The notes under the pieces were generated by a model that saw nothing but the letters and a program-made list of their open reading frames with translations, had not been told where the DNA came from and searched no databases. From positions 266,025 to 330,024 of IMG/VR virus record IMGVR_UViG_3300042564_002819: a stretch of DNA of 64,000 bases; one strand, given 5' to 3'. This document shows positions 1-64,000 of this stretch, one piece after another; positions within the stretch are counted from its first letter, which is position 1, and each line of letters starts with the position of its first letter. A program made the translations under genes and the position numbers.

Positions 1-552
1 GAGGATTTAAAAAATGATGTATCTGATAGACCTGATTATGAACAATCAGATAACAAAGATCTCAAAGCCACAACCACAACCCCAACCAGTGTTGCAGCCA
101 CAGCCACAACCACAGAGAAAACCGGGCCCAACAATGGCGGAACTGAAATTGATGATACCTTGTCTAGAACAAGATCTCAAAACGGAGGACTAGACAATGA
201 TAGAATTATTCCGAAAACTAACACTGATGCAGATGCAATCGTGGGAGAACTTCGTACAGAAGACCTTGCTTCCGCCGCAGTTGAAGATGATGCAGGAGTG
301 GAACCGCGTGAAGTATCAGATGATGAAACTCGACAAAGAAGAATAAACGAGCTAGATGCAATAGAAAGTCACGCCGAAAACAAGCTTGCAAAAATACAGT
401 GGAAACAAGATCATCCAGATTTAACTATCAAAGAGTTTAAAGAAGCATATATAAATGGAGAGATTGATCGCCTTCCTTGGGAAGCGTATGTTCAAAACTC
501 CGAACAAAACCCTAACAGTATCTGGAATAAAATAAGATCTGACAATGAATAA
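1..552 (+). CDS. Partial hypothetical protein (3' end; frame open from window start)
   Basis: Frame 1 has no stop from nt 1 to TAA at 550-552; acidic, low-complexity. Confidence 0.7.
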   Translation, partial: EDLKNDVSDRPDYEQSDNKDLKATTTTPTSVAATATTTEKTGPNNGGTEIDDTLSRTRSQNGGLDNDRIIPKTNTDADAIVGELRTEDLASAAVEDDAGVEPREVSDDETRQRRINELDAIESHAENKLAKIQWKQDHPDLTIKEFKEAYINGEIDRLPWEAYVQNSEQNPNSIWNKIRSDNE

Positions 553-934
553 TATTGTTATAATTACTCCGCCGGATATATTAAACAATGATGCATTTAG
601 TATTTGTTTAATACATCCTAGAAAAGAGTTAAAAGAAACTTTGCACGATATTTTAACTCGCGTTGAAATAAATGTAAATGTTTTTTTATACGAATTATTA
701 GCAGACTATGATATTGAATGGCTGTTAAATGTGGTAAAGTCATCCGATGTAGTTTTAATTGATGTTGATAATTGTGACGTACTTACAAAAGTTTTTTCTA
801 GTCATATTATTGCACAACCGAAAACATTTTACTTGACAAATGATAACTATACCCCTTATAATGTAATAAGCAAGAACAGAGTTTATGATCTGTCTTGGTT
901 AGAAAATATTCTTAATAGAGGAACAAATGAATAA
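545..934 (+). CDS. Hypothetical protein
   Basis: ORF overlapping both neighbours in operon style. Confidence 0.7.
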   Translation: MNNIVIITPPDILNNDAFSICLIHPRKELKETLHDILTRVEINVNVFLYELLADYDIEWLLNVVKSSDVVLIDVDNCDVLTKVFSSHIIAQPKTFYLTNDNYTPYNVISKNRVYDLSWLENILNRGTNE

Positions 935-1157
935 ATTTCACCAAACCGATAGCTATCCTAAAGGTTTAAGAGTTGAGGTCCATAATAACGATCTCACAAA
1001 GGCACTACGCAAACTTAAAAAGAAAATTGCAGACGACGGTATTATGCAAGATATTAAAAATAAAGAATTTTTTGAAAGCAAAAGTCTCAAGCGTCGTAAA
1101 GCAAAAGAAGCTGCAATTAGACGTTACAAGAAAACACAAAAAATGCAAGACCTCTAA
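927..1157 (+). CDS. rpsU: 30S ribosomal protein bS21
   Basis: [18 protein letters not shown]...[20 protein letters not shown] matches the S21 pattern; SD AGAGGA. Confidence 0.9.
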
Positions 1158-1165
1158 GGTTTAAA

Positions 1166-2299
1166 ATGCGTTTAGATTTAGATATAAAATTAGATTATAA
1201 AGACGTTCTTATACGTCCCAAAAGAAGTACATTAGGAAGTCGTGCAGAAGTAGATCTAATACGTAACTTTACGTTTAGAAACTATGTTCCTGGATTTCCT
1301 GAAAACACAGAAGATTATCATTATCGTGGTATTCCTATTATGGCAGCCAACATGGACGGTGTTGGCACATTTGAAGTAGCAGATGCTCTTGCGAAGCAAG
1401 GACTGTTTACATGCCTTGTAAAAACTTACACAGAAAAAGAATTAGTCGATTATTTTAATCAAGAACCGGGCGGCATTTATAGAACAGATCATGTTGCTAT
1501 GAGTATCGGAGTAAGCAATGCAGATTACGAAAAGTTCTGTAAAGTTTATTTAAGTCTCGGTGCTAGATTAAAATACCTCTGTATCGATGTTGCTAATGGA
1601 TATACAGAAACTTTTGTTAATCATGTAAGAAACATTCGCGAACGCTATCCGGAAATAGTTATTATTGCCGGTAACGTAGTAACAGGCGAAATGACGGAGG
1701 AACTTATTCTTGCTGGAGCAGATATCGTTAAAGTTGGCATTGGTCCTGGTAGTGTTTGTACTACTCGTATACAGACTGGTGTGGGTTATCCGCAATTATC
1801 AGCAGTTATCGAATGTGCAGATGCTGCTCATGGACTCGGTGGTCATATTATTGCTGACGGGGGTTGCACTTGTCCTGGCGACGTAGCCAAAGCATTTGCA
1901 GCCGGTGCTGACTTTGTAATGCTAGGTGGAATGTTAGCCGGGCATGATCAAGGCGGCGGCAACGTTATACACAAGGCTTTCAAGACTGGCGAAATACACT
2001 ATGATAACGGCGACGAAATACTTGATATAAAAAAGTTTGTGCAGTTTTATGGTATGAGTTCAAAAGCTGCTAACGATAAACACTTCGGTGGCTTAAAAGA
2101 TTACAGAGCATCCGAAGGTAGAGAAGTTCTTGTACCTTACAGAGGTGATGTACAAGTAACTGTGCAAGAAATACTAGGCGGGCTGCGTAGTACTTGCACG
2201 TATGCAGGTGCTAAGACATTAAAACAACTTAGCAAATGCACAACCTTTGTACGTGTAACACAGCAATTTAATGCTGTTTATGCGAACAATGGTAAATAA
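1166..2299 (+). CDS. guaC: GMP reductase
   Basis: [47 protein letters not shown]. Confidence 0.95.
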
Positions 2300-2354
2300 A
2301 AGTGGAACGCCAAAACGGGTTCCGAAAGATCTTGCTTAAATAAGGAGATATAAA

Positions 2355-2789
2355 ATGACAAGACTTACAACATTAGACCTACCCTCATTTCATCGTGCCA
2401 CAGTTGGCTTTGACAGAATTTTTAATGAAATTGAACGTCAATTTGCCAATTCTCCAAATACCAACAACTATCCTCCATACAACGTTGCTGAAATCAACGA
2501 AAACGAATGGATGATCAGTATTGCAGTTGCTGGCTTTGGAATGGACAATCTCGATATTGTACACGATAAAAATATCTTGACTGTTGAGGGCACATCTCCA
2601 AAAGGAGACGAGGAAGTAAAGTATCTACACAAGGGACTCGGAAGACGCAGTTTCCGTAGAAGCTTTACACTAGCCGACTTTGTTGAAGTTGCAAACGCAA
2701 CCCTTGAGCTCGGTATGCTAAATATTCATCTAAAGCGTAATGTTCCAGAAGAACTACAGCCGAAGAGAATTGAAATTATTGCTAACTAA
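2355..2789 (+). CDS. ibpA: Small heat-shock protein Hsp20 (IbpA-like)
   Basis: VGFDRIF, NYPPYNV, IAVAGF, YLHKGL, LELGMLNIHL, PEELQPKRIEI. Confidence 0.92.
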   Translation: MTRLTTLDLPSFHRATVGFDRIFNEIERQFANSPNTNNYPPYNVAEINENEWMISIAVAGFGMDNLDIVHDKNILTVEGTSPKGDEEVKYLHKGLGRRSFRRSFTLADFVEVANATLELGMLNIHLKRNVPEELQPKRIEIIAN

Positions 2790-2796
2790 TGTCTAA

Positions 2797-2825
2797 TTGT
2801 TAGAGGGTGCAACACCCTCTAACAA
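2797..2825 (+). terminator. Hairpin, likely terminator or processing site
   Basis: TTGTTAGAGGGTG-CAA-CACCCTCTAACAA inverted repeat after hsp20. Confidence 0.5.
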
Positions 2826-2842
2826 ACCTTGGAGAAAAATAA

Positions 2843-3175
2843 ATGACAAATGATGTATATAAACAAAAAGAACAACTCGACATTGCTAAAGTTAATGAAA
2901 AAATAAAAGTTGATTATAAAGAACCGTCGAGATTTAAGGTTGTGTTTTTAAATGACGACCATACTCCAATGGAATTTGTAGTTATGTTATTAGTCAAACT
3001 TTTTAAACACTCTGAAGAAACTGCACACGCTCTTACTATGAAAATTCACGAAGAAGGTTCGGGAGTTGTTGGAGTTTACAGTTATGAAATTGCCGAAGAA
3101 AAGGCCATAGAAACAATTTCTGTTTGCAGAGATAACGGGTTTCCTTTAAGAATTAAGTTAGAGGAAGAAGCTTGA
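2843..3175 (+). CDS. clpS: Clp protease adaptor ClpS
   Basis: FKVVFLNDDHTPMEFVV, IHEEGSGVVGVYSYEIAE, GFPL. Confidence 0.95.
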   Translation: MTNDVYKQKEQLDIAKVNEKIKVDYKEPSRFKVVFLNDDHTPMEFVVMLLVKLFKHSEETAHALTMKIHEEGSGVVGVYSYEIAEEKAIETISVCRDNGFPLRIKLEEEA

Positions 3176-3699
3176 AGTTAAAAGAACTAACATACGAAGT
3201 TCATCAACGTGCTGAACGTACCGAATTTGCACGAAATCTTCTTAAAGGGCTTTCTCCAGAAGAATACCATCGTTATCTGTATAATCAGTATATGATATAT
3301 TCTATACTTGAAGATGCTGCCAAGCATGTATTACCTGAACTAAAAGAAATCTATAGAGCAGAACGCATTTATGCAGATATCAGAGAACTCGAACGAGAAT
3401 ACGCTATAGGCACCACACCCAGTCTCTTAATGCCAGTTGTGCGTGAATATGAAAAGCATATTATAAATCTAAATCGAGAAGGTATACTTGCTCACATTTA
3501 CGTTCGTCATTTTGGCGATATGTATGGCGGCCAGATGATTAAGAAACGTAATCCAGGATCAGGAACTATGTATGATTTTGATAACGTTGAAGAACTTAAA
3601 ACTAAGGTTAGATCAATGCTGTCAGATGACATGGCAGAAGAAGCAAATCGTTGTTTTGAGTTTGCTATTCAATTGTTTACGGAATTAACCAATGAGTGA
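3172..3699 (+). CDS. hemO: Heme oxygenase
   Basis: LKELTYEVHQRAE, AHIYVRHFGDMYGGQMI, EEANRCF. Confidence 0.9.
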   Translation: MKLKELTYEVHQRAERTEFARNLLKGLSPEEYHRYLYNQYMIYSILEDAAKHVLPELKEIYRAERIYADIRELEREYAIGTTPSLLMPVVREYEKHIINLNREGILAHIYVRHFGDMYGGQMIKKRNPGSGTMYDFDNVEELKTKVRSMLSDDMAEEANRCFEFAIQLFTELTNE

Positions 3700-4372
3700 A
3701 GTTTGGAATCAGTTAGTCAATCTTCAAGATAAAATTATATCTAAACTCAACTCGTGTGCCACAGAAGTATACGAGCCTGGCATGGATAGATTTAATCAGC
3801 CGGGCTGGGTGAATAGAGTTTGGCAAAACGACACAATTCGTCGTGCCCATGTTGATGTGGTTGATGCAAGATCAACTAAAGGACTGTGGATGATGCATGT
3901 TTGTTTATTTCCACATTGCACAGATACTGCACCAATTTACGGGCTAGACATAATAGCAGGTAAAAATAAAGTTACAGGATTTTTTCACGATTTTAGTCCA
4001 ACTGTAGCACCTAATCATACAATGATTATAAACTTTGGAAAAGTTGTATCTGAGTATGACTGGAAAAAAGAAAGAGAGCTTCCTGACTGGGCTAAAGCTA
4101 TTTTTAGTCAGTATATGGTTGCTGTTGGTAATGTAAATACCAACGAAGAATTAGAATCGTTAATAGACTTAAGTCTTAACAATCTTGATGACTGGCTTGG
4201 ATATTACAGATACACAAAATGCACTTACGAAGAAGGCGCGGCAGCACAAAATCGTTATGCATATTATCAAAAACAAAATCCGCATACACCAAGAACAATG
4301 ACAGCTCTTGGACTAAACGAAGAAGATGTACAAGTTTTTGTACAGGAATGCTTGTTTCCTGATATAAAATAA
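3692..4372 (+). CDS. Ferredoxin-dependent bilin reductase (PcyA/PcyX-like)
   Basis: RRAHVDVVD, LWMMHVCLFP, PIYGLD, FHDFSP, QKQNPHT; follows heme oxygenase. Confidence 0.85.
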   Translation: MSEVWNQLVNLQDKIISKLNSCATEVYEPGMDRFNQPGWVNRVWQNDTIRRAHVDVVDARSTKGLWMMHVCLFPHCTDTAPIYGLDIIAGKNKVTGFFHDFSPTVAPNHTMIINFGKVVSEYDWKKERELPDWAKAIFSQYMVAVGNVNTNEELESLIDLSLNNLDDWLGYYRYTKCTYEEGAAAQNRYAYYQKQNPHTPRTMTALGLNEEDVQVFVQECLFPDIK

Positions 4373-4427
4373 TATTAGCATACATAGAAATGACTCCGTT
4401 AGTTAAATAATAATGGAGGGCATTCCA

Positions 4428-4883
4428 ATGAAAAAAATAATAATAATCGCATGTTTGATTGCGAATCCGGCCCTAGCGGATATCGTGTTTGAATTTAATT
4501 CCCCTGCTTTTAGCGGCAATGGATATAGTACACACGTTCTTACTATTGAACAGTTAGAGCAACAACGCAGAGATAAAATTAAAGCAGACGAGCAAGCAGA
4601 ACTTGATCGCATTGAGCGTGAATATCGTAACAGTAACGCTTATAAATTTCAAAACAACTTAGAAAGTCGTATCTACGCACAACTGTCAAAACAAATAGCA
4701 GATGCACTATTTGGCGAAGGCGGCACCATTACAATAGGAGAATGGGCAGAAGCAGAAACTCCATTCGGCGATAATATTCGTTGGATGAGAGATGTTGATG
4801 ACAGAATTTATATAGAGGTATACGACTCAAATGGAGAGTTAGTATCTAGCTTTGATGTACCAGTAGGGGAGTTTGCGTTCTAA
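4428..4883 (+). CDS. csgF: Curli assembly protein CsgF-like
   Basis: Signal peptide then IVFEFNSPAFSGNG...FQNNLESRIYAQLS; SD GGAGGG favours ATG 4428. Confidence 0.8.
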   Translation: MKKIIIIACLIANPALADIVFEFNSPAFSGNGYSTHVLTIEQLEQQRRDKIKADEQAELDRIEREYRNSNAYKFQNNLESRIYAQLSKQIADALFGEGGTITIGEWAEAETPFGDNIRWMRDVDDRIYIEVYDSNGELVSSFDVPVGEFAF

Positions 4884-5656
4884 TGAAAATACTATTATCT
4901 ATATTGCTGGCCACATCTATATTAGCAAGTTGTTCATCTACAGTGAATAGAATTGAAAGTGAACCGCCGCAGGTTGTGATCACAGACGAAGAATACCTAA
5001 ATGCACTTCCTCCTCTAGCAGGACCTATGGTAGCAGCAGTGTATCAATTTGAAGATAAAACAGGGCAGCGTAAACCTAGTGAACGCCTTGCAAATATCAG
5101 CACAGCCGTTACACAAGGTGCAAGTGAATACGTAATTAAAGCACTACGCGAAGTAGGCAACGGTACATGGTTTAAAGTTGTTGAACGTGTGGGATTAGAA
5201 AACTTGTCTAAAGAGCGTCAGATTATTAGACAGACCAGAGAAAGTGTAGGAGACGAAACTCCTCTAGCACCAATGATGTTTGCAGGACTAATTGTAGAAG
5301 GTGCTATAGTTGGTTATGATTCAAATACTCTAACAGGCGGAGCGGGGGCACGCTATTTAGGTATAGGACCGAGCACTCAATACACAGAAGATGTTATAAC
5401 TGTAACAATGCGTTGTGTAAGTGTGCAGACCGGTGAAATATTAACCAGCACGGCGGTAACAAAAACAGTTGTAAGCACTAGCACAGATATGGGGGTATTT
5501 CGCTTTATTGAGTTAGGCACACAAGCAGTTGAATTAGAAGTGGGCAACAGTCAAAACGAAAGCGTAAATCATGCTGTAAGATTGGCAATTCAAGCAGCAA
5601 TAGTAGAAATGATAAAGGAAGGTGCGGATAACGGTATCTGGACCATCCAACAATAA
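4883..5656 (+). CDS. csgG: Curli secretion channel CsgG (lipoprotein)
   Basis: Lipobox LASC; VYQFEDKTGQRKP, STAVTQGA, WFKVVERVGLENLSKERQIIR, GGAGARYLGIG. Confidence 0.92.
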   Translation: MKILLSILLATSILASCSSTVNRIESEPPQVVITDEEYLNALPPLAGPMVAAVYQFEDKTGQRKPSERLANISTAVTQGASEYVIKALREVGNGTWFKVVERVGLENLSKERQIIRQTRESVGDETPLAPMMFAGLIVEGAIVGYDSNTLTGGAGARYLGIGPSTQYTEDVITVTMRCVSVQTGEILTSTAVTKTVVSTSTDMGVFRFIELGTQAVELEVGNSQNESVNHAVRLAIQAAIVEMIKEGADNGIWTIQQ

Positions 5657-5695
5657 ACAGAGTAAGATAAAACTTACCAATACGAGGGCAAAAAA

Positions 5696-6529
5696 ATGAA
5701 AAAGATTCTAACCACAGTGGCTTTCTCTATGTTGGCAACAACAGCGATAGCAAGTGAAGTATATATTGATCAAGCAGGTGGTGCATTGAATGTAGATGTG
5801 CTACAAGAAAATGGACTTAACCGTGTTAATAGAGAAGACAACCCTTTTGATATTGAAGGAAATGACATTGATATTAACATAACTCAAAACGGCGACGGCA
5901 ACGAAGCAGATTTTGAATTAGAATCAGGGGCAAATAATACTACACTGGTCTACAGTGCCGCTGGAGATTATAACACTATAATTGGACAAATATTTGGCGG
6001 AATTTCAAATACATTTGATACTACTATTACTGGTAGTTCGAACGCTATTACATACTGTAGAGATTATACAAACAGTAATTGTAATGGTGTAATTGTTAAC
6101 AATACCACAACTACAGTAGAACTAATAGGTAGTAATAACCAGTTGAACTTTGCATTAGACAGTGCAGATAGCACTAATAATATAAAAATAGGACAAACTA
6201 CTCCTAGCGATCAAAACGTGTTCAATCTTACACAAATTTCAACAGCAGGCTATGACTCTGTAACTGCTAACATTGATGGAGATTCAAACACTACCGATAT
6301 TACTCAAAATACCACAGGTGGAAACAATGTAGTAATTATGGACATCATTGGTGGAAACAACGTATTAGCATTTACTCAAACTGGAGCAGCAGGTTATAAC
6401 AATATCACAATGGACATAACCGGAAACTCCAATGCATTTACGTTTGATCAACAGACTGCTATAGGATATACTTATATCACTGGTGTAGTTGCTGGTAATT
6501 CAAATACTGTGAATATATTACAGAACTAA
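5696..6529 (+). CDS. Secreted curlin-like repeat protein
   Basis: Signal peptide; N/G/Q/T-rich repeats (ITQNGDGN, ITGSSN, IIGGNN); downstream of csgFG. Confidence 0.7.
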   Translation: MKKILTTVAFSMLATTAIASEVYIDQAGGALNVDVLQENGLNRVNREDNPFDIEGNDIDINITQNGDGNEADFELESGANNTTLVYSAAGDYNTIIGQIFGGISNTFDTTITGSSNAITYCRDYTNSNCNGVIVNNTTTTVELIGSNNQLNFALDSADSTNNIKIGQTTPSDQNVFNLTQISTAGYDSVTANIDGDSNTTDITQNTTGGNNVVIMDIIGGNNVLAFTQTGAAGYNNITMDITGNSNAFTFDQQTAIGYTYITGVVAGNSNTVNILQN

Positions 6530-6530
6530 T

Positions 6531-7625
6531 ATGTGGCGTTGGTTTGGAATAATGGTTATTATACCTAGCATAGCATTTGCTGAAGTGGGCAGTATCACAG
6601 AGTTTGATGGCAATCCTGCAGGTGCTGTTCGTAGCAAAGAAGAACTTGTTTTTGAACAAGCAGGGTTCGGTGTGGAAATGCTAGACAAGTTGATTACTGC
6701 TCAAACTAATTTAGAAATTACATTTGAAGACGATTCAAAAGTAAGAATTACTGAACAAAGTGAATTAGTGATAGACGATTTTGTATATGACCCAAACACC
6801 AGCACAGGAAGTATGAGTATGAAAGTTGCCCTCGGCACTGTACAAATGACCAGCGGTAAACTAGCTAAAACTAGCCGAGATCGTGTAAGTATAAACACGC
6901 CTACTGCTAGCATAACAGTTAGAGGTACTGATTTTTCAATGACTGTGGACGAGTTAGGTCGTAGTCTGATAATTCTGCTTCCAAGTTGCCCTGACGAAAC
7001 ACTCAACGAAGACGAATGTCCAGTGGGTGCTATTACAGTTAGTAACGCAGCAGGTAGTGTATCTCTTAACGAAGCATACCAAGGAACTATGGTAAGCAGT
7101 ATGGCAATGTTACCAAGCGATCCTCGTAGATTATTGTTACAAAGATCAAATATTAACAATGAATTAATCATTGTTCCTCCTAGTGAATTTCCAAACGGAT
7201 TTGCTACTGAAGACGAAGAAGAAGAAATTAGAACAGGCCTTGATGTAGACTTTTTAGAATATCAAGAACTTAGCGTAAATTTATTAAACGACGATCTTCT
7301 TAACTTTTCACAATTAGACGTAAACAGGCTTAATAACAAATACTTGGATAACTTTTTAGATTTCACACCAGGCTTAGACGACAACGAACTAGATGAAGAA
7401 GAAAATACAATTTTACCAAACATACACAAATATCCATGGATGACATGGATTGCAAACGAAGAAAGCATATTTATAGACAGTGATCGCCCTCCTCACATTG
7501 CTGTTCTAAATACCAGGGCAGACACACACGGAACTTACAGTCTTACACAAGACGACTACGTTGCAAACGTTCAAATACAAGACGGTGGCGACAACATCAA
7601 TATTAAGGTGGTACAAAAACAATGA
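6531..7625 (+). CDS. FecR-domain periplasmic protein
   Basis: ITFEDDSKVRITEQSELVIDDFVYDP, INTPTASITVRGTDF. Confidence 0.85.
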   Translation: MWRWFGIMVIIPSIAFAEVGSITEFDGNPAGAVRSKEELVFEQAGFGVEMLDKLITAQTNLEITFEDDSKVRITEQSELVIDDFVYDPNTSTGSMSMKVALGTVQMTSGKLAKTSRDRVSINTPTASITVRGTDFSMTVDELGRSLIILLPSCPDETLNEDECPVGAITVSNAAGSVSLNEAYQGTMVSSMAMLPSDPRRLLLQRSNINNELIIVPPSEFPNGFATEDEEEEIRTGLDVDFLEYQELSVNLLNDDLLNFSQLDVNRLNNKYLDNFLDFTPGLDDNELDEEENTILPNIHKYPWMTWIANEESIFIDSDRPPHIAVLNTRADTHGTYSLTQDDYVANVQIQDGGDNINIKVVQKQ

Positions 7626-9271
7626 AAACAATAATAAAAATAATCGCAACATTTTTTGTACTAACATTTGCCACAGCAGCAAACGCTGCAATTACAGATG
7701 GTAAATTTGGTATAGCACAAATATTTGACGTTCAATATTATTGGAATGGAACAACGCTTAATGCAAGCAACTTTATTGCTCCATACGATAAGGACTTCAA
7801 CACAGTAACAGCAACCTCCGGGCAGTATTTTGAATTTTTTGATTCAACAGTGCAACCGGGAAAACAAGGTCTAAGATTAATGAATTCCAACGGAACACTG
7901 GATCGTATTATTCATGACTACGGAGACATTACAGCACTAGGCTCCGGCGCCATATTTTATATCGGCAGCGGATTCTTTGGTAATGTTATCTCGACAGCAC
8001 AAGGTTATAACTATGGATCTAGTGCTTCGTTTACAAATATGGATACAAGTGTAGATTCAAGTGATTTAACAAGTTACACTTTCGCAAGTTCGCAGCCGCT
8101 AGCAGCAGGACAAAGTGCTGCTCCAGCAGGTCCAACTTATACTAACCTAAACAGTACTATAACAACTGTTTATCCAACTAGTACTAATACACCTGCAGGT
8201 GAAGAAGCCATTAAAGCAGTCGACGGCAGCGGCAGCACCAAGTATCTTAACTTTGACAGAGAAACAGCAGGTTTCACTGTAAAATTAAGTGCAGGTCGTG
8301 TGGTAAAAGCATTGCAATTCACAACAGCAAACGATTTTGCATTGCGTGATCCAACTAAGTTTACACTTTATGGTTCAAACGATGGTGTTACTTGGACAGC
8401 AATTGTACAAGATCAACCTATTACACTGCCTAGCGGACGTGGTGTAACAATAGATCCTGTAGTTATTACAAACACAACAGCATATGTTTATTACTTTATT
8501 ACATTCCCTGAATTAAAGTCAACAACAGATCCTAGTTGTGCTAATCCAACTACACAACAACAGATACTTGCTTGCGACAGTGTTCAGATTGCAGAAGTAA
8601 TATTCTTGATGGAAGACGGCGATACCACTACCAGCACTGACCAAGGTTCAGGAAGTGTAAGCAACCCAGGTCCACAAGTACAAGTACCGTTAACCAGTAT
8701 CACAAGTGTACAACAAGCACAAGTTGCAACAGCATTTGCTATTACAAGTGGCAACAATGTTGACTTTACTATTATAGGTAGTTCAAACACAGTTGACATT
8801 GAACAACTAAGCAATGGTAACTATGTATTACTTTACTTAAACGGTAGTTCAAACACACTGGATATTTCACAGAGTGGATCAAATGCTGATAGAAACTTTG
8901 CTGACATTAACATTGTAGGCAGCAACAACACTATGACATTTGAACAAAGTGGTAACAGCAACAAAACAGCATTTTTAGATATTGACGGTAGTTACGGAAC
9001 ATACAACATTACTCAAACAGGAACTGGACTACATCATTTAGATCTTACCAACGTCGGCGATGATGCTACAGTTACAGTATTGCAAGAAGGTGCAGGTAAT
9101 CATCAAGCAATAGTAGAACTAGAAAATGCAGGCGGAAACTGGAACTTCAATCTTACACAGAGTGGAGATACAAGTCAGCTGTATAGTCTTCCAAATAACC
9201 TCAGTGACAATACTGTAGTAAATGGCGTTTGTACTAGCGGCACTTGCAATATGACAGTTAATCAACAATAA
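7622..9271 (+). CDS. Secreted protein with discoidin/F5-8-like domain and C-terminal curlin-like repeats
   Basis: AVDGSGSTKYLNF...TTANDFALRDPTKFTLYGSNDGVTWT; C-terminal xQxGxxN repeats. Confidence 0.65.
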   Translation: MKTIIKIIATFFVLTFATAANAAITDGKFGIAQIFDVQYYWNGTTLNASNFIAPYDKDFNTVTATSGQYFEFFDSTVQPGKQGLRLMNSNGTLDRIIHDYGDITALGSGAIFYIGSGFFGNVISTAQGYNYGSSASFTNMDTSVDSSDLTSYTFASSQPLAAGQSAAPAGPTYTNLNSTITTVYPTSTNTPAGEEAIKAVDGSGSTKYLNFDRETAGFTVKLSAGRVVKALQFTTANDFALRDPTKFTLYGSNDGVTWTAIVQDQPITLPSGRGVTIDPVVITNTTAYVYYFITFPELKSTTDPSCANPTTQQQILACDSVQIAEVIFLMEDGDTTTSTDQGSGSVSNPGPQVQVPLTSITSVQQAQVATAFAITSGNNVDFTIIGSSNTVDIEQLSNGNYVLLYLNGSSNTLDISQSGSNADRNFADINIVGSNNTMTFEQSGNSNKTAFLDIDGSYGTYNITQTGTGLHHLDLTNVGDDATVTVLQEGAGNHQAIVELENAGGNWNFNLTQSGDTSQLYSLPNNLSDNTVVNGVCTSGTCNMTVNQQ

Positions 9272-9287
9272 ATTTGTATACCACCTT

Positions 9288-9317
9288 AATGATAGGGCCT
9301 ACGGGCCCTATCATTTT
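9288..9317 (+). terminator. Intrinsic terminator
   Basis: AATGATAGGGCC-TACG-GGCCCTATCATTTT. Confidence 0.85.
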
Positions 9318-9344
9318 AAATAAATACGTTAGGGGGCAATAACA

Positions 9345-9683
9345 ATGGATTTAGTATACGGAATAGCATTGAGTTTTCATCTAGGAATGAACGAGGACTA
9401 CAATAATTTGCATCCACATATTCGTTTACAAAACGATGACTTTATTGCAGGTGCTTACTACAATAGCGAAGATGCATTAAGTGCTTATGCTGGGATTGAG
9501 CTAGGCAGCGGAAAATGGAATCACGAATTCGGTTTAGTATCTGGATACAATGAAAGCACTGTAATTCCTTTTGTTAGATCCACTTATGAATTAAATGATA
9601 ATACAATAGGTTATATATCGCCAGGGTTCGAAGATAACAACATTGGTGTAGTATTAGGCATAGAATTTCAAATTAAAAAATGA
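9345..9683 (+). CDS. Small beta-rich, possibly outer-membrane, protein
   Basis: Amphipathic strands, GAYYNSE, GLVSGY, C-terminal GIEF. Confidence 0.55.
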   Translation: MDLVYGIALSFHLGMNEDYNNLHPHIRLQNDDFIAGAYYNSEDALSAYAGIELGSGKWNHEFGLVSGYNESTVIPFVRSTYELNDNTIGYISPGFEDNNIGVVLGIEFQIKK

Positions 9684-9919
9684 AGTGGCTGATCGATCTA
9701 TTTAAAGGAAAAGAAGATGAAGTACACAGTGGATCATCGGACCTCCATATTAGAATTGCTGAAATCCAGACCCGCATCGCCGCTGTTAGAAGCCGCAATG
9801 GCTGGGACAAAGAACCCTATAAAAATACTAAAATACAATCCCAACCAGTGGTGGCCCAGGAAAAACCTAAAGTAGGCAGCGAAGATTTAAAAGCTAAACT
9901 ACTTGCTATAAAAAAATAA
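9680..9919 (+). CDS. Hypothetical protein
   Basis: ORF in operon. Confidence 0.55.
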   Translation: MKWLIDLFKGKEDEVHSGSSDLHIRIAEIQTRIAAVRSRNGWDKEPYKNTKIQSQPVVAQEKPKVGSEDLKAKLLAIKK

Positions 9920-9926
9920 ATACAGT

Positions 9927-11966
9927 ATGAAAAAATTACTGTTATCGCCTGTTTGGAGCATTTTAGTATTAGTATTGTTGGCTTGGCTACAGTTTGCTAA
10001 TCCTAGTTTTTTAGAAAGTCTACAGCTACGTTACTTTGACCAACTTATAGTAAATCAAGAACCTGTAGCTAACAACGTTTACACAGTAAACATAGACGAA
10101 GCAAGTTTAAAGGCAAACGGACAATGGCCGTGGCCAAGAGGCGAATACGCCAAACTCATCGAAGAACTATATGCACGTGGTGCAGGATTAGTTGTGTTCA
10201 ACGTTCTAATGAGTGAAACAGATCGTGCAGGACAAGATGGCGTATTATCTACCACAATGAGCAACTATCCTGTTATAGTTACAATGTTGGGTACAGAGGA
10301 AAACAAAAATGAACCAATCAATCCTGGTGCTAGTATTATTAATAGCGACTACATCGATCTTATTCCTTCCGTGCCTGGCATCACAGCAAACGTGTCAGAT
10401 ATTGAACGTGCGGCTGTTGGATCAGGAATTGTTAACACTTTTCCAGAAATAGACGGTGTTACAAGACGTGCTCCACTAATACTAGAAAGCGGTGGAATAC
10501 TGTATCCTAACGTTACTATGGAAGTGCTTCGTGTTCTTGCCGGCGATCCAAGTTTCCAAATTAAACTGTCACCAATTGGTATAGACAAACTTCGTATTCC
10601 ACAGTATGGTGTATTACAAACAGATGAAATCGGCAGAGTTTGGTTAGATTGGAGTCAAAATTTTTCCAGTTACAGTGCTGCTGAGTTGCCCGATGATTTT
10701 GCAGGCGGTATAGTTTTTGTAGGACCAACAGCAGCCGGCATTACACAACCAATTGCAACAGCCGCAGGCGGTATTTGGCCGCATGAACTACAAGCTATAA
10801 TGCTAGGTACAGTGTTTAATCAAAGCAATATAAAACGTCCAGCATGGGCAACAGGTGCTGAATTGCTAGGATTTGTAATTTCTGGCATAGCTTTAATAAT
10901 AGCAGCACGTTGGACCTATGCGGGCATAGGAATATTTTTAATACTAGTTGGAACATCAATCGGTGGCAGCATCTATATGTTCTCTGCTTATAACTTCTTA
11001 CTAGACGGTTTTGTTCCGGCAGCATTCTTGTTGTTGGTAGGATTAGTAAGATATACTGTTAAGTTTGTAAGTGAGTTCTTACAAAAGCAAAAGATCAAAA
11101 AACAATTTGGTGGTTATGTGTCGCCTAAGATTGTTGATTTACTGGCTAAAGATCCGAGTGTAATAGAACGTGGAGTAAAGAAAAACATCTCTATTACTAT
11201 GACTGATCTGCGTGGCTTTACTCCTCTTGGAGAAAGTTACGGTGCTGATGTTGAAGGATTGCGTCAAATCATGAATGACTACATGGAAGCAATTACACAG
11301 CCAGTATTACGCAACGAAGGCACTATTATCAAATATATCGGTGATGCAAGTTTACATATAAACGGTGCACCATTTGATCAAGATAATCATGAATGTGTTG
11401 CGGTAAAAACTGCAATTGAAATGATAGATGCTGTAGAGGTGTTTAATGAAGAACTTAAAGCAAAAGGTAAGCCACCCGTTGGCATGGGTGCTGGTATCAA
11501 TACTGGTCCTACAGTTATTGGTAATATTGGCAGTTATAAGCGTTATGGTTATGACGTTTTAGGTGATAGTGTAAGCACAGCCGCACGTCTTGAAGGACAA
11601 ACCAAGCCCTATGGTGTTTTATTAATACTAGGACCAAAAACTGCCGAAGTAGCACGTCATTTCTATCACGTTGTAGAATTAGATCTATTAGCAGTCAAAG
11701 GTAAAACCGAAGCACTTCCTATTTACACAGTAATTTGGAGAGAAACACCCAACACTGAGTTTTGGCATCATCATGAAACATTCTTATCAGAATACAGATT
11801 AGCAAATTGGAAATCAGCTCTGGAACAAATTCAGTGGTTAAAAATTAATGGTCCTGTCACACTAGTCAAGTACTACGAGATGATGGAAGAACGTATTGCT
11901 GATCTATCTAAGAAAAAAATACAGCCCGGAAAATGGGACGGAGTATTCAGAGCTACAAGTAAATAA
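9927..11966 (+). CDS. CHASE2-domain membrane adenylate/guanylate cyclase (class III)
   Basis: VNIDEASL..GQWPWPR (CHASE2), TM helices, TDLRGFT, IKYIGDA, GINTG, YDVLGDSVSTAARLEG. Confidence 0.93.
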   Translation: MKKLLLSPVWSILVLVLLAWLQFANPSFLESLQLRYFDQLIVNQEPVANNVYTVNIDEASLKANGQWPWPRGEYAKLIEELYARGAGLVVFNVLMSETDRAGQDGVLSTTMSNYPVIVTMLGTEENKNEPINPGASIINSDYIDLIPSVPGITANVSDIERAAVGSGIVNTFPEIDGVTRRAPLILESGGILYPNVTMEVLRVLAGDPSFQIKLSPIGIDKLRIPQYGVLQTDEIGRVWLDWSQNFSSYSAAELPDDFAGGIVFVGPTAAGITQPIATAAGGIWPHELQAIMLGTVFNQSNIKRPAWATGAELLGFVISGIALIIAARWTYAGIGIFLILVGTSIGGSIYMFSAYNFLLDGFVPAAFLLLVGLVRYTVKFVSEFLQKQKIKKQFGGYVSPKIVDLLAKDPSVIERGVKKNISITMTDLRGFTPLGESYGADVEGLRQIMNDYMEAITQPVLRNEGTIIKYIGDASLHINGAPFDQDNHECVAVKTAIEMIDAVEVFNEELKAKGKPPVGMGAGINTGPTVIGNIGSYKRYGYDVLGDSVSTAARLEGQTKPYGVLLILGPKTAEVARHFYHVVELDLLAVKGKTEALPIYTVIWRETPNTEFWHHHETFLSEYRLANWKSALEQIQWLKINGPVTLVKYYEMMEERIADLSKKKIQPGKWDGVFRATSK

Positions 11967-11990
11967 GGAGCCAAAAGGCTCCTTATTTTT
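11961..11990. terminator. Bidirectional terminator
   Basis: AAATAAGGAGCC-AAAA-GGCTCCTTATTTTT between convergent genes. Confidence 0.85.
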
Positions 11991-12007
11991 ATTAATGTAA
12001 AGTGTTA

Positions 12008-12343
12008 TTATGAACGACTCATATAAGCACTAGAACCAAAGAATGATGCTACTACACCAGCTTGTGCAATGTAGAACATACTTAAAATGTTGTCTAATGC
12101 TGCTAGTCTGTCAATACCGATAAAAGGTAAAAATAGTAAAACTGTAAATACAACCATACTAAGCATAGCAACCCATGCCATTCTTCTAAGTTGATCTTCT
12201 TTTTGATCTTTGTTTTCTAAGTCAACAATGCGTTCTGCTTTAGCAAGTTCTTCGTCGGAAACTACGCCATCGCCGTCGGTGTCAAACTTGTTAAATTGAC
12301 TGTCTTCTTGTAGTGTCTTTGGTGTTCTTGGTGTTCTTGCCAT
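12008..12343 (-). CDS. EF-hand-like loop plus 2-TM membrane protein
   Basis: CAT at 12341-12343 shows minus strand (track label wrong); FDTDGDGVVSDEE. Confidence 0.75.
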   Translation of the reverse strand: MARTPRTPKTLQEDSQFNKFDTDGDGVVSDEELAKAERIVDLENKDQKEDQLRRMAWVAMLSMVVFTVLLFLPFIGIDRLAALDNILSMFYIAQAGVVASFFGSSAYMSRS

Positions 12344-12360
12344 TTCTGGATCTCCCTCTA

Positions 12361-12705
12361 TTATTTTTTTTTATCTTCTCTGCCGGTGCTGTTAAAAACT
12401 TGGCTACGGCTTTGATACTTGTTAATCAATTCGTCGAGTTCGTCTTTTTTGTCATCTGGAAGCGAATCTATGTGTTGTCGATATTCTAAAACCATTGTTA
12501 GCTTACTGTTTAAACGAATCATGTCGTTATCTAACATACGTACACGATCCACTAGTTTAATCAGCGTCCCCATTGTTTCACCAATCACAGGATCAATTTC
12601 TTCAGTTACCCATTTCCATATAAAGAAAACAAAGTAGCCCATTCCCATTGCTGCAATGATCGGAAATCCAAAGTCTTTAATAGCCTGTGCAATATCAAAT
12701 TCCAT
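12361..12705 (-). CDS. Small membrane protein (GFPI motif, YvrJ/holin-like)
   Basis: Minus strand (CAT 12703-12705); N-terminal TM then coiled coil. Confidence 0.7.
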   Translation of the reverse strand: MEFDIAQAIKDFGFPIIAAMGMGYFVFFIWKWVTEEIDPVIGETMGTLIKLVDRVRMLDNDMIRLNSKLTMVLEYRQHIDSLPDDKKDELDELINKYQSRSQVFNSTGREDKKK

Positions 12706-12983
12706 TAGTCTCTCCTTGCATCGTTTTTGCCTTCGTTAGCAGCAATACGATCTATATTAGGTTTAACATTTAACGCATAACTTAATAGTGCATCTATCTT
12801 AACTAAATCATTATTCATAGTTTGAACACGATTATCTAACTGTGCAATAATATTTTTTAGAGTTGTAACAGATCCTGTTACTCCTGCTAGAATAAACTTC
12901 AATGTTAAGAAAACAAAACCGCCGGCTGCTAATGCACCGGCAATTGGAAACCCTACTTCGCTTACTAATTGCAAAAAATCCAT
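12705..12983 (-). CDS. Small membrane protein, paralog of neighbour
   Basis: Minus strand (CAT 12981-12983); VGFPIA...LDNRVQTMNNDLVKID resembles FGFPII...LVDRVRMLDNDMIRLN. Confidence 0.7.
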   Translation of the reverse strand: MDFLQLVSEVGFPIAGALAAGGFVFLTLKFILAGVTGSVTTLKNIIAQLDNRVQTMNNDLVKIDALLSYALNVKPNIDRIAANEGKNDARRD

Positions 12984-13080
12984 TAAAACGCCCTCACGTT
13001 TTGCATAGTATTTAGCATAATGCGATTGTTTTTTATTGACAAAATGCTTAAATATACTACTATATTACAAAGGAGACTGC

Positions 13081-14214
13081 ATGAACAATTTTATAGAAGA
13101 TTTTATTAAAAAAAATACATTTCACAGACCGACTTTAGTGTTAGATATAAATGAAGTGGAAAAAAACTTCTATAATCTTAAACGTGGGATGCCCGATGCT
13201 CACATACACTATGCTGTTAAAAGCAATCCGCATCCTGAAATACTAAAATGCTTAGTGCAACAAGGTTGCAAGTTTGATGCAGCATCGATGGGAGAAATAG
13301 ATGCTTGTTTAGAAGCAGGTGCAAAGCCCGAACATATCAGTTTTGGCAATACTGTAAAGCGTTGGCAAGACATCAAATATGCACACTCTATAGGTATTGA
13401 CCTTTTTGCAGCAGATGCAAGTGAAGAACTTGAAAAGATTGCAAATTACGCACCTAACTCTCGCGTGTTTATTCGTGTATTGATTGGGCAAACTGAAGCA
13501 GAATGGCCGTTATCACGAAAGTTTGGTTGCGATCCCCAAATGGTTCTTGAGCTAATGGGATATGCTACAGACCTAGGTCTTAAGCCAGTTGGTATTAGTT
13601 GGCACATTGGTTCACAAACAAAACATCCTGAAATGTGGTTCGACACACTAGAAATGATGGCTAACCTTTGGGATGAAGCCTGCGGTTTTGGATACGATTT
13701 ATCGTTGGTAAACATCGGCGGCGGATTTCCTGCATACTACGGTGTTGATATAACTCCGCCAGAAGAATACGGTAGAAAATTAATGGATCGTGTTCGTAAG
13801 CAATTTCCAGGTGCAGACTACATTATGGTCGAACCGGGTCGCGGATTAGTAGGCAGTGCTGGTGCTATTGCTGCTGAAGTGTTATTGGTTAGCAAGAAGT
13901 CATCCTACGAAACAGTGCGTTGGGTTTATTTAAACATAGGAAGATTTAGTGGATTGGCTGAAACCGAAGGCGAAGCTATTAAATATCAATTTTCTATACC
14001 AGGTAAAGAAAACTCTACTACAGGACCATGTATTCTTGCAGGTCCTACTTGCGATAGTGCAGATGTACTATATGAAAAGAACAAGGTTCATTTGCCAGTT
14101 GACCTTTGCAGTGGCGATCGATTTATTATACGAAACTGCGGGGCTTACACCAGCACCTACAGCACTATTGCGTTTAACGGGTTTCCGCCGTTAGCTGTTG
14201 TAGTTTGCAAATGA
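13081..14214 (+). CDS. Ornithine/lysine decarboxylase (type III PLP fold)
   Basis: HYAVKSNP, FDAASMGE, KFGC, HIGSQ, NIGGGF, EPGR, GPTCDSAD, GAYT; SD AAGGAGA before ATG 13081. Confidence 0.93.
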   Translation: MNNFIEDFIKKNTFHRPTLVLDINEVEKNFYNLKRGMPDAHIHYAVKSNPHPEILKCLVQQGCKFDAASMGEIDACLEAGAKPEHISFGNTVKRWQDIKYAHSIGIDLFAADASEELEKIANYAPNSRVFIRVLIGQTEAEWPLSRKFGCDPQMVLELMGYATDLGLKPVGISWHIGSQTKHPEMWFDTLEMMANLWDEACGFGYDLSLVNIGGGFPAYYGVDITPPEEYGRKLMDRVRKQFPGADYIMVEPGRGLVGSAGAIAAEVLLVSKKSSYETVRWVYLNIGRFSGLAETEGEAIKYQFSIPGKENSTTGPCILAGPTCDSADVLYEKNKVHLPVDLCSGDRFIIRNCGAYTSTYSTIAFNGFPPLAVVVCK

Positions 14215-14250
14215 GGTTGACAATTTTTACAATTTATGTATAGTAAAGAG

Positions 14251-14418
14251 AATAGCAATGATTGTCGCTGTTGGCCCGTGGCGATACATTGCTATAAATC
14301 TATAAGTCTTGACAATGAACCGAGTAAGATGATATTATCTGCGAAAGTCCGGCGAGAGCTTAAATTTGTCAAGGGTCACAAGCACTAGTCCAACAGTGTG
14401 TGGCTAACGGGCCGCCAA
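14251..14418 (+). ncRNA. Structured RNA candidate (6S-like architecture)
   Basis: Promoter TTGACA 14217/TATAGT 14239; GGCCCGT/ACGGGCC closing stem, CTTGACAA/TTGTCAAG inner stem. Confidence 0.4.
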
Positions 14419-14445
14419 TAGGAGGAAAGTTTGGTAAATAATAAC

Positions 14446-14622
14446 ATGAAAACGTATCCAGCTAATGAAATATTTCAAGACATTGAAAATGACAAAAACA
14501 ACGTCTTGATGAATATTCCTCCTGAAATTGCAGAAGAATTAGGATGGGTACCGGGAGACGTCTTGAAGATCGAAATATTAGAAAGTGGCGGCGTTTCTAT
14601 TTCCAAGGTAAAAAATGGCTAA
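14446..14622 (+). CDS. AbrB/MazE-like small DNA-binding protein
   Basis: [22 protein letters not shown]; start may be TTG 14431. Confidence 0.65.
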
Positions 14623-14830
14623 AGAAGATGTTATTGAAGTAGAAGGCGAAATTGTAGATGTTTTGCCTAACCAAACTTTTCGTGTAGAACTCGAAAACGG
14701 TCACAGGGTAACTTGTTACACTGGCGGAAAGATGAGACAATTTAAAATTAGACTCGTACAGGGCGACAAAGTTAAAGTAGAAATGACACCATACGATCTA
14801 CAAAAAGGTCGAATTATGTTTAGGATCTAA
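14615..14830 (+). CDS. infA: Translation initiation factor IF-1
   Basis: [30 protein letters not shown]...[18 protein letters not shown]. Confidence 0.97.
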
Positions 14831-14831
14831 A

Positions 14832-15221
14832 ATGATACAAGAGCTTTTGAGTTTAGAAAAAGCGTTTAATTGCAAACTTTCTCCAATTACTTTAGATTCG
14901 TGGAACAATTATAAAAGCATACCCAAAGGTCTGCGTGGTGTTTATATAATTTACGACGACGATAAATTCTACTATGTTGGAAAAGGATTTGTCAAAGATC
15001 GTCAACCGCATCACGAAGAAAAGTTTTCCGGTATTTTTAAAAAAGCTAGAGATACTGCTGGGTTTAGATGGCTTAGAGAAAGCGGAGTAGAATTCGACGT
15101 AACAAAAATGCGTATGACATACATTCCGTTAGAGCAAGAAACACTTATTTCTGCAATTGAAGGCAGTTTGATACACATGCTACAACCTATTGCAAACGAC
15201 GAAGTAGTAAAAAGTCTTTAA
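14832..15221 (+). CDS. GIY-YIG-like nuclease-fold protein
   Basis: GVYIIY...YYVGKG...R...E...LQPIAN. Confidence 0.6.
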   Translation: MIQELLSLEKAFNCKLSPITLDSWNNYKSIPKGLRGVYIIYDDDKFYYVGKGFVKDRQPHHEEKFSGIFKKARDTAGFRWLRESGVEFDVTKMRMTYIPLEQETLISAIEGSLIHMLQPIANDEVVKSL

Positions 15222-15287
15222 CAGGGCTTGACACGCCTTCTGCGATTTGCTATATTGCTACAAATGCAACAGCTAAAGGCTAGAAAA

Positions 15288-15983
15288 ATGTTTCCTACAG
15301 AACAACTGCTTGAATTTGCATATGCTGCATACCGTATCAATAACGGATATGTAAAATCAACAGTATATCATTCTGCAAATGATACTACAACTTATCCAAA
15401 CAAGGATATTGTTCTTTTTTCTGCATTGAAAAAATTTCGCCCCGATGATTATATTCCGTCATGGTTTGTTATGCCAGAAATTACAGACCGAGACCGTGAA
15501 AATGTAAAACTTGCCCTAGAGCATTATAAACGTTATACGTTGCTGCTTTTGGGGACAGACCTGTCAACGTTTCAAAAAGATGTCTTTGCTGTAATCAGTC
15601 AAGATACTGTTCCCGTTCACAAAATCGGTCTAGTTGCTGTTGTTCCAACTGTGGTAAAAAGCGAAAAAGCAGAAAGTGTATATCTACGCAAACTAAAGAA
15701 AGATTTTTCTGATAGCAAACATTATGTTTTAAAGACATCTGTGAGTGGAACAATCGAAATTCTTAAACGTATCCACCTCAGAGATTATTCCACTTATCTG
15801 TATTTTGCAGGATTAGGAGAAAACTTGATTTCTTTTACTAAACCGACTGAGTACAGTGTTGGTGCAGTATACGAATTAAATGGTAAGGTAAAATCTCTCG
15901 AAAAAGAAAGAGAGACTGGATTCAATATGACAAAACTAAACTATGTCAAGTTAAATGCTGTTGAGGTAACAAACAATGATTGA
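15288..15983 (+). CDS. Hypothetical protein
   Basis: sigma70 promoter TTGACA 15228/TATATT 15251 upstream. Confidence 0.7.
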   Translation: MFPTEQLLEFAYAAYRINNGYVKSTVYHSANDTTTYPNKDIVLFSALKKFRPDDYIPSWFVMPEITDRDRENVKLALEHYKRYTLLLLGTDLSTFQKDVFAVISQDTVPVHKIGLVAVVPTVVKSEKAESVYLRKLKKDFSDSKHYVLKTSVSGTIEILKRIHLRDYSTYLYFAGLGENLISFTKPTEYSVGAVYELNGKVKSLEKERETGFNMTKLNYVKLNAVEVTNND

Positions 15984-16188
15984 ACTGTGGTTTTTGGCTG
16001 TTGCTGTAATTTTTACAGTATTTGGATATATCATTGGCGTAAAAAAACAAGTAAAAGTATCTGCAGAGATGATTATTTCAACTACTATCGATACTCTTAT
16101 TGAAGATGGATATCTTAAAACTAGAGGCACTGGAAACAACTTAGAGATTTTAAAAGTAGATGACAAAGCCGATAGAACTCAGCCATAG
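15976..16188 (+). CDS. Small membrane protein
   Basis: N-terminal TM; SD GAGGT. Confidence 0.65.
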   Translation: MIELWFLAVAVIFTVFGYIIGVKKQVKVSAEMIISTTIDTLIEDGYLKTRGTGNNLEILKVDDKADRTQP

Positions 16189-16441
16189 TCAGTGGAAAAA
16201 ACTTTTAGAACGTCTTAAGGAGGATTACCCTCCTAGTGTTATTCTTGTTCGCAGCAAGATGAAAACAAAGTTAGGATTCACATCTCGAGAATACAAAGAC
16301 TGGGATGACAGCATAGGTAAGTATGGCGGCTGGCGTAAAAACTGTATCATGCTTGATTTTTATTCGGAAAAGAAAAGAACCTTCTTTATCGTGAAATACA
16401 GCGAATTTGTAAAAAAGGAAGATCTTAATGACAACTTCTAA
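16160..16441 (+). CDS. Hypothetical protein
   Basis: Overlapping ORF chain. Confidence 0.65.
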   Translation: MTKPIELSHSQWKKLLERLKEDYPPSVILVRSKMKTKLGFTSREYKDWDDSIGKYGGWRKNCIMLDFYSEKKRTFFIVKYSEFVKKEDLNDNF

Positions 16442-16760
16442 TAATGATCACATCTTTATTGCGTATTGGGATTGTTACGGATTTGAATGCGTTGTAGACT
16501 TAACTTCATATGAACGACATAAATTGTTGTCTGATATTAAAGGAGACCCTCTTAAATCTCCTGTTAATCTACATTATTTAACTATGCGAGCTCGGTTTAA
16601 TCCACAACGTGACCCTGAAATTTGGCTCTTTACTTCTGAAGTAGACGAAGCTACACTGCAAGAGTTAGCAGAAGAACAGCCGCAGATGTTGGCAGATCTT
16701 ATTCGCAGTCATGGAAAAAATCTATACAAAAGTAAAACACTGGAACCAAAAATAAAATGA
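16428..16760 (+). CDS. Hypothetical protein
   Basis: Overlapping ORF chain; SD AAGGA. Confidence 0.65.
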   Translation: MTTSNNDHIFIAYWDCYGFECVVDLTSYERHKLLSDIKGDPLKSPVNLHYLTMRARFNPQRDPEIWLFTSEVDEATLQELAEEQPQMLADLIRSHGKNLYKSKTLEPKIK

Positions 16761-17113
16761 TACGTTATACTGACATCAACACCGGCAACAATCTACTAGA
16801 CGAAGCACTAGAAAACTATCTCATGCATGGGTTTCAGCCCGGCGGATTTCTAACCAGTGTTCTTGCTAACGACTTGCAGCTAGCTGTTGGAAGGGCAGAT
16901 CATTGGAATAAAACTCGTCTGCCTGAAATTGTAGATGCAGTAGTGTACAATGTCCCAGATCGTGCTTGGGGCAGTTATCAGCGTGTCAGAGATTGGTGTG
17001 TAGACAAAGACGGGCATCGTACCGCATATGCTCAACGTAAAGAAAAAGAATATACGTTTAACGTATTGAAAGGCAATGTACGTGCAAAAGAACCGCAAGA
17101 CCCCCCGTTTTGA
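16757..17113 (+). CDS. Hypothetical protein
   Basis: ATGA overlap; PGGFLTSVLANDL. Confidence 0.7.
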   Translation: MIRYTDINTGNNLLDEALENYLMHGFQPGGFLTSVLANDLQLAVGRADHWNKTRLPEIVDAVVYNVPDRAWGSYQRVRDWCVDKDGHRTAYAQRKEKEYTFNVLKGNVRAKEPQDPPF

Positions 17114-17381
17114 AGTAGACTATAAAGAACGTCTTGAACAAAAACGAACAGCAATCAATGCTGTTCGCTTGCCTCGTCTTGGCTATTCTCAATATCGTGT
17201 ATATGATATTCGAGAGCGGTCCACTCGTCAATACAACAACGGCAACTGGCAGAACTGGATCTTGTGGGCAGTTGTTGATGAACTAGAATCTCGTACAGAA
17301 CCACCTCATCAAGTAAAATGGCTCAAACCTAAACAGGTGACATTGCTTAGACTACAAGGACATAGGGTAGAAGAAGTATGA
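17076..17381 (+). CDS. Hypothetical protein
   Basis: ORF chain. Confidence 0.55.
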   Translation: MYVQKNRKTPRFEVDYKERLEQKRTAINAVRLPRLGYSQYRVYDIRERSTRQYNNGNWQNWILWAVVDELESRTEPPHQVKWLKPKQVTLLRLQGHRVEEV

Positions 17382-17644
17382 ATTACGTTGATGTTTTAAC
17401 AGTTCGAGAGTATGTTGACTATTATAAGGCAAACGATCCTTATGTACACGCTGCTGTATTAGAACAAGCAGGATACACTCCAGTAAGTATTAACCCAAAA
17501 GTTTTTTGGGAATCTGCACACGAGTATATGACCAAACGTTATGGCGAGGACAATTACGTTTGGACTGGTGAAAAATTTTGGTTTGATAATATGGAAGAAG
17601 CAAGTCATTTTTATGCATACTACAGCAGTTGGTTAGAGGATTAA
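17378..17644 (+). CDS. Hypothetical protein
   Basis: ATGA overlap. Confidence 0.6.
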   Translation: MNYVDVLTVREYVDYYKANDPYVHAAVLEQAGYTPVSINPKVFWESAHEYMTKRYGEDNYVWTGEKFWFDNMEEASHFYAYYSSWLED

Positions 17645-17914
17645 ATGATTACTTTTGTTTGCGAAATTAATCCAACATATGCCAAGCAGAATGGACTTAA
17701 TAGATACTATCTTGCAAAGGCTAAAAATGCAAATTGGCAAAAAGAAACAAATCTTCCTCGTTCACTACTGTATGGCTCTGACCGTGTGTGGAGAATTTAC
17801 GAAAACGGAACAGTTGATTTTGTAAAAAATAGATTTACAGGTATTATGACTCCTGTCGATCAAAGAGAACTTACTGTTGCTCTCTTGAGTGCAGTATGCT
17901 ATAACAGTGTATGA
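17645..17914 (+). CDS. Hypothetical protein
   Basis: SD GAGGA. Confidence 0.6.
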   Translation: MITFVCEINPTYAKQNGLNRYYLAKAKNANWQKETNLPRSLLYGSDRVWRIYENGTVDFVKNRFTGIMTPVDQRELTVALLSAVCYNSV

Positions 17915-18519
17915 TCAAAGTACAAGGCAAACTCCCTCGCAGTGTTTACGTCGGATGTTCCGGCGGCTCGGATTCTATGGCTGTGGTCGATTTCTTGTCT
18001 CGTAGACATGATGTTGAAGTTATTTTCTTCCATCATGGCTCCGAACACGACACTGTTGCACAAGATCTTGTTTATAATTACTGTCATAAAAAGAACATCG
18101 AATGTATTCTCGGCGGCATGAACAAAGACGATACAATCAAGCCAGGAATGAGCAAAGAAGACTTTTGGAGATGGCGTCGCTATCGATTCTTTGAGCAATT
18201 CGCTAGGCCTGAAACTCCTGTTATTACTTGCCATCATCTAGATGACTGTGCTGAAACTTGGATTTGGAGTAGCTTGAACGGAAGTCCTTGTATTATTCCT
18301 TATCGTAGAAACAATGTGATTAGACCGTTTAGACTTAACAGAAAAAAAGACTTGGAGCTCTGGGCACAACTTAATGGCGTGCCCTACATCGACGATCCTA
18401 CTAACACCGATACTACTTTTACTCGAAATTATATTAGACACGAGCTAATGCCACATGCATTACGAGTTAATCCTGGACTGCACAAGGTTATTAAAAAGAA
18501 AGTTTTAGATGATGTTTAG
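17911..18519 (+). CDS. tilS: tRNA(Ile)-lysidine synthase (PP-loop domain only)
   Basis: VGCSGGSDS, TCHHLDDCAET, IRPF, DPTN...RNYIRH. Confidence 0.88.
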   Translation: MIKVQGKLPRSVYVGCSGGSDSMAVVDFLSRRHDVEVIFFHHGSEHDTVAQDLVYNYCHKKNIECILGGMNKDDTIKPGMSKEDFWRWRRYRFFEQFARPETPVITCHHLDDCAETWIWSSLNGSPCIIPYRRNNVIRPFRLNRKKDLELWAQLNGVPYIDDPTNTDTTFTRNYIRHELMPHALRVNPGLHKVIKKKVLDDV

Positions 18520-18991
18520 TATTTTTAAAACACGCCATACTCACAGATGGGAATTGGTTGCGTGTAACGACAACTATCATACTGAATACACAGATACTGG
18601 TAAAAAAATATATTGGAAACAGCGTTTTTACAAATGCAGTTGCGGTGCTCGCAAACACGAAGACAATCGTAATCAGTATCAAACTCACGAAGGAATTGAT
18701 GCTGCTAAGAAAAACTGGATTGATGCTGGTGTTGTTCCGAACGGCAGTTATTACCCCGGAACACAAAATGGCTATGTCAAGATTGATGATGTTCCCCAGG
18801 ATACGTTAGATCCAATTGAAAAATTAAATAAAAATCTCGAAGAGTTGTTCAACATGATGAGTGTAATTAAAAGAGACTATGATCTTGAAAAAAAGTATCC
18901 TAAGTTAAAAACTCTTGCAGACAAATACAATCAAGAGCTAAGTAAGTATAGAACGTTTGAATCATTGAAAGGTAAAGACAATGTCACATGA
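18509..18991 (+). CDS. Hypothetical protein
   Basis: ORF chain. Confidence 0.6.
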   Translation: MMFSIFKTRHTHRWELVACNDNYHTEYTDTGKKIYWKQRFYKCSCGARKHEDNRNQYQTHEGIDAAKKNWIDAGVVPNGSYYPGTQNGYVKIDDVPQDTLDPIEKLNKNLEELFNMMSVIKRDYDLEKKYPKLKTLADKYNQELSKYRTFESLKGKDNVT

Positions 18992-19187
18992 TTTTATATA
19001 TTTTGAAAACAGCCTTGAAGACGACGACTACGGACTTGTTGTAGGAAAAGATGGAATGCTAAAAGGAATTTGGGTTCCGAAAGGTCTGGAAAACGAAGAA
19101 GACGTGCCATCTACTGTAGCTAGAGTATGTATAGAATATTTTGGACTAGATCCTAACGACGAAAGCAACTACGGAGTCATTCATTAA
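18981..19187 (+). CDS. Hypothetical protein
   Basis: ORF chain. Confidence 0.6.
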   Translation: MSHDFIYFENSLEDDDYGLVVGKDGMLKGIWVPKGLENEEDVPSTVARVCIEYFGLDPNDESNYGVIH

Positions 19188-19423
19188 TGACACCGTTAGA
19201 AATTGCTGAGTACAAAATGCGGTGGATGCGTGATGGCGGATACAGTATTCGCCTTCACAGTGACCTTGACGTAGCAGGTAAGGACTGGTGTCGTAAAAAT
19301 ATTGAACGCCATCAATGGAGTTTTGAAGCGTATACTGCTATCTATCAGCATACCTTTTATTTCGAAGATCAAGCGGTAAGCCAACAATTTGCACAAGAAT
19401 TTCACAATTGGGTGCAGCGTTGA
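19187..19423 (+). CDS. Hypothetical protein
   Basis: TAATG overlap. Confidence 0.65.
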   Translation: MTPLEIAEYKMRWMRDGGYSIRLHSDLDVAGKDWCRKNIERHQWSFEAYTAIYQHTFYFEDQAVSQQFAQEFHNWVQR

Positions 19424-19611
19424 AAGTGTTAATGATTGACCCACCAGAAGGATGGAAATACGGGTTTCCTAAACCAGTACATGAAGAATATTATACACTA
19501 GGCGAAGATTTTGATCTTGGGCGGTGGCTGGTTTCTGAAGGATATCCTGCCAAAGACGTCGAATTGGCACTAAAGTACAGTAGATATTTGGAGATAGACA
19601 ATGAAGGCTGA
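19408..19611 (+). CDS. Hypothetical protein
   Basis: IDPPEGWKYGFPK; start uncertain. Confidence 0.6.
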   Translation: MGAALKVLMIDPPEGWKYGFPKPVHEEYYTLGEDFDLGRWLVSEGYPAKDVELALKYSRYLEIDNEG

Positions 19612-19957
19612 AACACCAGCAGAAGGCATTCTAAAAACTACCGAATGGGGAGACAGCAAGTGGTATCACATTCGTTGTGAATGTGGCAGTGACGATTGCA
19701 GCCACGAACTAAATGTGGAAGCAGACGATGTTGAAGTTCAAGTTCACATCTATGTAAAGAATCGTACCAAGTGGTGGGAGCGGAATCGTTGGAAGCAAAT
19801 TTGGCAAATCCTTACTCGAGGATATGCAGAAATGCAAACAACAATTGTTTTGAAAGAACAAGTTGCCATCAATTATGCCGAGACTCTTAAGAGTGCAGTT
19901 GCAGATGTAAAACAATTCAAAGCCGATTACTGGGCAAAAAAGGAAGCGACAAAATGA
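19601..19957 (+). CDS. Hypothetical protein
   Basis: SD GGAGA; CECG motif. Confidence 0.65.
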   Translation: MKAETPAEGILKTTEWGDSKWYHIRCECGSDDCSHELNVEADDVEVQVHIYVKNRTKWWERNRWKQIWQILTRGYAEMQTTIVLKEQVAINYAETLKSAVADVKQFKADYWAKKEATK

Positions 19958-20163
19958 CCGAAGACGAAATACTTAAAAAAGCTGAAGAAATTAAAGCAGC
20001 TAGAGAAAAAGATAATAGAACTAAAAGTTTTAAAAATGGAACAAAGTTTTATGTTAGATGGGAGTGCAGATTTCAAGAATACGGTTGCTCTTCTGATCAA
20101 GTTGTAGTAAATTATAGTGATATTGAAGAACTTGTTCTTAGAAAATTAAAAGAACAAAATTAA
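19954..20163 (+). CDS. Hypothetical protein
   Basis: ATGA overlap. Confidence 0.55.
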   Translation: MTEDEILKKAEEIKAAREKDNRTKSFKNGTKFYVRWECRFQEYGCSSDQVVVNYSDIEELVLRKLKEQN

Positions 20164-20183
20164 ATTTCACATAGAGAAGAAAA

Positions 20184-20918
20184 ATGAAAATCAAGATCGG
20201 CCCGTATAAGAATTGGTTTGGCCCTTATCAGTTGGCTAAAATGATCATGTTTTGGGTTCCTGACGAAAAAGACGAGTACGGGTTTTCCCATACCGCTGAT
20301 CGTGTTCATAAGTTTGGTGAATGGCTTGCTCATGGTAGTATCCGCCCTGAGCCTGCTGTAGACGAAGTATATGACTTTGGCGACGAACGTCCTGACACTT
20401 GGATCTACCGACTGCTACTGTGGATTGATCGTAAGAAAAAGCGTAAGATCAAAGTTCATATCGATCGCTGGGATACCTGGGGCATGAGTGAGACTTTAGG
20501 CTACATTGTTCGTCCTATGCTTAAACAACTGAATGAAAATAAGCACGGTGCACCTTATGTTGACGACGAAGACGTTCCTGAGCATCTGCGTAGTACTGCG
20601 GCCCCTGAACTTTCGCAAGATAAAAAAGATACTGGTCACACCGATGACAATCATTTCAAGCGGTGGGATTGGGTCATGGACGAAATGATCTTTGCGTTTG
20701 AAAGTCTTGATGGCGGTGCTAATGCGGATTGGGAAGATCAGTTTACCACTGGAAAATATGATTATCGTCTTAAAAAACAAGACAACGGTACTAGTCTAAT
20801 GGTCCACGGTCCTAATCACACTGCTGAAACAGATTGGGAAGGTCGCAAAGCATATGCAGAACGTGTAGCAAATGGTTTCCGGCTGTTTGGTAAGTATTAC
20901 CAATCGCTTTGGGACTAA
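20184..20918 (+). CDS. Conserved-looking phage hypothetical protein
   Basis: IDRWDTW...RWDWVMDEMIFAF...GFRLFGKYYQSLWD. Confidence 0.75.
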   Translation: MKIKIGPYKNWFGPYQLAKMIMFWVPDEKDEYGFSHTADRVHKFGEWLAHGSIRPEPAVDEVYDFGDERPDTWIYRLLLWIDRKKKRKIKVHIDRWDTWGMSETLGYIVRPMLKQLNENKHGAPYVDDEDVPEHLRSTAAPELSQDKKDTGHTDDNHFKRWDWVMDEMIFAFESLDGGANADWEDQFTTGKYDYRLKKQDNGTSLMVHGPNHTAETDWEGRKAYAERVANGFRLFGKYYQSLWD

Positions 20919-20950
20919 AATACACATATAAAAACTTATAGGATTAAAAG

Positions 20951-21652
20951 ATGCAAAACATCGCAGTTAGCTGGGATATAATGTTTAATGAAGATACATC
21001 GAAAAATAAGAAAGAAGAAACAAAACTTATTACGTTTCATCACGATCCGTTAGCCTTTACTATAAAAATGGACAGTGACGGGATGAGTTTAGGAGAGATT
21101 CACACTGCACTTTTGCTTGCTAATACCACCGAAGTTGAACAGTGTTTTATCGATGAAGCAAGTAAAATACGTAGCTTTTTCAACCACTCGATCCTTCTAA
21201 GACGTCTTAAAAATGAATTTATTAGTTCATTTATGGAAATTGTTGAAGCACTTAACAACAATGTATACGTTGTAGATGAATCACACCTAAAAGCATTGGT
21301 AAAATTACCCGACTTTTTTAAAGAGTCAACCGAAACTAACATGCTGTTTGCAGAACACGTATCTTTAAGTATTAACCAACCATCTGGCGATTTGTCTGAT
21401 ACATGGAATTTTGTTAAGAAAATAAAAAGATCAAGCAAACACGAAAATCAATATCGTTATTATTTTACCAATGACAAAAAGCAGTTGCTTAGTTTTTTTG
21501 TAAATGTTTCGGACAGATCTTTTCCTGTATGGAATTATATTGCAAGCAGCGGGCCTGTTGGTATAAAAGGATATGCCTATCCTAATAAACAACCAGGGCA
21601 CGACTTTATTTTTTACAAGATGAGTAACTATGAATTTTATCCCGTCCGTTGA
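20951..21652 (+). CDS. Hypothetical protein
   Basis: Long ORF, SD AGGA. Confidence 0.65.
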   Translation: MQNIAVSWDIMFNEDTSKNKKEETKLITFHHDPLAFTIKMDSDGMSLGEIHTALLLANTTEVEQCFIDEASKIRSFFNHSILLRRLKNEFISSFMEIVEALNNNVYVVDESHLKALVKLPDFFKESTETNMLFAEHVSLSINQPSGDLSDTWNFVKKIKRSSKHENQYRYYFTNDKKQLLSFFVNVSDRSFPVWNYIASSGPVGIKGYAYPNKQPGHDFIFYKMSNYEFYPVR

Positions 21653-21872
21653 ACAACTTATAAGTTTAGCAAAAGAAGCAGAAATAACAGATCCGTTGAA
21701 CTGGGACTTGATCAAGGTTGACAAAGAAACAGTTTATAGTATTATGGCTTCAAATGTGCTAGAACAGTTTGCATCTTTAAAAGATGAAGAAAAATTAGTT
21801 ATAGCAATGGGAACTGTAACCAAGCTTTTGGTTGAAAATTTTTACTTACATATGAAAGAAAAACTAAAATGA
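21630..21872 (+). CDS. Hypothetical protein
   Basis: ORF chain. Confidence 0.6.
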   Translation: MNFIPSVEQLISLAKEAEITDPLNWDLIKVDKETVYSIMASNVLEQFASLKDEEKLVIAMGTVTKLLVENFYLHMKEKLK

Positions 21873-22276
21873 AAGTAGGATCTAGCCTTAGCCGGTGTGT
21901 GCGAGACATTTATGAAGGCACAGTTGACATTTATGATGTGCTAGTGATTGTTGCCCGTACAGATTTCGATCCCGAAGATGATCGTCATTGGAAATCGATC
22001 TGGAAAGGTTACGCTGGAGGCAACAGCACGGGCAGTCTGTATAGCCAGCCAGAATGGAGTGTTATTCCTGCAGAAGACGAATCTAAGGTTAGAGACATCT
22101 GTGTTCAACTTAAGAAGCTAGGCAAGTTGCATCAGCCTCGACAGTACGGTGCTCATCCTACAAGATTGAATCACTATTGGTATGATGTTATACTTACAGA
22201 TGACGTTGTAAATACAAATCCCGCAGCTAAGAAAGCATGGGATAATTATAAGACGATTGCTGGCCTTTCTAAATAA
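21869..22276 (+). CDS. Hypothetical protein
   Basis: ATGA overlap. Confidence 0.7.
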   Translation: MKVGSSLSRCVRDIYEGTVDIYDVLVIVARTDFDPEDDRHWKSIWKGYAGGNSTGSLYSQPEWSVIPAEDESKVRDICVQLKKLGKLHQPRQYGAHPTRLNHYWYDVILTDDVVNTNPAAKKAWDNYKTIAGLSK

Positions 22277-22374
22277 TTTTTTCAAAAAAGATAAATAAAA
22301 CTAGTTGACAGATAAATAAAGTTGTAGTAAGTTACTACTATAAGTTTAAAACAACATAAGAAAGACACATTGTA

Positions 22375-22467
22375 ATGAAACTCGCATATGAACATAAGTT
22401 TATGATTAGAAGCATTGAAAAATGCCGCGAGTATCGCTATGGCGTCTCGGAGGGTTCAGCTGTATGA
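22375..22467 (+). CDS. Putative attenuator leader peptide 1 (30 aa) for tRNA array 1
   Basis: MKLAYEHKFMIRSIEKCREYRYGVSEGSAV; contains GGAGGGTT (22449-22456) complementary to the terminator 5' arm. Confidence 0.7.
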   Translation: MKLAYEHKFMIRSIEKCREYRYGVSEGSAV

Positions 22468-22493
22468 TGTGATTAACACACATATAGATTTAC

Positions 22494-22526
22494 AAACCCT
22501 CCAGTAGCAATACTAGGAGGGTTTTT
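22494..22526 (+). terminator. Attenuator terminator 1
   Basis: AAACCCTCC-AGTAGCAATACT-A-GGAGGGTTTTT. Confidence 0.85.
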
Positions 22527-22727
22527 CATTATGTGCATATAGGAAACGAGGTCCTACTCAAAGCACTTTAAAAAACAGAGAAACGGGCGGGCTAGTGGAT
22601 GAAATGACCGGAGATAACGGCAGAGTAAAATACTAGCAGGTAATAGTAAAGCACACTCGTTCTGCCGGGCTGCGAACCCGGAATTGGACTGCATAGCGGA
22701 GAGTGTGTTTCACTATTACAAATAATT

Positions 22728-22814
22728 GGTCGGTGGCCCGGATGGTAAGGGGATGGACTGCAACTCCATAGCACTGCACGACAGTAATCAGTTCGATTCT
22801 GATACCGACCTCCA
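22728..22814 (+). tRNA. tRNA-Cys(GCA), long variable arm
   Basis: GGTCGGT/ACCGACC, ATGGA-CTGCAAC-TCCAT, U73, CCA. Confidence 0.85.
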
Positions 22815-22819
22815 CAATT

Positions 22820-22896
22820 GGTGCCGTAACTCAGTTGGTCAGAGTGCATCGCTCATAACGATGAAGTCGGTGGTTCAAATCCACCCGGCACCACCA
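22820..22896 (+). tRNA. tRNA-Met or Ile2 (CAT)
   Basis: CATCG-CTCATAA-CGATG; CCA. Confidence 0.9.
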
Positions 22897-22901
22897 AAAT
22901 T

Positions 22902-22978
22902 GGGACATTGGACTTCTTGGCGAAGGTCGCCGCCCTTTCAAGGCGGAGAAACGGGTTCGAAACCCGTATGTCCTACCA
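22902..22978 (+). tRNA. tRNA-Glu(TTC)
   Basis: CCGCC-CTTTCAA-GGCGG; CCA. Confidence 0.92.
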
Positions 22979-23019
22979 AAATAGATCAAGCCTAGTCGAT
23001 CTCGAAAATCACTAGGCCC

Positions 23020-23089
23020 GCTCCTGAGGATCAAGCCATCGGAAGGTTCGAGACTTCCTTTGCAGGGTCGTCACCTGCCAGGAGTAACA
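23020..23089 (+). ncRNA. Degenerate tRNA-like cloverleaf
   Basis: GCTCCTG/CAGGAGT stem, GGAAG-GTTCGAGA-CTTCC, GCAGG-GTCGTCA-CCTGC; no CCA. Confidence 0.45.
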
Positions 23090-23094
23090 TACAT

Positions 23095-23179
23095 GGGAGA
23101 GACGCCTCAAGGTGAGGCAGTGGATTGTAAATCCATCGCGGCAACGCACGGACGGGTTCGATTCCCTCCTCTCCCACCA
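23095..23179 (+). tRNA. tRNA-Tyr(GTA)
   Basis: GTGGA-TTGTAAA-TCCAT; variable arm; CCA. Confidence 0.92.
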
Positions 23180-23185
23180 AAATTA

Positions 23186-23261
23186 GGGTCTCTGGTATAG
23201 CTGGTGCGTACGGCTGCCTGAAGAGCAGTAGGACACGGTTCGATTCCGTGGGGACCCGCCA
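23186..23261 (+). tRNA. tRNA-Phe(GAA)
   Basis: GCTGC-CTGAAGA-GCAGT; CCA. Confidence 0.9.
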
Positions 23262-23296
23262 AGAATTATACTACCATAAACACGAAAGAAAATAAA

Positions 23297-23443
23297 ATGA
23301 AACTTGATCCGGAAGAAAGAATCTTCTTGACTGAAGAAGAATTGAAGCGTATACATGATGCTTGTGCTAATCCACCGGAACCAACAGACTATGTAAGACG
23401 CTATATTAACGCATATAGGAGAAAAAATGAAACGAAAACGTAA
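23297..23443 (+). CDS. 48-aa protein resembling the C-terminal half of DUF1778/TacA antitoxins
   Basis: MKLDPEERIFLTEEELKRIHDACANPPEPTDYVRRYINAYRRKNETKT (not in ORF track). Confidence 0.55.
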   Translation: MKLDPEERIFLTEEELKRIHDACANPPEPTDYVRRYINAYRRKNETKT

Positions 23444-23470
23444 CGCAGAAGATTATGACAAACGCAACAT

Positions 23471-23546
23471 GGACCGGTAGCTGAGGTGGTTTTAGCACCC
23501 GACTTTTAATCGGAGTACGTGGGTTCGAGTCCCACCCGGTCCACCA
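23471..23546 (+). tRNA. tRNA-Lys(TTT)
   Basis: CCGA-CTTTTAA-TCGG; CCA. Confidence 0.92.
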
Positions 23547-23665
23547 TAGTTTTGATGATACACTGACGCCGCGTGGTTACGGCTATACAACTAGGCTTAT
23601 CGCAACCTAATAACCATAGAGGGTTGAGTCGAGGTTGAGCAGTGTATCTTTTAAACTATGAATAT

Positions 23666-23741
23666 TGTTCCATAGCACAACTGGTTAGTGCAGGCGACTG
23701 ATAATCGTCAGATCTGAGTTCGAGTCTCGGTGGAACAACCA
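23666..23741 (+). tRNA. tRNA-Ile(GAT)
   Basis: GGCGA-CTGATAA-TCGTC; CCA. Confidence 0.92.
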
Positions 23742-23762
23742 AAATTAGTAGGAAGACAGCCA

Positions 23763-23942
23763 GTGGAAGAACAGGAATATTACGCACCGTGGGAATGGCA
23801 GCCGATCGAATTCATGCCTAACGGATGTAATGATGTTGTTGTAAGAGACCGTGAAGGCAACACTCGAGAATTGTGTTCATGCGATTACTGGTGGTTGTCA
23901 GCAGAAGATAAAAAGATTTACACATCTTTTAGATTTGTGTAA
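23763..23942 (+). CDS. Small hypothetical protein
   Basis: GTG start after the tRNA, SD AGGA. Confidence 0.45.
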   Translation: MEEQEYYAPWEWQPIEFMPNGCNDVVVRDREGNTRELCSCDYWWLSAEDKKIYTSFRFV

Positions 23943-23954
23943 TTTTAACATAAT

Positions 23955-24029
23955 GCCGTGCTTGGTGTAAGGGTAGCATACCGCACTGTGACTGCGTTGG
24001 AATAGGTTCAAATCCTATACACGGTACCA
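23955..24029 (+). tRNA. tRNA-His(GTG), no G-1
   Basis: CGCA-CTGTGAC-TGCG; G1:U72, A73. Confidence 0.88.
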
Positions 24030-24041
24030 ATACAAATTTAA

Positions 24042-24635
24042 TTATTGTACTTTTTTACTTAATACTCTGTATATGTCGTTATAGTTATTTTTATATTTCG
24101 ACTCATTGACAATTTCGTAGTTATATAATTGGTTTAATACCTTTAAACCATGTATTCCATCTTTAGTATCTAATTGATTGCATGTACCTATTACATGATC
24201 TGACAATGACAAACTATAATCAAATAGTTCTTCCCAAGTATTATTATATGGATACAGTTCTATAATTACCATTTGATGTTTTTTAGTGTAATTAAAAAAA
24301 TCACATTTCATAGCTGTGATGTTTGGGTAGTTGTGCATTGTGTTAAACAGTGCTAGGGTGTTTTGTTTTTTTAAAAACTTATCCGCACAAGTCATCTTAT
24401 GAAGATCACGCAACTCTTCGTATGTTTCAATATAGTGAAACGTATCTATTGCAGTAACATGTGTCTTTGGAAATGAACGACAAATTGCCGCAGCAACTCT
24501 GCCGCCAAATGTGCCAGCACACAAAACGTCACGTATATCATTGTTTGATATATGATCGCAAATATTAACTATTTCCTCGTATCCAGTCCAATTTGGAAAG
24601 TCCATTAGTATATTATATTTGCTTTTATATGACAT
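24042..24635 (-). CDS. Class I SAM-methyltransferase-like protein
   Basis: VLCAGTFGGR...VTAIDTF. Confidence 0.55.
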   Translation of the reverse strand: MSYKSKYNILMDFPNWTGYEEIVNICDHISNNDIRDVLCAGTFGGRVAAAICRSFPKTHVTAIDTFHYIETYEELRDLHKMTCADKFLKKQNTLALFNTMHNYPNITAMKCDFFNYTKKHQMVIIELYPYNNTWEELFDYSLSLSDHVIGTCNQLDTKDGIHGLKVLNQLYNYEIVNESKYKNNYNDIYRVLSKKVQ

Positions 24636-24691
24636 GTGATATTCCTTGTATAACTAAAACGTATTTATAAAACTTAAAATAAGAGAGATAA

Positions 24692-25123
24692 ATGATGAGC
24701 AAATATGACACATATAACAGATTAACCGAACCTGTAAAATCATTTGATGAACTACGCGGCCGTGCGTTAACTCGTGTTGAAAAAATCGGAAACGACGAAT
24801 TGCGTTTCTACTTAACAGATGAACATTATGTTCGTATGCATCACAATCAAGATTGTTGCGAATCAGTAACAATCGAGGATATTGTTGGTGATTTAGACGA
24901 TTTAGTCGGAACTCCGTTGCTGGTTGTCGAAGAACGTGTTTCTCGTAACGATGGCGGTACAGATGAACTGTATTGTGATTCATACACTTGGACATACTAC
25001 AGTTTTCGCACTATCAAAGGTAGTGTAGATATTCGTTGGTATGGAAGTAGCAATGGATACTATTCAGAAGGTGTTGACATTGACATTGTAACACCCGATG
25101 CAGAAAATCAAGTAGAAATCTAA
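24692..25123 (+). CDS. Conserved phage hypothetical protein
   Basis: HNQDCCESV...WTYY...RWYGSSNGYYSE. Confidence 0.75.
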   Translation: MMSKYDTYNRLTEPVKSFDELRGRALTRVEKIGNDELRFYLTDEHYVRMHHNQDCCESVTIEDIVGDLDDLVGTPLLVVEERVSRNDGGTDELYCDSYTWTYYSFRTIKGSVDIRWYGSSNGYYSEGVDIDIVTPDAENQVEI

Positions 25124-25192
25124 GGCCAAAGGCTTAGATCACATCAAGTTAAACTGTATTATTTCTATATACTGTCATTTTATAAATATTTT

Positions 25193-25705
25193 ATGAGGGT
25201 ATTACTAATAATAACGCTATTATTATCTCTTTCTGCTTGTGCTGATTTTAAGAAAATTCTTCGACCCGAACCTACACCAGAACCGATAAAAACAGCAATA
25301 GAAAAAGTAGGTTGGAACGAGCATCAAGACCGCAGAGAAATAAGAGAATTTACTGGTGTAGATCCAGTAAGTACACAATGGTGTGCTGCGTTTGTAAACG
25401 CAGTTCTTGAAGAAAATGGGTTACCTGGATCGGAGTTCTATAACGAAAATCCACTGTTAGCAAGAAGTTTTCTGTCCTGGGGTGTAGAGGTAGAAGAGCC
25501 CGAATACGGCGATATTGTAGTATTTGCTCGAGGCAATGAAGCTTGGAAGGGTCATGTTGGGTTTTATGTAACTTCGACATATTTAGAAGGTCAAAAACAC
25601 TACTTAGTTCTTGGCGGAAATCAAAACAACAGTGTCACATACAAAGCATATCCTACTCGTAGACTGCTTTCTGTAAGACGACTTACAACAGAAGATACTG
25701 AATAA
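25193..25705 (+). CDS. TIGR02594-type NlpC/P60 (CHAP-like) peptidoglycan hydrolase, lipoprotein
   Basis: Lipobox LSAC; WCAAFVN, ARSFLSWG, GDIVVF, GHVGF, LGGNQ; TATAAATA at 25181. Confidence 0.85.
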   Translation: MRVLLIITLLLSLSACADFKKILRPEPTPEPIKTAIEKVGWNEHQDRREIREFTGVDPVSTQWCAAFVNAVLEENGLPGSEFYNENPLLARSFLSWGVEVEEPEYGDIVVFARGNEAWKGHVGFYVTSTYLEGQKHYLVLGGNQNNSVTYKAYPTRRLLSVRRLTTEDTE

Positions 25706-25718
25706 AATTTAGTTTAAT

Positions 25719-25795
25719 GCTCTCGTAGCTCAATGGATTAGAGCGTCGGTCTACGAAACCGAAGGTTAGAGGTTCGAGTCCTCTCGAGAGTGCCA
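25719..25795 (+). tRNA. tRNA-Arg(ACG)
   Basis: TCGGT-CTACGAA-ACCGA; CCA. Confidence 0.93.
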
Positions 25796-25858
25796 AAATA
25801 CTAGTTGACACTGGCATAGACAAGTGTTATTGTGAGTGCAACAAGAAAGGAAATACAC

Positions 25859-26155
25859 ATGAATAAAATTCTAATTTCTGCACTTTTTGCCTTTGTTTCT
25901 ACTGCTGCTACTGCAAAAACAGTTTATTACCCCGAAGCTGCATGTAACGAAATTCTCAGCAGCGAATACAGCACTGGTGGGGGTGATTCCAGCTGGGAGA
26001 TGTACGAAATTCTTTGCCGTGACGCTAATGGAAAATACACTACCTTTGTTACCAGCTGGATGAGTGTTGCAGGGTTCTTTGGTATGGGTCGAGTTGCATA
26101 CGAAGAAACGATTGACCTTGTACCCTACAACGGTACTACATTGAAGGCTGAATAA
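25859..26155 (+). CDS. Secreted hypothetical protein
   Basis: Signal peptide; SD AAGGA; TTGACA upstream. Confidence 0.65.
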   Translation: MNKILISALFAFVSTAATAKTVYYPEAACNEILSSEYSTGGGDSSWEMYEILCRDANGKYTTFVTSWMSVAGFFGMGRVAYEETIDLVPYNGTTLKAE

Positions 26156-26156
26156 A

Positions 26157-26600
26157 ATGAAAATCGAATATCGTAAAGGCAACATGTTTGAAACTGACAT
26201 CCTGCATATTGCACATGGCTGCAATGCACAAGGTGTTATGGGATCTGGCGTTGCTAAGATTGTAAAAGAAGATTACTTTGATGCATATCGTTTCTACGCA
26301 GAACAGTACGACGAGCATGGACTTAAATTAGGAGATGTGCAGTTTGTTCCTGCAAACGGCAAAGTAATCATCAATGCTGTTACGCAGAATCTGTACGGCA
26401 AAGACGGTCGTCGTTTTGTTAATTACGAAGCAGTTGCAGAGTGCATGAGAACTATTAATAGTGTACTTAAGCAAAGTGGCGAAACTCATGTTGCTATGCC
26501 GCAAATTGGTGCCGGCCTTGGTGGCGGCGATTGGCGTGTGATTGAAGCAATCATTGAAAGCGAAATGACAGACATTCAACCTGTGGTGTATGTACTGTGA
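26157..26600 (+). CDS. Macrodomain (ADP-ribose binding/hydrolase) protein
   Basis: YRKGNMF, HGCNAQGVMGSGVA, MPQIGAGLGGGDW. Confidence 0.92.
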   Translation: MKIEYRKGNMFETDILHIAHGCNAQGVMGSGVAKIVKEDYFDAYRFYAEQYDEHGLKLGDVQFVPANGKVIINAVTQNLYGKDGRRFVNYEAVAECMRTINSVLKQSGETHVAMPQIGAGLGGGDWRVIEAIIESEMTDIQPVVYVL

Positions 26601-26771
26601 CAACACCCTTAGCAGATCAGAAGATATTCTCACTCAATGATCTCATTGAAATGGGTCTTATTACACGTAAACAGTTAGAAGATCACATCCGATACATGGA
26701 AGCAAAACAGTTAGTAAAAGAACTGTTTCCAGGAATGTTTTAAAAATAAAGAATAGGTAGCCGCGACTACC

Positions 26772-26903
26772 TTGGCTAGGAGACTATTTGCATTGTGCAT
26801 CGTGGGGCCTTTGTGTAGTAGACTGTTTCGTCTAACGGAGAGGACGCCGGTGGAGATCCGGAGATACAGGTTCGAGTCCTGTAGCAGTTTTGCTCCTAGC
26901 CAA
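26772..26903 (+). ncRNA. tRNA-like domain enclosed in a long stem (Y-RNA/YrlA-like candidate)
   Basis: TTGGCTAGGAG/CTCCTAGCCAA closing stem; inner cloverleaf with ACAGG-TTCGAGT-CCTGT. Confidence 0.5.
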
Positions 26904-26912
26904 AATAATTTA

Positions 26913-26988
26913 GCCTTCGTAGCTCAACTGGAAGAGCAAGGGATTTCTACTCCCTAGGTTGTGGGTTCGACTCCTGCCGGGGGCACCA
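26913..26988 (+). tRNA. tRNA-Arg(TCT)
   Basis: AGGGA-TTTCTAC-TCCCT; CCA. Confidence 0.92.
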
Positions 26989-27043
26989 AAAAAGCTGTTG
27001 ACACAGACTTGGCACTATGCTACAACAAGTTATTGAATAACAC

Positions 27044-27448
27044 ATGAGGAACACTGAGATGAAGACTGCTTACAAGAACCGTGACGGCGAATGGGTTGTG
27101 GCCGAGCAGATCAAGATGAGCCGGTATGACCTTGAAGGTTCGGTAGATTCGATTAAGGCTGCACTGGACGAGGTTCGCGACCGTGCTACCGCAATGGGTA
27201 TGGTGGGTGAAGGCACTGTTGACATCAGCCTGAACCGCGGCTTCTACTCGGACGACTACGAAATAGAAGTGGAATACTCCTTCACTCGGTATGAATACCC
27301 TGTGGAGATGGAGCGGCGTTTGGAGCGTGAGGCCAAGGATAAGGCTGCGGCTGCTGCCAAGCGTAAGGAAGCCGCCCAGAAGCGGAAACTCAAGAACGAT
27401 CCTGAGTATGTGGAGTTTGAACGGCTCCGGGCCAAGTTTGGTGGTTGA
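27044..27448 (+). CDS. Hypothetical protein (GC-richer, probably early)
   Basis: TTGACA promoter at ~26998; start may be ATG 27059. Confidence 0.7.
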   Translation: MRNTEMKTAYKNRDGEWVVAEQIKMSRYDLEGSVDSIKAALDEVRDRATAMGMVGEGTVDISLNRGFYSDDYEIEVEYSFTRYEYPVEMERRLEREAKDKAAAAAKRKEAAQKRKLKNDPEYVEFERLRAKFGG

Positions 27449-27504
27449 CAACACTCTCCTGCTGTGCTATAACAACAGCATAGGGCAACACGAGGAGAAA
27501 TCAA

Positions 27505-27852
27505 ATGCCTTGTAGAGTCAACGACGAAGACTGGAAACCGCGTAAAGAAACCCGCCACGGGATGGATATCGAATCTTTCGAAGCTACACTTTGCGGCGTC
27601 TTCACTGCTGCAGAGGAAGGCGCCTTTGCGCCTACGGTTGTTGGCGGAGTTGATGGCTTGCTGGATGTGATCGACTGGAAAGAAGCCGGAGTGAAACGCA
27701 AGACCGTTGAAGCATGGTGGAAGCGGCATAAGGCAGAAGATGCTGCCCGCCTTGCTCGCGAATCTGCTGAACGGCGTAAGGCTGAACTCAAGCGGATTGC
27801 GATCGGCAAACTCACTGCAGAAGAACTGGAAGTGTTGGGGATCAAACTCTAA
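27505..27852 (+). CDS. Hypothetical protein
   Basis: SD GAGGAG; TTGACA/TATAAC promoter. Confidence 0.75.
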   Translation: MPCRVNDEDWKPRKETRHGMDIESFEATLCGVFTAAEEGAFAPTVVGGVDGLLDVIDWKEAGVKRKTVEAWWKRHKAEDAARLARESAERRKAELKRIAIGKLTAEELEVLGIKL

Positions 27853-27923
27853 CACTTTCTGGTTGACATCCTACCTACACCGTGCTATGTATATTGTATA
27901 GGGCAACAAGAGGACAACCACAG

Positions 27924-28175
27924 ATGCCGAATCCTGCTACTGCTCCCCGTGACGAATTGAACGAGTTTACTCGCTCTGTATGGCTGCTTGGTAACAGCAA
28001 CTGGGGTAATCACGGTGTACGTCTTCGGAACGGGTTGATTGTCAAACCGATCTACAAGCCCGCAGAAGACGAGACCAGTGAAGATGCATTCTTCACCGAA
28101 GACTATGAATACTGCTGGAACCTGGACGGCACTTCGGTAACCCGCAGGGACTTTGATATGATGGAGATCGTGTGA
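27924..28175 (+). CDS. Hypothetical protein
   Basis: SD GAGGA; TTGACA upstream. Confidence 0.65.
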   Translation: MPNPATAPRDELNEFTRSVWLLGNSNWGNHGVRLRNGLIVKPIYKPAEDETSEDAFFTEDYEYCWNLDGTSVTRRDFDMMEIV

Positions 28176-28176
28176 T

Positions 28177-28584
28177 ATGATCAGAGACCTATTCGTTCCT
28201 GTGGCTGAACTGCTGTTCTGGTTCACCGGCGGAGAACTACTGCTGAATACCTGGTGGTTCTTTGTGTGGGTTGTTGGTGGTGCGTTCCTTGTAACCTTGC
28301 CGCTGTGGTTAGGTATGCGTCTGGCCAGACGTGGTAGTAACCTCAAGTGGATACCTGGCACACTCTTCCTAGTCGGCTTCTTCCCTGCCTTACTGCTGAT
28401 CACCAGCCCAGGCATCATCCAAGCCGACTTGATGGAAGAATGCCTACCCGTCCAGACCGTAACAGTGGATACCGCACAGGTCAAAGGTATTGAAGTTCGA
28501 GTTCGCCAGTGTCGCTTCAAGGCCAACTACTATGACAAAAATTATGGTGAATGGCAAGCCTGGGCGGTTGACCGGCACCAATAA
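28177..28584 (+). CDS. Membrane protein
   Basis: Two hydrophobic segments. Confidence 0.65.
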   Translation: MIRDLFVPVAELLFWFTGGELLLNTWWFFVWVVGGAFLVTLPLWLGMRLARRGSNLKWIPGTLFLVGFFPALLLITSPGIIQADLMEECLPVQTVTVDTAQVKGIEVRVRQCRFKANYYDKNYGEWQAWAVDRHQ

Positions 28585-28869
28585 CTGTATTATAAGCTGC
28601 ATAAGGAGAGACCGGCAACTTGTGTAGTGCATGTAGTGACGACTTGCGGATAACAGGTGGGATCGTGACATGTTGTAAATCTTTATGTAAGGGGTCGACA
28701 CTTTATATAGAGAGAACGCTGCATACGCTGTGGGACCTCGGCGTATCATTAAGGTGATCAAATCACGCAGGGGTAAAAGCCCTAATGAGGGGTCCTAGGA
28801 ATTAAAGGAAATACTGTGAGATATAGAAAGTTTTACGACGACTTCTAGGCTATAACCTAGGAGAATCAA

Positions 28870-29076
28870 ATGGCAAAATCACCTGTTTACGGCAGAGGCC
28901 GTAATCGTAAACATAGAGGGCACCGCGGCCCTGTTCACGCTGCGGCTGCTAACATCAATATGCGTGGCAAAAAAAGCAAACCTGACCACTGCTGGTGCTG
29001 TATTTGTATTGACATGCGTGAAGATATCTTGTATCGTATACACAAGAAGGAGATGAGAGATGAAAGAGACACGTAA
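28870..29076 (+). CDS. Small basic Cys-containing protein
   Basis: SD AGGAGA; CWCCIC. Confidence 0.6.
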   Translation: MAKSPVYGRGRNRKHRGHRGPVHAAAANINMRGKKSKPDHCWCCICIDMREDILYRIHKKEMRDERDT

Positions 29077-29584
29077 GTATCTAGTATTTTTAGACATTGA
29101 CGGCGTTTTTACTAGCTCTCGTGTTCACTTTGCACACGCTGCTGCTTATGAAATGTGGCACAGATTTGATCCTGTAGCAGTTGATTTTATGAACAAGATT
29201 CATGACAGATATCCTGTGGAGTTTGTGATCATGAGTACTTGGAAGGACAACCTTCGCAGTGACGATAACAACGTAAAACACTGGGTTCATGCTGCGTTTG
29301 GCAACAGTGGCTTTCGTGGGCAACTTGCTACACCTTGGAAAACAGATCCTGACAACGTCATCTGGCAGCGTAAAGGTGCAAATGATCGTGCCTACGAAGT
29401 AAAAGAATATTTAGAACTATACGCAACAGATATAAAAGATTACATTTTGTTTGATGATAATCGCTATCAATTCAAAGAAGTGCTAGGCGTTAATCGCCTA
29501 GTTCATACAGATCACGAAAATGGTCTGTTATACAAGCATATGCTAAATGCTCATAGTTTGATGGGACAGTGGCACGAGCGGTGA
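29060..29584 (+). CDS. HAD-superfamily protein (Swiss-Army-knife RNA-repair-like)
   Basis: VFLDIDGV, IMSTW, ILFDD. Confidence 0.8.
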   Translation: MKETRKYLVFLDIDGVFTSSRVHFAHAAAYEMWHRFDPVAVDFMNKIHDRYPVEFVIMSTWKDNLRSDDNNVKHWVHAAFGNSGFRGQLATPWKTDPDNVIWQRKGANDRAYEVKEYLELYATDIKDYILFDDNRYQFKEVLGVNRLVHTDHENGLLYKHMLNAHSLMGQWHER

Positions 29585-29616
29585 CATCGCTCGGAATAAT
29601 AACAAAGGAAACAGAG

Positions 29617-29826
29617 ATGACTAAAGAACAAGTTTTAAAATCGCTACCCACGTTTAAATTGCTGGCATGGGGAGAAACCGCAGAAACCAGCGGCAATGGA
29701 AAATATGTGCATTTTGATGCAAAAGAATCTAGTACACGTATCTTTACTATTGAAGCAATTCTTGCAGAACTAGATAAGCGTGACGACAATCCTAACCGAG
29801 ATTCTAGAAAAAAGAAGAAAAAATGA
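29617..29826 (+). CDS. Hypothetical protein
   Basis: SD AAGGA. Confidence 0.5.
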   Translation: MTKEQVLKSLPTFKLLAWGETAETSGNGKYVHFDAKESSTRIFTIEAILAELDKRDDNPNRDSRKKKKK

Positions 29827-29909
29827 TTAAGTTGCATATTGCTAATTTGGTTAATATTTTGTTATCCAAATTGCAAGAGATATTGTATAATAGATTAATA
29901 AATTAAAGT

Positions 29910-30482
29910 ATGTGTAAGTTAGTTTTTGTTTATAGTTCTATGAATTCCGGTAAAAGCCTAGCTGTTCTTACCAAAAATTATATGTTAAAAGAAAAAGGTT
30001 TTAAGACTGTGCTCATGAAGCCGGCAGTTGATACTAGGACTGCGGCAACTGTGGCTACACGCTTAGGCTTAGAAGAGCCCTGTGTTGTACTAGGAACAAC
30101 TGATTTGCCTAGTCATACTATACTAAAATCAGCACACGACAAGCCTGATTTTATTATTGTTGACGAAGCACAGTTTTTAACAAGCGAACAAGTTTGGGAC
30201 CTAGCTGGCTTAGTCGACAACTGGGGCATAAACGTGTATTGCTATGGTCTACGACTTAACTGGCAAGGAGAGTTTTTTACAGGATCGGAAGCACTGATGA
30301 AAATTGCTGATGTGCTAGAACCAATCGAAAACTTCTGTCAAATAAATAAAGGAGCACTAGCATTCTTTCATATTAAAAAAGCAGGTGGCGATAATCCTGT
30401 AGAAGTTGGAATGGAAGACATGTATGACACTGCGTCTAGAAAAGCCTGGAAGCAGTGGTATGACACAAAAAGGCCTCTGTAG
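29910..30482 (+). CDS. tdk: Thymidine kinase
   Basis: YSSMNSGKS, KPAVDTR, IIVDEAQFLT, YGLR. Confidence 0.92.
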   Translation: MCKLVFVYSSMNSGKSLAVLTKNYMLKEKGFKTVLMKPAVDTRTAATVATRLGLEEPCVVLGTTDLPSHTILKSAHDKPDFIIVDEAQFLTSEQVWDLAGLVDNWGINVYCYGLRLNWQGEFFTGSEALMKIADVLEPIENFCQINKGALAFFHIKKAGGDNPVEVGMEDMYDTASRKAWKQWYDTKRPL

Positions 30483-30548
30483 CTCAATGGATAGAGCAGC
30501 AGACTTCGAATCTGTAGGTTGGGCGTTCGAGTCGCTCCAGGGGTACCA
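30473..30548 (+). tRNA. tRNA-Arg(TCG)
   Basis: GCAGA-CTTCGAA-TCTGT; CCA; overlaps tdk stop. Confidence 0.9.
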
Positions 30549-30610
30549 AAATAACACTTGATCTCTTACTTTGCATAGTGTAAGCTGTAAGTATAGTAAA
30601 GGAGAATCAA

Positions 30611-30790
30611 ATGTGGAAACTTTATATTATGGAATCTGAACGCGGTTGGGGTCAACGAGTTGACGAAATACTAAAGTTCGACACGTATGAAGAGGCCGAT
30701 AAATACAAAAAAGAATTTAACAGTAAAAACAATCTTCCTGAAGTGCCTGATTGGTACATGTATGCAGATGGACCTGTTAAAGTAGATTAA
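30611..30790 (+). CDS. Small hypothetical protein (59 aa)
   Basis: SD AGGAGA; MWKLYIMESERGWGQRVDE...VPDWYMYA. Confidence 0.7.
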   Translation: MWKLYIMESERGWGQRVDEILKFDTYEEADKYKKEFNSKNNLPEVPDWYMYADGPVKVD

Positions 30791-30874
30791 GTCGCTGTGG
30801 TGTAATGGTAGCCACGACAGCTTGAGGTGCTGTTGCCGCAAGGCGTGGGAGTTCGAATCTCCCCAGCGACACCA
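30791..30874 (+). tRNA. tRNA-Leu(GAG)
   Basis: ACAGC-TTGAGGT-GCTGT; variable arm; CCA. Confidence 0.92.
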
Positions 30875-30890
30875 ATTTTAAGGAATAAAA

Positions 30891-31541
30891 ATGGCTCTAA
30901 CTAGATTAATTGGCGACATTCATGGAATGGTAAATGACTACAAGGCCTATTCTATTGGGGATTTTAGTGGTCCTACAATTCAACTTGGCGACTTTGGAGT
31001 TGGGTTCGGTCAAAATGATTACTGGTATGAAAGCATTAATTCTTTTCATAAAGCAGGCAACCATCGGTTTATTCGTGGTAATCATGATAATCCTGCTCTG
31101 TGCAAAACTATGGACGGATACATTACAGACGGTAGCATTGAGAATGATGTAATGTTTATTGGTGGTGCTTGGAGCATCGATAATCCTAATGCACCTCCGG
31201 GTTGGTATAAGCGTACAAAGGACTATGACTGGTGGGAGGAAGAAGAACTCAGCAGTGACGAACTTGAACGTATGATTGATATCTATGCTGTAGTTAAACC
31301 ACGTGTGATGATTACACATGATTGTCCTAACATTATCAGCAGACAGATGTTTTTCAACAGTGGATTTCTAAAAGGTCCTGAATACCCCAACCGTACAAGT
31401 GCTGCGTTTACTCGTATGTTGGATATTCATCAACCCGACGAATGGTACTTTGGACACTGGCATTTTACAATGCAATACAAATACGGACGCACACTATTTC
31501 ACTGTCTTGGTGAACTAGATTACGTAGACGTAGAACTTTAA
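30891..31541 (+). CDS. Calcineurin-like metallophosphoesterase
   Basis: GDIHG, LGDFG, RGNHD, THDCP, FGHWH. Confidence 0.9.
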   Translation: MALTRLIGDIHGMVNDYKAYSIGDFSGPTIQLGDFGVGFGQNDYWYESINSFHKAGNHRFIRGNHDNPALCKTMDGYITDGSIENDVMFIGGAWSIDNPNAPPGWYKRTKDYDWWEEEELSSDELERMIDIYAVVKPRVMITHDCPNIISRQMFFNSGFLKGPEYPNRTSAAFTRMLDIHQPDEWYFGHWHFTMQYKYGRTLFHCLGELDYVDVEL

Positions 31542-31606
31542 GGTTGATGTTCTGTTGTGTACTTGCTATAATGCAAGTCACAACAGCACATTGAAAGAAT
31601 CTTAAA

Positions 31607-31930
31607 ATGTCGGAAACTACGTATAAATTTACTATCGGAGATGAAGGCATGGTTATTTCGGCTAGCTACGATACTGGTTGGAATGACAGTCTCAATTGTG
31701 GCGGCGTTGGCGGCTGGTCCGGAGTTATTAATAGTAACAGCGGAACATACGAATTTTACATGAAAAGTATTAAAAGTCTAAACGGCCTTGCTGTAAAAAG
31801 TAATGGAAAGGACTTTTGGACCGAGTATTACAATTCTAGCAGAGGTGTAGATGGATACACCGTGACTATCGAAGATAACACTATTACTGTTATTGCAAAT
31901 GAACCTCAATCTTTTCCATGGTGGAAATAA
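31607..31930 (+). CDS. Hypothetical protein
   Basis: ORF after promoter-like TATAAT. Confidence 0.55.
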   Translation: MSETTYKFTIGDEGMVISASYDTGWNDSLNCGGVGGWSGVINSNSGTYEFYMKSIKSLNGLAVKSNGKDFWTEYYNSSRGVDGYTVTIEDNTITVIANEPQSFPWWK

Positions 31931-31942
31931 AGGAAAAACAAA

Positions 31943-32179
31943 ATGACTTATATGGCTACATTGTGGTATGCTGGTGCTGTGGTTATGCAACTAGGTTCGG
32001 AAGGACAAAATCTTAATGATTGTGAAATGTTAAAAACTATGATGATCACTGACATTGAACAAACATATTCCGATCCTAGTAAAATTGATGAACTTTCTAA
32101 ATCAATTTTTCCTACAAACCAGTTTGAAGTAACCTGTGAAACACAGTTGCTTGCAGTTGATGAGAAATACAAAAAATGA
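31943..32179 (+). CDS. Hypothetical protein
   Basis: SD AAGGA. Confidence 0.55.
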   Translation: MTYMATLWYAGAVVMQLGSEGQNLNDCEMLKTMMITDIEQTYSDPSKIDELSKSIFPTNQFEVTCETQLLAVDEKYKK

Positions 32180-32568
32180 CATCTAAACTTTATATTGTTA
32201 TGCGGCGTGATCTGTGGGATATGAACCCAGGCAAGGCTATGGCACAGGCTGCTCATGCTCAAGCAGACTTTGACCTGTATATGTTTGCTGATCCTAAAGC
32301 TGCAAAAAGCAAAGAAATTGCAGATGCTGTAATAGCATGGCGTGAAGATAGGCATTTTGGCACTACGCTAGTGCTGCACGAACCAGTGGATACATTTGAC
32401 AAGATTTCAATGAATGTAGCACATTGGGGCTACGTTACTGATCCTACATATCCGTACCGTAACTATTACGGTGAAGTGTTTCTTCGTAGCGAAGTTACCT
32501 GTATGTGGGTATTTGCCTACACTGAAGCAGAACTAAAATATATGAGTCAATTTGATCTTCACCGTTGA
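32176..32568 (+). CDS. Peptidyl-tRNA hydrolase type 2-like protein
   Basis: LYIVMRRDL..MNPGKAMAQAAHA. Confidence 0.75.
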   Translation: MTSKLYIVMRRDLWDMNPGKAMAQAAHAQADFDLYMFADPKAAKSKEIADAVIAWREDRHFGTTLVLHEPVDTFDKISMNVAHWGYVTDPTYPYRNYYGEVFLRSEVTCMWVFAYTEAELKYMSQFDLHR

Positions 32569-32625
32569 CCTTAGGTCAGCTTGATGCTATGTTACATACA
32601 CAGAGAAACAACTTAGGCACAAAAC

Positions 32626-34764
32626 ATGATTATTAATTCAACTCCGGACAATATTGCAACTCTTGGCAACATTGATCAAGTCAGCGAATTTAAAATTCGC
32701 AACAGTGCAAAGGCATTTGGCATTCTTTCGAGTGGGCTTTATGCAAACAAAATTCGAGCAATCATTCGAGAACTAAGCTGCAATGCTGTTGATAGCCATG
32801 TTGCAGCTGGCATTCCTGATATTACTTTTGACGTGCATCTTCCTACTCCGCTTCGTCCGTACTTTTCTATTCGCGACTACGGAACCGGTTTGAGCCACGA
32901 TCAAGTCCTCAATATCTACACCACTTACTTCGAAAGCACCAAAACTAACAGCAACGACTTTATCGGTGCATTGGGTCTTGGATCAAAAAGTCCTTTTAGC
33001 TATACTGACAATTTTACTGTCATTGCAATTAAAGATGGCAAAAAAGGTGTTTACAGTGCATTTATCAACGACAACGGTGTTCCTGCTGTTGCTGTGATGG
33101 GCCAAGGAGATACCGAAGAACCTGCTGGTGTTGAAGTTAAATTTGCAGTTACTGACAGCGACGACTTTCACAAGTTTAAGTACGAAGCAGAACAAGTTTA
33201 TCGTTATTTTGCACTTAAGCCTAATTTTACTGGTGCAGAAGTTAAACTTACTGCCGTTGAGTACTCTGTTGAAAACGTTATTAATAATGTTCATCAACGT
33301 GCAGATGTTGACTATCGTAGCGGTCGTACAAATCGTGCAATTATGGGCAATATTGAGTATCCTATCGAGCTTCCACGTAAAAATACAGAACTCGGAGAAC
33401 TAAGCCACATTGATAACAATAGTCTTGATCTGTTTTTTGAAATCGGTGATTTGGATTTCCAAGCAAGCCGCGAAGGGTTGCAGTATACTGAAAAGACTAT
33501 TGCATCTATTTTGGCAAAATATCGCGAAATTTCAGATGTTCTTGCAGAAAAGTTTGCCAAGGAAACCGCAGGCATTAAAAATAAATGGGAACTTGCAAGG
33601 TTTGTAGTCAATCAATGCAATAGCCAATTGTGGTCTACTGCTGCAAGACAGTATGTTAGCAAACATAAAGTTCCGTTTGTTCACTGCTATTCACACGGTC
33701 ACGCATATCTAACTGCTGCCGATGTATCAATCAAGGTCATCGAAGAACAGTTCAATATTTCTGTACGAGCTTTCACAGTCGACGACGGATACAGCGTAGA
33801 TCGTACTTCTAGTGAAGTTAAGCCTAGCTATAGTCAGACTTTCTCAGTTTGCCCAAGCCAAAACATGAAATTTGTAAAAAACCCTGAGAATAAAAAAATC
33901 TGGGAACAAAGTAAGTATCACTTCAAGACGCAGACTGAGGGTAAACATCTTGTGTGGGTATTGTATGCCAAGGATCCTGCTAAGCCTGTGCTGTTTGACA
34001 AGTTTTTTAAGTTCATTTACGATCCTCCCGAAAACAGTATTTTTGAAGTAGAGAATCTTGTTAAGAAAGAAGTTAAACAACGGCAAAAACAAAACAGAAA
34101 GATTTCTACTCTGCGTCTTGCTTATCGTCAAAGTAGTTATAAGGACGAGTGTGTTTGGGAGCCTTATGTTCTCGATCAGACCCAACAACAGACTGAAACC
34201 AACTATTATGTTCCGATCAAAGGTTACCAGGCGTTTGACCGTAATAATCAACCTATTGACATCAAGCAGTATTATATGCAACTGATGAAAAGTAAGAAAA
34301 AGGAATTTCACAAGCTTCGAGTGTTTGGTGTTCGCCAGGACGACATTCCTGTTGTCGAAAGCCAAAGTAATTGGATTTTGCTGGATGACTTTCTTGCAGT
34401 TGAACTTGGACGGGTTACTAAAGAAGATTTCTTTGGAATGATTGTTGCTTCGGTTGACAAGAATAATTCAAGAATGTATACTTCAGAAAGGATCATGAAA
34501 AACTTAGATCCTAGCAGTCCGTTTGTACTGTTTGGTTCTAAGGCAACTACGGCAGAAAATAACACACTTCATTATCTTGCTGACTTGTGTAAAATTTATG
34601 CACCTGCGGTAGACGTAGAAAATCTTAAAAATGAGGCAAAAGCTGAAATGGAAAAGATTCAAACACGCTATCCTATGTTAAAACTTCTCCGCAACGGTTA
34701 TTACGACGACCCGGCTGTGGTAGAATATATCCAATTCGTCGATCAACACAAAGGATTGAACTAA
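32626..34764 (+). CDS. rIIA: rIIA-like protein (GHKL ATPase N-terminus)
   Basis: ILSSGLYANKIRAIIRELSCNAVDSH, IRDYGTGL, GALGLGSKSPFSY. Confidence 0.9.
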   Translation: MIINSTPDNIATLGNIDQVSEFKIRNSAKAFGILSSGLYANKIRAIIRELSCNAVDSHVAAGIPDITFDVHLPTPLRPYFSIRDYGTGLSHDQVLNIYTTYFESTKTNSNDFIGALGLGSKSPFSYTDNFTVIAIKDGKKGVYSAFINDNGVPAVAVMGQGDTEEPAGVEVKFAVTDSDDFHKFKYEAEQVYRYFALKPNFTGAEVKLTAVEYSVENVINNVHQRADVDYRSGRTNRAIMGNIEYPIELPRKNTELGELSHIDNNSLDLFFEIGDLDFQASREGLQYTEKTIASILAKYREISDVLAEKFAKETAGIKNKWELARFVVNQCNSQLWSTAARQYVSKHKVPFVHCYSHGHAYLTAADVSIKVIEEQFNISVRAFTVDDGYSVDRTSSEVKPSYSQTFSVCPSQNMKFVKNPENKKIWEQSKYHFKTQTEGKHLVWVLYAKDPAKPVLFDKFFKFIYDPPENSIFEVENLVKKEVKQRQKQNRKISTLRLAYRQSSYKDECVWEPYVLDQTQQQTETNYYVPIKGYQAFDRNNQPIDIKQYYMQLMKSKKKEFHKLRVFGVRQDDIPVVESQSNWILLDDFLAVELGRVTKEDFFGMIVASVDKNNSRMYTSERIMKNLDPSSPFVLFGSKATTAENNTLHYLADLCKIYAPAVDVENLKNEAKAEMEKIQTRYPMLKLLRNGYYDDPAVVEYIQFVDQHKGLN

Positions 34765-35594
34765 TGTTTCCGTATATGATTCAAGGCAATAACATTGTTG
34801 TAGTTATCGGTACTCAACCGCATACTATCAACAAAACCCATGTTGCATACGAAAAGGTCAAAAACGCTATTCGTAATAACGACTGGGATACCGTAAAGAA
34901 AATTATCGACCCTGAGAAGGTTGTTCTCGATTATGGCAGCGGTCGTGTTGCTGTGCAAGGAGACAAGCTGTTCTGGGACGGTGTTGAAATGCACAACGCT
35001 CTGTCACGCCGCATGATTCAAATGCTGCAAGAAGACTTCCCGATTGAGCCGCTGGTTAAGTTTATGGAAAACCTCCACGAAAACCCGAGCTTCCGTGCAG
35101 TTAACGAACTGTATGGCTTCCTTGAAAAGAACAGCCTGCCGATTACTCCGGACGGTCACTTCCTTGCTTACAAGAAGGTGCGTGACGACTTTATGGACGT
35201 ACACTCGGGCACTGTGTCTAACAAGCCTGCTTATGCGTTTACGGACGAAGAAAAAGCTGCTATGCCGTTAACTTCGGGTAAGAAAAAAGAAGTTTCTGTT
35301 GCACTCGAAAATGGTGTAACTGTTATCTCGATGCCGCGTAACATGGTCAATGACGATAAGAATCAGACTTGCAGCGAAGGTTTGCACTTCTGCTCTAAAG
35401 AGTACTTGGGTCACTTCGGTGGTGAACGAATCGTGATCCTTAAAATTAACCCGCGTGATGTTGTTAGTATTCCTTCGGATTACAACAACAGCAAGGGTCG
35501 TGCTTGCCGTTACGAGATTGCTGGCGAACTTGGCGTTGATCCTGATACTGCATTTACTGCTGCTGTACAGGAAAATGCTAACACAGAAGCATAA
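34764..35594 (+). CDS. rIIB: rIIB-like protein
   Basis: NPSFRAVNELYGFL, DGHFLAYKKV, CSEGLHFCS, VVSIPSDYNNSKGRAC. Confidence 0.92.
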   Translation: MFPYMIQGNNIVVVIGTQPHTINKTHVAYEKVKNAIRNNDWDTVKKIIDPEKVVLDYGSGRVAVQGDKLFWDGVEMHNALSRRMIQMLQEDFPIEPLVKFMENLHENPSFRAVNELYGFLEKNSLPITPDGHFLAYKKVRDDFMDVHSGTVSNKPAYAFTDEEKAAMPLTSGKKKEVSVALENGVTVISMPRNMVNDDKNQTCSEGLHFCSKEYLGHFGGERIVILKINPRDVVSIPSDYNNSKGRACRYEIAGELGVDPDTAFTAAVQENANTEA

Positions 35595-35776
35595 TATGAA
35601 ATTAGCTATTGTAATGATAGTCTCGTACATCCCGTTTTTTTACGGGATGTACAAAATGTATAAAGAAGAACAAGCCGAAAAAAATAGCCATCGTCCTAAG
35701 TCTTCTTCTAAAAATACTTGACAAGCTTATTGTAGTTATATAGTGTATAAACAACGTAACACATAGAGGATTTAAA

Positions 35777-36220
35777 ATGTTAATCGTATTTGATATTGAT
35801 GGAACACTGGCTAACATCGAGCATCGTTTGGACTATGTTCGTAGCAAGCCCAAGAACTGGGCTGCGTTTGATGCTGGCATTCCGAATGATAAAGTAAACG
35901 AGCCTGTAGCAGAAGCATTCCGCTCGCTGTCTGCATTTAACACTATCATTCTTGCGAGTGGGCGGAATGAGCGTAGTCGCTCTGCTACTGAAAAGTGGCT
36001 ACAGAGCAATGGGTTTTATGAATACGAAAAACTCTACATGCGTAAGGCAGACGACTTTCGCGGTGACGACATTGTGAAGCAGGAAATCCTGGATCAAATC
36101 GTTGCTGACTACGGTAAGAAGCCGGACATGGTGTTCGACGACAGGCCTCGCGTGGTTCGCATGTGGCGTGATAACGGTATCTTTGTGTTTAACGTATACC
36201 AAGGTGAGGAGGACTTCTAA
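35777..36220 (+). CDS. HAD phosphatase (PNK 3'-phosphatase-like)
   Basis: FDIDGTLA, SGR, LYMRKADDFRGD, FDDRPRVV. Confidence 0.85.
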   Translation: MLIVFDIDGTLANIEHRLDYVRSKPKNWAAFDAGIPNDKVNEPVAEAFRSLSAFNTIILASGRNERSRSATEKWLQSNGFYEYEKLYMRKADDFRGDDIVKQEILDQIVADYGKKPDMVFDDRPRVVRMWRDNGIFVFNVYQGEEDF

Positions 36221-36517
36221 ATGACCGAAAAAACTGTAGATGAACGTATTCGTCAGCATTACCAAGTAAATAAAGGCGAATGGCTTGTTGAAAAAGGCAA
36301 AGTGAAAGAGGCAAAGCTGCTGAAAGAAGCTTGCGAAACAATTGAACGTCTGCGTAATCAAGCTGCTAATTCTGAGCGTCTTTATTGGGAAATGCTTAGA
36401 AAAACAGAGGCAAAACAGTCTGAGCTTTCAAAGCGTGAAAAGGATATTGCAGAGCGTGAAGAAAAGTTTGAGGCTCGCAAGGCTTCTTTCATTCGAGATT
36501 TTGAAAAATGGGTGTAA
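36221..36517 (+). CDS. Hypothetical coiled-coil protein
   Basis: SD GAGGAGG. Confidence 0.6.
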   Translation: MTEKTVDERIRQHYQVNKGEWLVEKGKVKEAKLLKEACETIERLRNQAANSERLYWEMLRKTEAKQSELSKREKDIAEREEKFEARKASFIRDFEKWV

Positions 36518-36568
36518 GCTAAAGCATATACTATGATTGCATAGCATTAATGCTATTTTAAAGCCTGG

Positions 36569-37300
36569 TTAAACTCCAGGCTTTTCTTTTGGTTCTAGCG
36601 TGGTTTGTTGAGGCGGCGGAGCAGGTTGTTGTGCTGCTCGGTCTCTTGAACGATTTCTTGCTTGTAGTTCGTTATCAATCCATGCTTGTGCAGTAGGATT
36701 CTTAACTGGTGTATTAAGCCATCTGCGTATAGGACGTTCGACTCTATTAAAATTAGGCTGTTCGCCGTTGTTATCTACTACAAAAAATCTATCGCCGAAT
36801 AAAGTTTTTAATTGTTCAGCACCTTGCTGTATTCTATCATATGTCGTTTTTATGAAATTGTGATCTATTTCTCTACCGTAGTCCGGACCAGGCACTTGAG
36901 CTCTTCTTTCAGCTCGTTCGATACTGGTTTCTAGTGTAACATCAACAAACACCATTATGGTTTCGTAACCTCTAGACTCTAATGTTTCTTTGATTTCCTT
37001 AATTACATTTGGATTTTTTGCTGTTCCGTTAACGATTAAGCCCATTCTACCTTTTTGTGATAATTCGTCTTCTTTTCTATAATGCTGCCAAAATTTTTCG
37101 TAATCTTGTGGTTGGCCTTTTTTCTGGTAAAGTGTCCAAAATTTATCTACATTTAGTTCTTTTAAGCCACTGCCTCTAAATAAACGACTAACTACTGTGC
37201 TTTTACCTGCGCCGGGAGCACCGGCCATAAAAACAGCCTTGAAAATGTTAGGATCGTACACGCCCTCTTTTGTAATTTGGGTGATTTCGTTAATCTTCAT
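36569..37300 (-). CDS. P-loop kinase (zeta-toxin/AAA_33-like)
   Basis: FKAVFMAGAPGAGKS, IVNGT, MVFVDVTLETSIERAERR. Confidence 0.8.
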   Translation of the reverse strand: MKINEITQITKEGVYDPNIFKAVFMAGAPGAGKSTVVSRLFRGSGLKELNVDKFWTLYQKKGQPQDYEKFWQHYRKEDELSQKGRMGLIVNGTAKNPNVIKEIKETLESRGYETIMVFVDVTLETSIERAERRAQVPGPDYGREIDHNFIKTTYDRIQQGAEQLKTLFGDRFFVVDNNGEQPNFNRVERPIRRWLNTPVKNPTAQAWIDNELQARNRSRDRAAQQPAPPPQQTTLEPKEKPGV

Positions 37301-37329
37301 ACTATATTTATGTTTGAAATAAATATAAT

Positions 37330-40300
37330 ATGAGATTAAGAAACCTTTTTGAAGTACAAGTGCAACCAGGTGAACGCAGAGGATTTTCGCTGCGGTTGAA
37401 GCGTCTTGAAGATTTGCAAGTAAAAATTGCAGAAATACAAAATACTATAAGCGAACTTGGTAATGTTAGCGTTCCAGAAAACTTAAAAAAACAAATGGAA
37501 GATCTTATCGATGCTGCTAAAATAGAAAAAGAAAAAATCTATGCAGAAGTATCTGACGCAGAAGTAAAAAATCCAAGAATTCAAGGAATACCTGGATCTG
37601 TCATGAAGTTACTTAGAGGCATAGAAAAAAATGCTTCAACTATAATGAACGCATACAGAAAAACTGGAAAATATCTCTATAGAGGAATCAAATCTTCCGA
37701 AGACGCACTTTATGGAAAACCTTTTGACATCAGAAAAGCCAAGGATAGTAATGTAGATTTAAGTAATGCATTAAATCAATCCTTAGCAGACCAAGGATTT
37801 AATGCTAGAAGAGACAACACTACTTTTACTTCTGGTTCTTATAATCAGGCTAGTAATTACGGTACTGTGTATATAATATTTCCTAGAGATGGGTTCTCAT
37901 TCCATTACAGTAAAAAGATAAGAGACCTTGTTTTAGATACCGGCAAGATTGATATGTTACTGGATCCCGAAATAACAGGTTATATCGAAAGTGCTATACG
38001 TTCTAACTGGAGCAATCTCAAAAACTATTTTTCTTATAAATTTAGTGGAGATAAATTCTTTACAGGTTATGAATATCAAAAAGATTTAGATGGGTTACAA
38101 CGTGCAGTAGCAGACGGTGTGCTTCCACAAGAATTTGCAAAATATAAGACTTTTTATGATCTAGTTGATCCTGCAAAAGTTATAGCTAATTTTCAATACA
38201 ATCAAACTGATCTCGACAGTGCTATAACTTCCGAACATGAAGTCATGATTACAGGACCGTATTATGCTGTTAAAACAGAGTCCTTTCAAGATTATATTGA
38301 CAAATATATTAAAATGACAGCAAATGGTGAATTTGATGTCACTCCAGATAACAAAAAAGAAAAAACTACTTTAAATCAAAAAATACAATCTATAGTAGGC
38401 GGTTCCGCGCCTGAGTTTGCAATAGGAGATTGGGTGCAGCATAAGTACGAAGGATTTAAAGGTGAAGTTGTTGACTATTACCATACCAATGACTTTGTTC
38501 AAATTAAAGATTATGCCGGAAAACTAAAATTAGTCAATAAGAAAAATATTGATAAAATTAAAACTCCTGAGATGCCCGACTACCAGCCCGGCGATAAAGT
38601 TTATCTAAGAACAAAAGACACAGAATGGGAATATTATAATAATAAAAAATACAAGGTAGTAGACTCTGATAAGTTTACCGTAACAGTTCAAAAAGGCAGT
38701 TACGACACCACAATTACATTACCTAAATTGTTAACCGAACCTGCTCCTAAATTTGATACCAAAGATCCAAGTGTAGGAGACACAGTTCATGTTACCAAGG
38801 GCGATTTTGAAAACATGTACGGAACTATTACATATGTTTCTAGTTACAGTAAAGATATTGATGTTGACTTCGGAGACAGCGATTCGCACACTGTTCAAAA
38901 AGGATCTTACGAAGTTATTGATCCTGCAACAAAACCTGCAGATGCAAACTCTATTGCATCAAAGTTTAAAGAAGGTGATTACGTTAGAATCTCTGACGAC
39001 GGGTTTGATTACAGTGGTCTTGTAGCGGTAATTAATAAACCTGGTTTATCAAAATCAAGAGTATATCCGTTCGGCGAAAAAAGTTATGCTTTAAGTATAA
39101 AAAATTCTAGATTAAAAGCTATTGATGAAGATGAATTTAAAAAACAATCGTTTAGCATAACAGATCAAGTAGTTGTATCTGGCGGCAAGCATGATGGAAA
39201 GAGTGGAAAACTTAATTATGTAAGCTTTGATGGAACTATGGAAATAGTTGTCAGTAGTGGTAACACCATAGAAGTACCCGGAAAATATGTTTTTAATCAA
39301 AACGTAAATGGTTCTCCTGAAAATAACGAGAATAAAGAAACAATTAAAAAAGGTGATTTTGTAAAAATCTCAGACGACTCGGACTTGTTCCCAGGTTCTG
39401 TAGCAAAAGTAGTTGTAAAGAATTCCGGCGAAAAATCTACAATATTAGTAAACAACGACAACAATCTCGATTATATTATTGATACAAAATATCTAACCAA
39501 GATTGATGAAAATGAATTTAACAATAAAAAGCTGTCAACCGGCGACGAAGTCAATGTCACAGACGGATATTATAAAGGAAAAACTGGAAAAATAAAATCG
39601 TTTGGGACTGATGGTCCTGTAAGAGTTGATATAACTTCGCCGTCCACAGGGGATACATTTACAATTAAGGTACTTCCACAATACTTGGAAAAAATAAATC
39701 AAAGCAGTGACGACTTAATTGATTTAATGGATCTTGAGTTTGAACCGATGGACGAGCCTACTGATTTTAAAAATAATGAAACTAAAAAATTTAAAGTCGG
39801 CGACAGCGTAAAAGTAATTAATGGTAAACACAAAGGAAAAACTGGAAAAATAAATTACCTATATACGTATACAAAAGAAGCGTATGTTGACTTCGACGGT
39901 GAATATCACGACATTGAGTTAAAAGACTTAGAGTTAGACAAAGAAGAATCAAAAACTGATAGCAATTTTAACAAAGACGAATTAAAAAAGCTAATCAGTC
40001 AAGGAAAAGAAAAAGGTTTTATAACCTATAATCAACTAAACGATGTAGTGCCTTCGGACAAAGTTACTTCTGAAGAAATTGAAGATATAATGGATATGTT
40101 AAATGAATTAGGAATCAATTTAGTTGATGCTGAAAAAGACTCGGCTCCATCAGGTGAAACTCCACAGGAATTACAAGCAAGAATAAACGATCCAGATACA
40201 AAAGCGTTCCTTAAACAAGCATTTGCAGATCCTGATGTAAAAGAACTAGTGAGTAATATAATCAAAAAGAAAATTATAACAACCGACGACATTGATAATA

Positions 40301-40389
40301 TATCTGTTCTAGTAGGATATGACAAGTATTTGTTTGGCATAAAACCATATATCGAACTTAAAGGCGTTGTATACCAACCTACTACTTGA
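37330..40389 (+). CDS. Multidomain protein: ADP-ribosyltransferase-like domain, about 8 KOW/SH3 repeats, sigma70 region-1.1-like domain
   Basis: LYRG..TFTS..YG..EHE; repeats such as FKVGDSVKVINGKHKGKTGKI; ELKKLISQGKEKGFITYNQLNDVVPSDKVTSEEIEDIMDMLNELGI. Confidence 0.7.
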   Translation: MRLRNLFEVQVQPGERRGFSLRLKRLEDLQVKIAEIQNTISELGNVSVPENLKKQMEDLIDAAKIEKEKIYAEVSDAEVKNPRIQGIPGSVMKLLRGIEKNASTIMNAYRKTGKYLYRGIKSSEDALYGKPFDIRKAKDSNVDLSNALNQSLADQGFNARRDNTTFTSGSYNQASNYGTVYIIFPRDGFSFHYSKKIRDLVLDTGKIDMLLDPEITGYIESAIRSNWSNLKNYFSYKFSGDKFFTGYEYQKDLDGLQRAVADGVLPQEFAKYKTFYDLVDPAKVIANFQYNQTDLDSAITSEHEVMITGPYYAVKTESFQDYIDKYIKMTANGEFDVTPDNKKEKTTLNQKIQSIVGGSAPEFAIGDWVQHKYEGFKGEVVDYYHTNDFVQIKDYAGKLKLVNKKNIDKIKTPEMPDYQPGDKVYLRTKDTEWEYYNNKKYKVVDSDKFTVTVQKGSYDTTITLPKLLTEPAPKFDTKDPSVGDTVHVTKGDFENMYGTITYVSSYSKDIDVDFGDSDSHTVQKGSYEVIDPATKPADANSIASKFKEGDYVRISDDGFDYSGLVAVINKPGLSKSRVYPFGEKSYALSIKNSRLKAIDEDEFKKQSFSITDQVVVSGGKHDGKSGKLNYVSFDGTMEIVVSSGNTIEVPGKYVFNQNVNGSPENNENKETIKKGDFVKISDDSDLFPGSVAKVVVKNSGEKSTILVNNDNNLDYIIDTKYLTKIDENEFNNKKLSTGDEVNVTDGYYKGKTGKIKSFGTDGPVRVDITSPSTGDTFTIKVLPQYLEKINQSSDDLIDLMDLEFEPMDEPTDFKNNETKKFKVGDSVKVINGKHKGKTGKINYLYTYTKEAYVDFDGEYHDIELKDLELDKEESKTDSNFNKDELKKLISQGKEKGFITYNQLNDVVPSDKVTSEEIEDIMDMLNELGINLVDAEKDSAPSGETPQELQARINDPDTKAFLKQAFADPDVKELVSNIIKKKIITTDDIDNISVLVGYDKYLFGIKPYIELKGVVYQPTT

Positions 40390-40422
40390 CATCTTTGATA
40401 AAAAGTGTATACTACAAACACT

Positions 40423-41316
40423 ATGAATCAAAAATTACAAGATCATTTAATCGGGTCACTTGTTGGCCTTGCCGTCGGTGATGCAGTAGGCACTACTGTT
40501 GAATTTAAACCGCGTGGCTCATTTCCTAAGATTGTTGACATGATCGGCGGCGGCCCTTTTAGATTGCCAGTAGGGTATTGGACAGATGATACATCTATGG
40601 CATTGTGCCTAGCAGAAAGTCTTATAGCATATCCACTGCTTGATAAAAAAGATTTGTTAACTCGTTTTTGTAACTGGTATAAGAATGGACATAATTCTTC
40701 TACCGGTCGTTGCTTTGACATTGGTAATACAACTGTCTCTGCACTAGAAGAATTTATTCACAGTGGTCAAACGAATAACAATCCTGAAGACTTTTATGCA
40801 GGTAATGGATCTATTATGCGATTGTCTCCTGTGGCAATTGCAAATTATAAAGACTTACACAAAGCAATTAAAATTGCACGTGAACAAAGTGAAACAACTC
40901 ATGAAACTATTAAAGCAACTGCTTCTTGTGAGTTGCTTGCAGAAATTTTAGTTAGAGCATACACTGCTGAAACTAAACAGCAAGTAATGGATATTGAATG
41001 TCCGTTACATTGGCCCGAACCTGTTTGCGATATTGTTGCATCTAGCGTTGTTAAAAAAACTGAAGCAGAAATTAAGTCTTCGGGTTACGTTATTGACACA
41101 TTAGAAGCAGCCGTCTGGGCATTTTTAAATACAGACAACTTTGAGGATGCAGTTTTAATAGCAGTTAATCTTGGACACGATGCTGATACAGTCGGTGCTG
41201 TAACAGGACAAATTGCCGGAGCATACTATGGAGAAACCGGAATTCCTAAACATTGGCTAGAAAAGCTTTATAACCATGAACACATCAGAAACCTTGCAAT
41301 CAAACTTTCCGAATAA
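40423..41316 (+). CDS. ADP-ribosylglycohydrolase (DraG/ARH family)
   Basis: GLAVGDAVG, WTDDTSMA, GNGSIMR, NLGHDADTVGAVTGQIAGA. Confidence 0.93.
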   Translation: MNQKLQDHLIGSLVGLAVGDAVGTTVEFKPRGSFPKIVDMIGGGPFRLPVGYWTDDTSMALCLAESLIAYPLLDKKDLLTRFCNWYKNGHNSSTGRCFDIGNTTVSALEEFIHSGQTNNNPEDFYAGNGSIMRLSPVAIANYKDLHKAIKIAREQSETTHETIKATASCELLAEILVRAYTAETKQQVMDIECPLHWPEPVCDIVASSVVKKTEAEIKSSGYVIDTLEAAVWAFLNTDNFEDAVLIAVNLGHDADTVGAVTGQIAGAYYGETGIPKHWLEKLYNHEHIRNLAIKLSE

Positions 41317-41797
41317 AGTAGTAGTTTTCTTAGACCTCGACGGTCCTATCATTGATCTTAAAACTTACAAGACCAACCCGATTGTGTCTTATTATAGAAC
41401 TGGTGGAAATTCAAAGGCTATCGAAAATCTTGTAAAGTTGTGCGACGAGTTTGGTCTTGAAATCGTCACTAATTCTATGCACAACTATTACCAGTTAGGA
41501 GATGATACTCTTCAGGACGATTTAGTATCCTGGGGTATTCCTGTAGATCTTTTTCACAGTGACTGGAGAACTATTTTTCCTAAAGTTAATTACAAGGAAA
41601 TAAAAAGCACTGTTCGGGGAATTGGTAGACTTTACGCTATTGAACAATGGATCAAAGAACATCCTGGGTATAACTGGATTTGTTTTGATGATCGAAAGTT
41701 TACAGAAGATCCGAGACTGATACATATTTCTAGAGAAAACGGAATCGACCAAGGATATTACGAGCAGGCAAGAAAAATTCTAAAAACACTTGCTTGA
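41276..41797 (+). CDS. HAD-superfamily protein (RNA-repair-like)
   Basis: VFLDLDGP, ICFDD; start uncertain. Confidence 0.7.
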   Translation: MNTSETLQSNFPNKVVVFLDLDGPIIDLKTYKTNPIVSYYRTGGNSKAIENLVKLCDEFGLEIVTNSMHNYYQLGDDTLQDDLVSWGIPVDLFHSDWRTIFPKVNYKEIKSTVRGIGRLYAIEQWIKEHPGYNWICFDDRKFTEDPRLIHISRENGIDQGYYEQARKILKTLA

Positions 41798-41843
41798 CAG
41801 CAGTGTCGATTCCTGTTACTTTGTTGCAAACATGGAGATCTAA

Positions 41844-42377
41844 ATGAGCGAACCCGTCTGCACTGTAATGGTTGGCTTGCCTGCTATGGGCAAGTCCACT
41901 CTTGTTAAAGGCATGTGGAAAGATGAAAGCACTTTCATCTACAGCACTGACGATCTTCTTGAGGCCGCTGCTAAAGAACTTGGCAGCACTTACAATGAAG
42001 TGTTTGAAACGCTAATCAAGTCAGTTACTGAGGCAGCAAACGGATCTCTCGATGTTGCCGTCAAGAACCGTCAAGACATCATCTGGGATCAAACCAACTT
42101 GGGTGCAGGCAAGCGTCGTAAAATTATTAATCGTATGCGTCAGGCAGGTTATCAAGTTCGTTGTGTTTGTATCGTTCCTCCTGAAGCAGGACACATCAGT
42201 AATCTCAAGGACTGGAAGTATCGTTTGGCTAACCGCCCTGGTAAAACTATTCCAGATGAGGTGTTGACAAACATGTATCGTTCGTTTACACTGCCTACAG
42301 TAGAGGAAGGGTTTGATATGATTACCTTCTATAACATGCACGGTGCCCTGTTGGGTGTTGACTATGGAGAAGAATAA
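41844..42377 (+). CDS. Polynucleotide kinase-like P-loop protein
   Basis: MVGLPAMGKST, YSTDD, IIWDQTN, PTVEEGFD. Confidence 0.85.
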   Translation: MSEPVCTVMVGLPAMGKSTLVKGMWKDESTFIYSTDDLLEAAAKELGSTYNEVFETLIKSVTEAANGSLDVAVKNRQDIIWDQTNLGAGKRRKIINRMRQAGYQVRCVCIVPPEAGHISNLKDWKYRLANRPGKTIPDEVLTNMYRSFTLPTVEEGFDMITFYNMHGALLGVDYGEE

Positions 42378-43534
42378 TGCACTACCGTTTTCCTGAGATC
42401 CGTCACATTAGTGATGTGCTTCCGCACATCGAAGGTCGTGAGGAATTTGTTGTAGCAGAGCGTGAAGGCTACACTGTGATCAACTACGTGGTTGCAATGG
42501 CCGACACCTTTGACATGACTGGAGCAGATGACTTGGGCGGTGCAATCCGTCGTGAATGTCGTGGCTTGATTTTTGACCGTGATGGTAACATCATGAGCCG
42601 TCCGTTTCACAAGTTCTTCAACATCAACGAGCGTGAAGAAACTCAAGCACATCGGTTGGATCTCAGTGTTTTGTTTGACCATGTGATCATGGAAAAGATG
42701 GATGGTTCGATGATCCGTCCTATCTTAGTCGATGGACACTTGCGTCTTGCTACCAAGATGGGTGTAACTGAAGTGGCCATGCAGGCCGAAACTTGGCTAG
42801 CTGCTCAGGACCCTATGTTGAAGAAGTGGATGGCTATCATGATGGCACAGGGTATTACTCCGATCTTCGAGTGGGTAAGCCCGTTCAATCAGATTGTGTT
42901 GGCGTATGAAACCGCTGATCTTGTGCTATTGGCACTGCGTAACAACATCACTGGCGAATACCTTGATGTCGGCGATCCAAAAGACGACAAACTGTGGACT
43001 GTGGTTCCGCAGTATGGTTCAGTAGAAGGCAACCTTGGTGACTATATTGCTCGTCAGCGTGGTGCAGAAGGTCGCGAAGGTGACATCATTCGCTTTGCGG
43101 ATGGGCATATGGTCAAGGTCAAGAACGACTGGTATGTGCGTATTCACAAGACTGTGGATCGCATCGTGTTCGACCGTAACATTGTTGCTCTTATCCTCAA
43201 CGAGGAAGTGGACGACGTGTTGCCGATGTTGCCGCAGGTTCAAGCAGATCGTGTTCGTGTATTCGAGCGTCGATTCGCCGAACGGCTTCACGCTGTGGTT
43301 GAAAACTACGAACGCTACTGGAACACTGTAGTAGCATCGGGTCTTGACCGCAAGCGTTATGCTCAAGAGTGGATGCCTACTATTAAGGGCAACGATCCGT
43401 TTGCTACTAACTACGTGTTTGGTCGCTTTGCTGGTCGAGATGGTCGTCAAATGATTCTTGATCATATCGAAAAGAGCATCACTACCAACGTTCGTTGGGA
43501 TGAATGTGCAGCGTGGATGGGGATGGGTCCGTGA
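42377..43534 (+). CDS. T4 Rnl1-like RNA ligase
   Basis: ECRGLIF, RPFHKFFN, EKMDGSMI, FEW, EG, VKVKNDWY. Confidence 0.92.
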   Translation: MHYRFPEIRHISDVLPHIEGREEFVVAEREGYTVINYVVAMADTFDMTGADDLGGAIRRECRGLIFDRDGNIMSRPFHKFFNINEREETQAHRLDLSVLFDHVIMEKMDGSMIRPILVDGHLRLATKMGVTEVAMQAETWLAAQDPMLKKWMAIMMAQGITPIFEWVSPFNQIVLAYETADLVLLALRNNITGEYLDVGDPKDDKLWTVVPQYGSVEGNLGDYIARQRGAEGREGDIIRFADGHMVKVKNDWYVRIHKTVDRIVFDRNIVALILNEEVDDVLPMLPQVQADRVRVFERRFAERLHAVVENYERYWNTVVASGLDRKRYAQEWMPTIKGNDPFATNYVFGRFAGRDGRQMILDHIEKSITTNVRWDECAAWMGMGP

Positions 43535-43773
43535 CCGATCCCCTCTTTTCTATCTGTAAACGTCTTCCTACAGACTACAGTGATTATGGCGGAGAGATCA
43601 AGCGTTGGGACTACGAAGGCGTAGACTATCCTGACTGTAGTTGTGGTTGTCGCTGGTTTTTGCCACTTGAAGGCGACTTAGGTTCTGACTGGGGTGTTTG
43701 CAGTAAATTAGATGGCCCAAGAGCAGGATTGCTAACTTTTGAACATCAAGCAGGAAAGGGCTGCTTTGAATAA
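43504..43773 (+). CDS. Small Cys-rich protein
   Basis: DCSCGCRWFLPL..DWGVC..RAGLLTFEH; start probably GTG 43531. Confidence 0.6.
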   Translation: MCSVDGDGSVTDPLFSICKRLPTDYSDYGGEIKRWDYEGVDYPDCSCGCRWFLPLEGDLGSDWGVCSKLDGPRAGLLTFEHQAGKGCFE

Positions 43774-43921
43774 CTATTATGAACTTTGACGAATGGTTTG
43801 AACAACACCGAGACATTTTAGCAGGTCTGCTACGCAATGATCAACTAGAAGCACTATGGATTGCGTGGTATGCTGGCTACCAAAAAGGTCTTGACGACAG
43901 AATTAAAATTGATAAAGAATT

Positions 43922-44296
43922 TTGGACACTAAAATGAAATACTGGTCACTGTTTTTAGACGACATTCGGTTTCCGGAAGATGTAAAATTCTTCTATGGCC
44001 CCTATGAGAATCTGCGTATTTGCCGCAGCATGGATGATGCTGTGTGGGCAGTCAAGCAGTATGGTTTGCCTACATTTATTAGTTTCGACCATGACCTTGC
44101 TGACGTTCACTACATCATCGGCGATGGCGAAAAGACTGGCTACACCTTTGCTAAATGGTTCTGTGATTATGTGATGGATAACGATTTGATTTTGCCTGTG
44201 GGCTTTGGATATCATGTTCACAGCATGAATCCAGTTGGTGCTGTGAACATTAGAACTTACATGGAAAACTTTTTAAAGGCATATGACCGTGACTAA
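43922..44296 (+). CDS. Cyclic-phosphate-processing receiver-like domain protein
   Basis: LFLDDIR, ISFDHDL, KTGY, VHSMNPVG. Confidence 0.75.
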   Translation: MDTKMKYWSLFLDDIRFPEDVKFFYGPYENLRICRSMDDAVWAVKQYGLPTFISFDHDLADVHYIIGDGEKTGYTFAKWFCDYVMDNDLILPVGFGYHVHSMNPVGAVNIRTYMENFLKAYDRD

Positions 44297-44516
44297 TGAA
44301 GAACGCTGGGCCAAACTGCTCGAACCTTGTAAGTGTGAACCACGATACACTATTGAACCGCACGGTACGGGTTATGCGTTGTATCACGGTCGTTGCGTTC
44401 ACCGTCACGGATACAATTTGGTTTATTTGAATGAACCTGCTGCTAACTGTGATCTAAAACACATTGAACGCTTGCTTAATGTAGGCGATGCATTTGTCAA
44501 GGAAGGCTTGTTATGA
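44283..44516 (+). CDS. Hypothetical protein
   Basis: ORF chain. Confidence 0.55.
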   Translation: MTVTNEERWAKLLEPCKCEPRYTIEPHGTGYALYHGRCVHRHGYNLVYLNEPAANCDLKHIERLLNVGDAFVKEGLL

Positions 44517-44953
44517 ACTACGCAGAAAATCCAATTACAGATTTAGCAGACTGCATCGCTCACGCTCAGTATGTGGGCTTCTCAGACATTGAATACGAAC
44601 GAATGGACTACGATGCTGTTCGCAATGCTAGAACCGCCGAAGAAAAGCGAGCAAGCATGAGTGCTACAGTAAAAGCACTTCGTCGTCCAACTACACGAGA
44701 CTTTGGGGTCTATGCAATGTTTCCGCAAACTTGGGGCAGCACTGCTCTAGGACACGGCGGAATGGGCGGAGCAGCCATGACTAAAGCATATACTGTTGTG
44801 TTGGAATGTTATGCCACGCAGGAGTTTTTGGTTTACTTTGGCAGTGAGTTCTGTTATAAAGTAGATAGACGCAGCAAGAATCTTGATGTGTTTATCGAAG
44901 ACTGTCGTAACCACTGCTTGGCAAGCAAACGAGATAGCGAGAAATATCAATGA
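44513..44953 (+). CDS. Hypothetical protein
   Basis: FPQTWGSTALGHGGMGG motif. Confidence 0.7.
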   Translation: MNYAENPITDLADCIAHAQYVGFSDIEYERMDYDAVRNARTAEEKRASMSATVKALRRPTTRDFGVYAMFPQTWGSTALGHGGMGGAAMTKAYTVVLECYATQEFLVYFGSEFCYKVDRRSKNLDVFIEDCRNHCLASKRDSEKYQ

Positions 44954-45315
44954 TCGACTTTGAGAATCTAAATTTTGGTGATCGAATATATGTCGTTTCT
45001 GAAAGAAACAATGCGTTTACCAAAAAGAAAATTGAAAAGACAGACGAAAACGGAATCACTTGGTTTCGTTATGACAGAGATCACTGGGAGTATTCAATCA
45101 GCGAAATTGTATACTGCGGTAAAGTAACATATGTAGAAGAAGGCGAAGTTCGTTTTAGCGAAGACCGTTTAACTGAATATCACTTTCTGTATCCAGATGG
45201 TCAAATCTATCACGAAAATGAACCTGGATACAACGATGATTTTGATGACTGGTTTCTTACCAAAGAAGAAGCAGAAGCATACATAGACTTTAAAAAACAA
45301 ACAAAAAATTCTTAA
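44950..45315 (+). CDS. Hypothetical protein
   Basis: ATGA overlap. Confidence 0.6.
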   Translation: MIDFENLNFGDRIYVVSERNNAFTKKKIEKTDENGITWFRYDRDHWEYSISEIVYCGKVTYVEEGEVRFSEDRLTEYHFLYPDGQIYHENEPGYNDDFDDWFLTKEEAEAYIDFKKQTKNS

Positions 45316-45862
45316 GGCAAGTTAGGAAAGTAAAGGCTATATACGACACAGTTTAGCCGTGAGGTCACCTTGAGCCCGCAATGCGGTCGGATCTGGTGGT
45401 GTTCCTGGCGTGGTTCTTGCACGCCTTGTAGTCCGTTATCGTGGCTCCTTGACCGGAGCGAATGAGTAGGCTCTCCTGACACTTGGATCCTACAGACGAC
45501 GAGACAGTTGGTCATATTATTGTCTCGTGAGTCCGCGTTGTAATTAAGCACAAAATAAAAAGGTACAGCACAACCGCCTTTCCCTTACCAAGTAGGTTTT
45601 TGAATATGACTGTGATGAAAGAACTCAGATAGAGTCTTTTTTGCCTTAGCCTGTAAGAAGGCTAAGTGTGAATCCAAATCTAGATAGAATCTCTCATAAA
45701 AAACAATATGTTAAGTATTGAATGAGACAAGTGTCGAAATGAAAAACTTAACTGATCAACGTTAGTTGATCACACTACGATAATTCAAAATAGATTTAAG
45801 GTGAATTATGACTTGACAGAACACCGGTTGAGTTGTATGTTGAACTATAGAGGAGAAGATTT

Positions 45863-46108
45863 ATGATCAATAAAGAACCTAAGCAATACCTTTGGGTCAA
45901 GCAGGGCCGTGCTCCGATTTTTGTTACAGATTTAGTAGCACTATACAAGGATCACGACTTTGATCCTGCTGAGGATAAGATTTACGAAATTGGTCCAGAA
46001 GTTAAACTGGAACTGAATGTCAAAGTAACACCTGCTAAGCCTGTGTATCGTGATAACACTACTGATAGTGTCACAGGCTATCGTGTGCCTTTTGAAAATA
46101 GGGACTAA
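45863..46108 (+). CDS. Hypothetical protein
   Basis: SD GAGGAG; TTGACA upstream. Confidence 0.65.
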   Translation: MINKEPKQYLWVKQGRAPIFVTDLVALYKDHDFDPAEDKIYEIGPEVKLELNVKVTPAKPVYRDNTTDSVTGYRVPFENRD

Positions 46109-46110
46109 CA

Positions 46111-46461
46111 ATGTCCTGTAAAGTATTTCTGTTCGACGACAATAACTGGCTCTACTGTAGTGATGTAACTTTTGAAGATGGTGTATATCACGGTTGGGTA
46201 GAAAACGGTGCTTGGCATCTGATGTATGACACCAAACTGGAAGGATGGTTTGCTTGTGAGAGTAGAGCCGCAGCAAACAGTCTTGTAGCAGTTACCAAAG
46301 GTTATAAAAAACTCGTTTGGGCTTGTGATCCTGGAAAAGGTGGTGATTATAACACTGTTATTGCGGACGCACAAGAACGCTATGCTGCGGGCGAACCTGC
46401 CGACTTTGAACTCAAACCCAAACCTGTGCGTAAAGATAAAGAAGATGAGGTGGCATTCTAA
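46111..46461 (+). CDS. Hypothetical protein
   Basis: ORF chain. Confidence 0.6.
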   Translation: MSCKVFLFDDNNWLYCSDVTFEDGVYHGWVENGAWHLMYDTKLEGWFACESRAAANSLVAVTKGYKKLVWACDPGKGGDYNTVIADAQERYAAGEPADFELKPKPVRKDKEDEVAF

Positions 46462-46838
46462 TGGGAATCAATGTTCACGTGTATAGTTATTGGGGTGTTC
46501 GCACTGAGTGGAACCGAGAGTTCTACGATGCTTATGAGGCTGTAGAAGAAGCCAACATCGATACCTATGGCTACAACAAAGAACCCGCAGACGCTCAAGC
46601 ACACGTTCTCATGGACGGTATGAGCGGTGAGTATATGGTGTTTGGAGAACGTCTGTATGACTCCGGTGACAGCCGTTGGGGCGAAATGGTCAATTCAAAC
46701 GAAGTCGACATCAGTCATAATGTGCTGGATCAAATGCGTTGGGACTATATGTCAAAGTTTAAACGACTGTATCCTGAACACTTTGAATGGCTTAACTCAA
46801 AGCCATGGCGTTTGGTAAATTTGGTACACTACTCGTGA
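46461..46838 (+). CDS. Hypothetical protein
   Basis: TAATG overlap; SD GAGGT. Confidence 0.65.
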   Translation: MGINVHVYSYWGVRTEWNREFYDAYEAVEEANIDTYGYNKEPADAQAHVLMDGMSGEYMVFGERLYDSGDSRWGEMVNSNEVDISHNVLDQMRWDYMSKFKRLYPEHFEWLNSKPWRLVNLVHYS

Positions 46839-47155
46839 CACGCTACGTTGAATACTACGAAGTAAAAACACGTGGCGGGTATGAATACTATTTTATGCCT
46901 GTTGATGCAGATGCTAAAAACAAAGAAAACCTTGATATTCACTGTCACAGGATTTGGAAGTTCGACACTAAGACTAATCGTATTCAAGAAATACGCAATA
47001 TTCGAGAGCACAAGCCTCAAGTAAATCGTGCAGAGTTTATGAAAATACAACTAATGGCAAAACCTGTGCCATATAATGAATACTACCTTAGATTAGAAGA
47101 AGTGAAACGACGTCGTGAACAGCGTGAAGCCGAAAAATCCTCTACTGAGGATTAA
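46805..47155 (+). CDS. Hypothetical protein
   Basis: ORF chain; start possibly GTG 46835. Confidence 0.55.
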   Translation: MAFGKFGTLLVTRYVEYYEVKTRGGYEYYFMPVDADAKNKENLDIHCHRIWKFDTKTNRIQEIRNIREHKPQVNRAEFMKIQLMAKPVPYNEYYLRLEEVKRRREQREAEKSSTED

Positions 47156-47546
47156 GTATAGATTCCTTGAGTGGCGTTGGGACAAGGTTCTTAAGAAAAG
47201 TGGTCACACTCACTGGGAAAGTTATCTGCGTTATAACGATCCTGACTTCGATATCCGCGGCCGCACAGTAAAAGATCAATTTTGTGGTTACCCTTACGTA
47301 GTAATAGTCAACTACAAACATTTAGAAGCTAGAGTTGATGCTATGTGGGGAGAAATATGGAACGGCAGCACGGTAGAGGATTGGTGTAAACAATATTGTA
47401 AGGGCAAGTATCGTTGGCATTGGGAGCGTGTTATTATGGATCACAACGGACAATATCTACCCAATGGTATCGGCGACACAGACGAACTGTTCTTTGGATT
47501 TAAAGACGAAAGAGATTATACAATGTTTTTGTTGAGGTGGAGTTAA
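47115..47546 (+). CDS. Hypothetical protein
   Basis: C-terminal FKDERDYTMFLLRWS. Confidence 0.65.
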   Translation: MNSVKPKNPLLRIKYRFLEWRWDKVLKKSGHTHWESYLRYNDPDFDIRGRTVKDQFCGYPYVVIVNYKHLEARVDAMWGEIWNGSTVEDWCKQYCKGKYRWHWERVIMDHNGQYLPNGIGDTDELFFGFKDERDYTMFLLRWS

Positions 47547-47647
47547 TGGTAAGTTGGGCAGATGATTATGTAGATAATATTCTTGACAACTGTTGGGAAG
47601 GCAATTATACTAGCAGATACAAGAAAGAAAATCAAAAGGCAAAGAAA

Positions 47648-48205
47648 ATGGCACAAACTTTTCAACGAGGCGATATTGTTCGCAAAATTAACGGTAGAAC
47701 ACATATTGAAGTTACTGACAGCTACGGTAACTGCATCTATGGCAAGTATCTGCACACTGGTCTAAGCACTGGTAGAATTGACACTAGAAATCTTGTAAAA
47801 GTTGATGAAGAAATTGAACAAAAAGGAAACGGATCAATGAAAGGCAAACTATTTAAAGTTAAAGCAGACGGCGTCTATGGCATCGGTCTTGCTGTAGACA
47901 GCACTGGTCAATACGTGCTGGAAATGAAAGACGGCAGCGGAGTTCGCTCTTTTGCAAAAAAAGAAGTTGAAGTTGTTATGCCTTTCACTTTTAGCGTCCA
48001 GTTTAACGGTGTTGGTACTGAATACAGCTACCTTGGCAAAGAAGGTACCGTAAAGGTTGGCGATTTGCTACTAAAGCAAGACGGCACAAAAGGTATTACT
48101 ATTGCTAAGGTTACTGCTGTTAACACTAAGAGCGACAAGGCTACTAAGTATTTTGACGGCGTTAAGATCGTAACTGAAAGCATTGATAATGAGGTTATCG
48201 AGTAA
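47648..48205 (+). CDS. Hypothetical protein
   Basis: TTGACA/TATACT promoter at ~47583-47611. Confidence 0.65.
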   Translation: MAQTFQRGDIVRKINGRTHIEVTDSYGNCIYGKYLHTGLSTGRIDTRNLVKVDEEIEQKGNGSMKGKLFKVKADGVYGIGLAVDSTGQYVLEMKDGSGVRSFAKKEVEVVMPFTFSVQFNGVGTEYSYLGKEGTVKVGDLLLKQDGTKGITIAKVTAVNTKSDKATKYFDGVKIVTESIDNEVIE

Positions 48206-48786
48206 TGAGCGATATTTGGGTTATCTCGGATACCCATTTCAATCATGCTAACATCTTAACTTTTAAGGACGGCGCCACGGGTAAACTTGTCCGTGGCGAT
48301 CGTTTTTCGTCTGTAAAAGAAATGGACGAATTTATGATTGAAAGGTGGAATAGCGTTGTAAAGCCTGGAGACAAAGTTTACCATCTTGGTGATGTTATGT
48401 TTGGTGACAGAGAATACTTCCAAAAACTATGGCCTAAACTGCACGGACAAAAGCGTCTAATTGTTGGTAATCACGACGACATTAAATATTTGAGCAGCGG
48501 CGGCTTTTTTGCTAAAGTTCACATGTGGCGTATGTTTCCTGAATTTGGTTTGGTGTTTAGCCATGTTCCTTTGCACAAAAGTTCACTAAAACGTCACTGG
48601 ATTAGAAAAGAAGATCATACATTTCTTGGCTACTGGTGGAACCGATATAAAGTAAGAAATAAGACTATGTTAAATGTGCATGGGCATATTCATCAGAATC
48701 CAAGTCCCTGTGGTCCCTATCGTAATATGAGTGTAGAAGCAATTGACTATACTCCTGTTAATATTGAAGATTTGAGAATCATCTAG
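48205..48786 (+). CDS. Metallophosphoesterase
   Basis: SDTHFNH, HLGDV, GNHD, SHVP, HGHIH. Confidence 0.9.
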   Translation: MSDIWVISDTHFNHANILTFKDGATGKLVRGDRFSSVKEMDEFMIERWNSVVKPGDKVYHLGDVMFGDREYFQKLWPKLHGQKRLIVGNHDDIKYLSSGGFFAKVHMWRMFPEFGLVFSHVPLHKSSLKRHWIRKEDHTFLGYWWNRYKVRNKTMLNVHGHIHQNPSPCGPYRNMSVEAIDYTPVNIEDLRII

Positions 48787-48890
48787 TATAGAATCAACAA
48801 ATAAAATCTTGACAGATAAAACGTTTTATAGTATAAATACTGTGTAAGCCAGAGAGGCTCACACTTAACCGCAAAAGGAGTTTTTGCAAA

Positions 48891-49967
48891 ATGAAATATG
48901 ACGCTCTAGTCTTTATCGGCCGGTTCCAGCCGTTTCACAATGGACACAAGGCAATTGTTGATGCCGCCCTTGAACGAGCAAAAGAAGTAATCATTGTAGT
49001 TGGTTCTAGCTTTTCTTCAAGGAATATCCGAAATCCTTTTACATTTGATGAACGCAGACAGATGATTAAAGCTGTGTTCCCGCAGGAGAACGTTAAAGTC
49101 GTTCCTGTTAGCGATTACCCGTATGATGATAATAAATGGGTTCATGCTGTGCAAAACGTAGTTCGCGGTGCGATGCGTTGGAGTGCTGATCCGATTCGAG
49201 TTGGCCTTATCGGCCATGAAAAGGACGGATCTAGCTACTACTTGAAAATCTTCAAGCCGCTAGGTTGGGGTAACGTTAGCGTAAACAACGTCGACGGCGT
49301 TAATGCAACAGACATTCGCAATATGTTGTTTGCATCTGCTCCGGATAGTTCAACTATTCTTCCAACTATTGTCCATAAAATTTATGAACAATTTGTTCAT
49401 AAAACTATGAATAAACAGGCAGTAGAAACTATGCACTCACTGATTATAAAAGATGGAGTTGTATCACCATGGTTTGAAACGCTGTTCCAAGAATACCAAA
49501 TGATCAAGAAGTACAAGGAAGCATGGAAAGCTGCTCCATTCCCTCCTACTTTCATGACTGTTGATGCTGTTGTTGTTCAAAGCGGACACATCCTTCTTGT
49601 GAAACGTGGCGACATGCCTGGTAAAGGTCTTTGGGCTTTGCCCGGTGGGTTCCTTAATCAAGGTGAAACAATGCTTGACGGTGCCATTCGTGAACTCAAA
49701 GAAGAAACTAAAATCAAAGTTGCTGTGCCTGTACTAAAGGGTTCTATTAAAGCGTTTAACACTTTTGATGCACCTAACCGCAGCCAGCGTGGACGTACTA
49801 TTACACAGGCGTTCTACATTGACCTTGGCTTTGCAGAAGAACTTCCTAAAGTAAAAGGCAGCGACGATGCAGAAAAAGCGTTTTGGGTTCCGTTTCACAA
49901 AGTGAAACAAGAACTTATGTTCGAAGATCACTTTCATATTATCGACCATTTTGTTAACATTGGGTAA
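48891..49967 (+). CDS. nadM: Bifunctional NMN adenylyltransferase / ADP-ribose pyrophosphatase (NadM-Nudix)
   Basis: IGRFQPFHNGH, NPFTFDER, Nudix box GGF..GETMLDGAIRELKEET. Confidence 0.93.
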   Translation: MKYDALVFIGRFQPFHNGHKAIVDAALERAKEVIIVVGSSFSSRNIRNPFTFDERRQMIKAVFPQENVKVVPVSDYPYDDNKWVHAVQNVVRGAMRWSADPIRVGLIGHEKDGSSYYLKIFKPLGWGNVSVNNVDGVNATDIRNMLFASAPDSSTILPTIVHKIYEQFVHKTMNKQAVETMHSLIIKDGVVSPWFETLFQEYQMIKKYKEAWKAAPFPPTFMTVDAVVVQSGHILLVKRGDMPGKGLWALPGGFLNQGETMLDGAIRELKEETKIKVAVPVLKGSIKAFNTFDAPNRSQRGRTITQAFYIDLGFAEELPKVKGSDDAEKAFWVPFHKVKQELMFEDHFHIIDHFVNIG

Positions 49968-49971
49968 AACT

Positions 49972-50265
49972 ATGAGAATTATTGAACCTGGTAAAGTCGG
50001 CAAAACGTGGACCATTAAACACCGTTGCACCGGTTGGGGGAATAGCGACAATGGTTGCGAAGCACTTCTTGAACTGGAATTCGACGATCTTAGATTTTAC
50101 GAAGGTCAAGAATTTCCTTGGCGAGTTAGCGAACCTGCTGTATGTTTTAAGTGTCCGTGCTGCGGAAAAATTACTGACCTTGGGCTAAATGATTGGCCCA
50201 CAGGTTACCGAAATCTTGAACGGTGGTCTAGTGAATGGTGTGATGCCAGACCTGACGCTGCTTAA
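49972..50265 (+). CDS. Zn-ribbon-like hypothetical protein
   Basis: CTG...GC...CPCCG. Confidence 0.6.
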   Translation: MRIIEPGKVGKTWTIKHRCTGWGNSDNGCEALLELEFDDLRFYEGQEFPWRVSEPAVCFKCPCCGKITDLGLNDWPTGYRNLERWSSEWCDARPDAA

Positions 50266-50317
50266 GAAAAAGTCCAACTCAGAGAGAGTTGGCATTAACG
50301 TTTAGAGGAGTTCTAAA

Positions 50318-51772
50318 ATGACAAACGTACTAAATCTACTAACTGCTATTATTCGCACTGACAGCTATAAGCTGAGCCAGTGGCTACAATATCCAAAGGA
50401 CACTGTCCGTATTAGTTCATACATCGAAAGTCGTGGTGGCGAAGACGAATCGGTATTCTTTGGTCTACAAGCGTTCATTAAACAGTATATGATGACACCG
50501 ATTACTGTAGCAGATATCAATCGTGCTGAACTTATTGTAAAAGCACACGGACTGCCTTTCAACAGAGAAGGTTGGGAAATCATCGTCAAAGAATACGGCG
50601 GCATTCTGCCGTTGGAAATCGAAGCTGTTCCTGAAGGTACCGTTATGGAGACCCATAACGTGCAAGTGCAGATTGTTAATACCGATCCACGCTTGTTCTG
50701 GTTGACCTCATATGTTGAAACTGCAATGCTTCGCGGCATTTGGTATCCTTCAACTGTTGCTACAAAGAGCCGTAAAATGAAGAAACTCATTGCTGCTGCT
50801 CTTGAACTAACTAGCGACGTTCCTGTTAACGATCAAATCATGTTCAAGCTACACGACTTTGGTGCTCGTGGTGCAAGTTCTTCTGAAACTGCAATGCTTG
50901 GTGGTATGGGTCACCTTGTTAACTTTATGGGTACTGACACTGTGGAAGCACTTGTTGGTGCAATGGAATATTACAACACAGACTCTGTACCTGGGTTTAG
51001 TATTCCTGCTAGTGAACACTCAACAATCACTAGCTGGGGTGGTCCTGCTGGAGAAGTTGTAGCATTTGAAAACATGATCAATACATTTGCCGGTCCCGGT
51101 AAACTGTATGCTTGTGTTAGCGACAGCTACGACATTTACTCTGCCGCACGTGACTTGTGGGGCGGCGTTCTAAAAGAAAAAGTCATTGCTGCCGGCGGCA
51201 CCTTGGTGGTACGTCCGGACTCAGGTGATCCTACTACAGTTCCGATTGAAGTTATTGGCATCCTTATGGATCGCTTTGGATACACTGTTAACAGCAAAGG
51301 CTACCGAGTACTTCCTCCTTACATCCGTCTAATCCAAGGAGATGGTATCAACGAAAAAACTTTGCCTAAGATCTTGTCAAACATGGTTGAAGCAGGTTAC
51401 AGCATTGATAACATTGCATTTGGTATGGGCGGTGGCTTGCTACAAGCGTGGAACCGTGATACACTCAAGTATGCTATGAAAGCTAGTGCTAGACAGGATA
51501 CTGAGGGTGTATGGCACGATGTCTTTAAAGATCCGATCTCAGACCGCGGCAAAGTGTCTAAAAAAGGTCGTCTTGGATTAGTTTATGAGTGCGGGATTGG
51601 AAACTGCGGTTATAGAACTCTTCCAAAGTCGGTTGCTGACAAAAAAGGCAACCTACTGAGAACTGTATATCGCAACGGTGAACTCTTAATTGAGGACACT
51701 TTTGAAAATATTCGCAATCGTGCAAAACTTAAAGTGGAGGAATACACTCATGATGTCGTTGAAAGATATTGA
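50318..51772 (+). CDS. nadV: Nicotinamide phosphoribosyltransferase
   Basis: TDSYK, LHDFGARG, SIPASEHS, VSDSYD, VRPDSGDP, QGDG, FGMGG. Confidence 0.95.
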   Translation: MTNVLNLLTAIIRTDSYKLSQWLQYPKDTVRISSYIESRGGEDESVFFGLQAFIKQYMMTPITVADINRAELIVKAHGLPFNREGWEIIVKEYGGILPLEIEAVPEGTVMETHNVQVQIVNTDPRLFWLTSYVETAMLRGIWYPSTVATKSRKMKKLIAAALELTSDVPVNDQIMFKLHDFGARGASSSETAMLGGMGHLVNFMGTDTVEALVGAMEYYNTDSVPGFSIPASEHSTITSWGGPAGEVVAFENMINTFAGPGKLYACVSDSYDIYSAARDLWGGVLKEKVIAAGGTLVVRPDSGDPTTVPIEVIGILMDRFGYTVNSKGYRVLPPYIRLIQGDGINEKTLPKILSNMVEAGYSIDNIAFGMGGGLLQAWNRDTLKYAMKASARQDTEGVWHDVFKDPISDRGKVSKKGRLGLVYECGIGNCGYRTLPKSVADKKGNLLRTVYRNGELLIEDTFENIRNRAKLKVEEYTHDVVERY

Positions 51773-51897
51773 AATTGTCCAAATGATGGCAATGGCGTGG
51801 AAAATGAACGATGAGCGTAACAAACGCTTAGAAGCAGAAAAACGCCTCAATAACACAGACTATCGTGTTAAAATCATCGACGATGCAGTACAAGAAT

Positions 51898-51922
51898 AAA
51901 AAGGGCCTTCGGGCCCTTTTTT
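51898..51922 (+). terminator. Intrinsic terminator
   Basis: AAAAAGGGCC-TTCG-GGCCCTTTTTT. Confidence 0.88.
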
Positions 51923-52154
51923 ACTGGTTGACTCTGCTCTCAAGAGTCGCTATATTCTAATACATAGAGCAAGGAGATACAAATGCTTGATATTCTAGTT
52001 TACTACGTACTTCCTAACGTTGCTATGTTTGGCGGACTTTATCTTATTGCCAAATACATTGAAAACTCTGCTTGGTATTTTATTGAAAACTACGAAGAGA
52101 TTCAACAAAAGCTTAAATCTTATCTTAACTAAACCGTAACAAAAGGAGAAATAT

Positions 52155-53573
52155 ATGTTCGGTATTTTTGTAGGAGTTCTACTTCTGCTTGGTGCATCTG
52201 CACTAATGTTTGTTCCTCTAGATCCAGCACTTAGTAAATTGAAGATGATTGGTTCTACAGTGATGATTGTTCTAGCTGGTATTTTTAGCCTCGGTGGTGC
52301 CGTTGGTTATAACGATGCTGGCTTCTGCCAACACGTTCGTACTATCTTTGGTAATGAAACTGCAACCTGTGAGACCGGTTGGTATTTTGCCGGTTGGGGA
52401 ACCAGCACTGCATGGCCGCACTATATCACTGTAGCACACACACTTGATGCAACTGGTGAAAATGCAGGCACTGTGTTCCAGGGATCGATTGCAGAACCTT
52501 ACCGTGTTCGACTTGCAGACAACTGGACCGGTGATGTAACTCAAACTACTCGCTTTGGTATTCCGCAAGATACTGCACAGTTTCTTGAAATGGCACGAAC
52601 TTTCCGCACACCTGAGCGACTGATCAATACTACTCTAAAGCCTGCTGTTACTGCTAGTCTTGACTCAGTGAGTAACATGTTTACTATGGAAGAATACTAC
52701 AGTGGCGGTAAGCGTGACCAATTCAAGAGCGAGTTTAAGGATGCTATTGAAAAAGGTCGTGCCCAAGTTCGCCAAATTAGCCTTAACCAAGCAGGTGGCG
52801 TAATTCGAAATCGTGTTGCTGCTAGTGATAGTGATGCTGCACAAGACACCAGTGAAGTCGGTGACACTGAAGTTCGCAAAGTGCTAATGGAAAAAATTAC
52901 AGATGCCAGTGGCAATGATGTTCGCACACCGCATGACTTTACTGAAATTGGCGTTACTGTAGCAAGTGCTATTCTTGAAAACATCGATCCCGATGACGAA
53001 TACGAACGTCAAATCGGCGAACGTAAAAAAGCCGCAAGCCGTCGAGTTGTAGCACGTGAACAGCGACTTGAACAGGAAGAACAGCGTCTACTTGCTATCC
53101 AACAAGGTGAAACCGACATTGCCAAGCGTCAAGCAGAAGCAAAGGTTAACCAAATTGAACAAACTACCAATGCCGAAACAACCAAGAAACTGGCTCTGAT
53201 TGAAGCAGAACGTGTAAAGGAAGAAGCTGAAATTGCTCGCCAGACTGCCGCAATTAACCTTGAACGAGCTCGTATTGATGCTGAGGCTGTAACTGTTGCT
53301 GCTGATGCTGAAGCCTACGCAAAAGAAGCAATTCTTACTGCTGACGGTGCTCTTGCACAGAAGCTAGAAGCGTGGGTTGCTGCACAACGAGTTTGGGCTG
53401 ATGCTGCAAGTAAGATCAATGTTCCTGCTACTGTGATTGCAGGCGGTGGTGACGGTGGTACTGCTGGTAATGCTCTTGGCACTGTAGACCAGTTCATGCA
53501 GATGCTGATGATCAAGACTGCAAAAGATCTGCAAGTTGATCCAACTATTGCTGCTACTCCTGTAAAGCAGTAA
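52155..53573 (+). CDS. SPFH/band-7 family membrane protein
   Basis: 2 TM, SPFH-like domain, AEA-rich coiled coil; SD AGGAG. Confidence 0.8.
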   Translation: MFGIFVGVLLLLGASALMFVPLDPALSKLKMIGSTVMIVLAGIFSLGGAVGYNDAGFCQHVRTIFGNETATCETGWYFAGWGTSTAWPHYITVAHTLDATGENAGTVFQGSIAEPYRVRLADNWTGDVTQTTRFGIPQDTAQFLEMARTFRTPERLINTTLKPAVTASLDSVSNMFTMEEYYSGGKRDQFKSEFKDAIEKGRAQVRQISLNQAGGVIRNRVAASDSDAAQDTSEVGDTEVRKVLMEKITDASGNDVRTPHDFTEIGVTVASAILENIDPDDEYERQIGERKKAASRRVVAREQRLEQEEQRLLAIQQGETDIAKRQAEAKVNQIEQTTNAETTKKLALIEAERVKEEAEIARQTAAINLERARIDAEAVTVAADAEAYAKEAILTADGALAQKLEAWVAAQRVWADAASKINVPATVIAGGGDGGTAGNALGTVDQFMQMLMIKTAKDLQVDPTIAATPVKQ

Positions 53574-53583
53574 AACGAAACAT

Positions 53584-53610
53584 TAAAAGGGCCCATTGGG
53601 CCCTTTTAGT
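53584..53610 (+). terminator. Intrinsic terminator
   Basis: TAAAAGGGCCC-ATT-GGGCCCTTTTAG. Confidence 0.8.
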
Positions 53611-53657
53611 TTGACTACTCAAGCCAAGTATGCTACAGTTAATTATAGGAGGATGCT

Positions 53658-54011
53658 ATGGCTAAAAGAAGACTTATTATTAGAGAATCAGACTTTGAAA
53701 AGTTTTCAAAGTCTTTAAAAAAAGACTATCAGTCTGTTTCTTTTACTCCATTGACTAAACAATATTTTGAAAAAAGAGCAACATACTTTGCACTAAAGTC
53801 TAAACAGTATCTTGCAGATCAGTATGCACATTACGAATATCCTGCAAATATGCTAGGAAGGCTAACTGGATTTAATTTGCATAACAGACAATACCCTTTT
53901 TGGCTGGTCAAATACAATGAAGCAGGACACATGGTTATACGTGCAGGACTTAGACAGCCAGAATCGAACCTTGGATTTGTTACGCTTGTTGATAAAGAGA
54001 AAAGTAAATGA
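53658..54011 (+). CDS. Hypothetical protein
   Basis: SD AGGAGG. Confidence 0.65.
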   Translation: MAKRRLIIRESDFEKFSKSLKKDYQSVSFTPLTKQYFEKRATYFALKSKQYLADQYAHYEYPANMLGRLTGFNLHNRQYPFWLVKYNEAGHMVIRAGLRQPESNLGFVTLVDKEKSK

Positions 54012-54232
54012 GAGAATACAGACTTAGGAAATTTCAAGCAACAGATGATGAAACGCAATCTCGTATGGTTTTTTCTAAGTTTTATAAAGCAACAGAGATT
54101 GCTATGAAAGTAGCACAAGAAGATGCCGGAAACGATACTGTTTTGCAATGGACAGAAACTTCAAAAGATTTTCTCGAAAGCCAAACAACTTCTACTACAT
54201 ACGATATAAAAACTATTACACTTGAGGAATGA
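54008..54232 (+). CDS. Hypothetical protein
   Basis: ATGA overlap. Confidence 0.55.
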   Translation: MREYRLRKFQATDDETQSRMVFSKFYKATEIAMKVAQEDAGNDTVLQWTETSKDFLESQTTSTTYDIKTITLEE

Positions 54233-54620
54233 CATGAAATTTTCTTCTGAACTAATCTACTCTGCTGTTAACTTTGTGCAAATTGCTAACAAGGAACTTG
54301 GCAACATTGCAGATGAAAAGATCGAAGCAATGTTTGATGCGTTTGACCCTGCACTGCGTAGGCAGATTCTTATGCACATGATCAAAGGAGATATTACAGG
54401 TCCTATCAGTATTCGTTTTGATCATTCAGCTAAAATGCCAAACAAGATTCAAGCAATCAAAGCAGTTCGTTGGATTTCGGGCATGGGACTCAAAGAAGCT
54501 AAAGAGTTTGTCGAAGAAGCAGAAGCCGGAAAGGTTGCTACTATTGTTGGTAACTTCGATGTTAAACAACGTAGGCAGTTTTCTCTTGAACTTGCTAACA
54601 CAGGCTACGAGGTAGTATGA
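54222..54620 (+). CDS. Protein with ribosomal L7/L12 C-terminal-like domain
   Basis: NKIQAIKAVRWISGMGLKEAKEFVE; start likely ATG 54234. Confidence 0.7.
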   Translation: MRNDMKFSSELIYSAVNFVQIANKELGNIADEKIEAMFDAFDPALRRQILMHMIKGDITGPISIRFDHSAKMPNKIQAIKAVRWISGMGLKEAKEFVEEAEAGKVATIVGNFDVKQRRQFSLELANTGYEVV

Positions 54621-54859
54621 GTATGAAGTGGAAAACCAAGCACGAACCGAGACAATGGGAAAAACGCATAGTAACATACTTTGCATTTCTTCCTACTAAA
54701 CTAGACGACGGTTATACTGTGTGGCTACAATCGTATTGGGCAGTTGAGTCATGGGATGATGGCACTACCAGCATAGGGTTTGGATACTGGAAAACAAAGC
54801 ACACTAGTTCAACACACCCTGACCGACCTAACACTGGCTCACCTGTAAGACGACCATAA
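54617..54859 (+). CDS. Hypothetical protein
   Basis: FAFLPTKL..GYTVWL. Confidence 0.6.
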   Translation: MSMKWKTKHEPRQWEKRIVTYFAFLPTKLDDGYTVWLQSYWAVESWDDGTTSIGFGYWKTKHTSSTHPDRPNTGSPVRRP

Positions 54860-54897
54860 AATGATTAAACTACAAATTCAAACAAAGGAAAAAAGAA

Positions 54898-55095
54898 TTG
54901 TCTGAACAAACTATGAGCGAATTAGAAGAAATGATCGTGGAAGACATGCGTGAATGGGTAACTGTTAAGTTACTAAACGGTGAAGACATGTTTGTACACC
55001 TTGACGAAATTAGTATTAACGAAGGCGAAGATGCCTATCAAAAAAAACTAAAAGAATTTACCGATATTTACTGGCGTGATCATTTGTGGCCATAA
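54898..55095 (+). CDS. Hypothetical protein
   Basis: ORF. Confidence 0.5.
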   Translation: MSEQTMSELEEMIVEDMREWVTVKLLNGEDMFVHLDEISINEGEDAYQKKLKEFTDIYWRDHLWP

Positions 55096-55104
55096 ATATC
55101 AGAC

Positions 55105-55194
55105 GGAGAGTTGGTTGAGCGGCCGATAACACTCGTCTACTAAACGAGCAGGGGGTAATGCCCCTCGTGGGTTCGAATCCCACACTCTCCGCCA
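55105..55194 (+). tRNA. tRNA-Ser(ACT), unusual A34
   Basis: CTCGT-CTACTAA-ACGAG; long variable arm, G73, CCA. Confidence 0.88.
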
Positions 55195-55211
55195 AAAATA
55201 TAAATACTTAC

Positions 55212-55583
55212 ATGCTAATAAATGAAATTTTTACCGGGTATACATTAAAAGACTGGACAACTGTTGAATTGCTGGAAAGTTCTGGTAATTGGATGACCAC
55301 TCAAACGACTGCATATAAAAAAGGATTAAAATTCTATTCAAAAAATGCAGTCGTTATGAACAGTTTAAGTGAATTGCTTGGGTTTATACAGCAACATACG
55401 TCACCACCGCCAACTGATTCTTATCCTCCAAAATTTAATGTACACATGATTCCAAAACATAAATATTATTCCAGAGAACTTTGGTCACATCTAAAAGGAC
55501 AAAATATTGGACTATTGTTTAGTGTTGAACCAGGAGTTATAAATTTAAGATGTATAGGAACACATGACGGATGCGGTATTTAA
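55212..55583 (+). CDS. RelE/YafQ-like protein
   Basis: WSHLKGQNIGLLFSVEPGVINLRCIGTHD; TAAATA 55201-55206 then ATG. Confidence 0.5.
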   Translation: MLINEIFTGYTLKDWTTVELLESSGNWMTTQTTAYKKGLKFYSKNAVVMNSLSELLGFIQQHTSPPPTDSYPPKFNVHMIPKHKYYSRELWSHLKGQNIGLLFSVEPGVINLRCIGTHDGCGI

Positions 55584-55804
55584 AAAATATATTGACACAC
55601 ATCTCTAACTATGTTACTACAGTAATAACAAAACTAGTAGGAGCAAAGACAGTGTACAACGAAAGTGATATGACTAACATTGAAACTGTTCAATCGCTTG
55701 AAAAGCATCTCGAAGAAATTGCAGTTGAAAAACCAAAACCGAGACGCGGCAGACCGAAAAAAGATAAATAAAAGATAAATAAAATAAAGAGGAAAAGACT
55801 TTCT

Positions 55805-55897
55805 ATGAACTTAACGAGTGCATCATCGCTAGTATGGACAAACGGATTACAAAATCCGGGCAATGATCTATGCTCGGAGGGTTATGGAAACGGTTAA
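55805..55897 (+). CDS. Putative attenuator leader peptide 2 (30 aa) for tRNA array 2
   Basis: MNLTSASSLVWTNGLQNPGNDLCSEGYGNG; SD AGAGGA; GGAGGGTT at 55876-55883. Confidence 0.72.
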   Translation: MNLTSASSLVWTNGLQNPGNDLCSEGYGNG

Positions 55898-55920
55898 CAA
55901 TGAGTTAACAAAAAATTCCA

Positions 55921-55956
55921 AAAACCCTCCAAGCAAGAAGCTTAGGAGGGTTTTTT
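55921..55956 (+). terminator. Attenuator terminator 2
   Basis: AAAACCCTCC-AAGCAAGAAGCTT-A-GGAGGGTTTTTT. Confidence 0.87.
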
Positions 55957-56102
55957 AATATGAACACGAAAGTTTTAAGAGACTATAAGGCACTACTAAA
56001 AGACTACAACGAAGGCAAAATTAGTTACAAAGAATTTGTTGATCAAACACTTCCGCTGTGGAATAAATTAAACAACTTGTTCGAAAAAGATTAAAAAAGC
56101 AG

Positions 56103-56188
56103 TTGACATAGAGTAAAACATACACTATATTAACTAAACAAACAAAAAATAAAACGTAACGCAAGTTACACGCTCTTTGACAATTTAG
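56103..56188 (+). promoter_or_regulatory. sigma70 promoter, hairpin and boxA-like antitermination site
   Basis: TTGACA-17-TATATT; GTAAC-GCAA-GTTAC; GCTCTTTGACAATTTAG. Confidence 0.7.
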
Positions 56189-56268
56189 ATTTGTTGTTTA
56201 CATCGTAAGATGTAGTAAACAACGCTCACTTAGACGCAAGTCGATAATAGTGGGGGTAAGTAGAGAAT

Positions 56269-56409
56269 GACTCTACTTACACGTATTAACTGGTAGCTGG
56301 TTCGATTCCGGCGTAGAGTCTAGGTGACTATGAAAGGTTTGATTCCTTTGTACTACTGGTGTAGCAAATTGGACGACAGTCCGCCAAGTTAGTACGTGTA
56401 AGTAGAGTC
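56269..56409 (+). ncRNA. Long-stem RNA with two T-loop arms
   Basis: 17-bp perfect stem; GCTGG-TTCGATT-CCGGC and AAAGG-TTTGATT-CCTTT. Confidence 0.55.
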
Positions 56410-56677
56410 GAGCAATTGAATTATTCGATGCTGTGAAGTATTTCTAACAGCATTTGATGATTGTGCCATGTGGTAAAAAGATTGCTTACAGCTAGAAAAA
56501 AGCTGACTACAATAATACACGGTAATAGAAAAGACCAAATCTTTTTTAACATCGTGTATTTATAGAAAAAACTAGTGCAGGAGGATAACTCTGTAAGTCA
56601 CAAGAACAACGGTGCCGCATGACTCAATTGCGGTTAAATTACCCGAGTAGTGCCGGGCAGAGCCAAACACACAATGT

Positions 56678-56753
56678 TCCTCGTTAGCTCAGTTGGTAGA
56701 GTATTTGACTGTTAATCAAAGTGTCGCTGGTTCGAGCCCAGCACGAGGAGCCA
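56678..56753 (+). tRNA. tRNA-Asn(GTT)
   Basis: TTTGA-CTGTTAA-TCAAA; CCA. Confidence 0.93.
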
Positions 56754-56822
56754 AAATTGAGAAGGGGATAAACACGGCAGTCTCATTGCGTAGCAACGGT
56801 GCCCTTTCTTTTAGAATAATGC

Positions 56823-56898
56823 ATCGGTATAGCTCAGCTGGTAGAGCAGCGGTCTCCAAAACCGCGTGTCCTGGGTTCGAATCCTAGTGCCGGTGCCA
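56823..56898 (+). tRNA. tRNA-Trp(CCA)
   Basis: GCGGT-CTCCAAA-ACCGC; CCA. Confidence 0.93.
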
Positions 56899-56905
56899 AA
56901 AATAC

Positions 56906-56997
56906 GGATTGATGGGTGAGAGGCTTAAACCAGCAGATTGCTAATCTGTCGTACCTTGTAAAGGGTACCGAGGGTTCGAATCCCTCTCGATCCGCCA
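56906..56997 (+). tRNA. tRNA-Ser(GCT)
   Basis: GCAGA-TTGCTAA-TCTGT; long arm; CCA. Confidence 0.93.
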
Positions 56998-57008
56998 GAA
57001 TAAGATAC

Positions 57009-57083
57009 GGGCTGTTGGTATAGTTGGGAACACAGTAGCTTTGCAAGCTTCAATCACCGGTTCGAACCCGGTACGGTCCACCA
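57009..57083 (+). tRNA. tRNA-Ala(TGC)
   Basis: G3:U70; AGC-TTTGCAA-GCT; CCA. Confidence 0.9.
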
Positions 57084-57142
57084 AAATAATGCGGGATTAA
57101 CTCAGTGGTAGATAAATACTTTAAATAGGAGATACTCTACCA

Positions 57143-57556
57143 ATGGCTAAAACGTTCAACTGTTTAAATTGTAGTAAAGAAAGTAAATGGAGTTATAGCA
57201 GCACTAACAAGTATTGCAGCGGCGATTGCTTTCAAGAACACAAATGGAAAACTGTAAAAAAACTTGAAGTAGAAGCAGGGTTAGTCAATGACGGAAGCCC
57301 TGCGTTAAAAAAATACCTTGTTGAAACAAAAGGTGAATGCTGTGAAGAGTGCAAAGTTGGCACTGTTTACAACGGAAAGCCATTAACACTAACTGTTGAT
57401 CATATTGATGGTAATAGTGATAATAACTTTCCAGGCAACCTTAGACTTTTATGTCCTAATTGTCACAGTCAAACTGAAACATACAAAGGACGAAACAAAA
57501 AGAATAGTGCTCGTTCTCGATATATGAGAAAGTATAGAGATAATTTGCGGAATTAG
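57143..57556 (+). CDS. HNH homing endonuclease
   Basis: CEEC...LTVDHIDGNSDNN..NLRLLCPNCHSQT; SD AGGAGA. Confidence 0.92.
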   Translation: MAKTFNCLNCSKESKWSYSSTNKYCSGDCFQEHKWKTVKKLEVEAGLVNDGSPALKKYLVETKGECCEECKVGTVYNGKPLTLTVDHIDGNSDNNFPGNLRLLCPNCHSQTETYKGRNKKNSARSRYMRKYRDNLRN

Positions 57557-57621
57557 CTCAGTGGTAGAGCAGGGGTTTTACACACCTCAGGCCGGGAGTT
57601 CGACCCTCTCATTCCGCACCA
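57547..57621 (+). tRNA. tRNA-Val(TAC)
   Basis: GGGGT-TTTACAC-ACCTC; CCA. Confidence 0.9.
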
Positions 57622-57732
57622 AGTTTAGACTGGATATAATCACCCCTTGTGAGGGTGGCCCAAGGACTCAGTAACGAGATACAGCGAAGGGTTGTTGGTC
57701 AAGGCTGCAAACAGCCCAGTCTAAAGCAATAC

Positions 57733-57821
57733 GGACACTTGGCAGAGATGGATTATTGCACCGGTCTTGAAAACCGACGAACCGCAAGGTTCCCAGGGTT
57801 CGAATCCCTGAGTGTCCGCCA
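57733..57821 (+). tRNA. tRNA-Ser(TGA)
   Basis: CGGT-CTTGAAA-ACCG; long arm; CCA. Confidence 0.92.
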
Positions 57822-57897
57822 TAAGCACACTAGCATCAGGCTAGTCCAGACCGTAAGGTTAACGGTGACAAGCGGGGAGAGACCCGCACAAAAATAC

Positions 57898-57974
57898 GGC
57901 CTGTTAGTCGAGTGGTTTAAGATGCCTGCCTGTCACGCAGGAGATGATGGGTTCAATTCCCATACAGGTCGCCA
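57898..57974 (+). tRNA. tRNA-Asp(GTC)
   Basis: CCTGC-CTGTCAC-GCAGG; CCA. Confidence 0.93.
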
Positions 57975-58126
57975 AATTGAAAGGAAGGCTCATAGTTTAC
58001 GTTTAGCCCGTTACGACGGTTTGGGCGGAAAATGGTTGAGTCACGGCACGGGCGGGTCGGGGGCTGCGTGACGGCATTGAACTATGAAGCAGTTGTCGGT
58101 CTGCGTTAACAAACACCGTCAAAATT

Positions 58127-58200
58127 GCGGGTATGGTGTAGCGGTAACATGCGAGCCTTCCAAGCTCTTGTCACGAGTTCGAATCTCGTTACCCGCTCCA
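58127..58200 (+). tRNA. tRNA-Gly(TCC)
   Basis: GAGC-CTTCCAA-GCTC; U73; CCA. Confidence 0.93.
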
Positions 58201-58225
58201 ATTTATCCGTATGTGAGAGGACAAT

Positions 58226-58492
58226 ATGAAAACAGAAGATGAAAAGAGAGAATTTTACGAGCGTTGCTCCTCTATGTTAGGAATAGCTCACGTTTACAAC
58301 ACGCCAGTTCCACGACGCAATAGATGGAACGCAAGACGACTGGGCAACGGACGTTATCCAGGATTTGGACTAATACAGTGCTACGGAAACGGAGCAAGAG
58401 TAGTTAGTCGACAAGGAACACGTATGTTTTATACATACGAAGCAGTTTATGAATATTTGCAGATTGTGCTTGACGCAACTGCAAAAGCGTAG
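58226..58492 (+). CDS. Hypothetical protein
   Basis: SD GAGG; RWNARRLGNGRYPGFG. Confidence 0.7.
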   Translation: MKTEDEKREFYERCSSMLGIAHVYNTPVPRRNRWNARRLGNGRYPGFGLIQCYGNGARVVSRQGTRMFYTYEAVYEYLQIVLDATAKA

Positions 58493-58507
58493 TATAAAAA
58501 CTATAAC

Positions 58508-58583
58508 GCCCTTATAGCTCAGCTGGTAGAGCATCTGATTTGTAATCAGAGGGTCGGCGGTTCAAGTCCGTCTGGGGGCACCA
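58508..58583 (+). tRNA. tRNA-Thr(TGT)
   Basis: TCTGA-TTTGTAA-TCAGA; CCA. Confidence 0.94.
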
Positions 58584-58590
58584 AAATTAT

Positions 58591-58666
58591 GTCGCGTTAG
58601 CAAAAGGTTAATGCGTGTCCTGTGCAAAGGACAAGGACGGTGGTTAAACTCCCCGACGCGACTCCA
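58591..58666 (+). tRNA. Atypical tRNA, Cys(GCA)-like, 8-nt anticodon loop
   Basis: GTCGCGT/ACGCGAC, U73, CCA; TGTCC-TGTGCAAA-GGACA; bulged T-stem. Confidence 0.55.
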
Positions 58667-58672
58667 AATAAT

Positions 58673-58754
58673 GCGGATGTGGTGTAATGGTAGCCACGCT
58701 GGTCTTAGAAGCCAGTGCGTAAGCGTGAGAGTTCGAGTCTCTCCATCCGCACCA
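58673..58754 (+). tRNA. tRNA-Leu(TAG)
   Basis: CTGGT-CTTAGAA-GCCAG; CCA. Confidence 0.92.
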
Positions 58755-58798
58755 AAATATTTCTTATCTTAAAAAGTTTTAAATTTAGAAAGATTAAC

Positions 58799-59242
58799 AT
58801 GCAATTTTATGAAAAAGTAACTTTTTTACCAAGCATTCCAGAAGGTTTAATAAAACCTTTAGATATAATCGAATCGATGCCGAATGTTTTTCCAGATCCG
58901 GATTACGCTCATACTTATGCCAGCTATAAGGCAAATGACGATTTACAAGCTTGGGCACAAAGTTATTTTGACTTTCCTGTACTTGCAAGATATCAGGTAA
59001 TTAAACAACAATTGCCTATTCATGTTGACGTTGGAATTGTAGGAATAAAATATAACTACCTTATTAGCAGGGGTGGTGACGATGTAAAAACAAGATGGTG
59101 GGATAGTGTAGAAAATCCTTCAAAAATACTTTTTGAAACTACTTCGCCATTACGTGTGTGGCACAGCTTAAACATCGAAGTGCCACACGATATAACAGAA
59201 ATTAGTTATCCTAGAATTAGTGTAACTATAAGAAAAAAATAG
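58799..59242 (+). CDS. Hypothetical protein, possibly cupin/2OG-Fe(II)-like
   Basis: PIHVD...PHDI...RISVT; ATG after the tRNA. Confidence 0.55.
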   Translation: MQFYEKVTFLPSIPEGLIKPLDIIESMPNVFPDPDYAHTYASYKANDDLQAWAQSYFDFPVLARYQVIKQQLPIHVDVGIVGIKYNYLISRGGDDVKTRWWDSVENPSKILFETTSPLRVWHSLNIEVPHDITEISYPRISVTIRKK

Positions 59243-59270
59243 TAATAACTTTTTTAAAGAAAAATACTGT

Positions 59271-59346
59271 TGGGAAGTAGCTCAATTGGTAGAGTAGCGG
59301 ACTTTGAATCCGTTGGTTGGTGGTTCGAATCCACCCTTCCCAGCCA
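59271..59346 (+). tRNA. tRNA-Gln(TTG)
   Basis: GCGGA-CTTTGAA-TCCGT; U1-A72; CCA. Confidence 0.93.
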
Positions 59347-59352
59347 AGATAT

Positions 59353-59429
59353 CGGAGTATAGCACAGCCTGGTAGTGCGATGGTTTTGGGTACCATAGGT
59401 CGAGGGTTCGAATCCTTCTACTCCGACCA
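59353..59429 (+). tRNA. tRNA-Pro(TGG)
   Basis: ATGGT-TTTGGGT-ACCAT; CCA. Confidence 0.92.
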
Positions 59430-59646
59430 CGATTAAACTGTTGATCTAACCTCGGACTCGAACAAATAGCCATAGGCTTAGGCAGGTAGTACGGCGGATT
59501 AGTGTTAGACAACATTCGGACCAAGTAATCCGTGAGGTCCAGCTATTAGTGATGGCGGGGACGAACAAGCGGCTGATTTGGTATCAGTCGTGAGGCGGTA
59601 AGCTGCACCATAGGTGTCGTAGGCCGGGACTTGTTCAATTTATTAT

Positions 59647-59724
59647 CTGGGTATAGCTCAGTCTGTGAAGAGTGCTCGCCTTGGAAGCGAGAGGTCGCTG
59701 GTTCAAATCCAGTTACCCAGACCA
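59647..59724 (+). tRNA. tRNA-Pro(TGG), second copy
   Basis: CTCGC-CTTGGAA-GCGAG; CCA. Confidence 0.88.
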
Positions 59725-59731
59725 AAATAAC

Positions 59732-59806
59732 GCGGTGTTGGACAAGATGGATTGTCAGAGGATTCTAAACCTTAGTAGGCAGGATCGTTACCTGTACGCC
59801 GCACCA
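59732..59806 (+). tRNA. Atypical tRNA with CTA (amber-suppressor) anticodon
   Basis: GCGGTGT/ACGCCGC, A73, CCA; D-stem GACA/TGTC; TT-CTA-AA at canonical 32-38; T-loop ATCGTTA. Confidence 0.6.
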
Positions 59807-59889
59807 ATACACACATATGATGCCGTAGCCCGACGCTGGTATGTGTGAAACCTAAATATCGGGCATGTAATTTAATAAAGGAAAGAAAA

Positions 59890-60456
59890 ATGTCGTAGAT
59901 TGAATATGCTTGTAAAGATGTGGTGTTCCACTTTAACAAAAAACACTTGGAAGATGAAACTATTCCGATGTGGGTGATTAAGTTTCGAGGCGAAACCTAT
60001 TATGTAAATCATGTCGAATGTAGTGTTCCGTGGAGTACAAAAGAAACGCCTGATAACAATCACACTAAAGGCAGTATCAAAGTCAAGGATTGTTTAGTTA
60101 TTATTGATGATGAGAACTGTGCTAACATTCGTGTGTTAACTCCAGCAGATCGTTTGCGTCTTACTAAAGAACAAACTGTAAGAGTTATTACCGAGCAAGG
60201 AGCAAAACTGCGTACTGCACTACAGAACATGGCACATGGTCCGATTAAGTTAGCAGGTGGAGGATGTGGCACTACTTGGTATATCACAGATATTCCCAGT
60301 AAGAAACATTTAACAATACTACAACTACAGATTCCTTATATTAGGCAATTGATGCCCAATGAGGATTATTACAAGAAATATGATCAAACATCTTCAGATA
60401 CTGAATGGTTAGATGATGATGACGACTACGAGTGGGAAGACCTTTATGAAAATTGA
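59890..60456 (+). CDS. Hypothetical protein; probable true start 59890 with in-frame TAG at codon 3
   Basis: SD AAGGA; ATG TCG TAG ATT GAA TAT GCT TGT AAA GAT GTG, in frame with track ORF 59920-60456. Confidence 0.65.
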
Positions 60457-60625
60457 AGTGCCTCACTCGTTACTAAAAGAAGTCTGTGCTACAATTCGTC
60501 AATTCAAATTAAGGCACGGGCCATTCTACAAACTGTTAAATAGCTATAGGATATATTTGTATCCAAGTAGTAAATTAAGTTTGTTTTTGATTAAACATTC
60601 TAGCACTGTTACAGTGCTAGAATAA
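60446..60625 (+). CDS. Small hypothetical protein
   Basis: ORF overlapping the upstream stop. Confidence 0.45.
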   Translation: MKIEVPHSLLKEVCATIRQFKLRHGPFYKLLNSYRIYLYPSSKLSLFLIKHSSTVTVLE

Positions 60626-60626
60626 T

Positions 60627-60701
60627 GCGGGCGTAGCTCAGGGGTAGAGCGTCACCTTGCCAAGGTGAATGTCGTGGGTTCGAATCCCATCGCCCGCTCC
60701 A
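60627..60701 (+). tRNA. tRNA-Gly(GCC)
   Basis: TCACC-TTGCCAA-GGTGA; CCA. Confidence 0.95.
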
Positions 60702-60719
60702 ATTGTTGAAAGATATTGT

Positions 60720-61301
60720 ATGAGTAAAATAGAGCACTTTTATCATCTTCCGCACTTCGAAGAAGAATGGTTTACATATTCGGCTTTATATTCTGATATG
60801 GTAGCTAAATTTCCATCCGGAAGTAAGTTTGTTGAAGTCGGTTGTTGGAAGGGAAGATCTGCTGCTTATATGTGTGTAGAAATTGCTAATTCAAAAAAAG
60901 ACATTGATTTTTATTGTGTTGACTTTTGGCATGTATCAGCAGAGCATGAAATAGAAGAACCCCATCTAAAAAATTTGTATGAAATTTTTCTTTCTAATAT
61001 GAAACCAGTTGAAGCTTTTTATAAGCCAATGAAAATACCGTCGTCTGATGCTGCAAAAAAATTTAAAGACGAAAGTTTAGATTTTGTTTTTATTGATGCT
61101 GGACATCAATACGATGAAGTAAAAGATGATATTCTTGCATGGTATCCAAAAATTAAAAAAGGTGGCATACTAGCAGGACATGATTTTTATCCAACTGAGC
61201 CAACTTGGGGAGATGTTTCTAAAGTAGTAAACGAACTTTTTCCAAATAATTATGAAGTTTTAATAGAACAAAGTTGCTTTCTAGTAAATAAGCCGGTATA
61301 G
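60720..61301 (+). CDS. Class I SAM methyltransferase (Methyltransf_24-like)
   Basis: FVEVGCWKGRS, DFVFIDAGHQY, GGILAGHD. Confidence 0.88.
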   Translation: MSKIEHFYHLPHFEEEWFTYSALYSDMVAKFPSGSKFVEVGCWKGRSAAYMCVEIANSKKDIDFYCVDFWHVSAEHEIEEPHLKNLYEIFLSNMKPVEAFYKPMKIPSSDAAKKFKDESLDFVFIDAGHQYDEVKDDILAWYPKIKKGGILAGHDFYPTEPTWGDVSKVVNELFPNNYEVLIEQSCFLVNKPV

Positions 61302-61365
61302 CTGAGTGGTTTAGCAGCTGATTAGTAATCAGCTGACGGGAGTTCGATTCTCTCTACCGGCACCA
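61292..61365 (+). tRNA. tRNA-Thr(AGT), unusual A34
   Basis: GCTGA-TTAGTAA-TCAGC; GCCGGTA/TACCGGC; CCA. Confidence 0.88.
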
Positions 61366-61400
61366 AATCTAAATTTTTTATTAATTAATAGGTATCCAAG

Positions 61401-62156
61401 TTGAAAATAGTCGACGAAAGAAAAGATCCAAATTTTGGAACAGTAATGAATTTTGAACATATTAGTTTGCCTCCTCAAGGGTATAACGGTAAACTGTTTT
61501 TAGATTTTTCTAAGTATGCTAATTTTGATTTTGAAAAAATGGATACAGAAATATGTTTAGCATTATCAAAAATTGATTTAAATAAATATCCTATTGTTTC
61601 GGGGGTTATGCCTCCAAAATTAAAATACGGAATATTTGAAAATGAAGTAATGTACAACTTTACTGGAGATAGAGAAAATTTAAAAAATCTTTCTCCAATG
61701 GAGATGCGTAAATTTTTGTTTTTTAAACACAAAACTCTTTTACCTTGGTTCTTTGTTGTAGACTTAAAACCGAGTCTCTTTTTTGAAAGATCGGAAGATA
61801 AACATCCGTGGAGCGAAGTTAGTAAACTTACTCCATATACAAGACAGTGCATTGAGAGTCTTCCTTTCAAATCAATAGGCAGAGTAGTTATATATGGATC
61901 TTGGCCACAAGCTGAAGTACCATGCCACAGAGATTGGATACCCGACGGTGTTTTCCATCATCATATAAATCTTAATCCTGGTGGATACAGACCAGTCTAC
62001 ATTTATGATCCTGAAACAGATACAAAGAATTATTTACCGGAAAGCTATAAGTTGTATGCTTATCAAACAACCGATTACCACGGCGTAGATGCTCTTACGC
62101 ATTTTAGTTATACAATACGCATAGACGGAATTTATAATGACGACGTAGAATTGTAA
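61401..62156 (+). CDS. Putative 2OG-Fe(II) oxygenase-like protein
   Basis: IGRVVIY...VPCHRD...DYHGVD...IRIDG. Confidence 0.55.
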   Translation: MKIVDERKDPNFGTVMNFEHISLPPQGYNGKLFLDFSKYANFDFEKMDTEICLALSKIDLNKYPIVSGVMPPKLKYGIFENEVMYNFTGDRENLKNLSPMEMRKFLFFKHKTLLPWFFVVDLKPSLFFERSEDKHPWSEVSKLTPYTRQCIESLPFKSIGRVVIYGSWPQAEVPCHRDWIPDGVFHHHINLNPGGYRPVYIYDPETDTKNYLPESYKLYAYQTTDYHGVDALTHFSYTIRIDGIYNDDVEL

Positions 62157-62230
62157 TTTACAAATTTGAAAACGTTAAAAAACGATAATATAAATACTGT
62201 AAATTATTAACAAATAGTGAAATATATAAA

Positions 62231-62992
62231 ATGAATTATCACATAAAAAACTTTATTATCCCTATACATGTCTTATTTTTAGTATCACTAATTGGTATGT
62301 ATTTAAATATAATCGATTTTCATATTTGGTTATTTTTAATAGGGTGGACTTTGATCTATGGGCTAGGTCTTGTTGTAGGATTTCATAAATTGTTATCCCA
62401 TAGCTCTTTTAAAACAAACAAATACATATCTTATGTGTTAGCTTACTTAGGATGCTTAGGAATTAGCGGATCACCTATATGGTGGGCTGCTATACATAGA
62501 GGACATCATCATGCTCATACTGAGACTGAAAAAGACCTTCAAAGTCCACGTCGTGGATGGCTTACATCTTACATAGGTTGGCAGTTTGGTGAAGAAACAA
62601 GTAAAATAAGTTTAAAGTATGCATCTGATTTAATAAAAGATCCTTTTTATCTTTTTTTACACAAGAATTATAGATTAGTTGTTTGGAGTACAGTGATTAT
62701 TGTTGGTATGTTGTCACCATCTGTTGCAGTTTCATTATTAATATTTCCGATGATTGCAGCACACCATGGAGAAAATATTACCAATTCATTTGGTCATAGC
62801 AGGTTTGCTGGTTACAGAAATTTTAATACCAACGACGACACTATAAATAACCCATTGTTAGCATTTATAACTTGGGGTCAGCTTTTGCATAACAATCATC
62901 ATGCTAAGCCAAATAACGATAGTTTTGCCATTAAATGGTTTGAATTTGATCCAACTTCTCCTTTTGTATGGATTTTAAAAAAACTAAAATAG
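62231..62992 (+). CDS. Fatty-acid (delta-9-type) desaturase
   Basis: His boxes GFHKLLSH, HRGHHHAH, LHNNHH; TM helices. Confidence 0.92.
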   Translation: MNYHIKNFIIPIHVLFLVSLIGMYLNIIDFHIWLFLIGWTLIYGLGLVVGFHKLLSHSSFKTNKYISYVLAYLGCLGISGSPIWWAAIHRGHHHAHTETEKDLQSPRRGWLTSYIGWQFGEETSKISLKYASDLIKDPFYLFLHKNYRLVVWSTVIIVGMLSPSVAVSLLIFPMIAAHHGENITNSFGHSRFAGYRNFNTNDDTINNPLLAFITWGQLLHNNHHAKPNNDSFAIKWFEFDPTSPFVWILKKLK

Positions 62993-63049
62993 TTACAATA
63001 TAAACATTTTTCTGTAACAGAAAAAAAATAAAAAAGTTGAAAAAAGTGG

Positions 63050-63127
63050 TTGACCTTTGAGGCAACATGCACTATATTAACTACATAAGCAGCAAATGTG
63101 TTGCTTACACGCTCTTTGAAAATTTAG
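63050..63127 (+). promoter_or_regulatory. sigma70 promoter, hairpin and boxA-like site
   Basis: TTGACC-17-TATATT; TAAGCAGCA-AATG-TGTTGCTTA; GCTCTTTGAAAATTTAG. Confidence 0.7.
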
Positions 63128-63249
63128 TAACTTAACTGCAATAATCAACAGTTTAGCGAAAGGCTAAAGATTGTGGTTGTGCTGAGTAATTAACAGTTTA
63201 AATCAGCAAGTGATGCGTGATTAGGTAAACTGTTGTTTATTGCAGTTTT

Positions 63250-64000
63250 TAAGATGGGCGGCTTAGCGTCCACGTAAGGGTAAGTGCGGTAACGCACCCA
63301 AAGGCAGGTTTCCTATAAACTGCCGCCAGCAATGGTCCACCTAAGCAAGCCTGAACTAAGGTTGACTCGGTTTAACCCGAAAGCAACCTCCGTCCTTAGG
63401 CGGGCGGTAGGCAGTAAGTTAGAGTTGTAGTCCGAAAGGATAGGCACAGAGCCGGTCGGTGAGTGCTAAGAGGCTGTGGTGGCTGAACTGCAACATACCA
63501 AACTAACGAATGCTGAAGGTTAACAGGTAGCTACACTGTCTGAGCCCGCAAGCAAAGGCATGGTAGCATCACAAGAGTGGAAGGGTTAGGCCCCGGATAC
63601 TTGAAGTGACGTTGAGTAGCTCGCAAGGCAAAAGACAGTCGGTGTGTTGTATACTGTATCTAACAAGGTATGGTGCAACTGGGACAGCACATCGAAGTAG
63701 GTTCGCAATATTGCATAACGGTAATGCAATCGTCTTATGAAACGATGGATTGTAGGTTCAACTCCTACTATTGAAACAAAAGCGAAAGACTGTCCCGGTA
63801 CGTTGTGAAAGGTGGTTAATGCCACACTCGCAAGAGAATGTGGTCTACGGATGCTCGCAAGGCTGATGTAGTTGTTCGGAAAGATAGCGTAAGGGTTTAG
63901 CGACTCTGAACTGCTCGCAAGGCAGACGAAGGATAGAAGGACGAGTAGCAACGTGCGACGAGAGAAACGCCACTCTCCAAAAAAGGCACCACTGGGAGAT
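63250..64000 (+). ncRNA. GOLLD-like giant ncRNA (probably truncated by window end)
   Basis: No credible ORF; many GNRA hairpins; GAGTAGCTCGCAAGGCAAAAG, GGTGTGTTGTA...GCAGCACATC-like and AAAGCGAAAGACTGTC blocks resemble GOLLD as recalled; next to tRNA array. Confidence 0.7.

Follow-up and report, generated by a model that had tools for sequence, protein, structure and literature searches.

Codon-listing leader ORFs within predicted attenuators precede the tRNA arrays of a large phage

Transcription of a number of enterobacterial amino acid operons (trp, his, leu, pheA, and the multivalent thr and ilvGMEDA operons) is controlled by leader-peptide attenuators, in which a short translated leader contains regulatory codons, the 5' arm of an intrinsic terminator can instead pair with a segment at the end of the leader ORF, and the position of the ribosome decides which fold forms; trp- and his-type leaders sense one amino acid, and the thr and ilv leaders sense more than one. 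The pheST operon of E. coli, with its pheM leader, extends this control to a component of the translation apparatus, since it reports the availability of charged tRNA, but it senses one tRNA species and controls a synthetase rather than tRNA genes. T-box riboswitches also regulate translation-related genes by antiterminator versus terminator control that reads the state of a specific tRNA, but they bind the uncharged tRNA directly through a specifier codon and the T-box sequence, need no translation, and read one tRNA per element. A supernumerary, horizontally mobile tRNA array that is silent by default and is switched on when decoding fails has been described in Anabaena sp. PCC 7120 (the tRNA L-array operon; PMC8421152); it is a cellular array rather than a phage one, and that paper mentions no leader, attenuator or terminator. 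Finally, phage tRNAs can counter tRNA-targeting defences (eLife 2023, PMC10264068; PARIS AriB, PMC12409363), in that defence nucleases cleave host tRNAs and phage-encoded tRNAs restore decoding; these papers concern tRNA sequence and resistance, and neither describes a sensor that controls phage tRNA expression.

We examined a 64,000-nucleotide stretch (the window) of IMG/VR record IMGVR_UViG_3300042564_002819 (positions 266,025 to 330,024), which carries two tRNA arrays. A first-pass annotation of the sequence had proposed that array 1 is preceded by a leader-peptide attenuator whose codons list the tRNAs of that array, comprising a 30-codon ORF, an intrinsic terminator, and a copy within the ORF of the terminator 3' arm, GGAGGGTT, that could act as an antiterminator strand. 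Every sequence element it named is present where it had placed it, and the observation therefore stands, in a stronger form than was first reported. The ORF runs from an ATG to a TGA, and 19 of its first 22 codons specify M, K, Y, E, H, F, I, R or C, while N, T, W, Q, P and D are absent. The array-1 tRNAs are as had been listed, including Leu(GAG); the Tyr tRNA was missed by ARAGORN at default settings but was found by Rfam and by relaxed ARAGORN. At the codon level, 19 of codons 2–22 are decoded by array-1 anticodons, the other two (GCA and AGC) are decoded by array-2 tRNAs, and 11 of the 12 distinct array-1 anticodons have a cognate codon in the leader. We also found a twin leader, not described in the first-pass annotation, in front of array 2. 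It has the same GGAGGGTT/AACCCTCC/GGAGGGTT triplet and an essentially complementary codon set, with 13 of 14 array-2 anticodons represented, so that together 24 of 26 anticodons have a codon in their own leader; Arg(TCG) and Thr(AGT) do not. Coordinates of all of these features are collected in Table 1.

Table 1. Positions (numbered from the first nucleotide of the window) of the two leaders, their predicted RNA switches and the tRNA arrays.
Position	Strand	Feature	Details
22305..22333	+	sigma-70-like promoter of leader 1	TTGACA (22305-22310), 17-nt spacer, TAAGTT (22328-22333); read from the sequence, function not shown; the homologous leader in family locus L109 has TTGACA-17-TATAAC at the same place
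22375..22467	+	leader ORF 1	30 codons, MKLAYEHKFMIRSIEKCREYRYGVSEGSAV
22378..22440	+	sensing codons 2-22 of leader 1	19 of 21 decoded by array-1 tRNAs; 11 of 12 array-1 anticodons represented
22449..22502	+	antiterminator hairpin 1	GGAGGGUU (22449-22456; GGAGGGTT in the DNA) pairs with AACCCUCC (22495-22502); inner hairpin 22460-22487 contains the stop codon 22465-22467
22494..22526	+	intrinsic terminator 1	AAACCCTCC..GGAGGGTTT plus U run; as RNA, AAACCCUCC-AGUA-gcaa-UACU-a-GGAGGGUUU followed by a U run
22728..24029	+	proximal part of array 1	tRNA Cys, Met(CAT), Glu, Tyr, Phe, Lys, Ile, His
25719..30874	+	distal array-1 tRNAs interspersed with ORFs	Arg(ACG) 25719, Leu(GAG)-like 26820, Arg(TCT) 26913, Arg(TCG) 30473, Leu(GAG) 30791; sharing of the leader-1 transcript is inferred only from the leader holding CGC, AGA and CTC
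55805..55897	+	leader ORF 2	30 codons, MNLTSASSLVWTNGLQNPGNDLCSEGYGNG; 19 of codons 2-22 decoded by array-2 tRNAs, none by array 1; TTA (twice) by no phage tRNA found
55876..55930	+	antiterminator hairpin 2	GGAGGGUU (55876-55883) with AACCCUCC (55923-55930), extended by UGGAA:UUCCA; an inner hairpin covers the stop codon
55920..55958	+	intrinsic terminator 2
56678..61365	+	array 2	tRNA Asn, Trp, Ser(GCT), Ala, Val, Ser(TGA), Asp, Gly(TCC), Thr(TGT), an odd tRNA, Leu(TAG), Gln, Pro x2, Gly(GCC), Thr(AGT)

We performed the following analyses to ask whether this arrangement could be fortuitous. GGAGGGTT occurs six times in the window (0.93 expected; 0 of 100 shuffles reach six), and all six copies lie in the two leader regions. 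The leader-by-array 2x2 table [[19,2],[0,19]] gives Fisher p = 1.6e-9. Codon enrichment by itself is not unique, since a few low-complexity protein segments and antisense frames in the window also reach at least 19 of 21, and we therefore do not take it as proof; however, none of those segments covers every amino acid of an array, lies upstream of an array or carries the motif, and our argument rests on full coverage, position, the motif and the family described below. The property of spelling out the whole array, tested leader by leader, is only moderately significant (P about 1e-3 each).

Folding of the leader RNAs, which had been named beforehand as a way to check the proposal, gave the two alternative structures. 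Both terminators are minimum-energy stem-loops followed by U runs (z -5.1 for terminator 1), and they were missed by a simple terminator scan only because the stem encloses more than 8 nt. The antiterminator forms whenever the terminator 3' arm is absent and the 5' strand is free. GGAGGGUU lies 8–12 nt before the stop codon, and the stop codon is within the antiterminator 5' arm, where a terminating ribosome would mask that strand. In classical attenuators a 1:2 pause or anti-antiterminator hairpin gives termination when the leader is not translated. Here the minimum-energy fold of leader 2 pairs its start region with the GGAGGGUUAUGGAAA segment, but leader 1 shows no such pairing, so the two leaders give no single answer as to whether this hairpin is part of the design. 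The elements are not sequence members of the Rfam leader families (His_leader, Trp_leader, Leu_leader, Thr_leader and Phe_leader). Only tRNA matches reach the Rfam gathering score in the window and in nine related loci; leader 2 gives a sub-threshold His_leader match (24.3 bits against a gathering score of 49, E 0.19), leader 1 gives nothing at E up to 1, and there is no T-box match around either leader even at E up to 1, the elements being built around an ORF.

A search of IMG/VR with the pattern GAGGGT..ACCCTC..GAGGGTTTT gave at least 120 loci, and 100 of 123 matches lie within 1.5 kb upstream of same-strand tRNA arrays; in bacterial and archaeal genomes only 1 of 120 matches does. Of the IMG/VR loci, 98 have an ATG ORF of at least 12 codons that ends within 40 nt of the motif start. 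A Shine-Dalgarno-like site is found in 41% of family leaders against 10% of controls, and many others have a -10 box abutting the ATG; the Shine-Dalgarno sequence of leader 1 is weak (AGAAAG). The first-pass annotation had stated that its idea would fail if the leader codons of homologs did not track the content of their arrays, and we find that they do track it. In 30 leader clusters, recall, precision and Jaccard index of leader amino acids against the own array are 0.96, 0.75 and 0.69, compared with 0.80, 0.61 and 0.50 for shuffled pairings (z 8.2, 7.8 and 9.3; 0 of 20000 shuffles) and 0.67, 0.54 and 0.45 for out-of-frame translations of the same bases. An earlier version of this test had used a rule that reads GAG GGT in frame, which miscalls some leaders (L046, for example, had recall 0), and the values given here use a frame-neutral rule. 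Family members were found through the stem sequence, so the sample is biased; in addition, leader and array are inherited together, so that the permutation p-values overstate independence, and many arrays are cut by locus ends. Codon choice within amino acids that have several isoacceptors also fits the anticodons of the own array (202 of 266 against 166 expected, z 5.2).

Other features of the family point in the same direction. The leader ORF occurs in all three frames relative to the motif, so the RNA rather than a peptide is conserved. The three codons just before the motif match the array less well than the rest (47% against 71%, p 0.001), as is expected if a ribosome stalled there would itself cover the switch. 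The antiterminator helix extends beyond the hexamers forced by the search and covaries, with 81.5% of cells paired against 73.9% when shuffled and 55% when slid by one column, and a covariation score of 0.214 against 0.121 (0 of 500 shuffles). The L109 homolog differs from leader 1 at six residues, and five of these swap one array-1 amino acid for another. Loss of Gln from both leader and array in locus L002 is suggestive only, because that array is cut 1.2 kb after its last tRNA. Among cultured phages, Xanthomonas phages X1 and BUDD have the same layout with a different stem, CUGGGU/ACCCAG/CUGGGUUUUU, upstream of a full-set array (candidate leader at OQ427096.1 136059-136178, terminator near 136200-136240). 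We found no close relative among cultured phages: megablast of 22200-24100 returned only a tRNA-Glu match, distant blastn with four family leaders (L006, L001, L096 and L058) returned no leader match, and tblastn with the 1019-aa protein showed only remote jumbo-phage similarity. A generic detector that requires the three stem segments (as exact 7-mers) plus an ORF recovered both window leaders but missed X1, whose stem has a G-U pair, and found nothing in a T5-like Klebsiella phage tRNA region; the element is therefore not universal, or the detector is too strict.

These findings are best explained, with a probability that we put at roughly 0.7, by a ribosome-mediated transcription attenuator in front of each tRNA array. 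In this view transcription starts at a promoter just upstream of the leader ORF, whose codons 2 to about 22 are a near-complete list of the codons read by the downstream tRNAs, and whose last few codons and stop codon lie in the 5' arm of a long antiterminator hairpin; the 3' strand of that hairpin, AACCCUCC, is also the 5' arm of the terminator. A ribosome that runs through to the stop codon would unwind and cover the 5' arm, leaving AACCCUCC free to pair with the downstream GGAGGGUU, and RNA polymerase would terminate before the tRNA genes. A ribosome held up at any listed codon because the matching charged tRNA is scarce would allow the antiterminator to form first, and polymerase would read into the array. 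The result would be an OR-gate over all tRNA species of the array, with negative feedback, since once phage tRNAs accumulate the leader would be read quickly and transcription shut off. The interpretation offered in the first-pass annotation, a multiplexed sensor of tRNA depletion, is thus supported as regards the competing folds, the codon list and its tracking of array content in related phages. Our analysis, which is entirely computational, demonstrates the sequence elements, the alternative folds, the family and the covariation between leader and array, whereas translation of the ORF, its coupling to RNA polymerase, the response itself (read-through under limitation of a charged tRNA was not measured) and the natural trigger are inferred. 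Candidate triggers are host tRNA cleavage by defence nucleases, starvation, phage-induced loss of host tRNAs, or codon demand that exceeds supply; the window also encodes an Rnl1 ligase, kinase and HAD RNA-repair set, the pathway that T4 uses against anticodon nucleases.

There is no experimental evidence of any kind for this model, and some observations fit it less comfortably. The Shine-Dalgarno sequence of leader 1 is weak, and only 41% of family leaders have a clear one. Each codon appears only one to three times, unlike the runs in the his and phe leaders, so sensitivity to mild limitation should be low, and each leader holds two codons that its own array does not read: leader 1 holds the array-2 codons GCA and AGC, and leader 2 holds TTA twice, for which no tRNA-Leu(TAA) was found. 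A consensus promoter-like site (56103-56131) and a 44-aa ORF lie between the terminator and the first tRNA of array 2, and the distal array-1 tRNAs are separated by ORFs and promoter-like sites, so the attenuator may control only part of the tRNA output. Compared with the enterobacterial amino acid leaders, the genes regulated here would be tRNA genes rather than biosynthetic enzymes, the leader lists up to 20 different codons once or twice each instead of runs of one to three kinds, no clear 1:2 hairpin is seen for leader 1, the stop codon sits inside the antiterminator 5' arm, and the element belongs to phages.

An alternative that we consider unlikely, though it is the strongest of the rivals, is that the element senses translation activity in general: the antiterminator would be the default fold, any translating ribosome would switch it off, and the array would come on whenever initiation or elongation is globally impaired (by host shut-off, abortive-infection toxins or ribosome shortage, for example), with codon identity mattering little. 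The antiterminator does form co-transcriptionally when no ribosome is present, no convincing hairpin sequesters GGAGGGUU in leader 1, so that without translation the default would be read-through, single or double sensing codons give weak codon-specific sensitivity, and the Anabaena L-array is induced by general translational stress (PMC8421152). This idea does not explain, however, why leader composition tracks the array at the amino acid and isoacceptor level across about 30 clusters, why two leaders in one genome split the 20 amino acids exactly as the arrays do, or why substitutions between homologs stay inside the array's set.

It is much less likely that the ORFs encode functional micropeptides or arrest peptides beside ordinary terminators, with the match to the arrays a by-product of shared codon bias. 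The largest leader cluster does keep a KHLPLLSGW core and many leaders end in E-G-F/S/Y, but peptides from different clusters are unrelated, out-of-frame translations lose the signal, and the opposite compositions of two leaders in the same genome rule out genome-wide bias; the E-G motif was rejected as a conserved peptide feature once leaders in the other two frames were found. That a chance ORF merely adjoins a terminator that ends the upstream operon or insulates the array is already contradicted by the comparative data, given the uniqueness of the motif in the window, the association with arrays in viral but not genomic matches and the covariation tests, even though small ORFs and terminator-like hairpins are common and our detector found 42 ATG ORFs among 120 chance matches of the RNA pattern in bacterial genomes.

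We found no prior description of such an element in the literature searched, which did not include most subscription journals and so is not proof of novelty; ribosome-mediated attenuation itself is long established, and what appears to be new is its inferred use on tRNA genes with a leader that lists their codons. It is more likely than not, though short of certain, that this is a widespread and so far undescribed class of phage riboregulator, with at least 37 leader clusters in IMG/VR, in which the leader reports, codon by codon, whether the cell can decode what the downstream array supplies and gates transcription of that array by antitermination. It would be the first case of tRNA genes controlled in this way, a supply-and-demand or damage sensor that lets phages express replacement tRNAs only when host tRNAs fail, for example after anticodon-nuclease defence. 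The cultured phages X1 and BUDD offer an entry point for experiments. In practical terms, and provided that the mechanism is as inferred, the leader sequence would predict which tRNAs belong to one transcription unit, its recognisable signature would allow phage tRNA operons in metagenomes to be annotated, and the element would be a compact, modular sensor of the availability of chosen tRNAs that could be re-coded for synthetic biology. If it works as inferred, it would show that tRNA supply can be regulated by direct read-out of decoding speed, would add a multiplexed OR-gate design to the textbook attenuation mechanism, would tie phage tRNA arrays mechanistically to tRNA-targeting bacterial immunity, and would answer a long-standing question about phage tRNAs, not only why phages carry them but when they use them.

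The region upstream of array 1 reads as the first-pass annotation had described it, with a short ORF, an intrinsic terminator whose 3' arm repeats a motif found near the end of that ORF, and tRNA genes downstream that match the ORF's codons; the observation therefore stands. The ORF is preceded by a sigma-70-like promoter, and the whole leader folds far better than shuffled sequences (-55.9 kcal/mol, z -5.1), with the terminator, a strong stem-loop followed by a U run, in the minimum-energy structure. The downstream tRNAs are Cys, Met(CAT), Glu, Tyr, Phe, Lys, Ile and His, then Arg(ACG), a 72-nt Leu(GAG)-like gene, Arg(TCT), Arg(TCG) and Leu(GAG); tRNA-Tyr was found only by Rfam or by ARAGORN with relaxed settings. 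With standard wobble rules, 19 of codons 2-22 of the leader are read by these tRNAs, the other two (GCA and AGC) are read by array-2 tRNAs, and 11 of the 12 distinct array-1 anticodons have a cognate codon in the leader, only Arg(TCG) being missing.

Positions in the window of the leader elements and of other features mentioned in the text
Feature	Position	Detail
Sigma-70-like promoter of leader 1	22305-22310, 22328-22333	TTGACA, 17 nt, TAAGTT
Leader ORF 1	22375-22467	30 codons, MKLAYEHKFMIRSIEKCREYRYGVSEGSAV
Motif in leader 1	22449-22456	GGAGGGTT, 8 nt before the stop codon
Inner stem of antiterminator hairpin 1	22460-22487	contains the stop codon
Terminator 1	22494-22526	5' arm AACCCTCC, 3' arm repeats GGAGGGTT, U run
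ATG after terminator 1	22531	followed by only three codons
Conserved block in spacer	22581-22637	between terminator 1 and tRNA-Cys
Structured element	22979-23094	between tRNA-Glu and tRNA-Tyr
Leader ORF 2	55805-55897	30 codons, MNLTSASSLVWTNGLQNPGNDLCSEGYGNG
Motif in leader 2	55876-55883	GGAGGGTT
Terminator 2, shared strand	55923-55930	AACCCTCC
Terminator 2, second motif copy	55945-55952	GGAGGGTT
Region between terminator 2 and first tRNA	55960-56670	44-aa ORF, promoter-like site, unassigned sequence
Promoter-like site before array 2	56103-56131	consensus-like
Odd tRNA gene	58591-58666	six-base anticodon loop, GCA-like
Odd tRNA gene	63704-63777	eight-base loop
Odd tRNA gene, Ser(ACT)	55105-55194	upstream of leader 2
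Leu(GAG)-like gene	26820-26891	72 nt, no encoded CCA; an odd tRNA gene
RNA-repair genes	41276-43534	HAD (Swiss-army-knife RNA repair) phosphatase, AAA_33 kinase and T4-type Rnl1 ligase in a row
Second HAD_SAK_2 gene	29060-29584	inside array 1
Macro-domain protein	26157-26600	inside array 1
ADP-ribosylglycohydrolase	40405-41316	
NAD salvage pair	48891-51772	NMNAT-NUDIX and NAMPT
Sigma-70 region 1.1/KOW protein	37330-40389	1019 aa
CHASE2-nucleotidyl cyclase	9927-11966	

A second 30-codon ORF with the same arrangement of motifs precedes array 2. Its codons 2-22 use only amino acids served by array 2 and cover all eleven of them (S, N, W, A, V, D, G, T, L, Q, P); at the codon level 19 of 21 are read by array-2 tRNAs and none by array 1, while TTA, which is used twice, has no phage tRNA that we could find. 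Thirteen of 14 anticodons are represented. Together the two leaders list all 20 amino acids, split as the arrays split them, and Leu is even split by codon, with CTC accompanying Leu(GAG) in array 1 and CTA accompanying Leu(TAG) in array 2. The leader-by-array table gives a Fisher p of 1.6e-9, and GGAGGGTT occurs six times in the 64-kb window (0.93 expected) and nowhere except in these two elements. Enrichment alone is not unique in the window, since S/T/G-rich protein segments and some antisense frames also reach 19 of 21; however, none of these covers a full set, carries the motif or sits before an array. The grouping of Cys, Met, Glu, Tyr, Phe, Lys and Ile tRNAs (plus His and Arg) in one array recurs across unrelated contigs (for example IMG/VR loci L001, L008, L009, L087 and L093), and the partition of tRNAs into arrays is therefore itself conserved.

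We next examined the proposed RNA switch by folding the leaders with parts left out or masked, an approach that had been put forward beforehand as a test. When the terminator 3' arm is left out, as during transcription, GGAGGGUU pairs with AACCCUCC in both leaders and closes a long hairpin whose inner stem contains the stop codon (GGUUAAC..GUUAAC in leader 2). When the first 12 nt or so after a stop-codon-bound ribosome are masked, only the terminator can form. The two terminators differ in their apical stems by compensatory changes (AGUA/UACU against AAGC/GCUU). After the leader-2 terminator comes a 44-aa ORF whose ATG lies 10 nt after the GGAGG of the terminator 3' arm, so its ribosome-binding site would be exposed only on read-through; this ORF is followed by the promoter-like site and then by about 500 nt of unassigned, apparently structured sequence before the first tRNA. 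Leader 1 has an ATG at the same distance. Array 2 is thus separated from its attenuator by an ORF and a consensus promoter-like site, and the distal Arg and Leu tRNAs of array 1 likewise lie among ORFs and promoter-like sites. In the 200-nt spacer between the leader-1 terminator and tRNA-Cys, one block of unknown function is 81% conserved in L109, the homologous IMG/VR locus.

A search of IMG/VR for related elements showed that they form a family. The exact triplet pattern found 14 loci, every one immediately upstream of a tRNA array; two of them lie on one 330-kb contig that carries both of the window's leaders identically and is probably the window's own genome. A looser pattern (GAGGGT, 25-55 nt, ACCCTC, 6-24 nt, GAGGGTTTT) gave at least 120 loci, and 100 of 123 matches have a same-strand tRNA array within 1.5 kb downstream. 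The same pattern in 596 Gb of bacterial and archaeal genomes also gave at least 120 matches, at about the number expected by chance, and only 1 of those 120 has any tRNA downstream; the association is therefore not produced by the pattern. The family was nevertheless ascertained through its stem sequence, and a T5-like phage tRNA region showed no such element with our strict detector. Five loci fetched through an unrelated anchor, a conserved structured element of about 110 nt between tRNA-Glu and tRNA-Tyr, also carry the motif about 400 nt before their arrays. This anchor element is present in 9 IMG/VR contigs (among them L009 and L015-L019) and consists of a hairpin plus a 66-nt cloverleaf-like, tRNA-like fold with a non-canonical T loop and no CCA; it matches no Rfam family.

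A failure of homologous leader codons to track array content had been named in advance as grounds for rejecting the hypothesis, and we found that the codons do track it. For example, MTGTKRVIWGIVR precedes Trp Met Ile Lys Lys Arg Arg Arg Val Thr Ile Gly, an Asn-rich leader (MRTINLNMINVNNTLNTVMVLNTLCIRHS) precedes Asn Asn Ile Arg Ile Thr Leu Cys Val Val Leu, MRNFLSYYPTLNLTLTQEQLPCGVS precedes Cys Thr Gln Pro Gln Leu Leu Leu Pro Tyr Glu Leu, and leaders holding 19-20 different amino acids precede full-set arrays. With a frame-neutral rule (the longest ATG ORF ending within 40 nt of the motif start), 98 loci yield a leader, in 37 clusters at 50% peptide identity, of which 30 have at least five tRNAs. 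Recall (array amino-acid types present in the leader) is 0.96 for the own array against 0.80 for shuffled pairings (z 8.2), precision (leader residues served by the array) is 0.75 against 0.61 (z 7.8), and the Jaccard index is 0.69 against 0.50 (z 9.3); none of 20000 shuffles reaches the observed values. Leaders and arrays are co-inherited, so these permutation tests overstate independence; even so, at least eight different partial-array compositions are each matched by their leader. Translating the same nucleotides in the other two frames gives 0.67, 0.54 and 0.45. Within amino acids that have several isoacceptors, 202 of 266 leader codons are decodable by the array's own anticodons, against 166 expected from local codon usage (z 5.2), which points to matching at the level of the tRNA rather than of the amino acid. 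Finally, the homolog of leader 1 in L109 (MKLVIKHMFEIRSIEKCREYRFGVSEGLRN) differs at six sensing positions, and five of these exchange one array-1 amino acid for another.

Other features of the family fit a ribosome-operated switch. The ORF occurs in all three frames relative to the conserved RNA motif (for example ..HERVF*, ..VRVRQVN* and ..SEGFGK*), and the stop codon is always 0-9 codons after the motif; the constraint is therefore on the RNA and on where translation ends, not on a peptide, although the largest leader cluster keeps a KHLPLLSGW core. The three codons just before the motif match the array much less than the rest (47% against 71%, p 0.001), as expected if a ribosome stalled there would itself occlude the antiterminator strand. 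The sequence between the two antiterminator strands folds better than shuffles (mean z -2.3, p 6e-20) and extends the helix. On an alignment of 33 distinct members, the 12 pairs not forced by our search pattern raise pairing to 81.5% of cells, against 73.9% in shuffles and 55% after a one-column slide; there are 45 double-change cells against 19.8, and the covariation score is 0.214 against 0.121 (0 of 500 shuffles). The bases next to the hexamers also covary (UU:AA in 25 members, UC:GA in 7), and many terminators share a GAUGAAAGUC apical loop. Leader 1 has a weak Shine-Dalgarno sequence, while many family leaders (for example in loci L055, L058, L036, L049 and L086) have a TATAAT-like box only 6-10 nt before the ATG, which suggests leaderless mRNAs.

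A cultured example with a different stem was found through tRNA-Ile similarity, not through the motif. Xanthomonas phage X1 (OQ427096.1) has an unannotated 39-codon ORF, MKTILLTSKNWHQVAALAVKPADERYVAGFDLNTGYGMS, with 19 amino-acid types, whose end lies in a CUGGGU..ACCCAG antiterminator (-23.2 kcal/mol, z -3.8) followed by a terminator, ACCCAGGAACU-GAAA-AGUUUCUGGGUUUUU. It lies about 330 nt upstream of a near-complete tRNA array, and phage BUDD keeps the ORF length, the stop position and the switch at 88% identity. The design is therefore not tied to the GAGGGT sequence, and it exists in phages that can be grown.

The element would work like the trp, his, thr and ilv attenuators and meets their structural criteria, with the exception that the anti-antiterminator feature is uncertain; we see no clear one for leader 1. 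An untranslated leader 1 would therefore read through, and this keeps alive a reading in which the element is a general sensor of translation. It is not a sequence member of any Rfam leader family, and it is not a T-box. Full-text literature searches found no description of leader-peptide control of tRNA genes in phages or bacteria. The nearest biological parallel is the stress-induced Anabaena tRNA array (PMC8421152), a report that does not mention a leader or attenuator.

The comparative evidence supports the mechanism proposed in the first-pass annotation, and the most likely reading is classical ribosome-mediated attenuation applied to tRNA genes. In this view, a ribosome that reaches the stop codon unwinds and covers the antiterminator 5' arm, the terminator then forms and the array stays off, whereas a ribosome delayed at any listed codon leaves the antiterminator intact and polymerase reads into the array. 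This mechanism is inferred from sequence throughout; translation of the leaders, its coupling to transcription and the response itself are untested. The window also encodes an Rnl1 ligase, a kinase and two HAD RNA-repair phosphatases, consistent with a phage exposed to tRNA-cutting defences; this is the pathway T4 uses to mend nuclease-cut tRNA. The Macro-domain protein, the ADP-ribosylglycohydrolase and the NAD salvage pair are likely counter-defence or metabolic functions, and the protein that combines sigma-70 region 1.1 with KOW motifs and the CHASE2-nucleotidyl cyclase are both unusual for a phage. Once the phage tRNAs accumulate they should speed leader translation and close the loop, and the single-copy codons suggest a response to severe depletion of a tRNA species rather than to mild starvation, which would fit cleavage by defence nucleases.

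Follow-up and report, generated by a model that had tools for sequence, protein, structure and literature searches.

A small gene among phage tRNA genes

The window analysed here, a stretch of 64,000 nucleotides, forms the end of a virus record of 330,024 bp, whose completeness is estimated at ~93%. The record belongs to a T4-like lake-water phage, whose rIIA gene resembles T4-like rIIA, and 30 tRNA genes were found in the window by ARAGORN. Between tRNA-Phe and tRNA-Lys lies a gene for a protein of 48 aa, which we call mini-TacA. The original prediction had described a 48-aa reading frame between these two tRNA genes, and we recovered it exactly at 23297-23443 on the + strand, with the quoted peptide inside it. 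The features at and near the gene are the following:

23186-23261, + strand: tRNA-Phe (GAA), which precedes mini-TacA by 35 nt (ARAGORN, Rfam)
23284-23288, + strand: weak SD-like GAAAG, 8 nt 5' of the mini-TacA ATG, in an A-rich leader (read from the sequence)
23297-23443, + strand: mini-TacA gene, 48 aa plus stop (ORF listing), translated as MKLDPEERIFLTEEELKRIHDACANPPEPTDYVRRYINAYRRKNETKT
23417-23421, + strand: AGGAG, a strong SD of ORF2
23427-23480, + strand: ORF2, 17 codons, MKRKRNAEDYDKRNMDR, beginning in the last mini-TacA codons and reaching its stop inside tRNA-Lys
23471-23546, + strand: tRNA-Lys (UUU), the downstream neighbour, 27 nt past the mini-TacA stop (ARAGORN, Rfam)
26157-26600, + strand: Macro-domain protein in the same tRNA array (PF01661, 39 bits; phrog_335)

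Relatives of mini-TacA start at AAGGA-type sites or overlap with an upstream ORF. Relatives with readable DNA all lie in phage tRNA arrays, the exception being the 909-bp contig L012, in which no tRNA was found. Across the contexts compared, the gene stands upstream of tRNA-Lys (within ~120 nt) or overlaps it in 10-11 of 12. In the window and in contigs L003-L005, L015 and L019-L023, tRNA-Lys follows by ~15-120 nt or overlaps the 3' end of the gene, and in L021-L023 the last mini-TacA codons are inside tRNA-Lys; in L013 and L014, a tRNA-Lys(CUU) is placed 15 nt upstream instead. The upstream neighbour varies and can be tRNA-Phe, tRNA-Tyr, tRNA-Lys, or a small ORF that itself follows tRNA-His, -Glu, -Ile or -Phe. 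Apart from tRNA-Lys, the order of tRNAs around the gene differs between contexts. Since these contexts are not phylogenetically independent, the linkage to tRNA-Lys may partly mirror shared ancestry.

The second reading frame, ORF2, is conserved in relatives as a very basic peptide of 44-48 aa, MKRKRQKVPKERNVFVAAALFRKAGAHTKTNKAKRKREKQ... (L003:3131-3269, L020:1305-1443 and L019:3137-3283), of which the window carries a truncated version of 17 aa and L015 one cut to 15 aa. In L003-L005 and L020, ORF2 meets no stop codon ahead of tRNA-Lys, so that cleavage at the 5' end of the tRNA would yield an mRNA lacking a stop. Searches with ORF2 gave nothing meaningful in Pfam and nothing in PHROGs. An ArfA-like identity was considered for ORF2 and rejected, as PF03889 had no match in the three records searched.

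Signals for transcription were sought around the gene. No terminator-like site was found on the + strand in 21500-25000, promoter-like sites in the same region occurred at chance level only, and Rfam returned tRNAs and no other element in 22000-31500. The earlier idea that an attenuator co-induces the gene with the tRNAs was not borne out by these searches. With no promoter or terminator signal and with tRNAs as the sole Rfam elements, co-transcription of mini-TacA with the tRNAs is plausible. The mini-TacA stretch is contained in 24 sequencing runs, mostly DNA metagenomes of lake water; the four RNA-labelled runs cover it only via contigs of relatives, and three of these four are flagged as probably DNA.

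Other features of the arrays were noted. At 23095-23175 (+), ARAGORN missed a tRNA that Rfam scored as tRNA-Sec-like (37 bits); its anticodon reads GTA (Tyr), its variable arm is long, and tRNA-Tyr occupies the equivalent position in related arrays. The 115-nt spacer between tRNA-Glu and tRNA-Tyr (22979-23094, +) contains the T-arm-like motif GGTTCGAGAC and could represent a decayed tRNA or some other structured element. ARAGORN also reported tRNA-like genes with abnormal anticodon loops at 58591-58666 and 63704-63777 (+; a 2-base 'gc' and a 4-base 'tatg') and a tRNA-Ser(ACT) at 55105-55194. Endonuclease genes of the T7 endonuclease I family and of the HNH type are dispersed in related tRNA arrays (L013:1590-2282, L014:1047-1739, L020:139-711 and L021:244-852), where they may drive rearrangement. 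Macro genes recur 1-2 kb downstream of mini-TacA in L015 and L021-L023, and L023 additionally has an ADP-ribosylglycohydrolase. The Macro-domain gene of the window may be a second orphan antitoxin-like counter-defence gene, of DarG type.

Homology to the toxin-binding half of DUF1778 antitoxins

Close relatives of mini-TacA were sought among 5.8 billion proteins by a word-indexed search, which returned 11 (46-65 aa, 64-83% identity); an exhaustive run of phmmer over 1.84 billion representatives returned 7 further, more distant small relatives. After a profile search the family comprised ~60 clusters of 46-92 aa, on contigs of up to 330 kb. Its holders are metagenomes throughout, mostly from lake water and some from river and wastewater. 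PHROGs has no family for mini-TacA, and among 50,697 GenBank phage records we found no close relatives, only weak matches at the level of the hook, the toxin-wrapping tail described below.

The sole Pfam match of mini-TacA is PF08681 (TacA1), with an E-value of 0.01 and 16.2 bits over profile positions 43-78 of 80, which falls below the curated cut-off of 21 bits. In a six-frame translation of the whole 330-kb record, mini-TacA is the only candidate for this family. The same weak match is present in 8 of 12 close relatives. Above the cut-off are P0118, P0123, P0124, P0127 and P0128 (21.2-30.9 bits), which share 41-52% identity with the mini-TacA of the window and match the C-terminal part of the profile only, from position 36 or 43 to 80.

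When the 17-member mini-TacA family alignment was compared by hhalign with 16 canonical antitoxins, residues 3-43 paired with antitoxin residues 54-94 of 96 (probability 93.6%, E-value 2.2e-7). In a re-run the real score was 37.1, as compared with a mean of 9.6 (sd 2.1, maximum 17.7) for 200 column shuffles, none of which reached the real score, and 12.6 for the reversed alignment. The joint alignment is collinear and almost gap-free, running from ER(I/V)xL(T/S) through NPPxP(T/N) to the last helix. Among PDB sequences, five of the six phmmer matches are DUF1778 antitoxins, the best being 6gtq_C, a 46-residue C-terminal fragment of AtaR (E-value 0.0014).

The family member P0015, compared by tblastn with 7.3 Gb of plasmids, gave weak matches in 23 records, and in 18 of the 20 records listed the match falls on an annotated DUF1778 gene. 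The five that were examined more closely all directly precede a gene that occupies the toxin position, and four of these neighbours are annotated as GNAT. The 7-mer NPPEPTD of mini-TacA is identical in Rhizobium DUF1778 antitoxins that adjoin GNAT genes, and a weak match of mini-TacA in phage Cyrano falls on an antitoxin that is paired with KacT. With P0123 as the query, a full-length 99-aa antitoxin of an Alcanivoracaceae genome was found with 47% identity over 34 aa; it adjoins a 166-aa ORF in the toxin position.

On these comparisons mini-TacA is homologous to the C-terminal, toxin-neutralising half of DUF1778 (TacA/AtaR/KacA) antitoxins. The C-terminal DUF1778-like segment claimed in the original prediction was confirmed by the Pfam match, by hhalign and by PDB matches that are mostly DUF1778 antitoxins. 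In the hhalign shuffles the similarity exceeds chance; against the DUF1778 profile five relatives pass the cut-off, and the copy in the window stays at 16.2 of the 21 bits.

The AlphaFold2 model of mini-TacA, built from the family alignment, has a mean pLDDT of 90 and consists of helices at residues 13-24 and 31-45 with the NPPEPT loop between them. In a Foldseek search of the PDB with this model, all seven matches are antitoxin tails from toxin complexes. They include the AtaR C-terminus with AtaT (6gtr, 6gtq), AtaR (6ajm, 6gts), KacA (5zgn) and the C-terminal peptide of TacA3 with TacT3 (7ak9), with TM-scores of 0.41-0.52, rmsd of 2.2-4.1 A over 30-38 columns, and E-values of 0.7-4 that are individually not significant. 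The predicted fold matches the toxin-bound tails of AtaR, KacA and TacA3. By alignment with KacA, the elements of the hook are placed as follows:

23315-23329, + strand: equivalent of strand betaB, residues 7-11 (ERIFL), KacA aa 52-56 (phmmer alignment to 5zgn_A)
23330-23371, + strand: equivalent of helix alphaC, residues 12-25, TEEELKRIHDACAN, KacA aa 57-70 (alignment and AlphaFold2)
23372-23383, + strand: Pro-rich linker, residues 26-29 (PPEP), KacA 71-PPAP-74 (alignment)
23384-23431, + strand: equivalent of helix alphaD, residues 30-45, TDYVRRYINAYRRKNE, KacA aa 75-86, with which residues 30-41 align (AlphaFold2 and alignment)

In KacA, strand betaB pairs with beta3 of the toxin, and the hook is the high-affinity mode of toxin binding (PMC6698736). 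Residues L16, I19, A22 and C23 of mini-TacA align with W61, V64, A67 and I68, which contact the toxin in KacA (these contacts and the element boundaries are from PMC6698736), and N25 together with the PPEP linker forms the NPPxP motif of the family. According to the entry titles of 6gtq, 6gtr and 7ak9, isolated C-terminal antitoxin peptides bind their own toxins. A complex prediction for mini-TacA with TACT1_SALT1 (Swiss-Prot) gave a score of 0.00 with a partner pLDDT of only 37-42, and speaks neither for nor against binding.

The other half of a canonical antitoxin is missing. The protein has 48 aa, its profile match starts at about position 43 of 80 and tRNA-Phe is 35 nt away, in agreement with the earlier statement that the N-terminal RHH part is absent; without this domain mini-TacA would be unable to bind DNA or to dimerise through RHH. 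A cognate toxin is likewise lacking, and the orphan status proposed for the gene holds: PF13508 has no match in the phage record (~93% complete), no gene for a TacT-like GNAT toxin was found there, and the only PF00583 match in the record (15-16.5 bits) lies 44 kb from mini-TacA, in a 311-aa protein that also carries a KTSC domain. With neither an RHH domain nor a TacT-like toxin, mini-TacA is a homologous sub-domain and not a canonical type II antitoxin.

The 311-aa protein is encoded outside the window, at 244834-245769 of the record (L006:1342-2277), has its KTSC domain at the C-terminus (24 bits), and is the sole acetyltransferase-like candidate of the phage record. A bicistronic operon of antitoxin and GNAT toxin was ruled out at this locus, the gene downstream of mini-TacA being tRNA-Lys. 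We also looked for a phage peptidyl-tRNA hydrolase, an enzyme that would detoxify acetyl-aminoacyl-tRNA, and did not find one.

Proposed function and alternative readings

A codon comparison between the window and three related viral contigs gave pN of 0.13-0.20 and pS of 0.56-0.77 for mini-TacA, and dN/dS of ~0.10-0.15 for the same contigs. Purifying selection acts on mini-TacA, which is a genuine gene. In its 5' half the synonymous sites are saturated (pS 0.89-1.09, pN ~0.2), whereas in the 3' half of comparable pairs pS is down to 0.16-0.39. This low synonymous divergence of the 3' half, together with the conserved ETKT tail, is probably due to the overlap with ORF2.

Toxins of the GNAT class acetylate aminoacyl-tRNAs and are neutralised by the tail of their antitoxin (PMC6698736; PMC9177977; PMC8138530). 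As mini-TacA has the tail only and lacks both the DNA-binding head and a toxin gene, it would most likely disarm host toxins that acetylate tRNAs, and would do so during infection. We lean slightly towards reading mini-TacA as an orphan, hook-only antitoxin that would neutralise host GNAT toxins, as suggested by homology, the predicted fold and the analogy with other phage genes. The anti-defence mimicry put forward in the original prediction is plausible on this reading. The phage would make mini-TacA together with the tRNAs, from the transcript of the array, during infection, and the trigger would be a host shut-off that lets labile host antitoxins decay. The protein would then bind host toxins of the TacT, AtaT or KacT type, which N-acetylate aminoacyl-tRNAs, in the manner of the cognate tail, by adding a strand to the toxin sheet and covering a hydrophobic surface. 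Such binding would block the binding of acetyl-CoA and/or the dimerisation of the toxin, and would keep host and phage tRNAs usable. What we infer in this mechanism is that toxins are bound, when the gene is expressed, that the trigger is host shut-off, and that GNAT toxins have a defence role.

There are observations that count against this reading. The copy in the window lies below the Pfam cut-off, and single E-values in the PDB and Foldseek comparisons are weak (0.0014-4). As a rule, antitoxins of type II pairs are specific for their own toxin (PMC12301738). In addition, mini-TacA has Y32 at the position of R77 in KacA, a residue needed for neutralisation, since KacT is not neutralised by the alanine mutant (PMC6698736). 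P0015 has R at this position, and one canonical antitoxin, that of Alcanivoracaceae, also has Y.

A further possibility, rather unlikely in our view, is that the TacA hook was repurposed for another target, such as another GNAT-fold enzyme or a tRNA-handling factor, in a role tied to tRNA-Lys. It would fit with the linkage between mini-TacA and tRNA-Lys, which is kept while the upstream neighbour varies, although shared ancestry of the arrays can account for this as well. The main clade has no copy in 185,579 species-representative cellular genomes, and its alphaD has diverged (TDYVRRYINAYRKK) and is invariant among close relatives; on the other hand, mini-TacA has lost neither any element of the hook nor the hydrophobic contact positions, and members of the family grade smoothly into canonical DUF1778 tails. 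The phage does have one weak GNAT-like protein, the 311-aa protein with the KTSC domain, but it is encoded 44 kb away and reaches 15 bits only.

It is improbable, in our estimate, that the locus works chiefly in cis, with translation of ORF1 (mini-TacA) and ORF2 tuning the processing or expression of tRNA-Lys and the peptide itself being of minor importance. The arrangement of the frames would suit such an element, as ORF2 begins inside ORF1 with a strong SD, ORF2 of relatives enters tRNA-Lys without a prior stop, ORF1 of L021-L023 overlaps the tRNA, and synonymous change is lowered in the 3' half of mini-TacA. However, amino acids are conserved even where synonymous sites of the 5' half are saturated (pS ~0.9-1.1, pN ~0.2), conservation falls on the residues that make up a protein-binding hook, and the AlphaFold2 model of the protein is confident.

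We consider it very unlikely that the gene is the decaying remnant of a toxin-antitoxin module that the phage lineage once captured and that has no present function. mini-TacA is shorter than the canonical antitoxins of 90-100 aa, has no toxin partner and, in the copy of the window, has a weak SD, all of which decay could explain; yet the ORF is intact across ~60 clusters with 35-83% identity and a common start (MKLDPEE...), dN/dS is ~0.1, and an identical copy is present on 9 contigs. Least credible of all, to the point of being nearly negligible, is a chance or convergent resemblance caused by a short Pro-rich motif in a protein of no DUF1778 ancestry. In its favour are the small size of the protein and E-values of no better than 0.001-0.01 for single sequences; against it, 41 columns align collinearly, none of the 200 shuffles approaches the real score, relatives exceed the Pfam cut-off, and weak matches in plasmids, phages and the PDB are almost exclusively DUF1778 proteins.

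The reading of mini-TacA as an orphan antitoxin can be widened into a joint one, which we regard as improbable when taken as a whole. GNAT toxin-antitoxin modules would be genuine anti-phage systems, large T4-like phages would answer them with hook-only inhibitors built from the antitoxin tail, and ORF2 and tRNA-Lys would belong to the same cassette. The toxins would strike aminoacyl-tRNAs, phage-encoded ones included, and Lys-tRNA may be the relevant target; the inhibitor, the basic ORF2 peptide and tRNA-Lys would form a fixed cassette in the lineage, in which what becomes of the upstream mini-mRNAs would depend on the 5' maturation of the tRNA.

The role of DUF1778-GNAT modules (TacAT, AtaRT, KacAT) is debated and has been framed mostly around persistence, and in the literature we found no report of such modules defending against phage. 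A phage-borne copy of the hook alone, conserved and under selection, would argue indirectly but strongly that phages encounter GNAT toxins during infection, which would imply that acetylation of aminoacyl-tRNAs is an anti-phage barrier. If the reading is true, mini-TacA would also represent a natural minimal inhibitor of the GNAT toxin class, of 48 residues, and would place a counter-measure made of protein in the emerging picture of phage tRNA arrays as counter-defence loci.

Comparison with known systems

With the DUF1778/TacA-AtaR-KacA antitoxins (PF08681), mini-TacA shares the C-terminal strand, the helix, the NPPxP linker and the second helix, which together wrap the toxin; the two are collinear over ~41 residues, and the hydrophobic contact positions are retained. 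In contrast to these antitoxins, mini-TacA lacks an RHH domain and a neighbouring GNAT toxin, is encoded by a phage and lies in a tRNA array. It also differs in having Y for K/R at the position of KacA R77 and in its tail, RRYINAYRRKNETKT, which overlaps a second reading frame. The crystallised peptides of AtaR (6gtq, 6gtr) and TacA3 (7ak9) comprise the same part of the protein in 36-46 residues, are the top sequence and fold matches of mini-TacA, and demonstrate that the hook suffices for binding to the toxin. These peptides are laboratory truncations, whereas mini-TacA is a naturally free-standing gene. Our literature search turned up no work on a DUF1778 protein that consists of the hook only. 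A "DUF1778 domain-containing protein" is listed by proteomics among the putative anti-TA genes of two Klebsiella myoviruses (PMC10100988).

Related hooks are present in two other phages:

L026:1312-1620, Escherichia phage RB43: RB43ORF099w (P0129), 102 aa, hypothetical, phrog_7517
L016:1480-2247, Shewanella phage SXP01 (PV593634.1, 158846-159613): unannotated ORF of 255 aa

RB43ORF099w has a Cys-rich N-terminal part followed by a C-terminal TacA-like hook, EIIKNPPKPTKRLRELMSR (PF08681, 20.5 bits). In the SXP01 ORF the first 45 residues form a TacA-like hook, ILLSDESMKVVEDLIANPPTPSAKLREL (PF08681, 17.4 bits), which is followed by ~200 residues with no family match. Like mini-TacA, both have a hook and no RHH domain, and both are below the Pfam cut-off. 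The hook of RB43 is fused to the Cys-rich N-terminal domain and that of SXP01 to a C-terminal extension, whereas mini-TacA is the hook alone; both genes lie outside tRNA arrays in the stretches examined, and mini-TacA lies inside one. Weak tblastn matches suggest homologues of RB43ORF099w in the Citrobacter phages Miller, CfP1 and IME-CF2. As a cultured phage with a related hook, RB43 offers a system in which the idea behind mini-TacA is testable.

Among phage orphan antitoxins, the classic functional analogue is Dmd of phage T4, which counters RnlA/LsoA and is not homologous to the antitoxins that it replaces. T4-like phages also carry orphan DarG-like, antitoxin-type counter-defence genes against DarTG1 (PMC11825919). 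What Dmd and the DarG-like genes share with mini-TacA is that each is a gene of a T4-like phage of lytic type with no cognate toxin, the role of mini-TacA as a stand-in or mimic for a host antitoxin in infected cells being putative. The DarG-like proteins are enzymes that reverse a modification, whereas mini-TacA, which goes back to a sub-domain of an antitoxin, would act by stoichiometric binding.

Follow-up and report, generated by a model that had tools for sequence, protein, structure and literature searches.

Phages can rebuild NAD+ after the action of NAD-depleting defence systems through the NARP2 pathway, which consists of NadV plus NadM (bioRxiv 10.1101/2024.02.11.579819), whereas none of the papers returned by our searches describes how phages control it. 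Two classes of NAD+ riboswitch are known, and they sit before nadA and pnuC. The NAD+-I riboswitch (nadA motif) is a cis-acting leader found in Acidobacteria, with two stem-loops in tandem of which the second holds the ribosome binding site, and it needs the ACANCCCC bulge and an internal loop in each domain (PMC7297122). The NAD+-II riboswitch (pnuC motif), known from streptococci, has one stem (P1/P1a) with an internal loop plus a pseudoknot over the ribosome binding site (PMC7749635; PMC10085692). The guanidine-II riboswitch (mini-ykkC) is built of two small hairpins with covarying stems, conserved loops and a linker of variable length, with the Shine-Dalgarno sequence at the second hairpin, and its two loops are the same ACGR tetraloop and pair with each other. 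In pyr leaders, the apex of the PyrR binding loop reads CC-AGAGA-GG (consensus ARUCCAGAGAGGYU) and is accompanied by a purine-rich internal bulge, and the binder is a phosphoribosyltransferase that moonlights as an RNA-binding regulator (PMC7430163). In phage translational operators (MS2/R17 coat protein on the replicase start; T4 RegA, gp32 and gp43), a weak hairpin with free stem sequence and fixed loop bases holds the ribosome binding site and is clamped by a phage protein, often autogenously; these operators are single hairpins or unstructured sites and none is known to be tied to NAD metabolism. Further, the promoter-early-stem-loop cassettes of T4-type phages occur in dozens before unrelated early genes and are thought to drive module shuffling.

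We analysed a window of 64,000 nucleotides (positions 266,025 to 330,024 of the 330-kb lake phage record IMGVR_UViG_3300042564_002819), in which both NAD-rebuilding genes carry the same small two-hairpin mRNA leader (Table 1). Each leader consists of a stable 7–9 bp hairpin capped by AGAGA, a short A/C-rich spacer almost free of G, and a weak A-U hairpin whose tip is the Shine-Dalgarno GGAG and which ends at the ATG. A sequence-only reading had previously described two such hairpins before nadM and nadV, with near-identical loops and linker and with different but pairing stems, and this observation proved to be real and far from chance. The combined pattern of AGAGA, TTAAC and GGAGT with gaps occurs only at these two places in the window, against 0.00 expected in 100 shuffles, and among the 17 hairpins with an AGAGA loop in the whole genome only these two are followed by a Shine-Dalgarno hairpin. 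Two details needed refinement. The second hairpin is better read as 7 pairs, because the first G of GGAG pairs with the U (or C in relatives) after it and closes a GAG triloop, so that the Shine-Dalgarno sequence is partly paired rather than simply sitting in the loop. Also, the TTAAC linker is not conserved across the family, whereas its A/C-rich, G-poor make-up is. The gene names given by that reading were right: NadM reaches the NCBIfam equivalog cut-off for bifunctional NMN adenylyltransferase/Nudix (424 bits against 397), and NadV reaches that of NF006629, an equivalog named nicotinate phosphoribosyltransferase (588 bits against 405), while Pfam agrees and its NAMPT_N match supports the NAMPT reading.

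Table 1. Features of the two leaders and their genes (window positions, + strand).
Feature	Position	Description
Promoter of the nadM leader	48809-48838	sigma-70-like; TTGACA (48809-48814), 17-nt spacer, TATAAA(T) (48832-48838)
nadM leader	48842-48890	complete leader
nadM hairpin 1	48842-48864	9 pairs with one A.C mismatch; core AGCC-AGAGA-GGCT (48847-48859); pentaloop AGAGA (48851-48855); -10.4 kcal/mol, z -3.8
nadM spacer	48865-48870	single-stranded
nadM hairpin 2	48871-48887	7 pairs around a GAG triloop; GGAG at 48877-48880; -4.5 kcal/mol; ATG after 3 nt (48891)
nadM	48891-49967	bifunctional NMN adenylyltransferase / Nudix ADP-ribose pyrophosphatase, 358 aa
Small ORF	49972-50265	Cys-rich, 97 aa; no leader of its own; probably co-translated with nadM
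nadV leader	50274-50317	complete leader
nadV hairpin 1	50274-50292	7 pairs; pentaloop AGAGA (50281-50285); -10.1 kcal/mol, z -3.5
nadV spacer	50293-50300	single-stranded
nadV hairpin 2	50301-50317	7 pairs around a GAG triloop; GGAG at 50307-50310; -2.7 kcal/mol; ATG at once (50318)
nadV	50318-51772	nicotinamide phosphoribosyltransferase, 484 aa

The stems covary across relatives. In a MAFFT alignment (A6) of 35 leaders, 96.5% of cells are paired, 12 of 14 pairs show changes on both sides, and the covariation score is 0.988, against 0.248 in shuffles and at most 0.198 with slid partners; a model-fitted alignment (A3) gives the same picture. Positions A1, G4 and A5 of the pentaloop (A-N-N-G-A) and the GGAG tip stay fixed while the stems are free, and the spacer is 5–19 nt long across the family, with A 46%, C 25%, U 24% and G 5%. 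Hairpin 2 is uniformly weak (mean −2.8, sd 0.9 kcal/mol), even in GC-rich phages. Nevertheless, some lineages change the loop of hairpin 1 in both leaders together (GWUGUA in Serratia phage BF and GGGG in lineage L118), and several keep hairpin 2 but lack hairpin 1 (X1, Marzo, phiM12 and the nadV leader of L001).

The element is largely restricted to NAD-salvage genes. Covariance models, of which the first (R1) was too narrow for the G-AUAGA-C variants and was replaced by R2, gave two hits in the 330-kb genome at 67.9 and 60.9 bits, with the next best at 14.6 bits. In 80 related viral loci, 56 distinct copies, all on the sense strand, lie directly 5′ of NadM (27), NadV (23), the NMN transporter PnuC (4) or two unknown small genes of the same clusters (phrog_1843, phrog_33851). 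These loci were fetched through NadM or through a leader word, so that only the whole-record scans are unbiased: in five relatives of 251–519 kb, totalling 1.75 Mb, hits fall only at the NAD locus, and in the cultured phages DSS3P8 (146 kb) and LucasX (306 kb) only before nadM and nadV. A scan of IMG/VR with the 17-mer of the nadM hairpin 2 gave 45 occurrences, of which 29 sit before genes of NAD clusters, most of these carrying hairpin 1, while none of the other 16 carries it. The Shine-Dalgarno hairpin is present at 64 of 118 NAD genes against 4 of 1395 other ORFs (0.3%). In bacterial and archaeal genomes, an exact scan with the same 17-mer met at least 120 stretches, and the 80 loci examined, a sample rather than proof of absence, carry hairpin 2 alone, at no more than 32.8 bits. 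The motif is clustered on the NadM tree, with 7 changes against 22.9 in shuffles, and every complete motif-bearing genome that we checked also has NadM and NadV; the restriction to NAD genes is partly explained by common descent of the cassettes. Occurrence before unrelated genes, which had been set beforehand as grounds for rejection, was not found. The element shows conserved secondary structure with compensatory changes, a fixed position relative to the start codon, occurrence on the sense strand only and a coherent gene set, which are the features of a structured cis-regulatory mRNA leader.

Compared with the described systems, the present hairpins are uninterrupted helices in the 35 aligned copies, with 5- and 3-nt loops, and lack the bulge and internal loops of NAD+-I. 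No pseudoknot or covarying pairing between loop and tail, as in NAD+-II, was found. Rfam has no such family: searches at the gathering score in the 64 kb, at E up to 10 in 48780–50400 and at E up to 5 in the DSS3P8 and LucasX loci returned only tRNAs, with no match to the NAD+-I or NAD+-II models in any of them, nor to the guanidine-II or PyrR models in 48780–50400. The architecture is like that of guanidine-II, but the two loops (A-N-N-G-A and GAN) differ from each other, from the ACGR tetraloops of guanidine-II and from the loops of the phage operators, and the gene context of guanidine-II is unrelated. The PyrR apex consensus is matched at 13 of 14 positions by the nadM copy of the window only; the bulge is absent, about 40% of the copies counted (18 of 52) read G-AUAGA-C or G-AAAGA-C instead, and the controlled genes are for NAD salvage and not pyrimidine synthesis. 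PyrR remains the best precedent for an enzyme of nucleotide metabolism controlling its pathway through such a hairpin. However, the type I phosphoribosyltransferase of this phage is only weakly XPRT-like, is not PyrR-like and is missing from DSS3P8 and LucasX. The nadM copy resembles a T4-type cassette in being an early-type promoter followed at once by a stem-loop, but the motif occurs only twice in 330 kb, at NAD genes, and the nadV copy has no promoter. No U run follows either hairpin 1 on the + strand, and the hairpins look like intrinsic terminators only on the gene-free minus strand. The literature searches found no paper on such a leader, and it looks like an undescribed control element for a known counter-defence pathway.

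The sequence-only reading had inferred a translational operator or an NAD/ADP-ribose-responsive RNA co-regulating the pathway, and this interpretation is partly supported: comparative evidence strongly supports one shared RNA element co-regulating the NAD-salvage genes, whereas the choice between operator and sensor is not settled by these results, and the loss or replacement of hairpin 1 in some lineages argues somewhat against a metabolite aptamer. Our best, though tentative, reading is a pathway-specific translational operator of 45–50 nt on each NAD-salvage cistron (nadM and nadV here, and also pnuC and the two unknown small genes in relatives). In this view, hairpin 1 is a stable recognition module, the G-poor spacer stays single-stranded, and hairpin 2 is a deliberately weak helix of about −3 kcal/mol whose 3′ arm is the spacer up to the start codon. 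A trans-acting protein would bind the loop of hairpin 1 and clamp hairpin 2 so that the 30S subunit cannot open it, while without the protein the hairpin would melt and the gene would be translated. Because the motif travels with the NAD gene cluster through phages of unrelated hosts and NadM and NadV are the only proteins that always accompany it, the most likely binder is one of these two enzymes, giving autogenous feedback, possibly modulated by its nucleotide ligands. The uniformly weak hairpin 2, the stable hairpin 1 and the invariant loop bases on free stems are operator-like features, and the co-inheritance with NadM and the joint change of the loop in both leaders of some lineages also speak for this reading. 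The analysis demonstrates the structure, its conservation and its restriction to NAD-salvage genes, while action on translation, the existence of a binder and its identity are inferred from sequence alone. No RNA-binding domain is known in NadM or NadV, and where hairpin 1 is missing a two-site operator would have to work with one site. Both apex classes, C-AGAGA-G and G-AUAGA-C, coexist in one 519-kb genome, so that the apparent co-evolution of loop and factor is weak.

A less likely but possible alternative is a constitutive expression cassette inherited together with the horizontally mobile NAD genes, in which hairpin 1 protects the 5′ end of the message and insulates the ribosome binding site from upstream sequence, the spacer is a ribosome standby site and hairpin 2 merely presents the Shine-Dalgarno sequence. 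The promoter directly 5′ of hairpin 1 in nadM leaders, the A-rich and G-poor spacer, the weak hairpin 2 with an optimal distance from Shine-Dalgarno sequence to start codon, the dispensable or replaced hairpin 1 in some lineages and the co-inheritance with NadM all fit. The promoter was read directly, since a scan requiring T at the sixth −10 position skips it and a promoter count that rejected the TATAAA(T) box was uninformative; the same TATAAAT box lies 3–8 nt before hairpin 1 in the nadM leaders of the close relatives, which places the hairpin, by inference, at or near the mRNA 5′ end. A purely structural role, however, does not explain invariant loop bases across phages of alpha- and gamma-proteobacteria and cyanobacteria, nor why unrelated genes of one pathway (nadM, nadV, pnuC, phrog_1843, phrog_33851) share an element that is so rare elsewhere, and the nadV copies are internal to the operon and not at a 5′ end.

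A very small riboswitch is unlikely but not excluded. The two hairpin tips, possibly with the A-rich spacer, would bind NAD+, NMN, ADP-ribose or nicotinamide and shift the balance between the closed and open Shine-Dalgarno hairpin, so that salvage enzymes are made when a defence system depletes NAD+. The gene association is that of the known NAD+ riboswitches, occurrence across unrelated hosts fits a universal ligand, and guanidine-II shows that two small hairpins with conserved loops and a free linker can form an aptamer. Against this, there is no internal loop, bulge or covarying pseudoknot, the spacer length varies, and loop 1 is replaced or hairpin 1 lost while the genes and hairpin 2 stay. 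Kissing of the two loops and a pseudoknot between loop 1 and the 3′ arm of hairpin 2 were rejected, as checked by eye only: the loops are not complementary, loop 1 shows no covarying partner in the 3′ arm or the start region, and loop variants (AGUGA, AUAGA, AAAGA) are not matched by changes in the arm. More broadly, the leader could be a sensor coupling phage NAD+ reconstitution to the NAD state of the infected cell, either as a third and smallest class of NAD-pathway riboswitch or as an RNA-enzyme-metabolite switch in which NadM or NadV binds its own leaders unless loaded with substrate. This remains a doubtful possibility; NadV, NadM and PnuC would then be switched on when a system such as Thoeris or a SIR2 enzyme destroys NAD+, and the element would represent a new riboswitch or enzyme-RNA switch class.

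An RNA processing signal or a host-factor site is still less probable. Here, a host or phage endoribonuclease, or a general host RNA-binding protein such as CsrA, PyrR, Hfq or S1, would recognise the leader, and this would cut the polycistronic message into stable monocistronic mRNAs or tune their decay. The motif does sit between cistrons of one operon (pnuC, nadM, nadV), the nadV copies share a conserved AAAG just 5′ of hairpin 1, the nadM apex resembles the PyrR loop, and GGA in a hairpin tip over the Shine-Dalgarno sequence is also the CsrA site rule. However, hosts including Ruegeria, Rhodobacter, Xanthomonas, Synechococcus and lake bacteria differ too widely for one host protein, the G-AUAGA-C variants do not fit the PyrR consensus, hairpin 1 has AGA and not the GGA expected in both hairpins of a CsrA/RsmA target in nearly all copies, a general nuclease or protein would not be confined to NAD genes, and no full motif was seen in the 80 bacterial and archaeal loci. 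Finally, although NadM carries the Nudix domain from which NrtR repressors derive (with a weak NCBIfam match of 49 bits against a cut-off of 400) and the nadM copy is a promoter followed by a stem-loop, a DNA-level operator, a recombination cassette or a functionless leftover of a duplication is very unlikely and largely refuted by the covariation, as stem sequences differ within and between genomes while pairing is kept, which is the signature of RNA and not of a protein-bound DNA palindrome, all copies lie on the sense strand, and there are only two copies per genome, always at NAD genes.

A conserved RNA element confined to these genes gives a concrete handle on the control of phage NAD+ reconstitution, and it is present in cultured, tractable pairs: Ruegeria pomeroyi with DSS3P8, Rhodobacter capsulatus with RcXuper, Xanthomonas citri with LucasX, and Synechococcus elongatus with BUCT-ZZ01. 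The element also marks unknown small genes (phrog_1843, phrog_33851, phrog_13068) as likely new parts of NAD salvage, and could serve as a search key for NAD counter-defence modules in metagenomes. The small ORF between nadM and nadV was considered as the regulator and rejected: it has homologues in the close clade but is optional, being absent from many motif-bearing phages and from a strain variant that lacks exactly this ORF, and it is not homologous to the ORF at the same place in DSS3P8. Its AF2 model is beta-rich, with no significant PDB match. No near-identical DNA was found in GenBank phages, where the closest NadV is 60% identical, whereas a 315-nt contig of a freshwater metatranscriptome run matches 50366–50680, within nadV, exactly.

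The window forms the last 64 kb of a single viral contig of 330,024 bp with 37% G+C, which comes from lake water, and near-identical DNA has been recovered in lake and river metagenome runs of 19 studies. The window also carries 31 tRNA genes in two arrays, typical of a very large phage. All genes around the NAD-salvage locus run on the + strand, in the order phosphoesterase, nadM, a small Cys-rich ORF and nadV. Both enzymes were confirmed by Pfam and NCBIfam: NadM is a bifunctional NMN adenylyltransferase/Nudix protein at equivalog level, while NadV carries the NAMPT N-terminal domain and the phosphoribosyltransferase domain. Two strong GGGCC/GGCCC hairpins flagged as terminator-like probably mark the ends of the transcription units after nadV and after the next gene.

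The sequence-only reading had described a shared two-hairpin leader in front of both NAD-salvage genes, and this observation proved correct to the base. Before nadM, a sigma-70-like promoter is followed 4 nt later by hairpin 1, a short spacer and hairpin 2, whereas before nadV there is no promoter and the leader follows the stop codon of the small ORF. The composite pattern was found nowhere else in the window, with 0.00 occurrences expected, and of the 17 AGAGA-loop hairpins in the whole genome, only these two are followed by a hairpin over a Shine-Dalgarno sequence.

Coordinates of features at the NAD-salvage locus, elsewhere in the window and at loci outside it (L, locus; G, genome)
Feature	Position	Remarks
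Phosphoesterase	window 48205-48786	phrog_547
Promoter, -35 box	window 48809-48814	17-nt spacer to the -10 box
Promoter, -10 box	window 48832-48838	
nadM leader, hairpin 1	window 48842-48864	9 pairs with one mismatch, loop AGAGA, -10.4 kcal/mol
nadM leader, spacer		six bases
nadM leader, hairpin 2	window 48871-48887	-4.5 kcal/mol
nadM	window 48891-49967	ATG at 48891
Cys-rich ORF	window 49972-50265	97 aa, between nadM and nadV
nadV leader, hairpin 1	window 50274-50292	7 pairs, loop AGAGA, -10.1 kcal/mol
nadV leader, spacer		eight bases
nadV leader, hairpin 2	window 50301-50317	-2.7 kcal/mol; ATG follows at once
nadV	window 50318-51772	
Terminator-like GGGCC/GGCCC hairpins	window 51898-51921 and 53584-53608	
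tRNA arrays	window 22728-30871 and 55105-63776	31 tRNA genes in all
Unknown gene families with the leader, phrog_1843, phrog_33851 and phrog_13068	L011:3268-3906; L018:497-856 and L034:3642-3992; L122:7453-7602	inside NAD clusters of relatives
Type I phosphoribosyltransferase and overlapping ORF	L272:1471-2414 (G000:C1:27887-28830)	outside the window
ORF with HIGH and KMSKS motifs	L135:1545 onward (G003)	306 aa
ClpP-like protease gene	L094:1940-2996 (also L120, L124)	another phage

GenBank phages hold nothing close, whereas in IMG/VR two contigs carry NadV at 74% identity and 78 loci carry NadM at 27-80% identity. The first relative that was read (locus L002) already settled the main question, as both of its leaders have an AGAGA-capped hairpin and a GGAG-tipped hairpin with entirely different but complementary stems. 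A covariance model built from 12 copies (R1) found only the two known sites in the phage's own genome, at 67.9 and 60.9 bits, the next best hit scoring 14.6 bits at E 0.24. In the 80 loci, R1 found more than 60 sites, all on the sense strand, and every one with E below 0.01 lies directly before NadM, NadV, a PnuC-family NMN transporter (Pfam E 2e-37) or one of two unknown genes, phrog_1843 and phrog_33851. A broader model (R2), built from a MAFFT alignment of 35 copies that includes GC-rich variants, gave 70 hits and 56 distinct sequences, of which 27 lie before NadM, 23 before NadV, 4 before PnuC and 2 before the unknown genes. In all, three unknown gene families (phrog_1843, phrog_33851 and phrog_13068) carry the same leader inside NAD clusters of relatives and are candidate new parts of phage NAD salvage, although none is present in this genome.

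Because the loci were fetched through NadM, three checks that do not depend on this choice were carried out. First, a scan of all of IMG/VR for the exact 17-mer of the nadM-type hairpin 2 gave 45 occurrences. Twenty-nine of these lie before genes of NAD clusters, and most of the 29 carry hairpin 1 upstream; three, all from one phage, lie before a ClpP-like protease gene and lack hairpin 1; and the other 13 lie inside ORFs or before no gene. Second, whole-record scans of five relatives of 251-519 kb (1.75 Mb in all) gave only sites at the NAD locus, the 519-kb phage having four (nadM, nadV, a 50-aa ORF and pnuC). Similarly, Roseobacter phage DSS3P8 and Xanthomonas phage LucasX gave only the nadM and nadV leaders, apart from one 21-bit hit with no gene behind it. 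Third, the Shine-Dalgarno hairpin by itself is present at 64 of 118 NAD genes but at 4 of 1395 other ORFs of the same loci (Fisher's test, p = 2e-74, a figure that overstates the case because related sequences are not independent). A 306-aa ORF at a locus of genome G003, with the HIGH and KMSKS motifs of class I aminoacyl-tRNA synthetases, is likewise preceded by a Shine-Dalgarno hairpin but has no hairpin 1.

On the MAFFT alignment (A6), 96.5% of cells pair and 12 of 14 pairs show changes on both sides, and the covariation score is 0.988, against 0.248 in shuffles and at most 0.198 when partners are slid. The ends of the A6 sequences were chosen with a rule that asked for at least four inner pairs, which favours pairing a little; the model-fitted alignment (A3) agrees. 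The pentaloop of hairpin 1 reads A-N-N-G-A with its closing pair, with counts of 20 for C-AGAGA-G, 16 for G-AUAGA-C and 7 for C-AGUGA-G, besides rarer AUAGA and AAAGA forms. The tip of hairpin 2 reads A-G-GAN-Y-U, in which the first G of GGAG pairs with U in 28 copies or with C in 6 copies. The spacer is 5-19 nt long and contains only 5% G. Hairpin 2 is uniformly weak, with a mean of -2.8 and sd of 0.9 kcal/mol, while hairpin 1 is stable, with a mean of -7.4 kcal/mol.

On a NadM tree the motif is clustered, with 7 changes against 22.9 in shuffles, and falls within one subtree of 46 rows. It is present in cultured phages of very different hosts, namely DSS3P8 on Ruegeria and RcXuper on Rhodobacter (both G-AUAGA-C), LucasX on Xanthomonas and BUCT-ZZ01 on Synechococcus (G-AAAGA-C). 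Some lineages vary it. Serratia phage BF (locus L279) and locus L118 have the same two-hairpin layout before nadM and nadV but a different hairpin-1 loop in both leaders, GWUGUA in BF and GGGG in L118, whereas Xanthomonas phage X1, Stenotrophomonas phage Marzo, Sinorhizobium phage phiM12 and the nadV leader of locus L001 keep only hairpin 2. The T4-like enterobacterial phages and RSL1 gave no hit with R1 or R2, and a sample of 80 bacterial and archaeal loci that hold the 17-mer has no full motif.

Rfam 15 has no matching family, even at permissive thresholds. The NAD+-I riboswitch requires bulged domains and the NAD+-II riboswitch an internal loop and a pseudoknot, and neither class's required features are present here. 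The apex of the window's nadM hairpin 1 resembles the PyrR binding-loop consensus at 13 of 14 positions; however, the required internal bulge is missing and about 40% of the copies counted have a different apex, so this is a look-alike and not membership. The stem sequences differ between copies while pairing is kept, which excludes a DNA palindrome read by a protein, and no U run follows the hairpins on the sense strand, which excludes a terminator. Both hairpin-1 elements do score as terminator-like on the minus strand, but no minus-strand genes lie nearby, so this is probably meaningless.

The element sits exactly on the ribosome binding site, so control of translation initiation is the natural level. 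While the structure and its distribution rest on the sequence comparisons, the mode of action that follows, including a bound factor and its identity, is inference throughout. The design is the classic layout of a translational operator, namely a stable hairpin with fixed loop bases, a single-stranded spacer, and a marginally stable hairpin that holds the Shine-Dalgarno sequence and ends at the start codon. A bound factor would lock the weak hairpin and keep the 30S subunit off. The element moves with the NAD genes through phages of unrelated hosts, and the only proteins found with it in every complete genome checked are NadM and NadV. We therefore favour autogenous control by one of these enzymes, perhaps tuned by its nucleotide ligands, for which PyrR, a phosphoribosyltransferase, sets a precedent. 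This full chain is held only tentatively, whereas the weaker statement, that this is a functional, NAD-salvage-specific leader acting on translation, is in our view likely. The interpretation offered by the sequence-only reading, a translational operator or an NAD/ADP-ribose-responsive RNA co-regulating the pathway, is partly supported. A type I phosphoribosyltransferase, weakly XPRT-like and followed by an overlapping ORF with a histidine-triad-like motif, is encoded outside the window in this phage's own genome (G000) and is also present in genomes G001 and G002, but not in DSS3P8 or LucasX.

Among the alternatives, a ligand-free expression cassette made of a 5' stabiliser, a standby site and a Shine-Dalgarno-presenting hairpin is possible but less likely. 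It would explain the anatomy and the loss of hairpin 1 in some lineages, but not the fixed loop bases or the sharing among unrelated genes of one pathway. A minimal riboswitch, which we consider doubtful, fits the gene set and the independence from host, yet is weakened by the lack of any pocket-forming feature, the variable spacer, and the lineages that replace or drop hairpin 1. Processing or host-factor sites, which are unlikely, and DNA-level or non-functional readings, which are very unlikely, fit poorly.

The element belongs to a known kind, the structured cis-regulatory mRNA leader, but to no known family, and our literature searches found no paper that describes it. Its link to the NARP2 counter-defence pathway is new. 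Four cultured phage-host pairs carry it, which makes experimental work on it straightforward.

A freshwater metatranscriptome run contains a 315-nt contig identical to part of nadV, which is compatible with expression but proves nothing about starts or levels. The Cys-rich ORF between nadM and nadV is conserved in the close clade, and its AF2 model is beta-rich (pLDDT 78.7), with no PDB fold match. The search that returned the metatranscriptome contig also revealed a strain variant in which this ORF is cleanly absent (joint 49970 to 50269), joining the end of nadM to the first base of the nadV leader, which marks the leader as a discrete unit.
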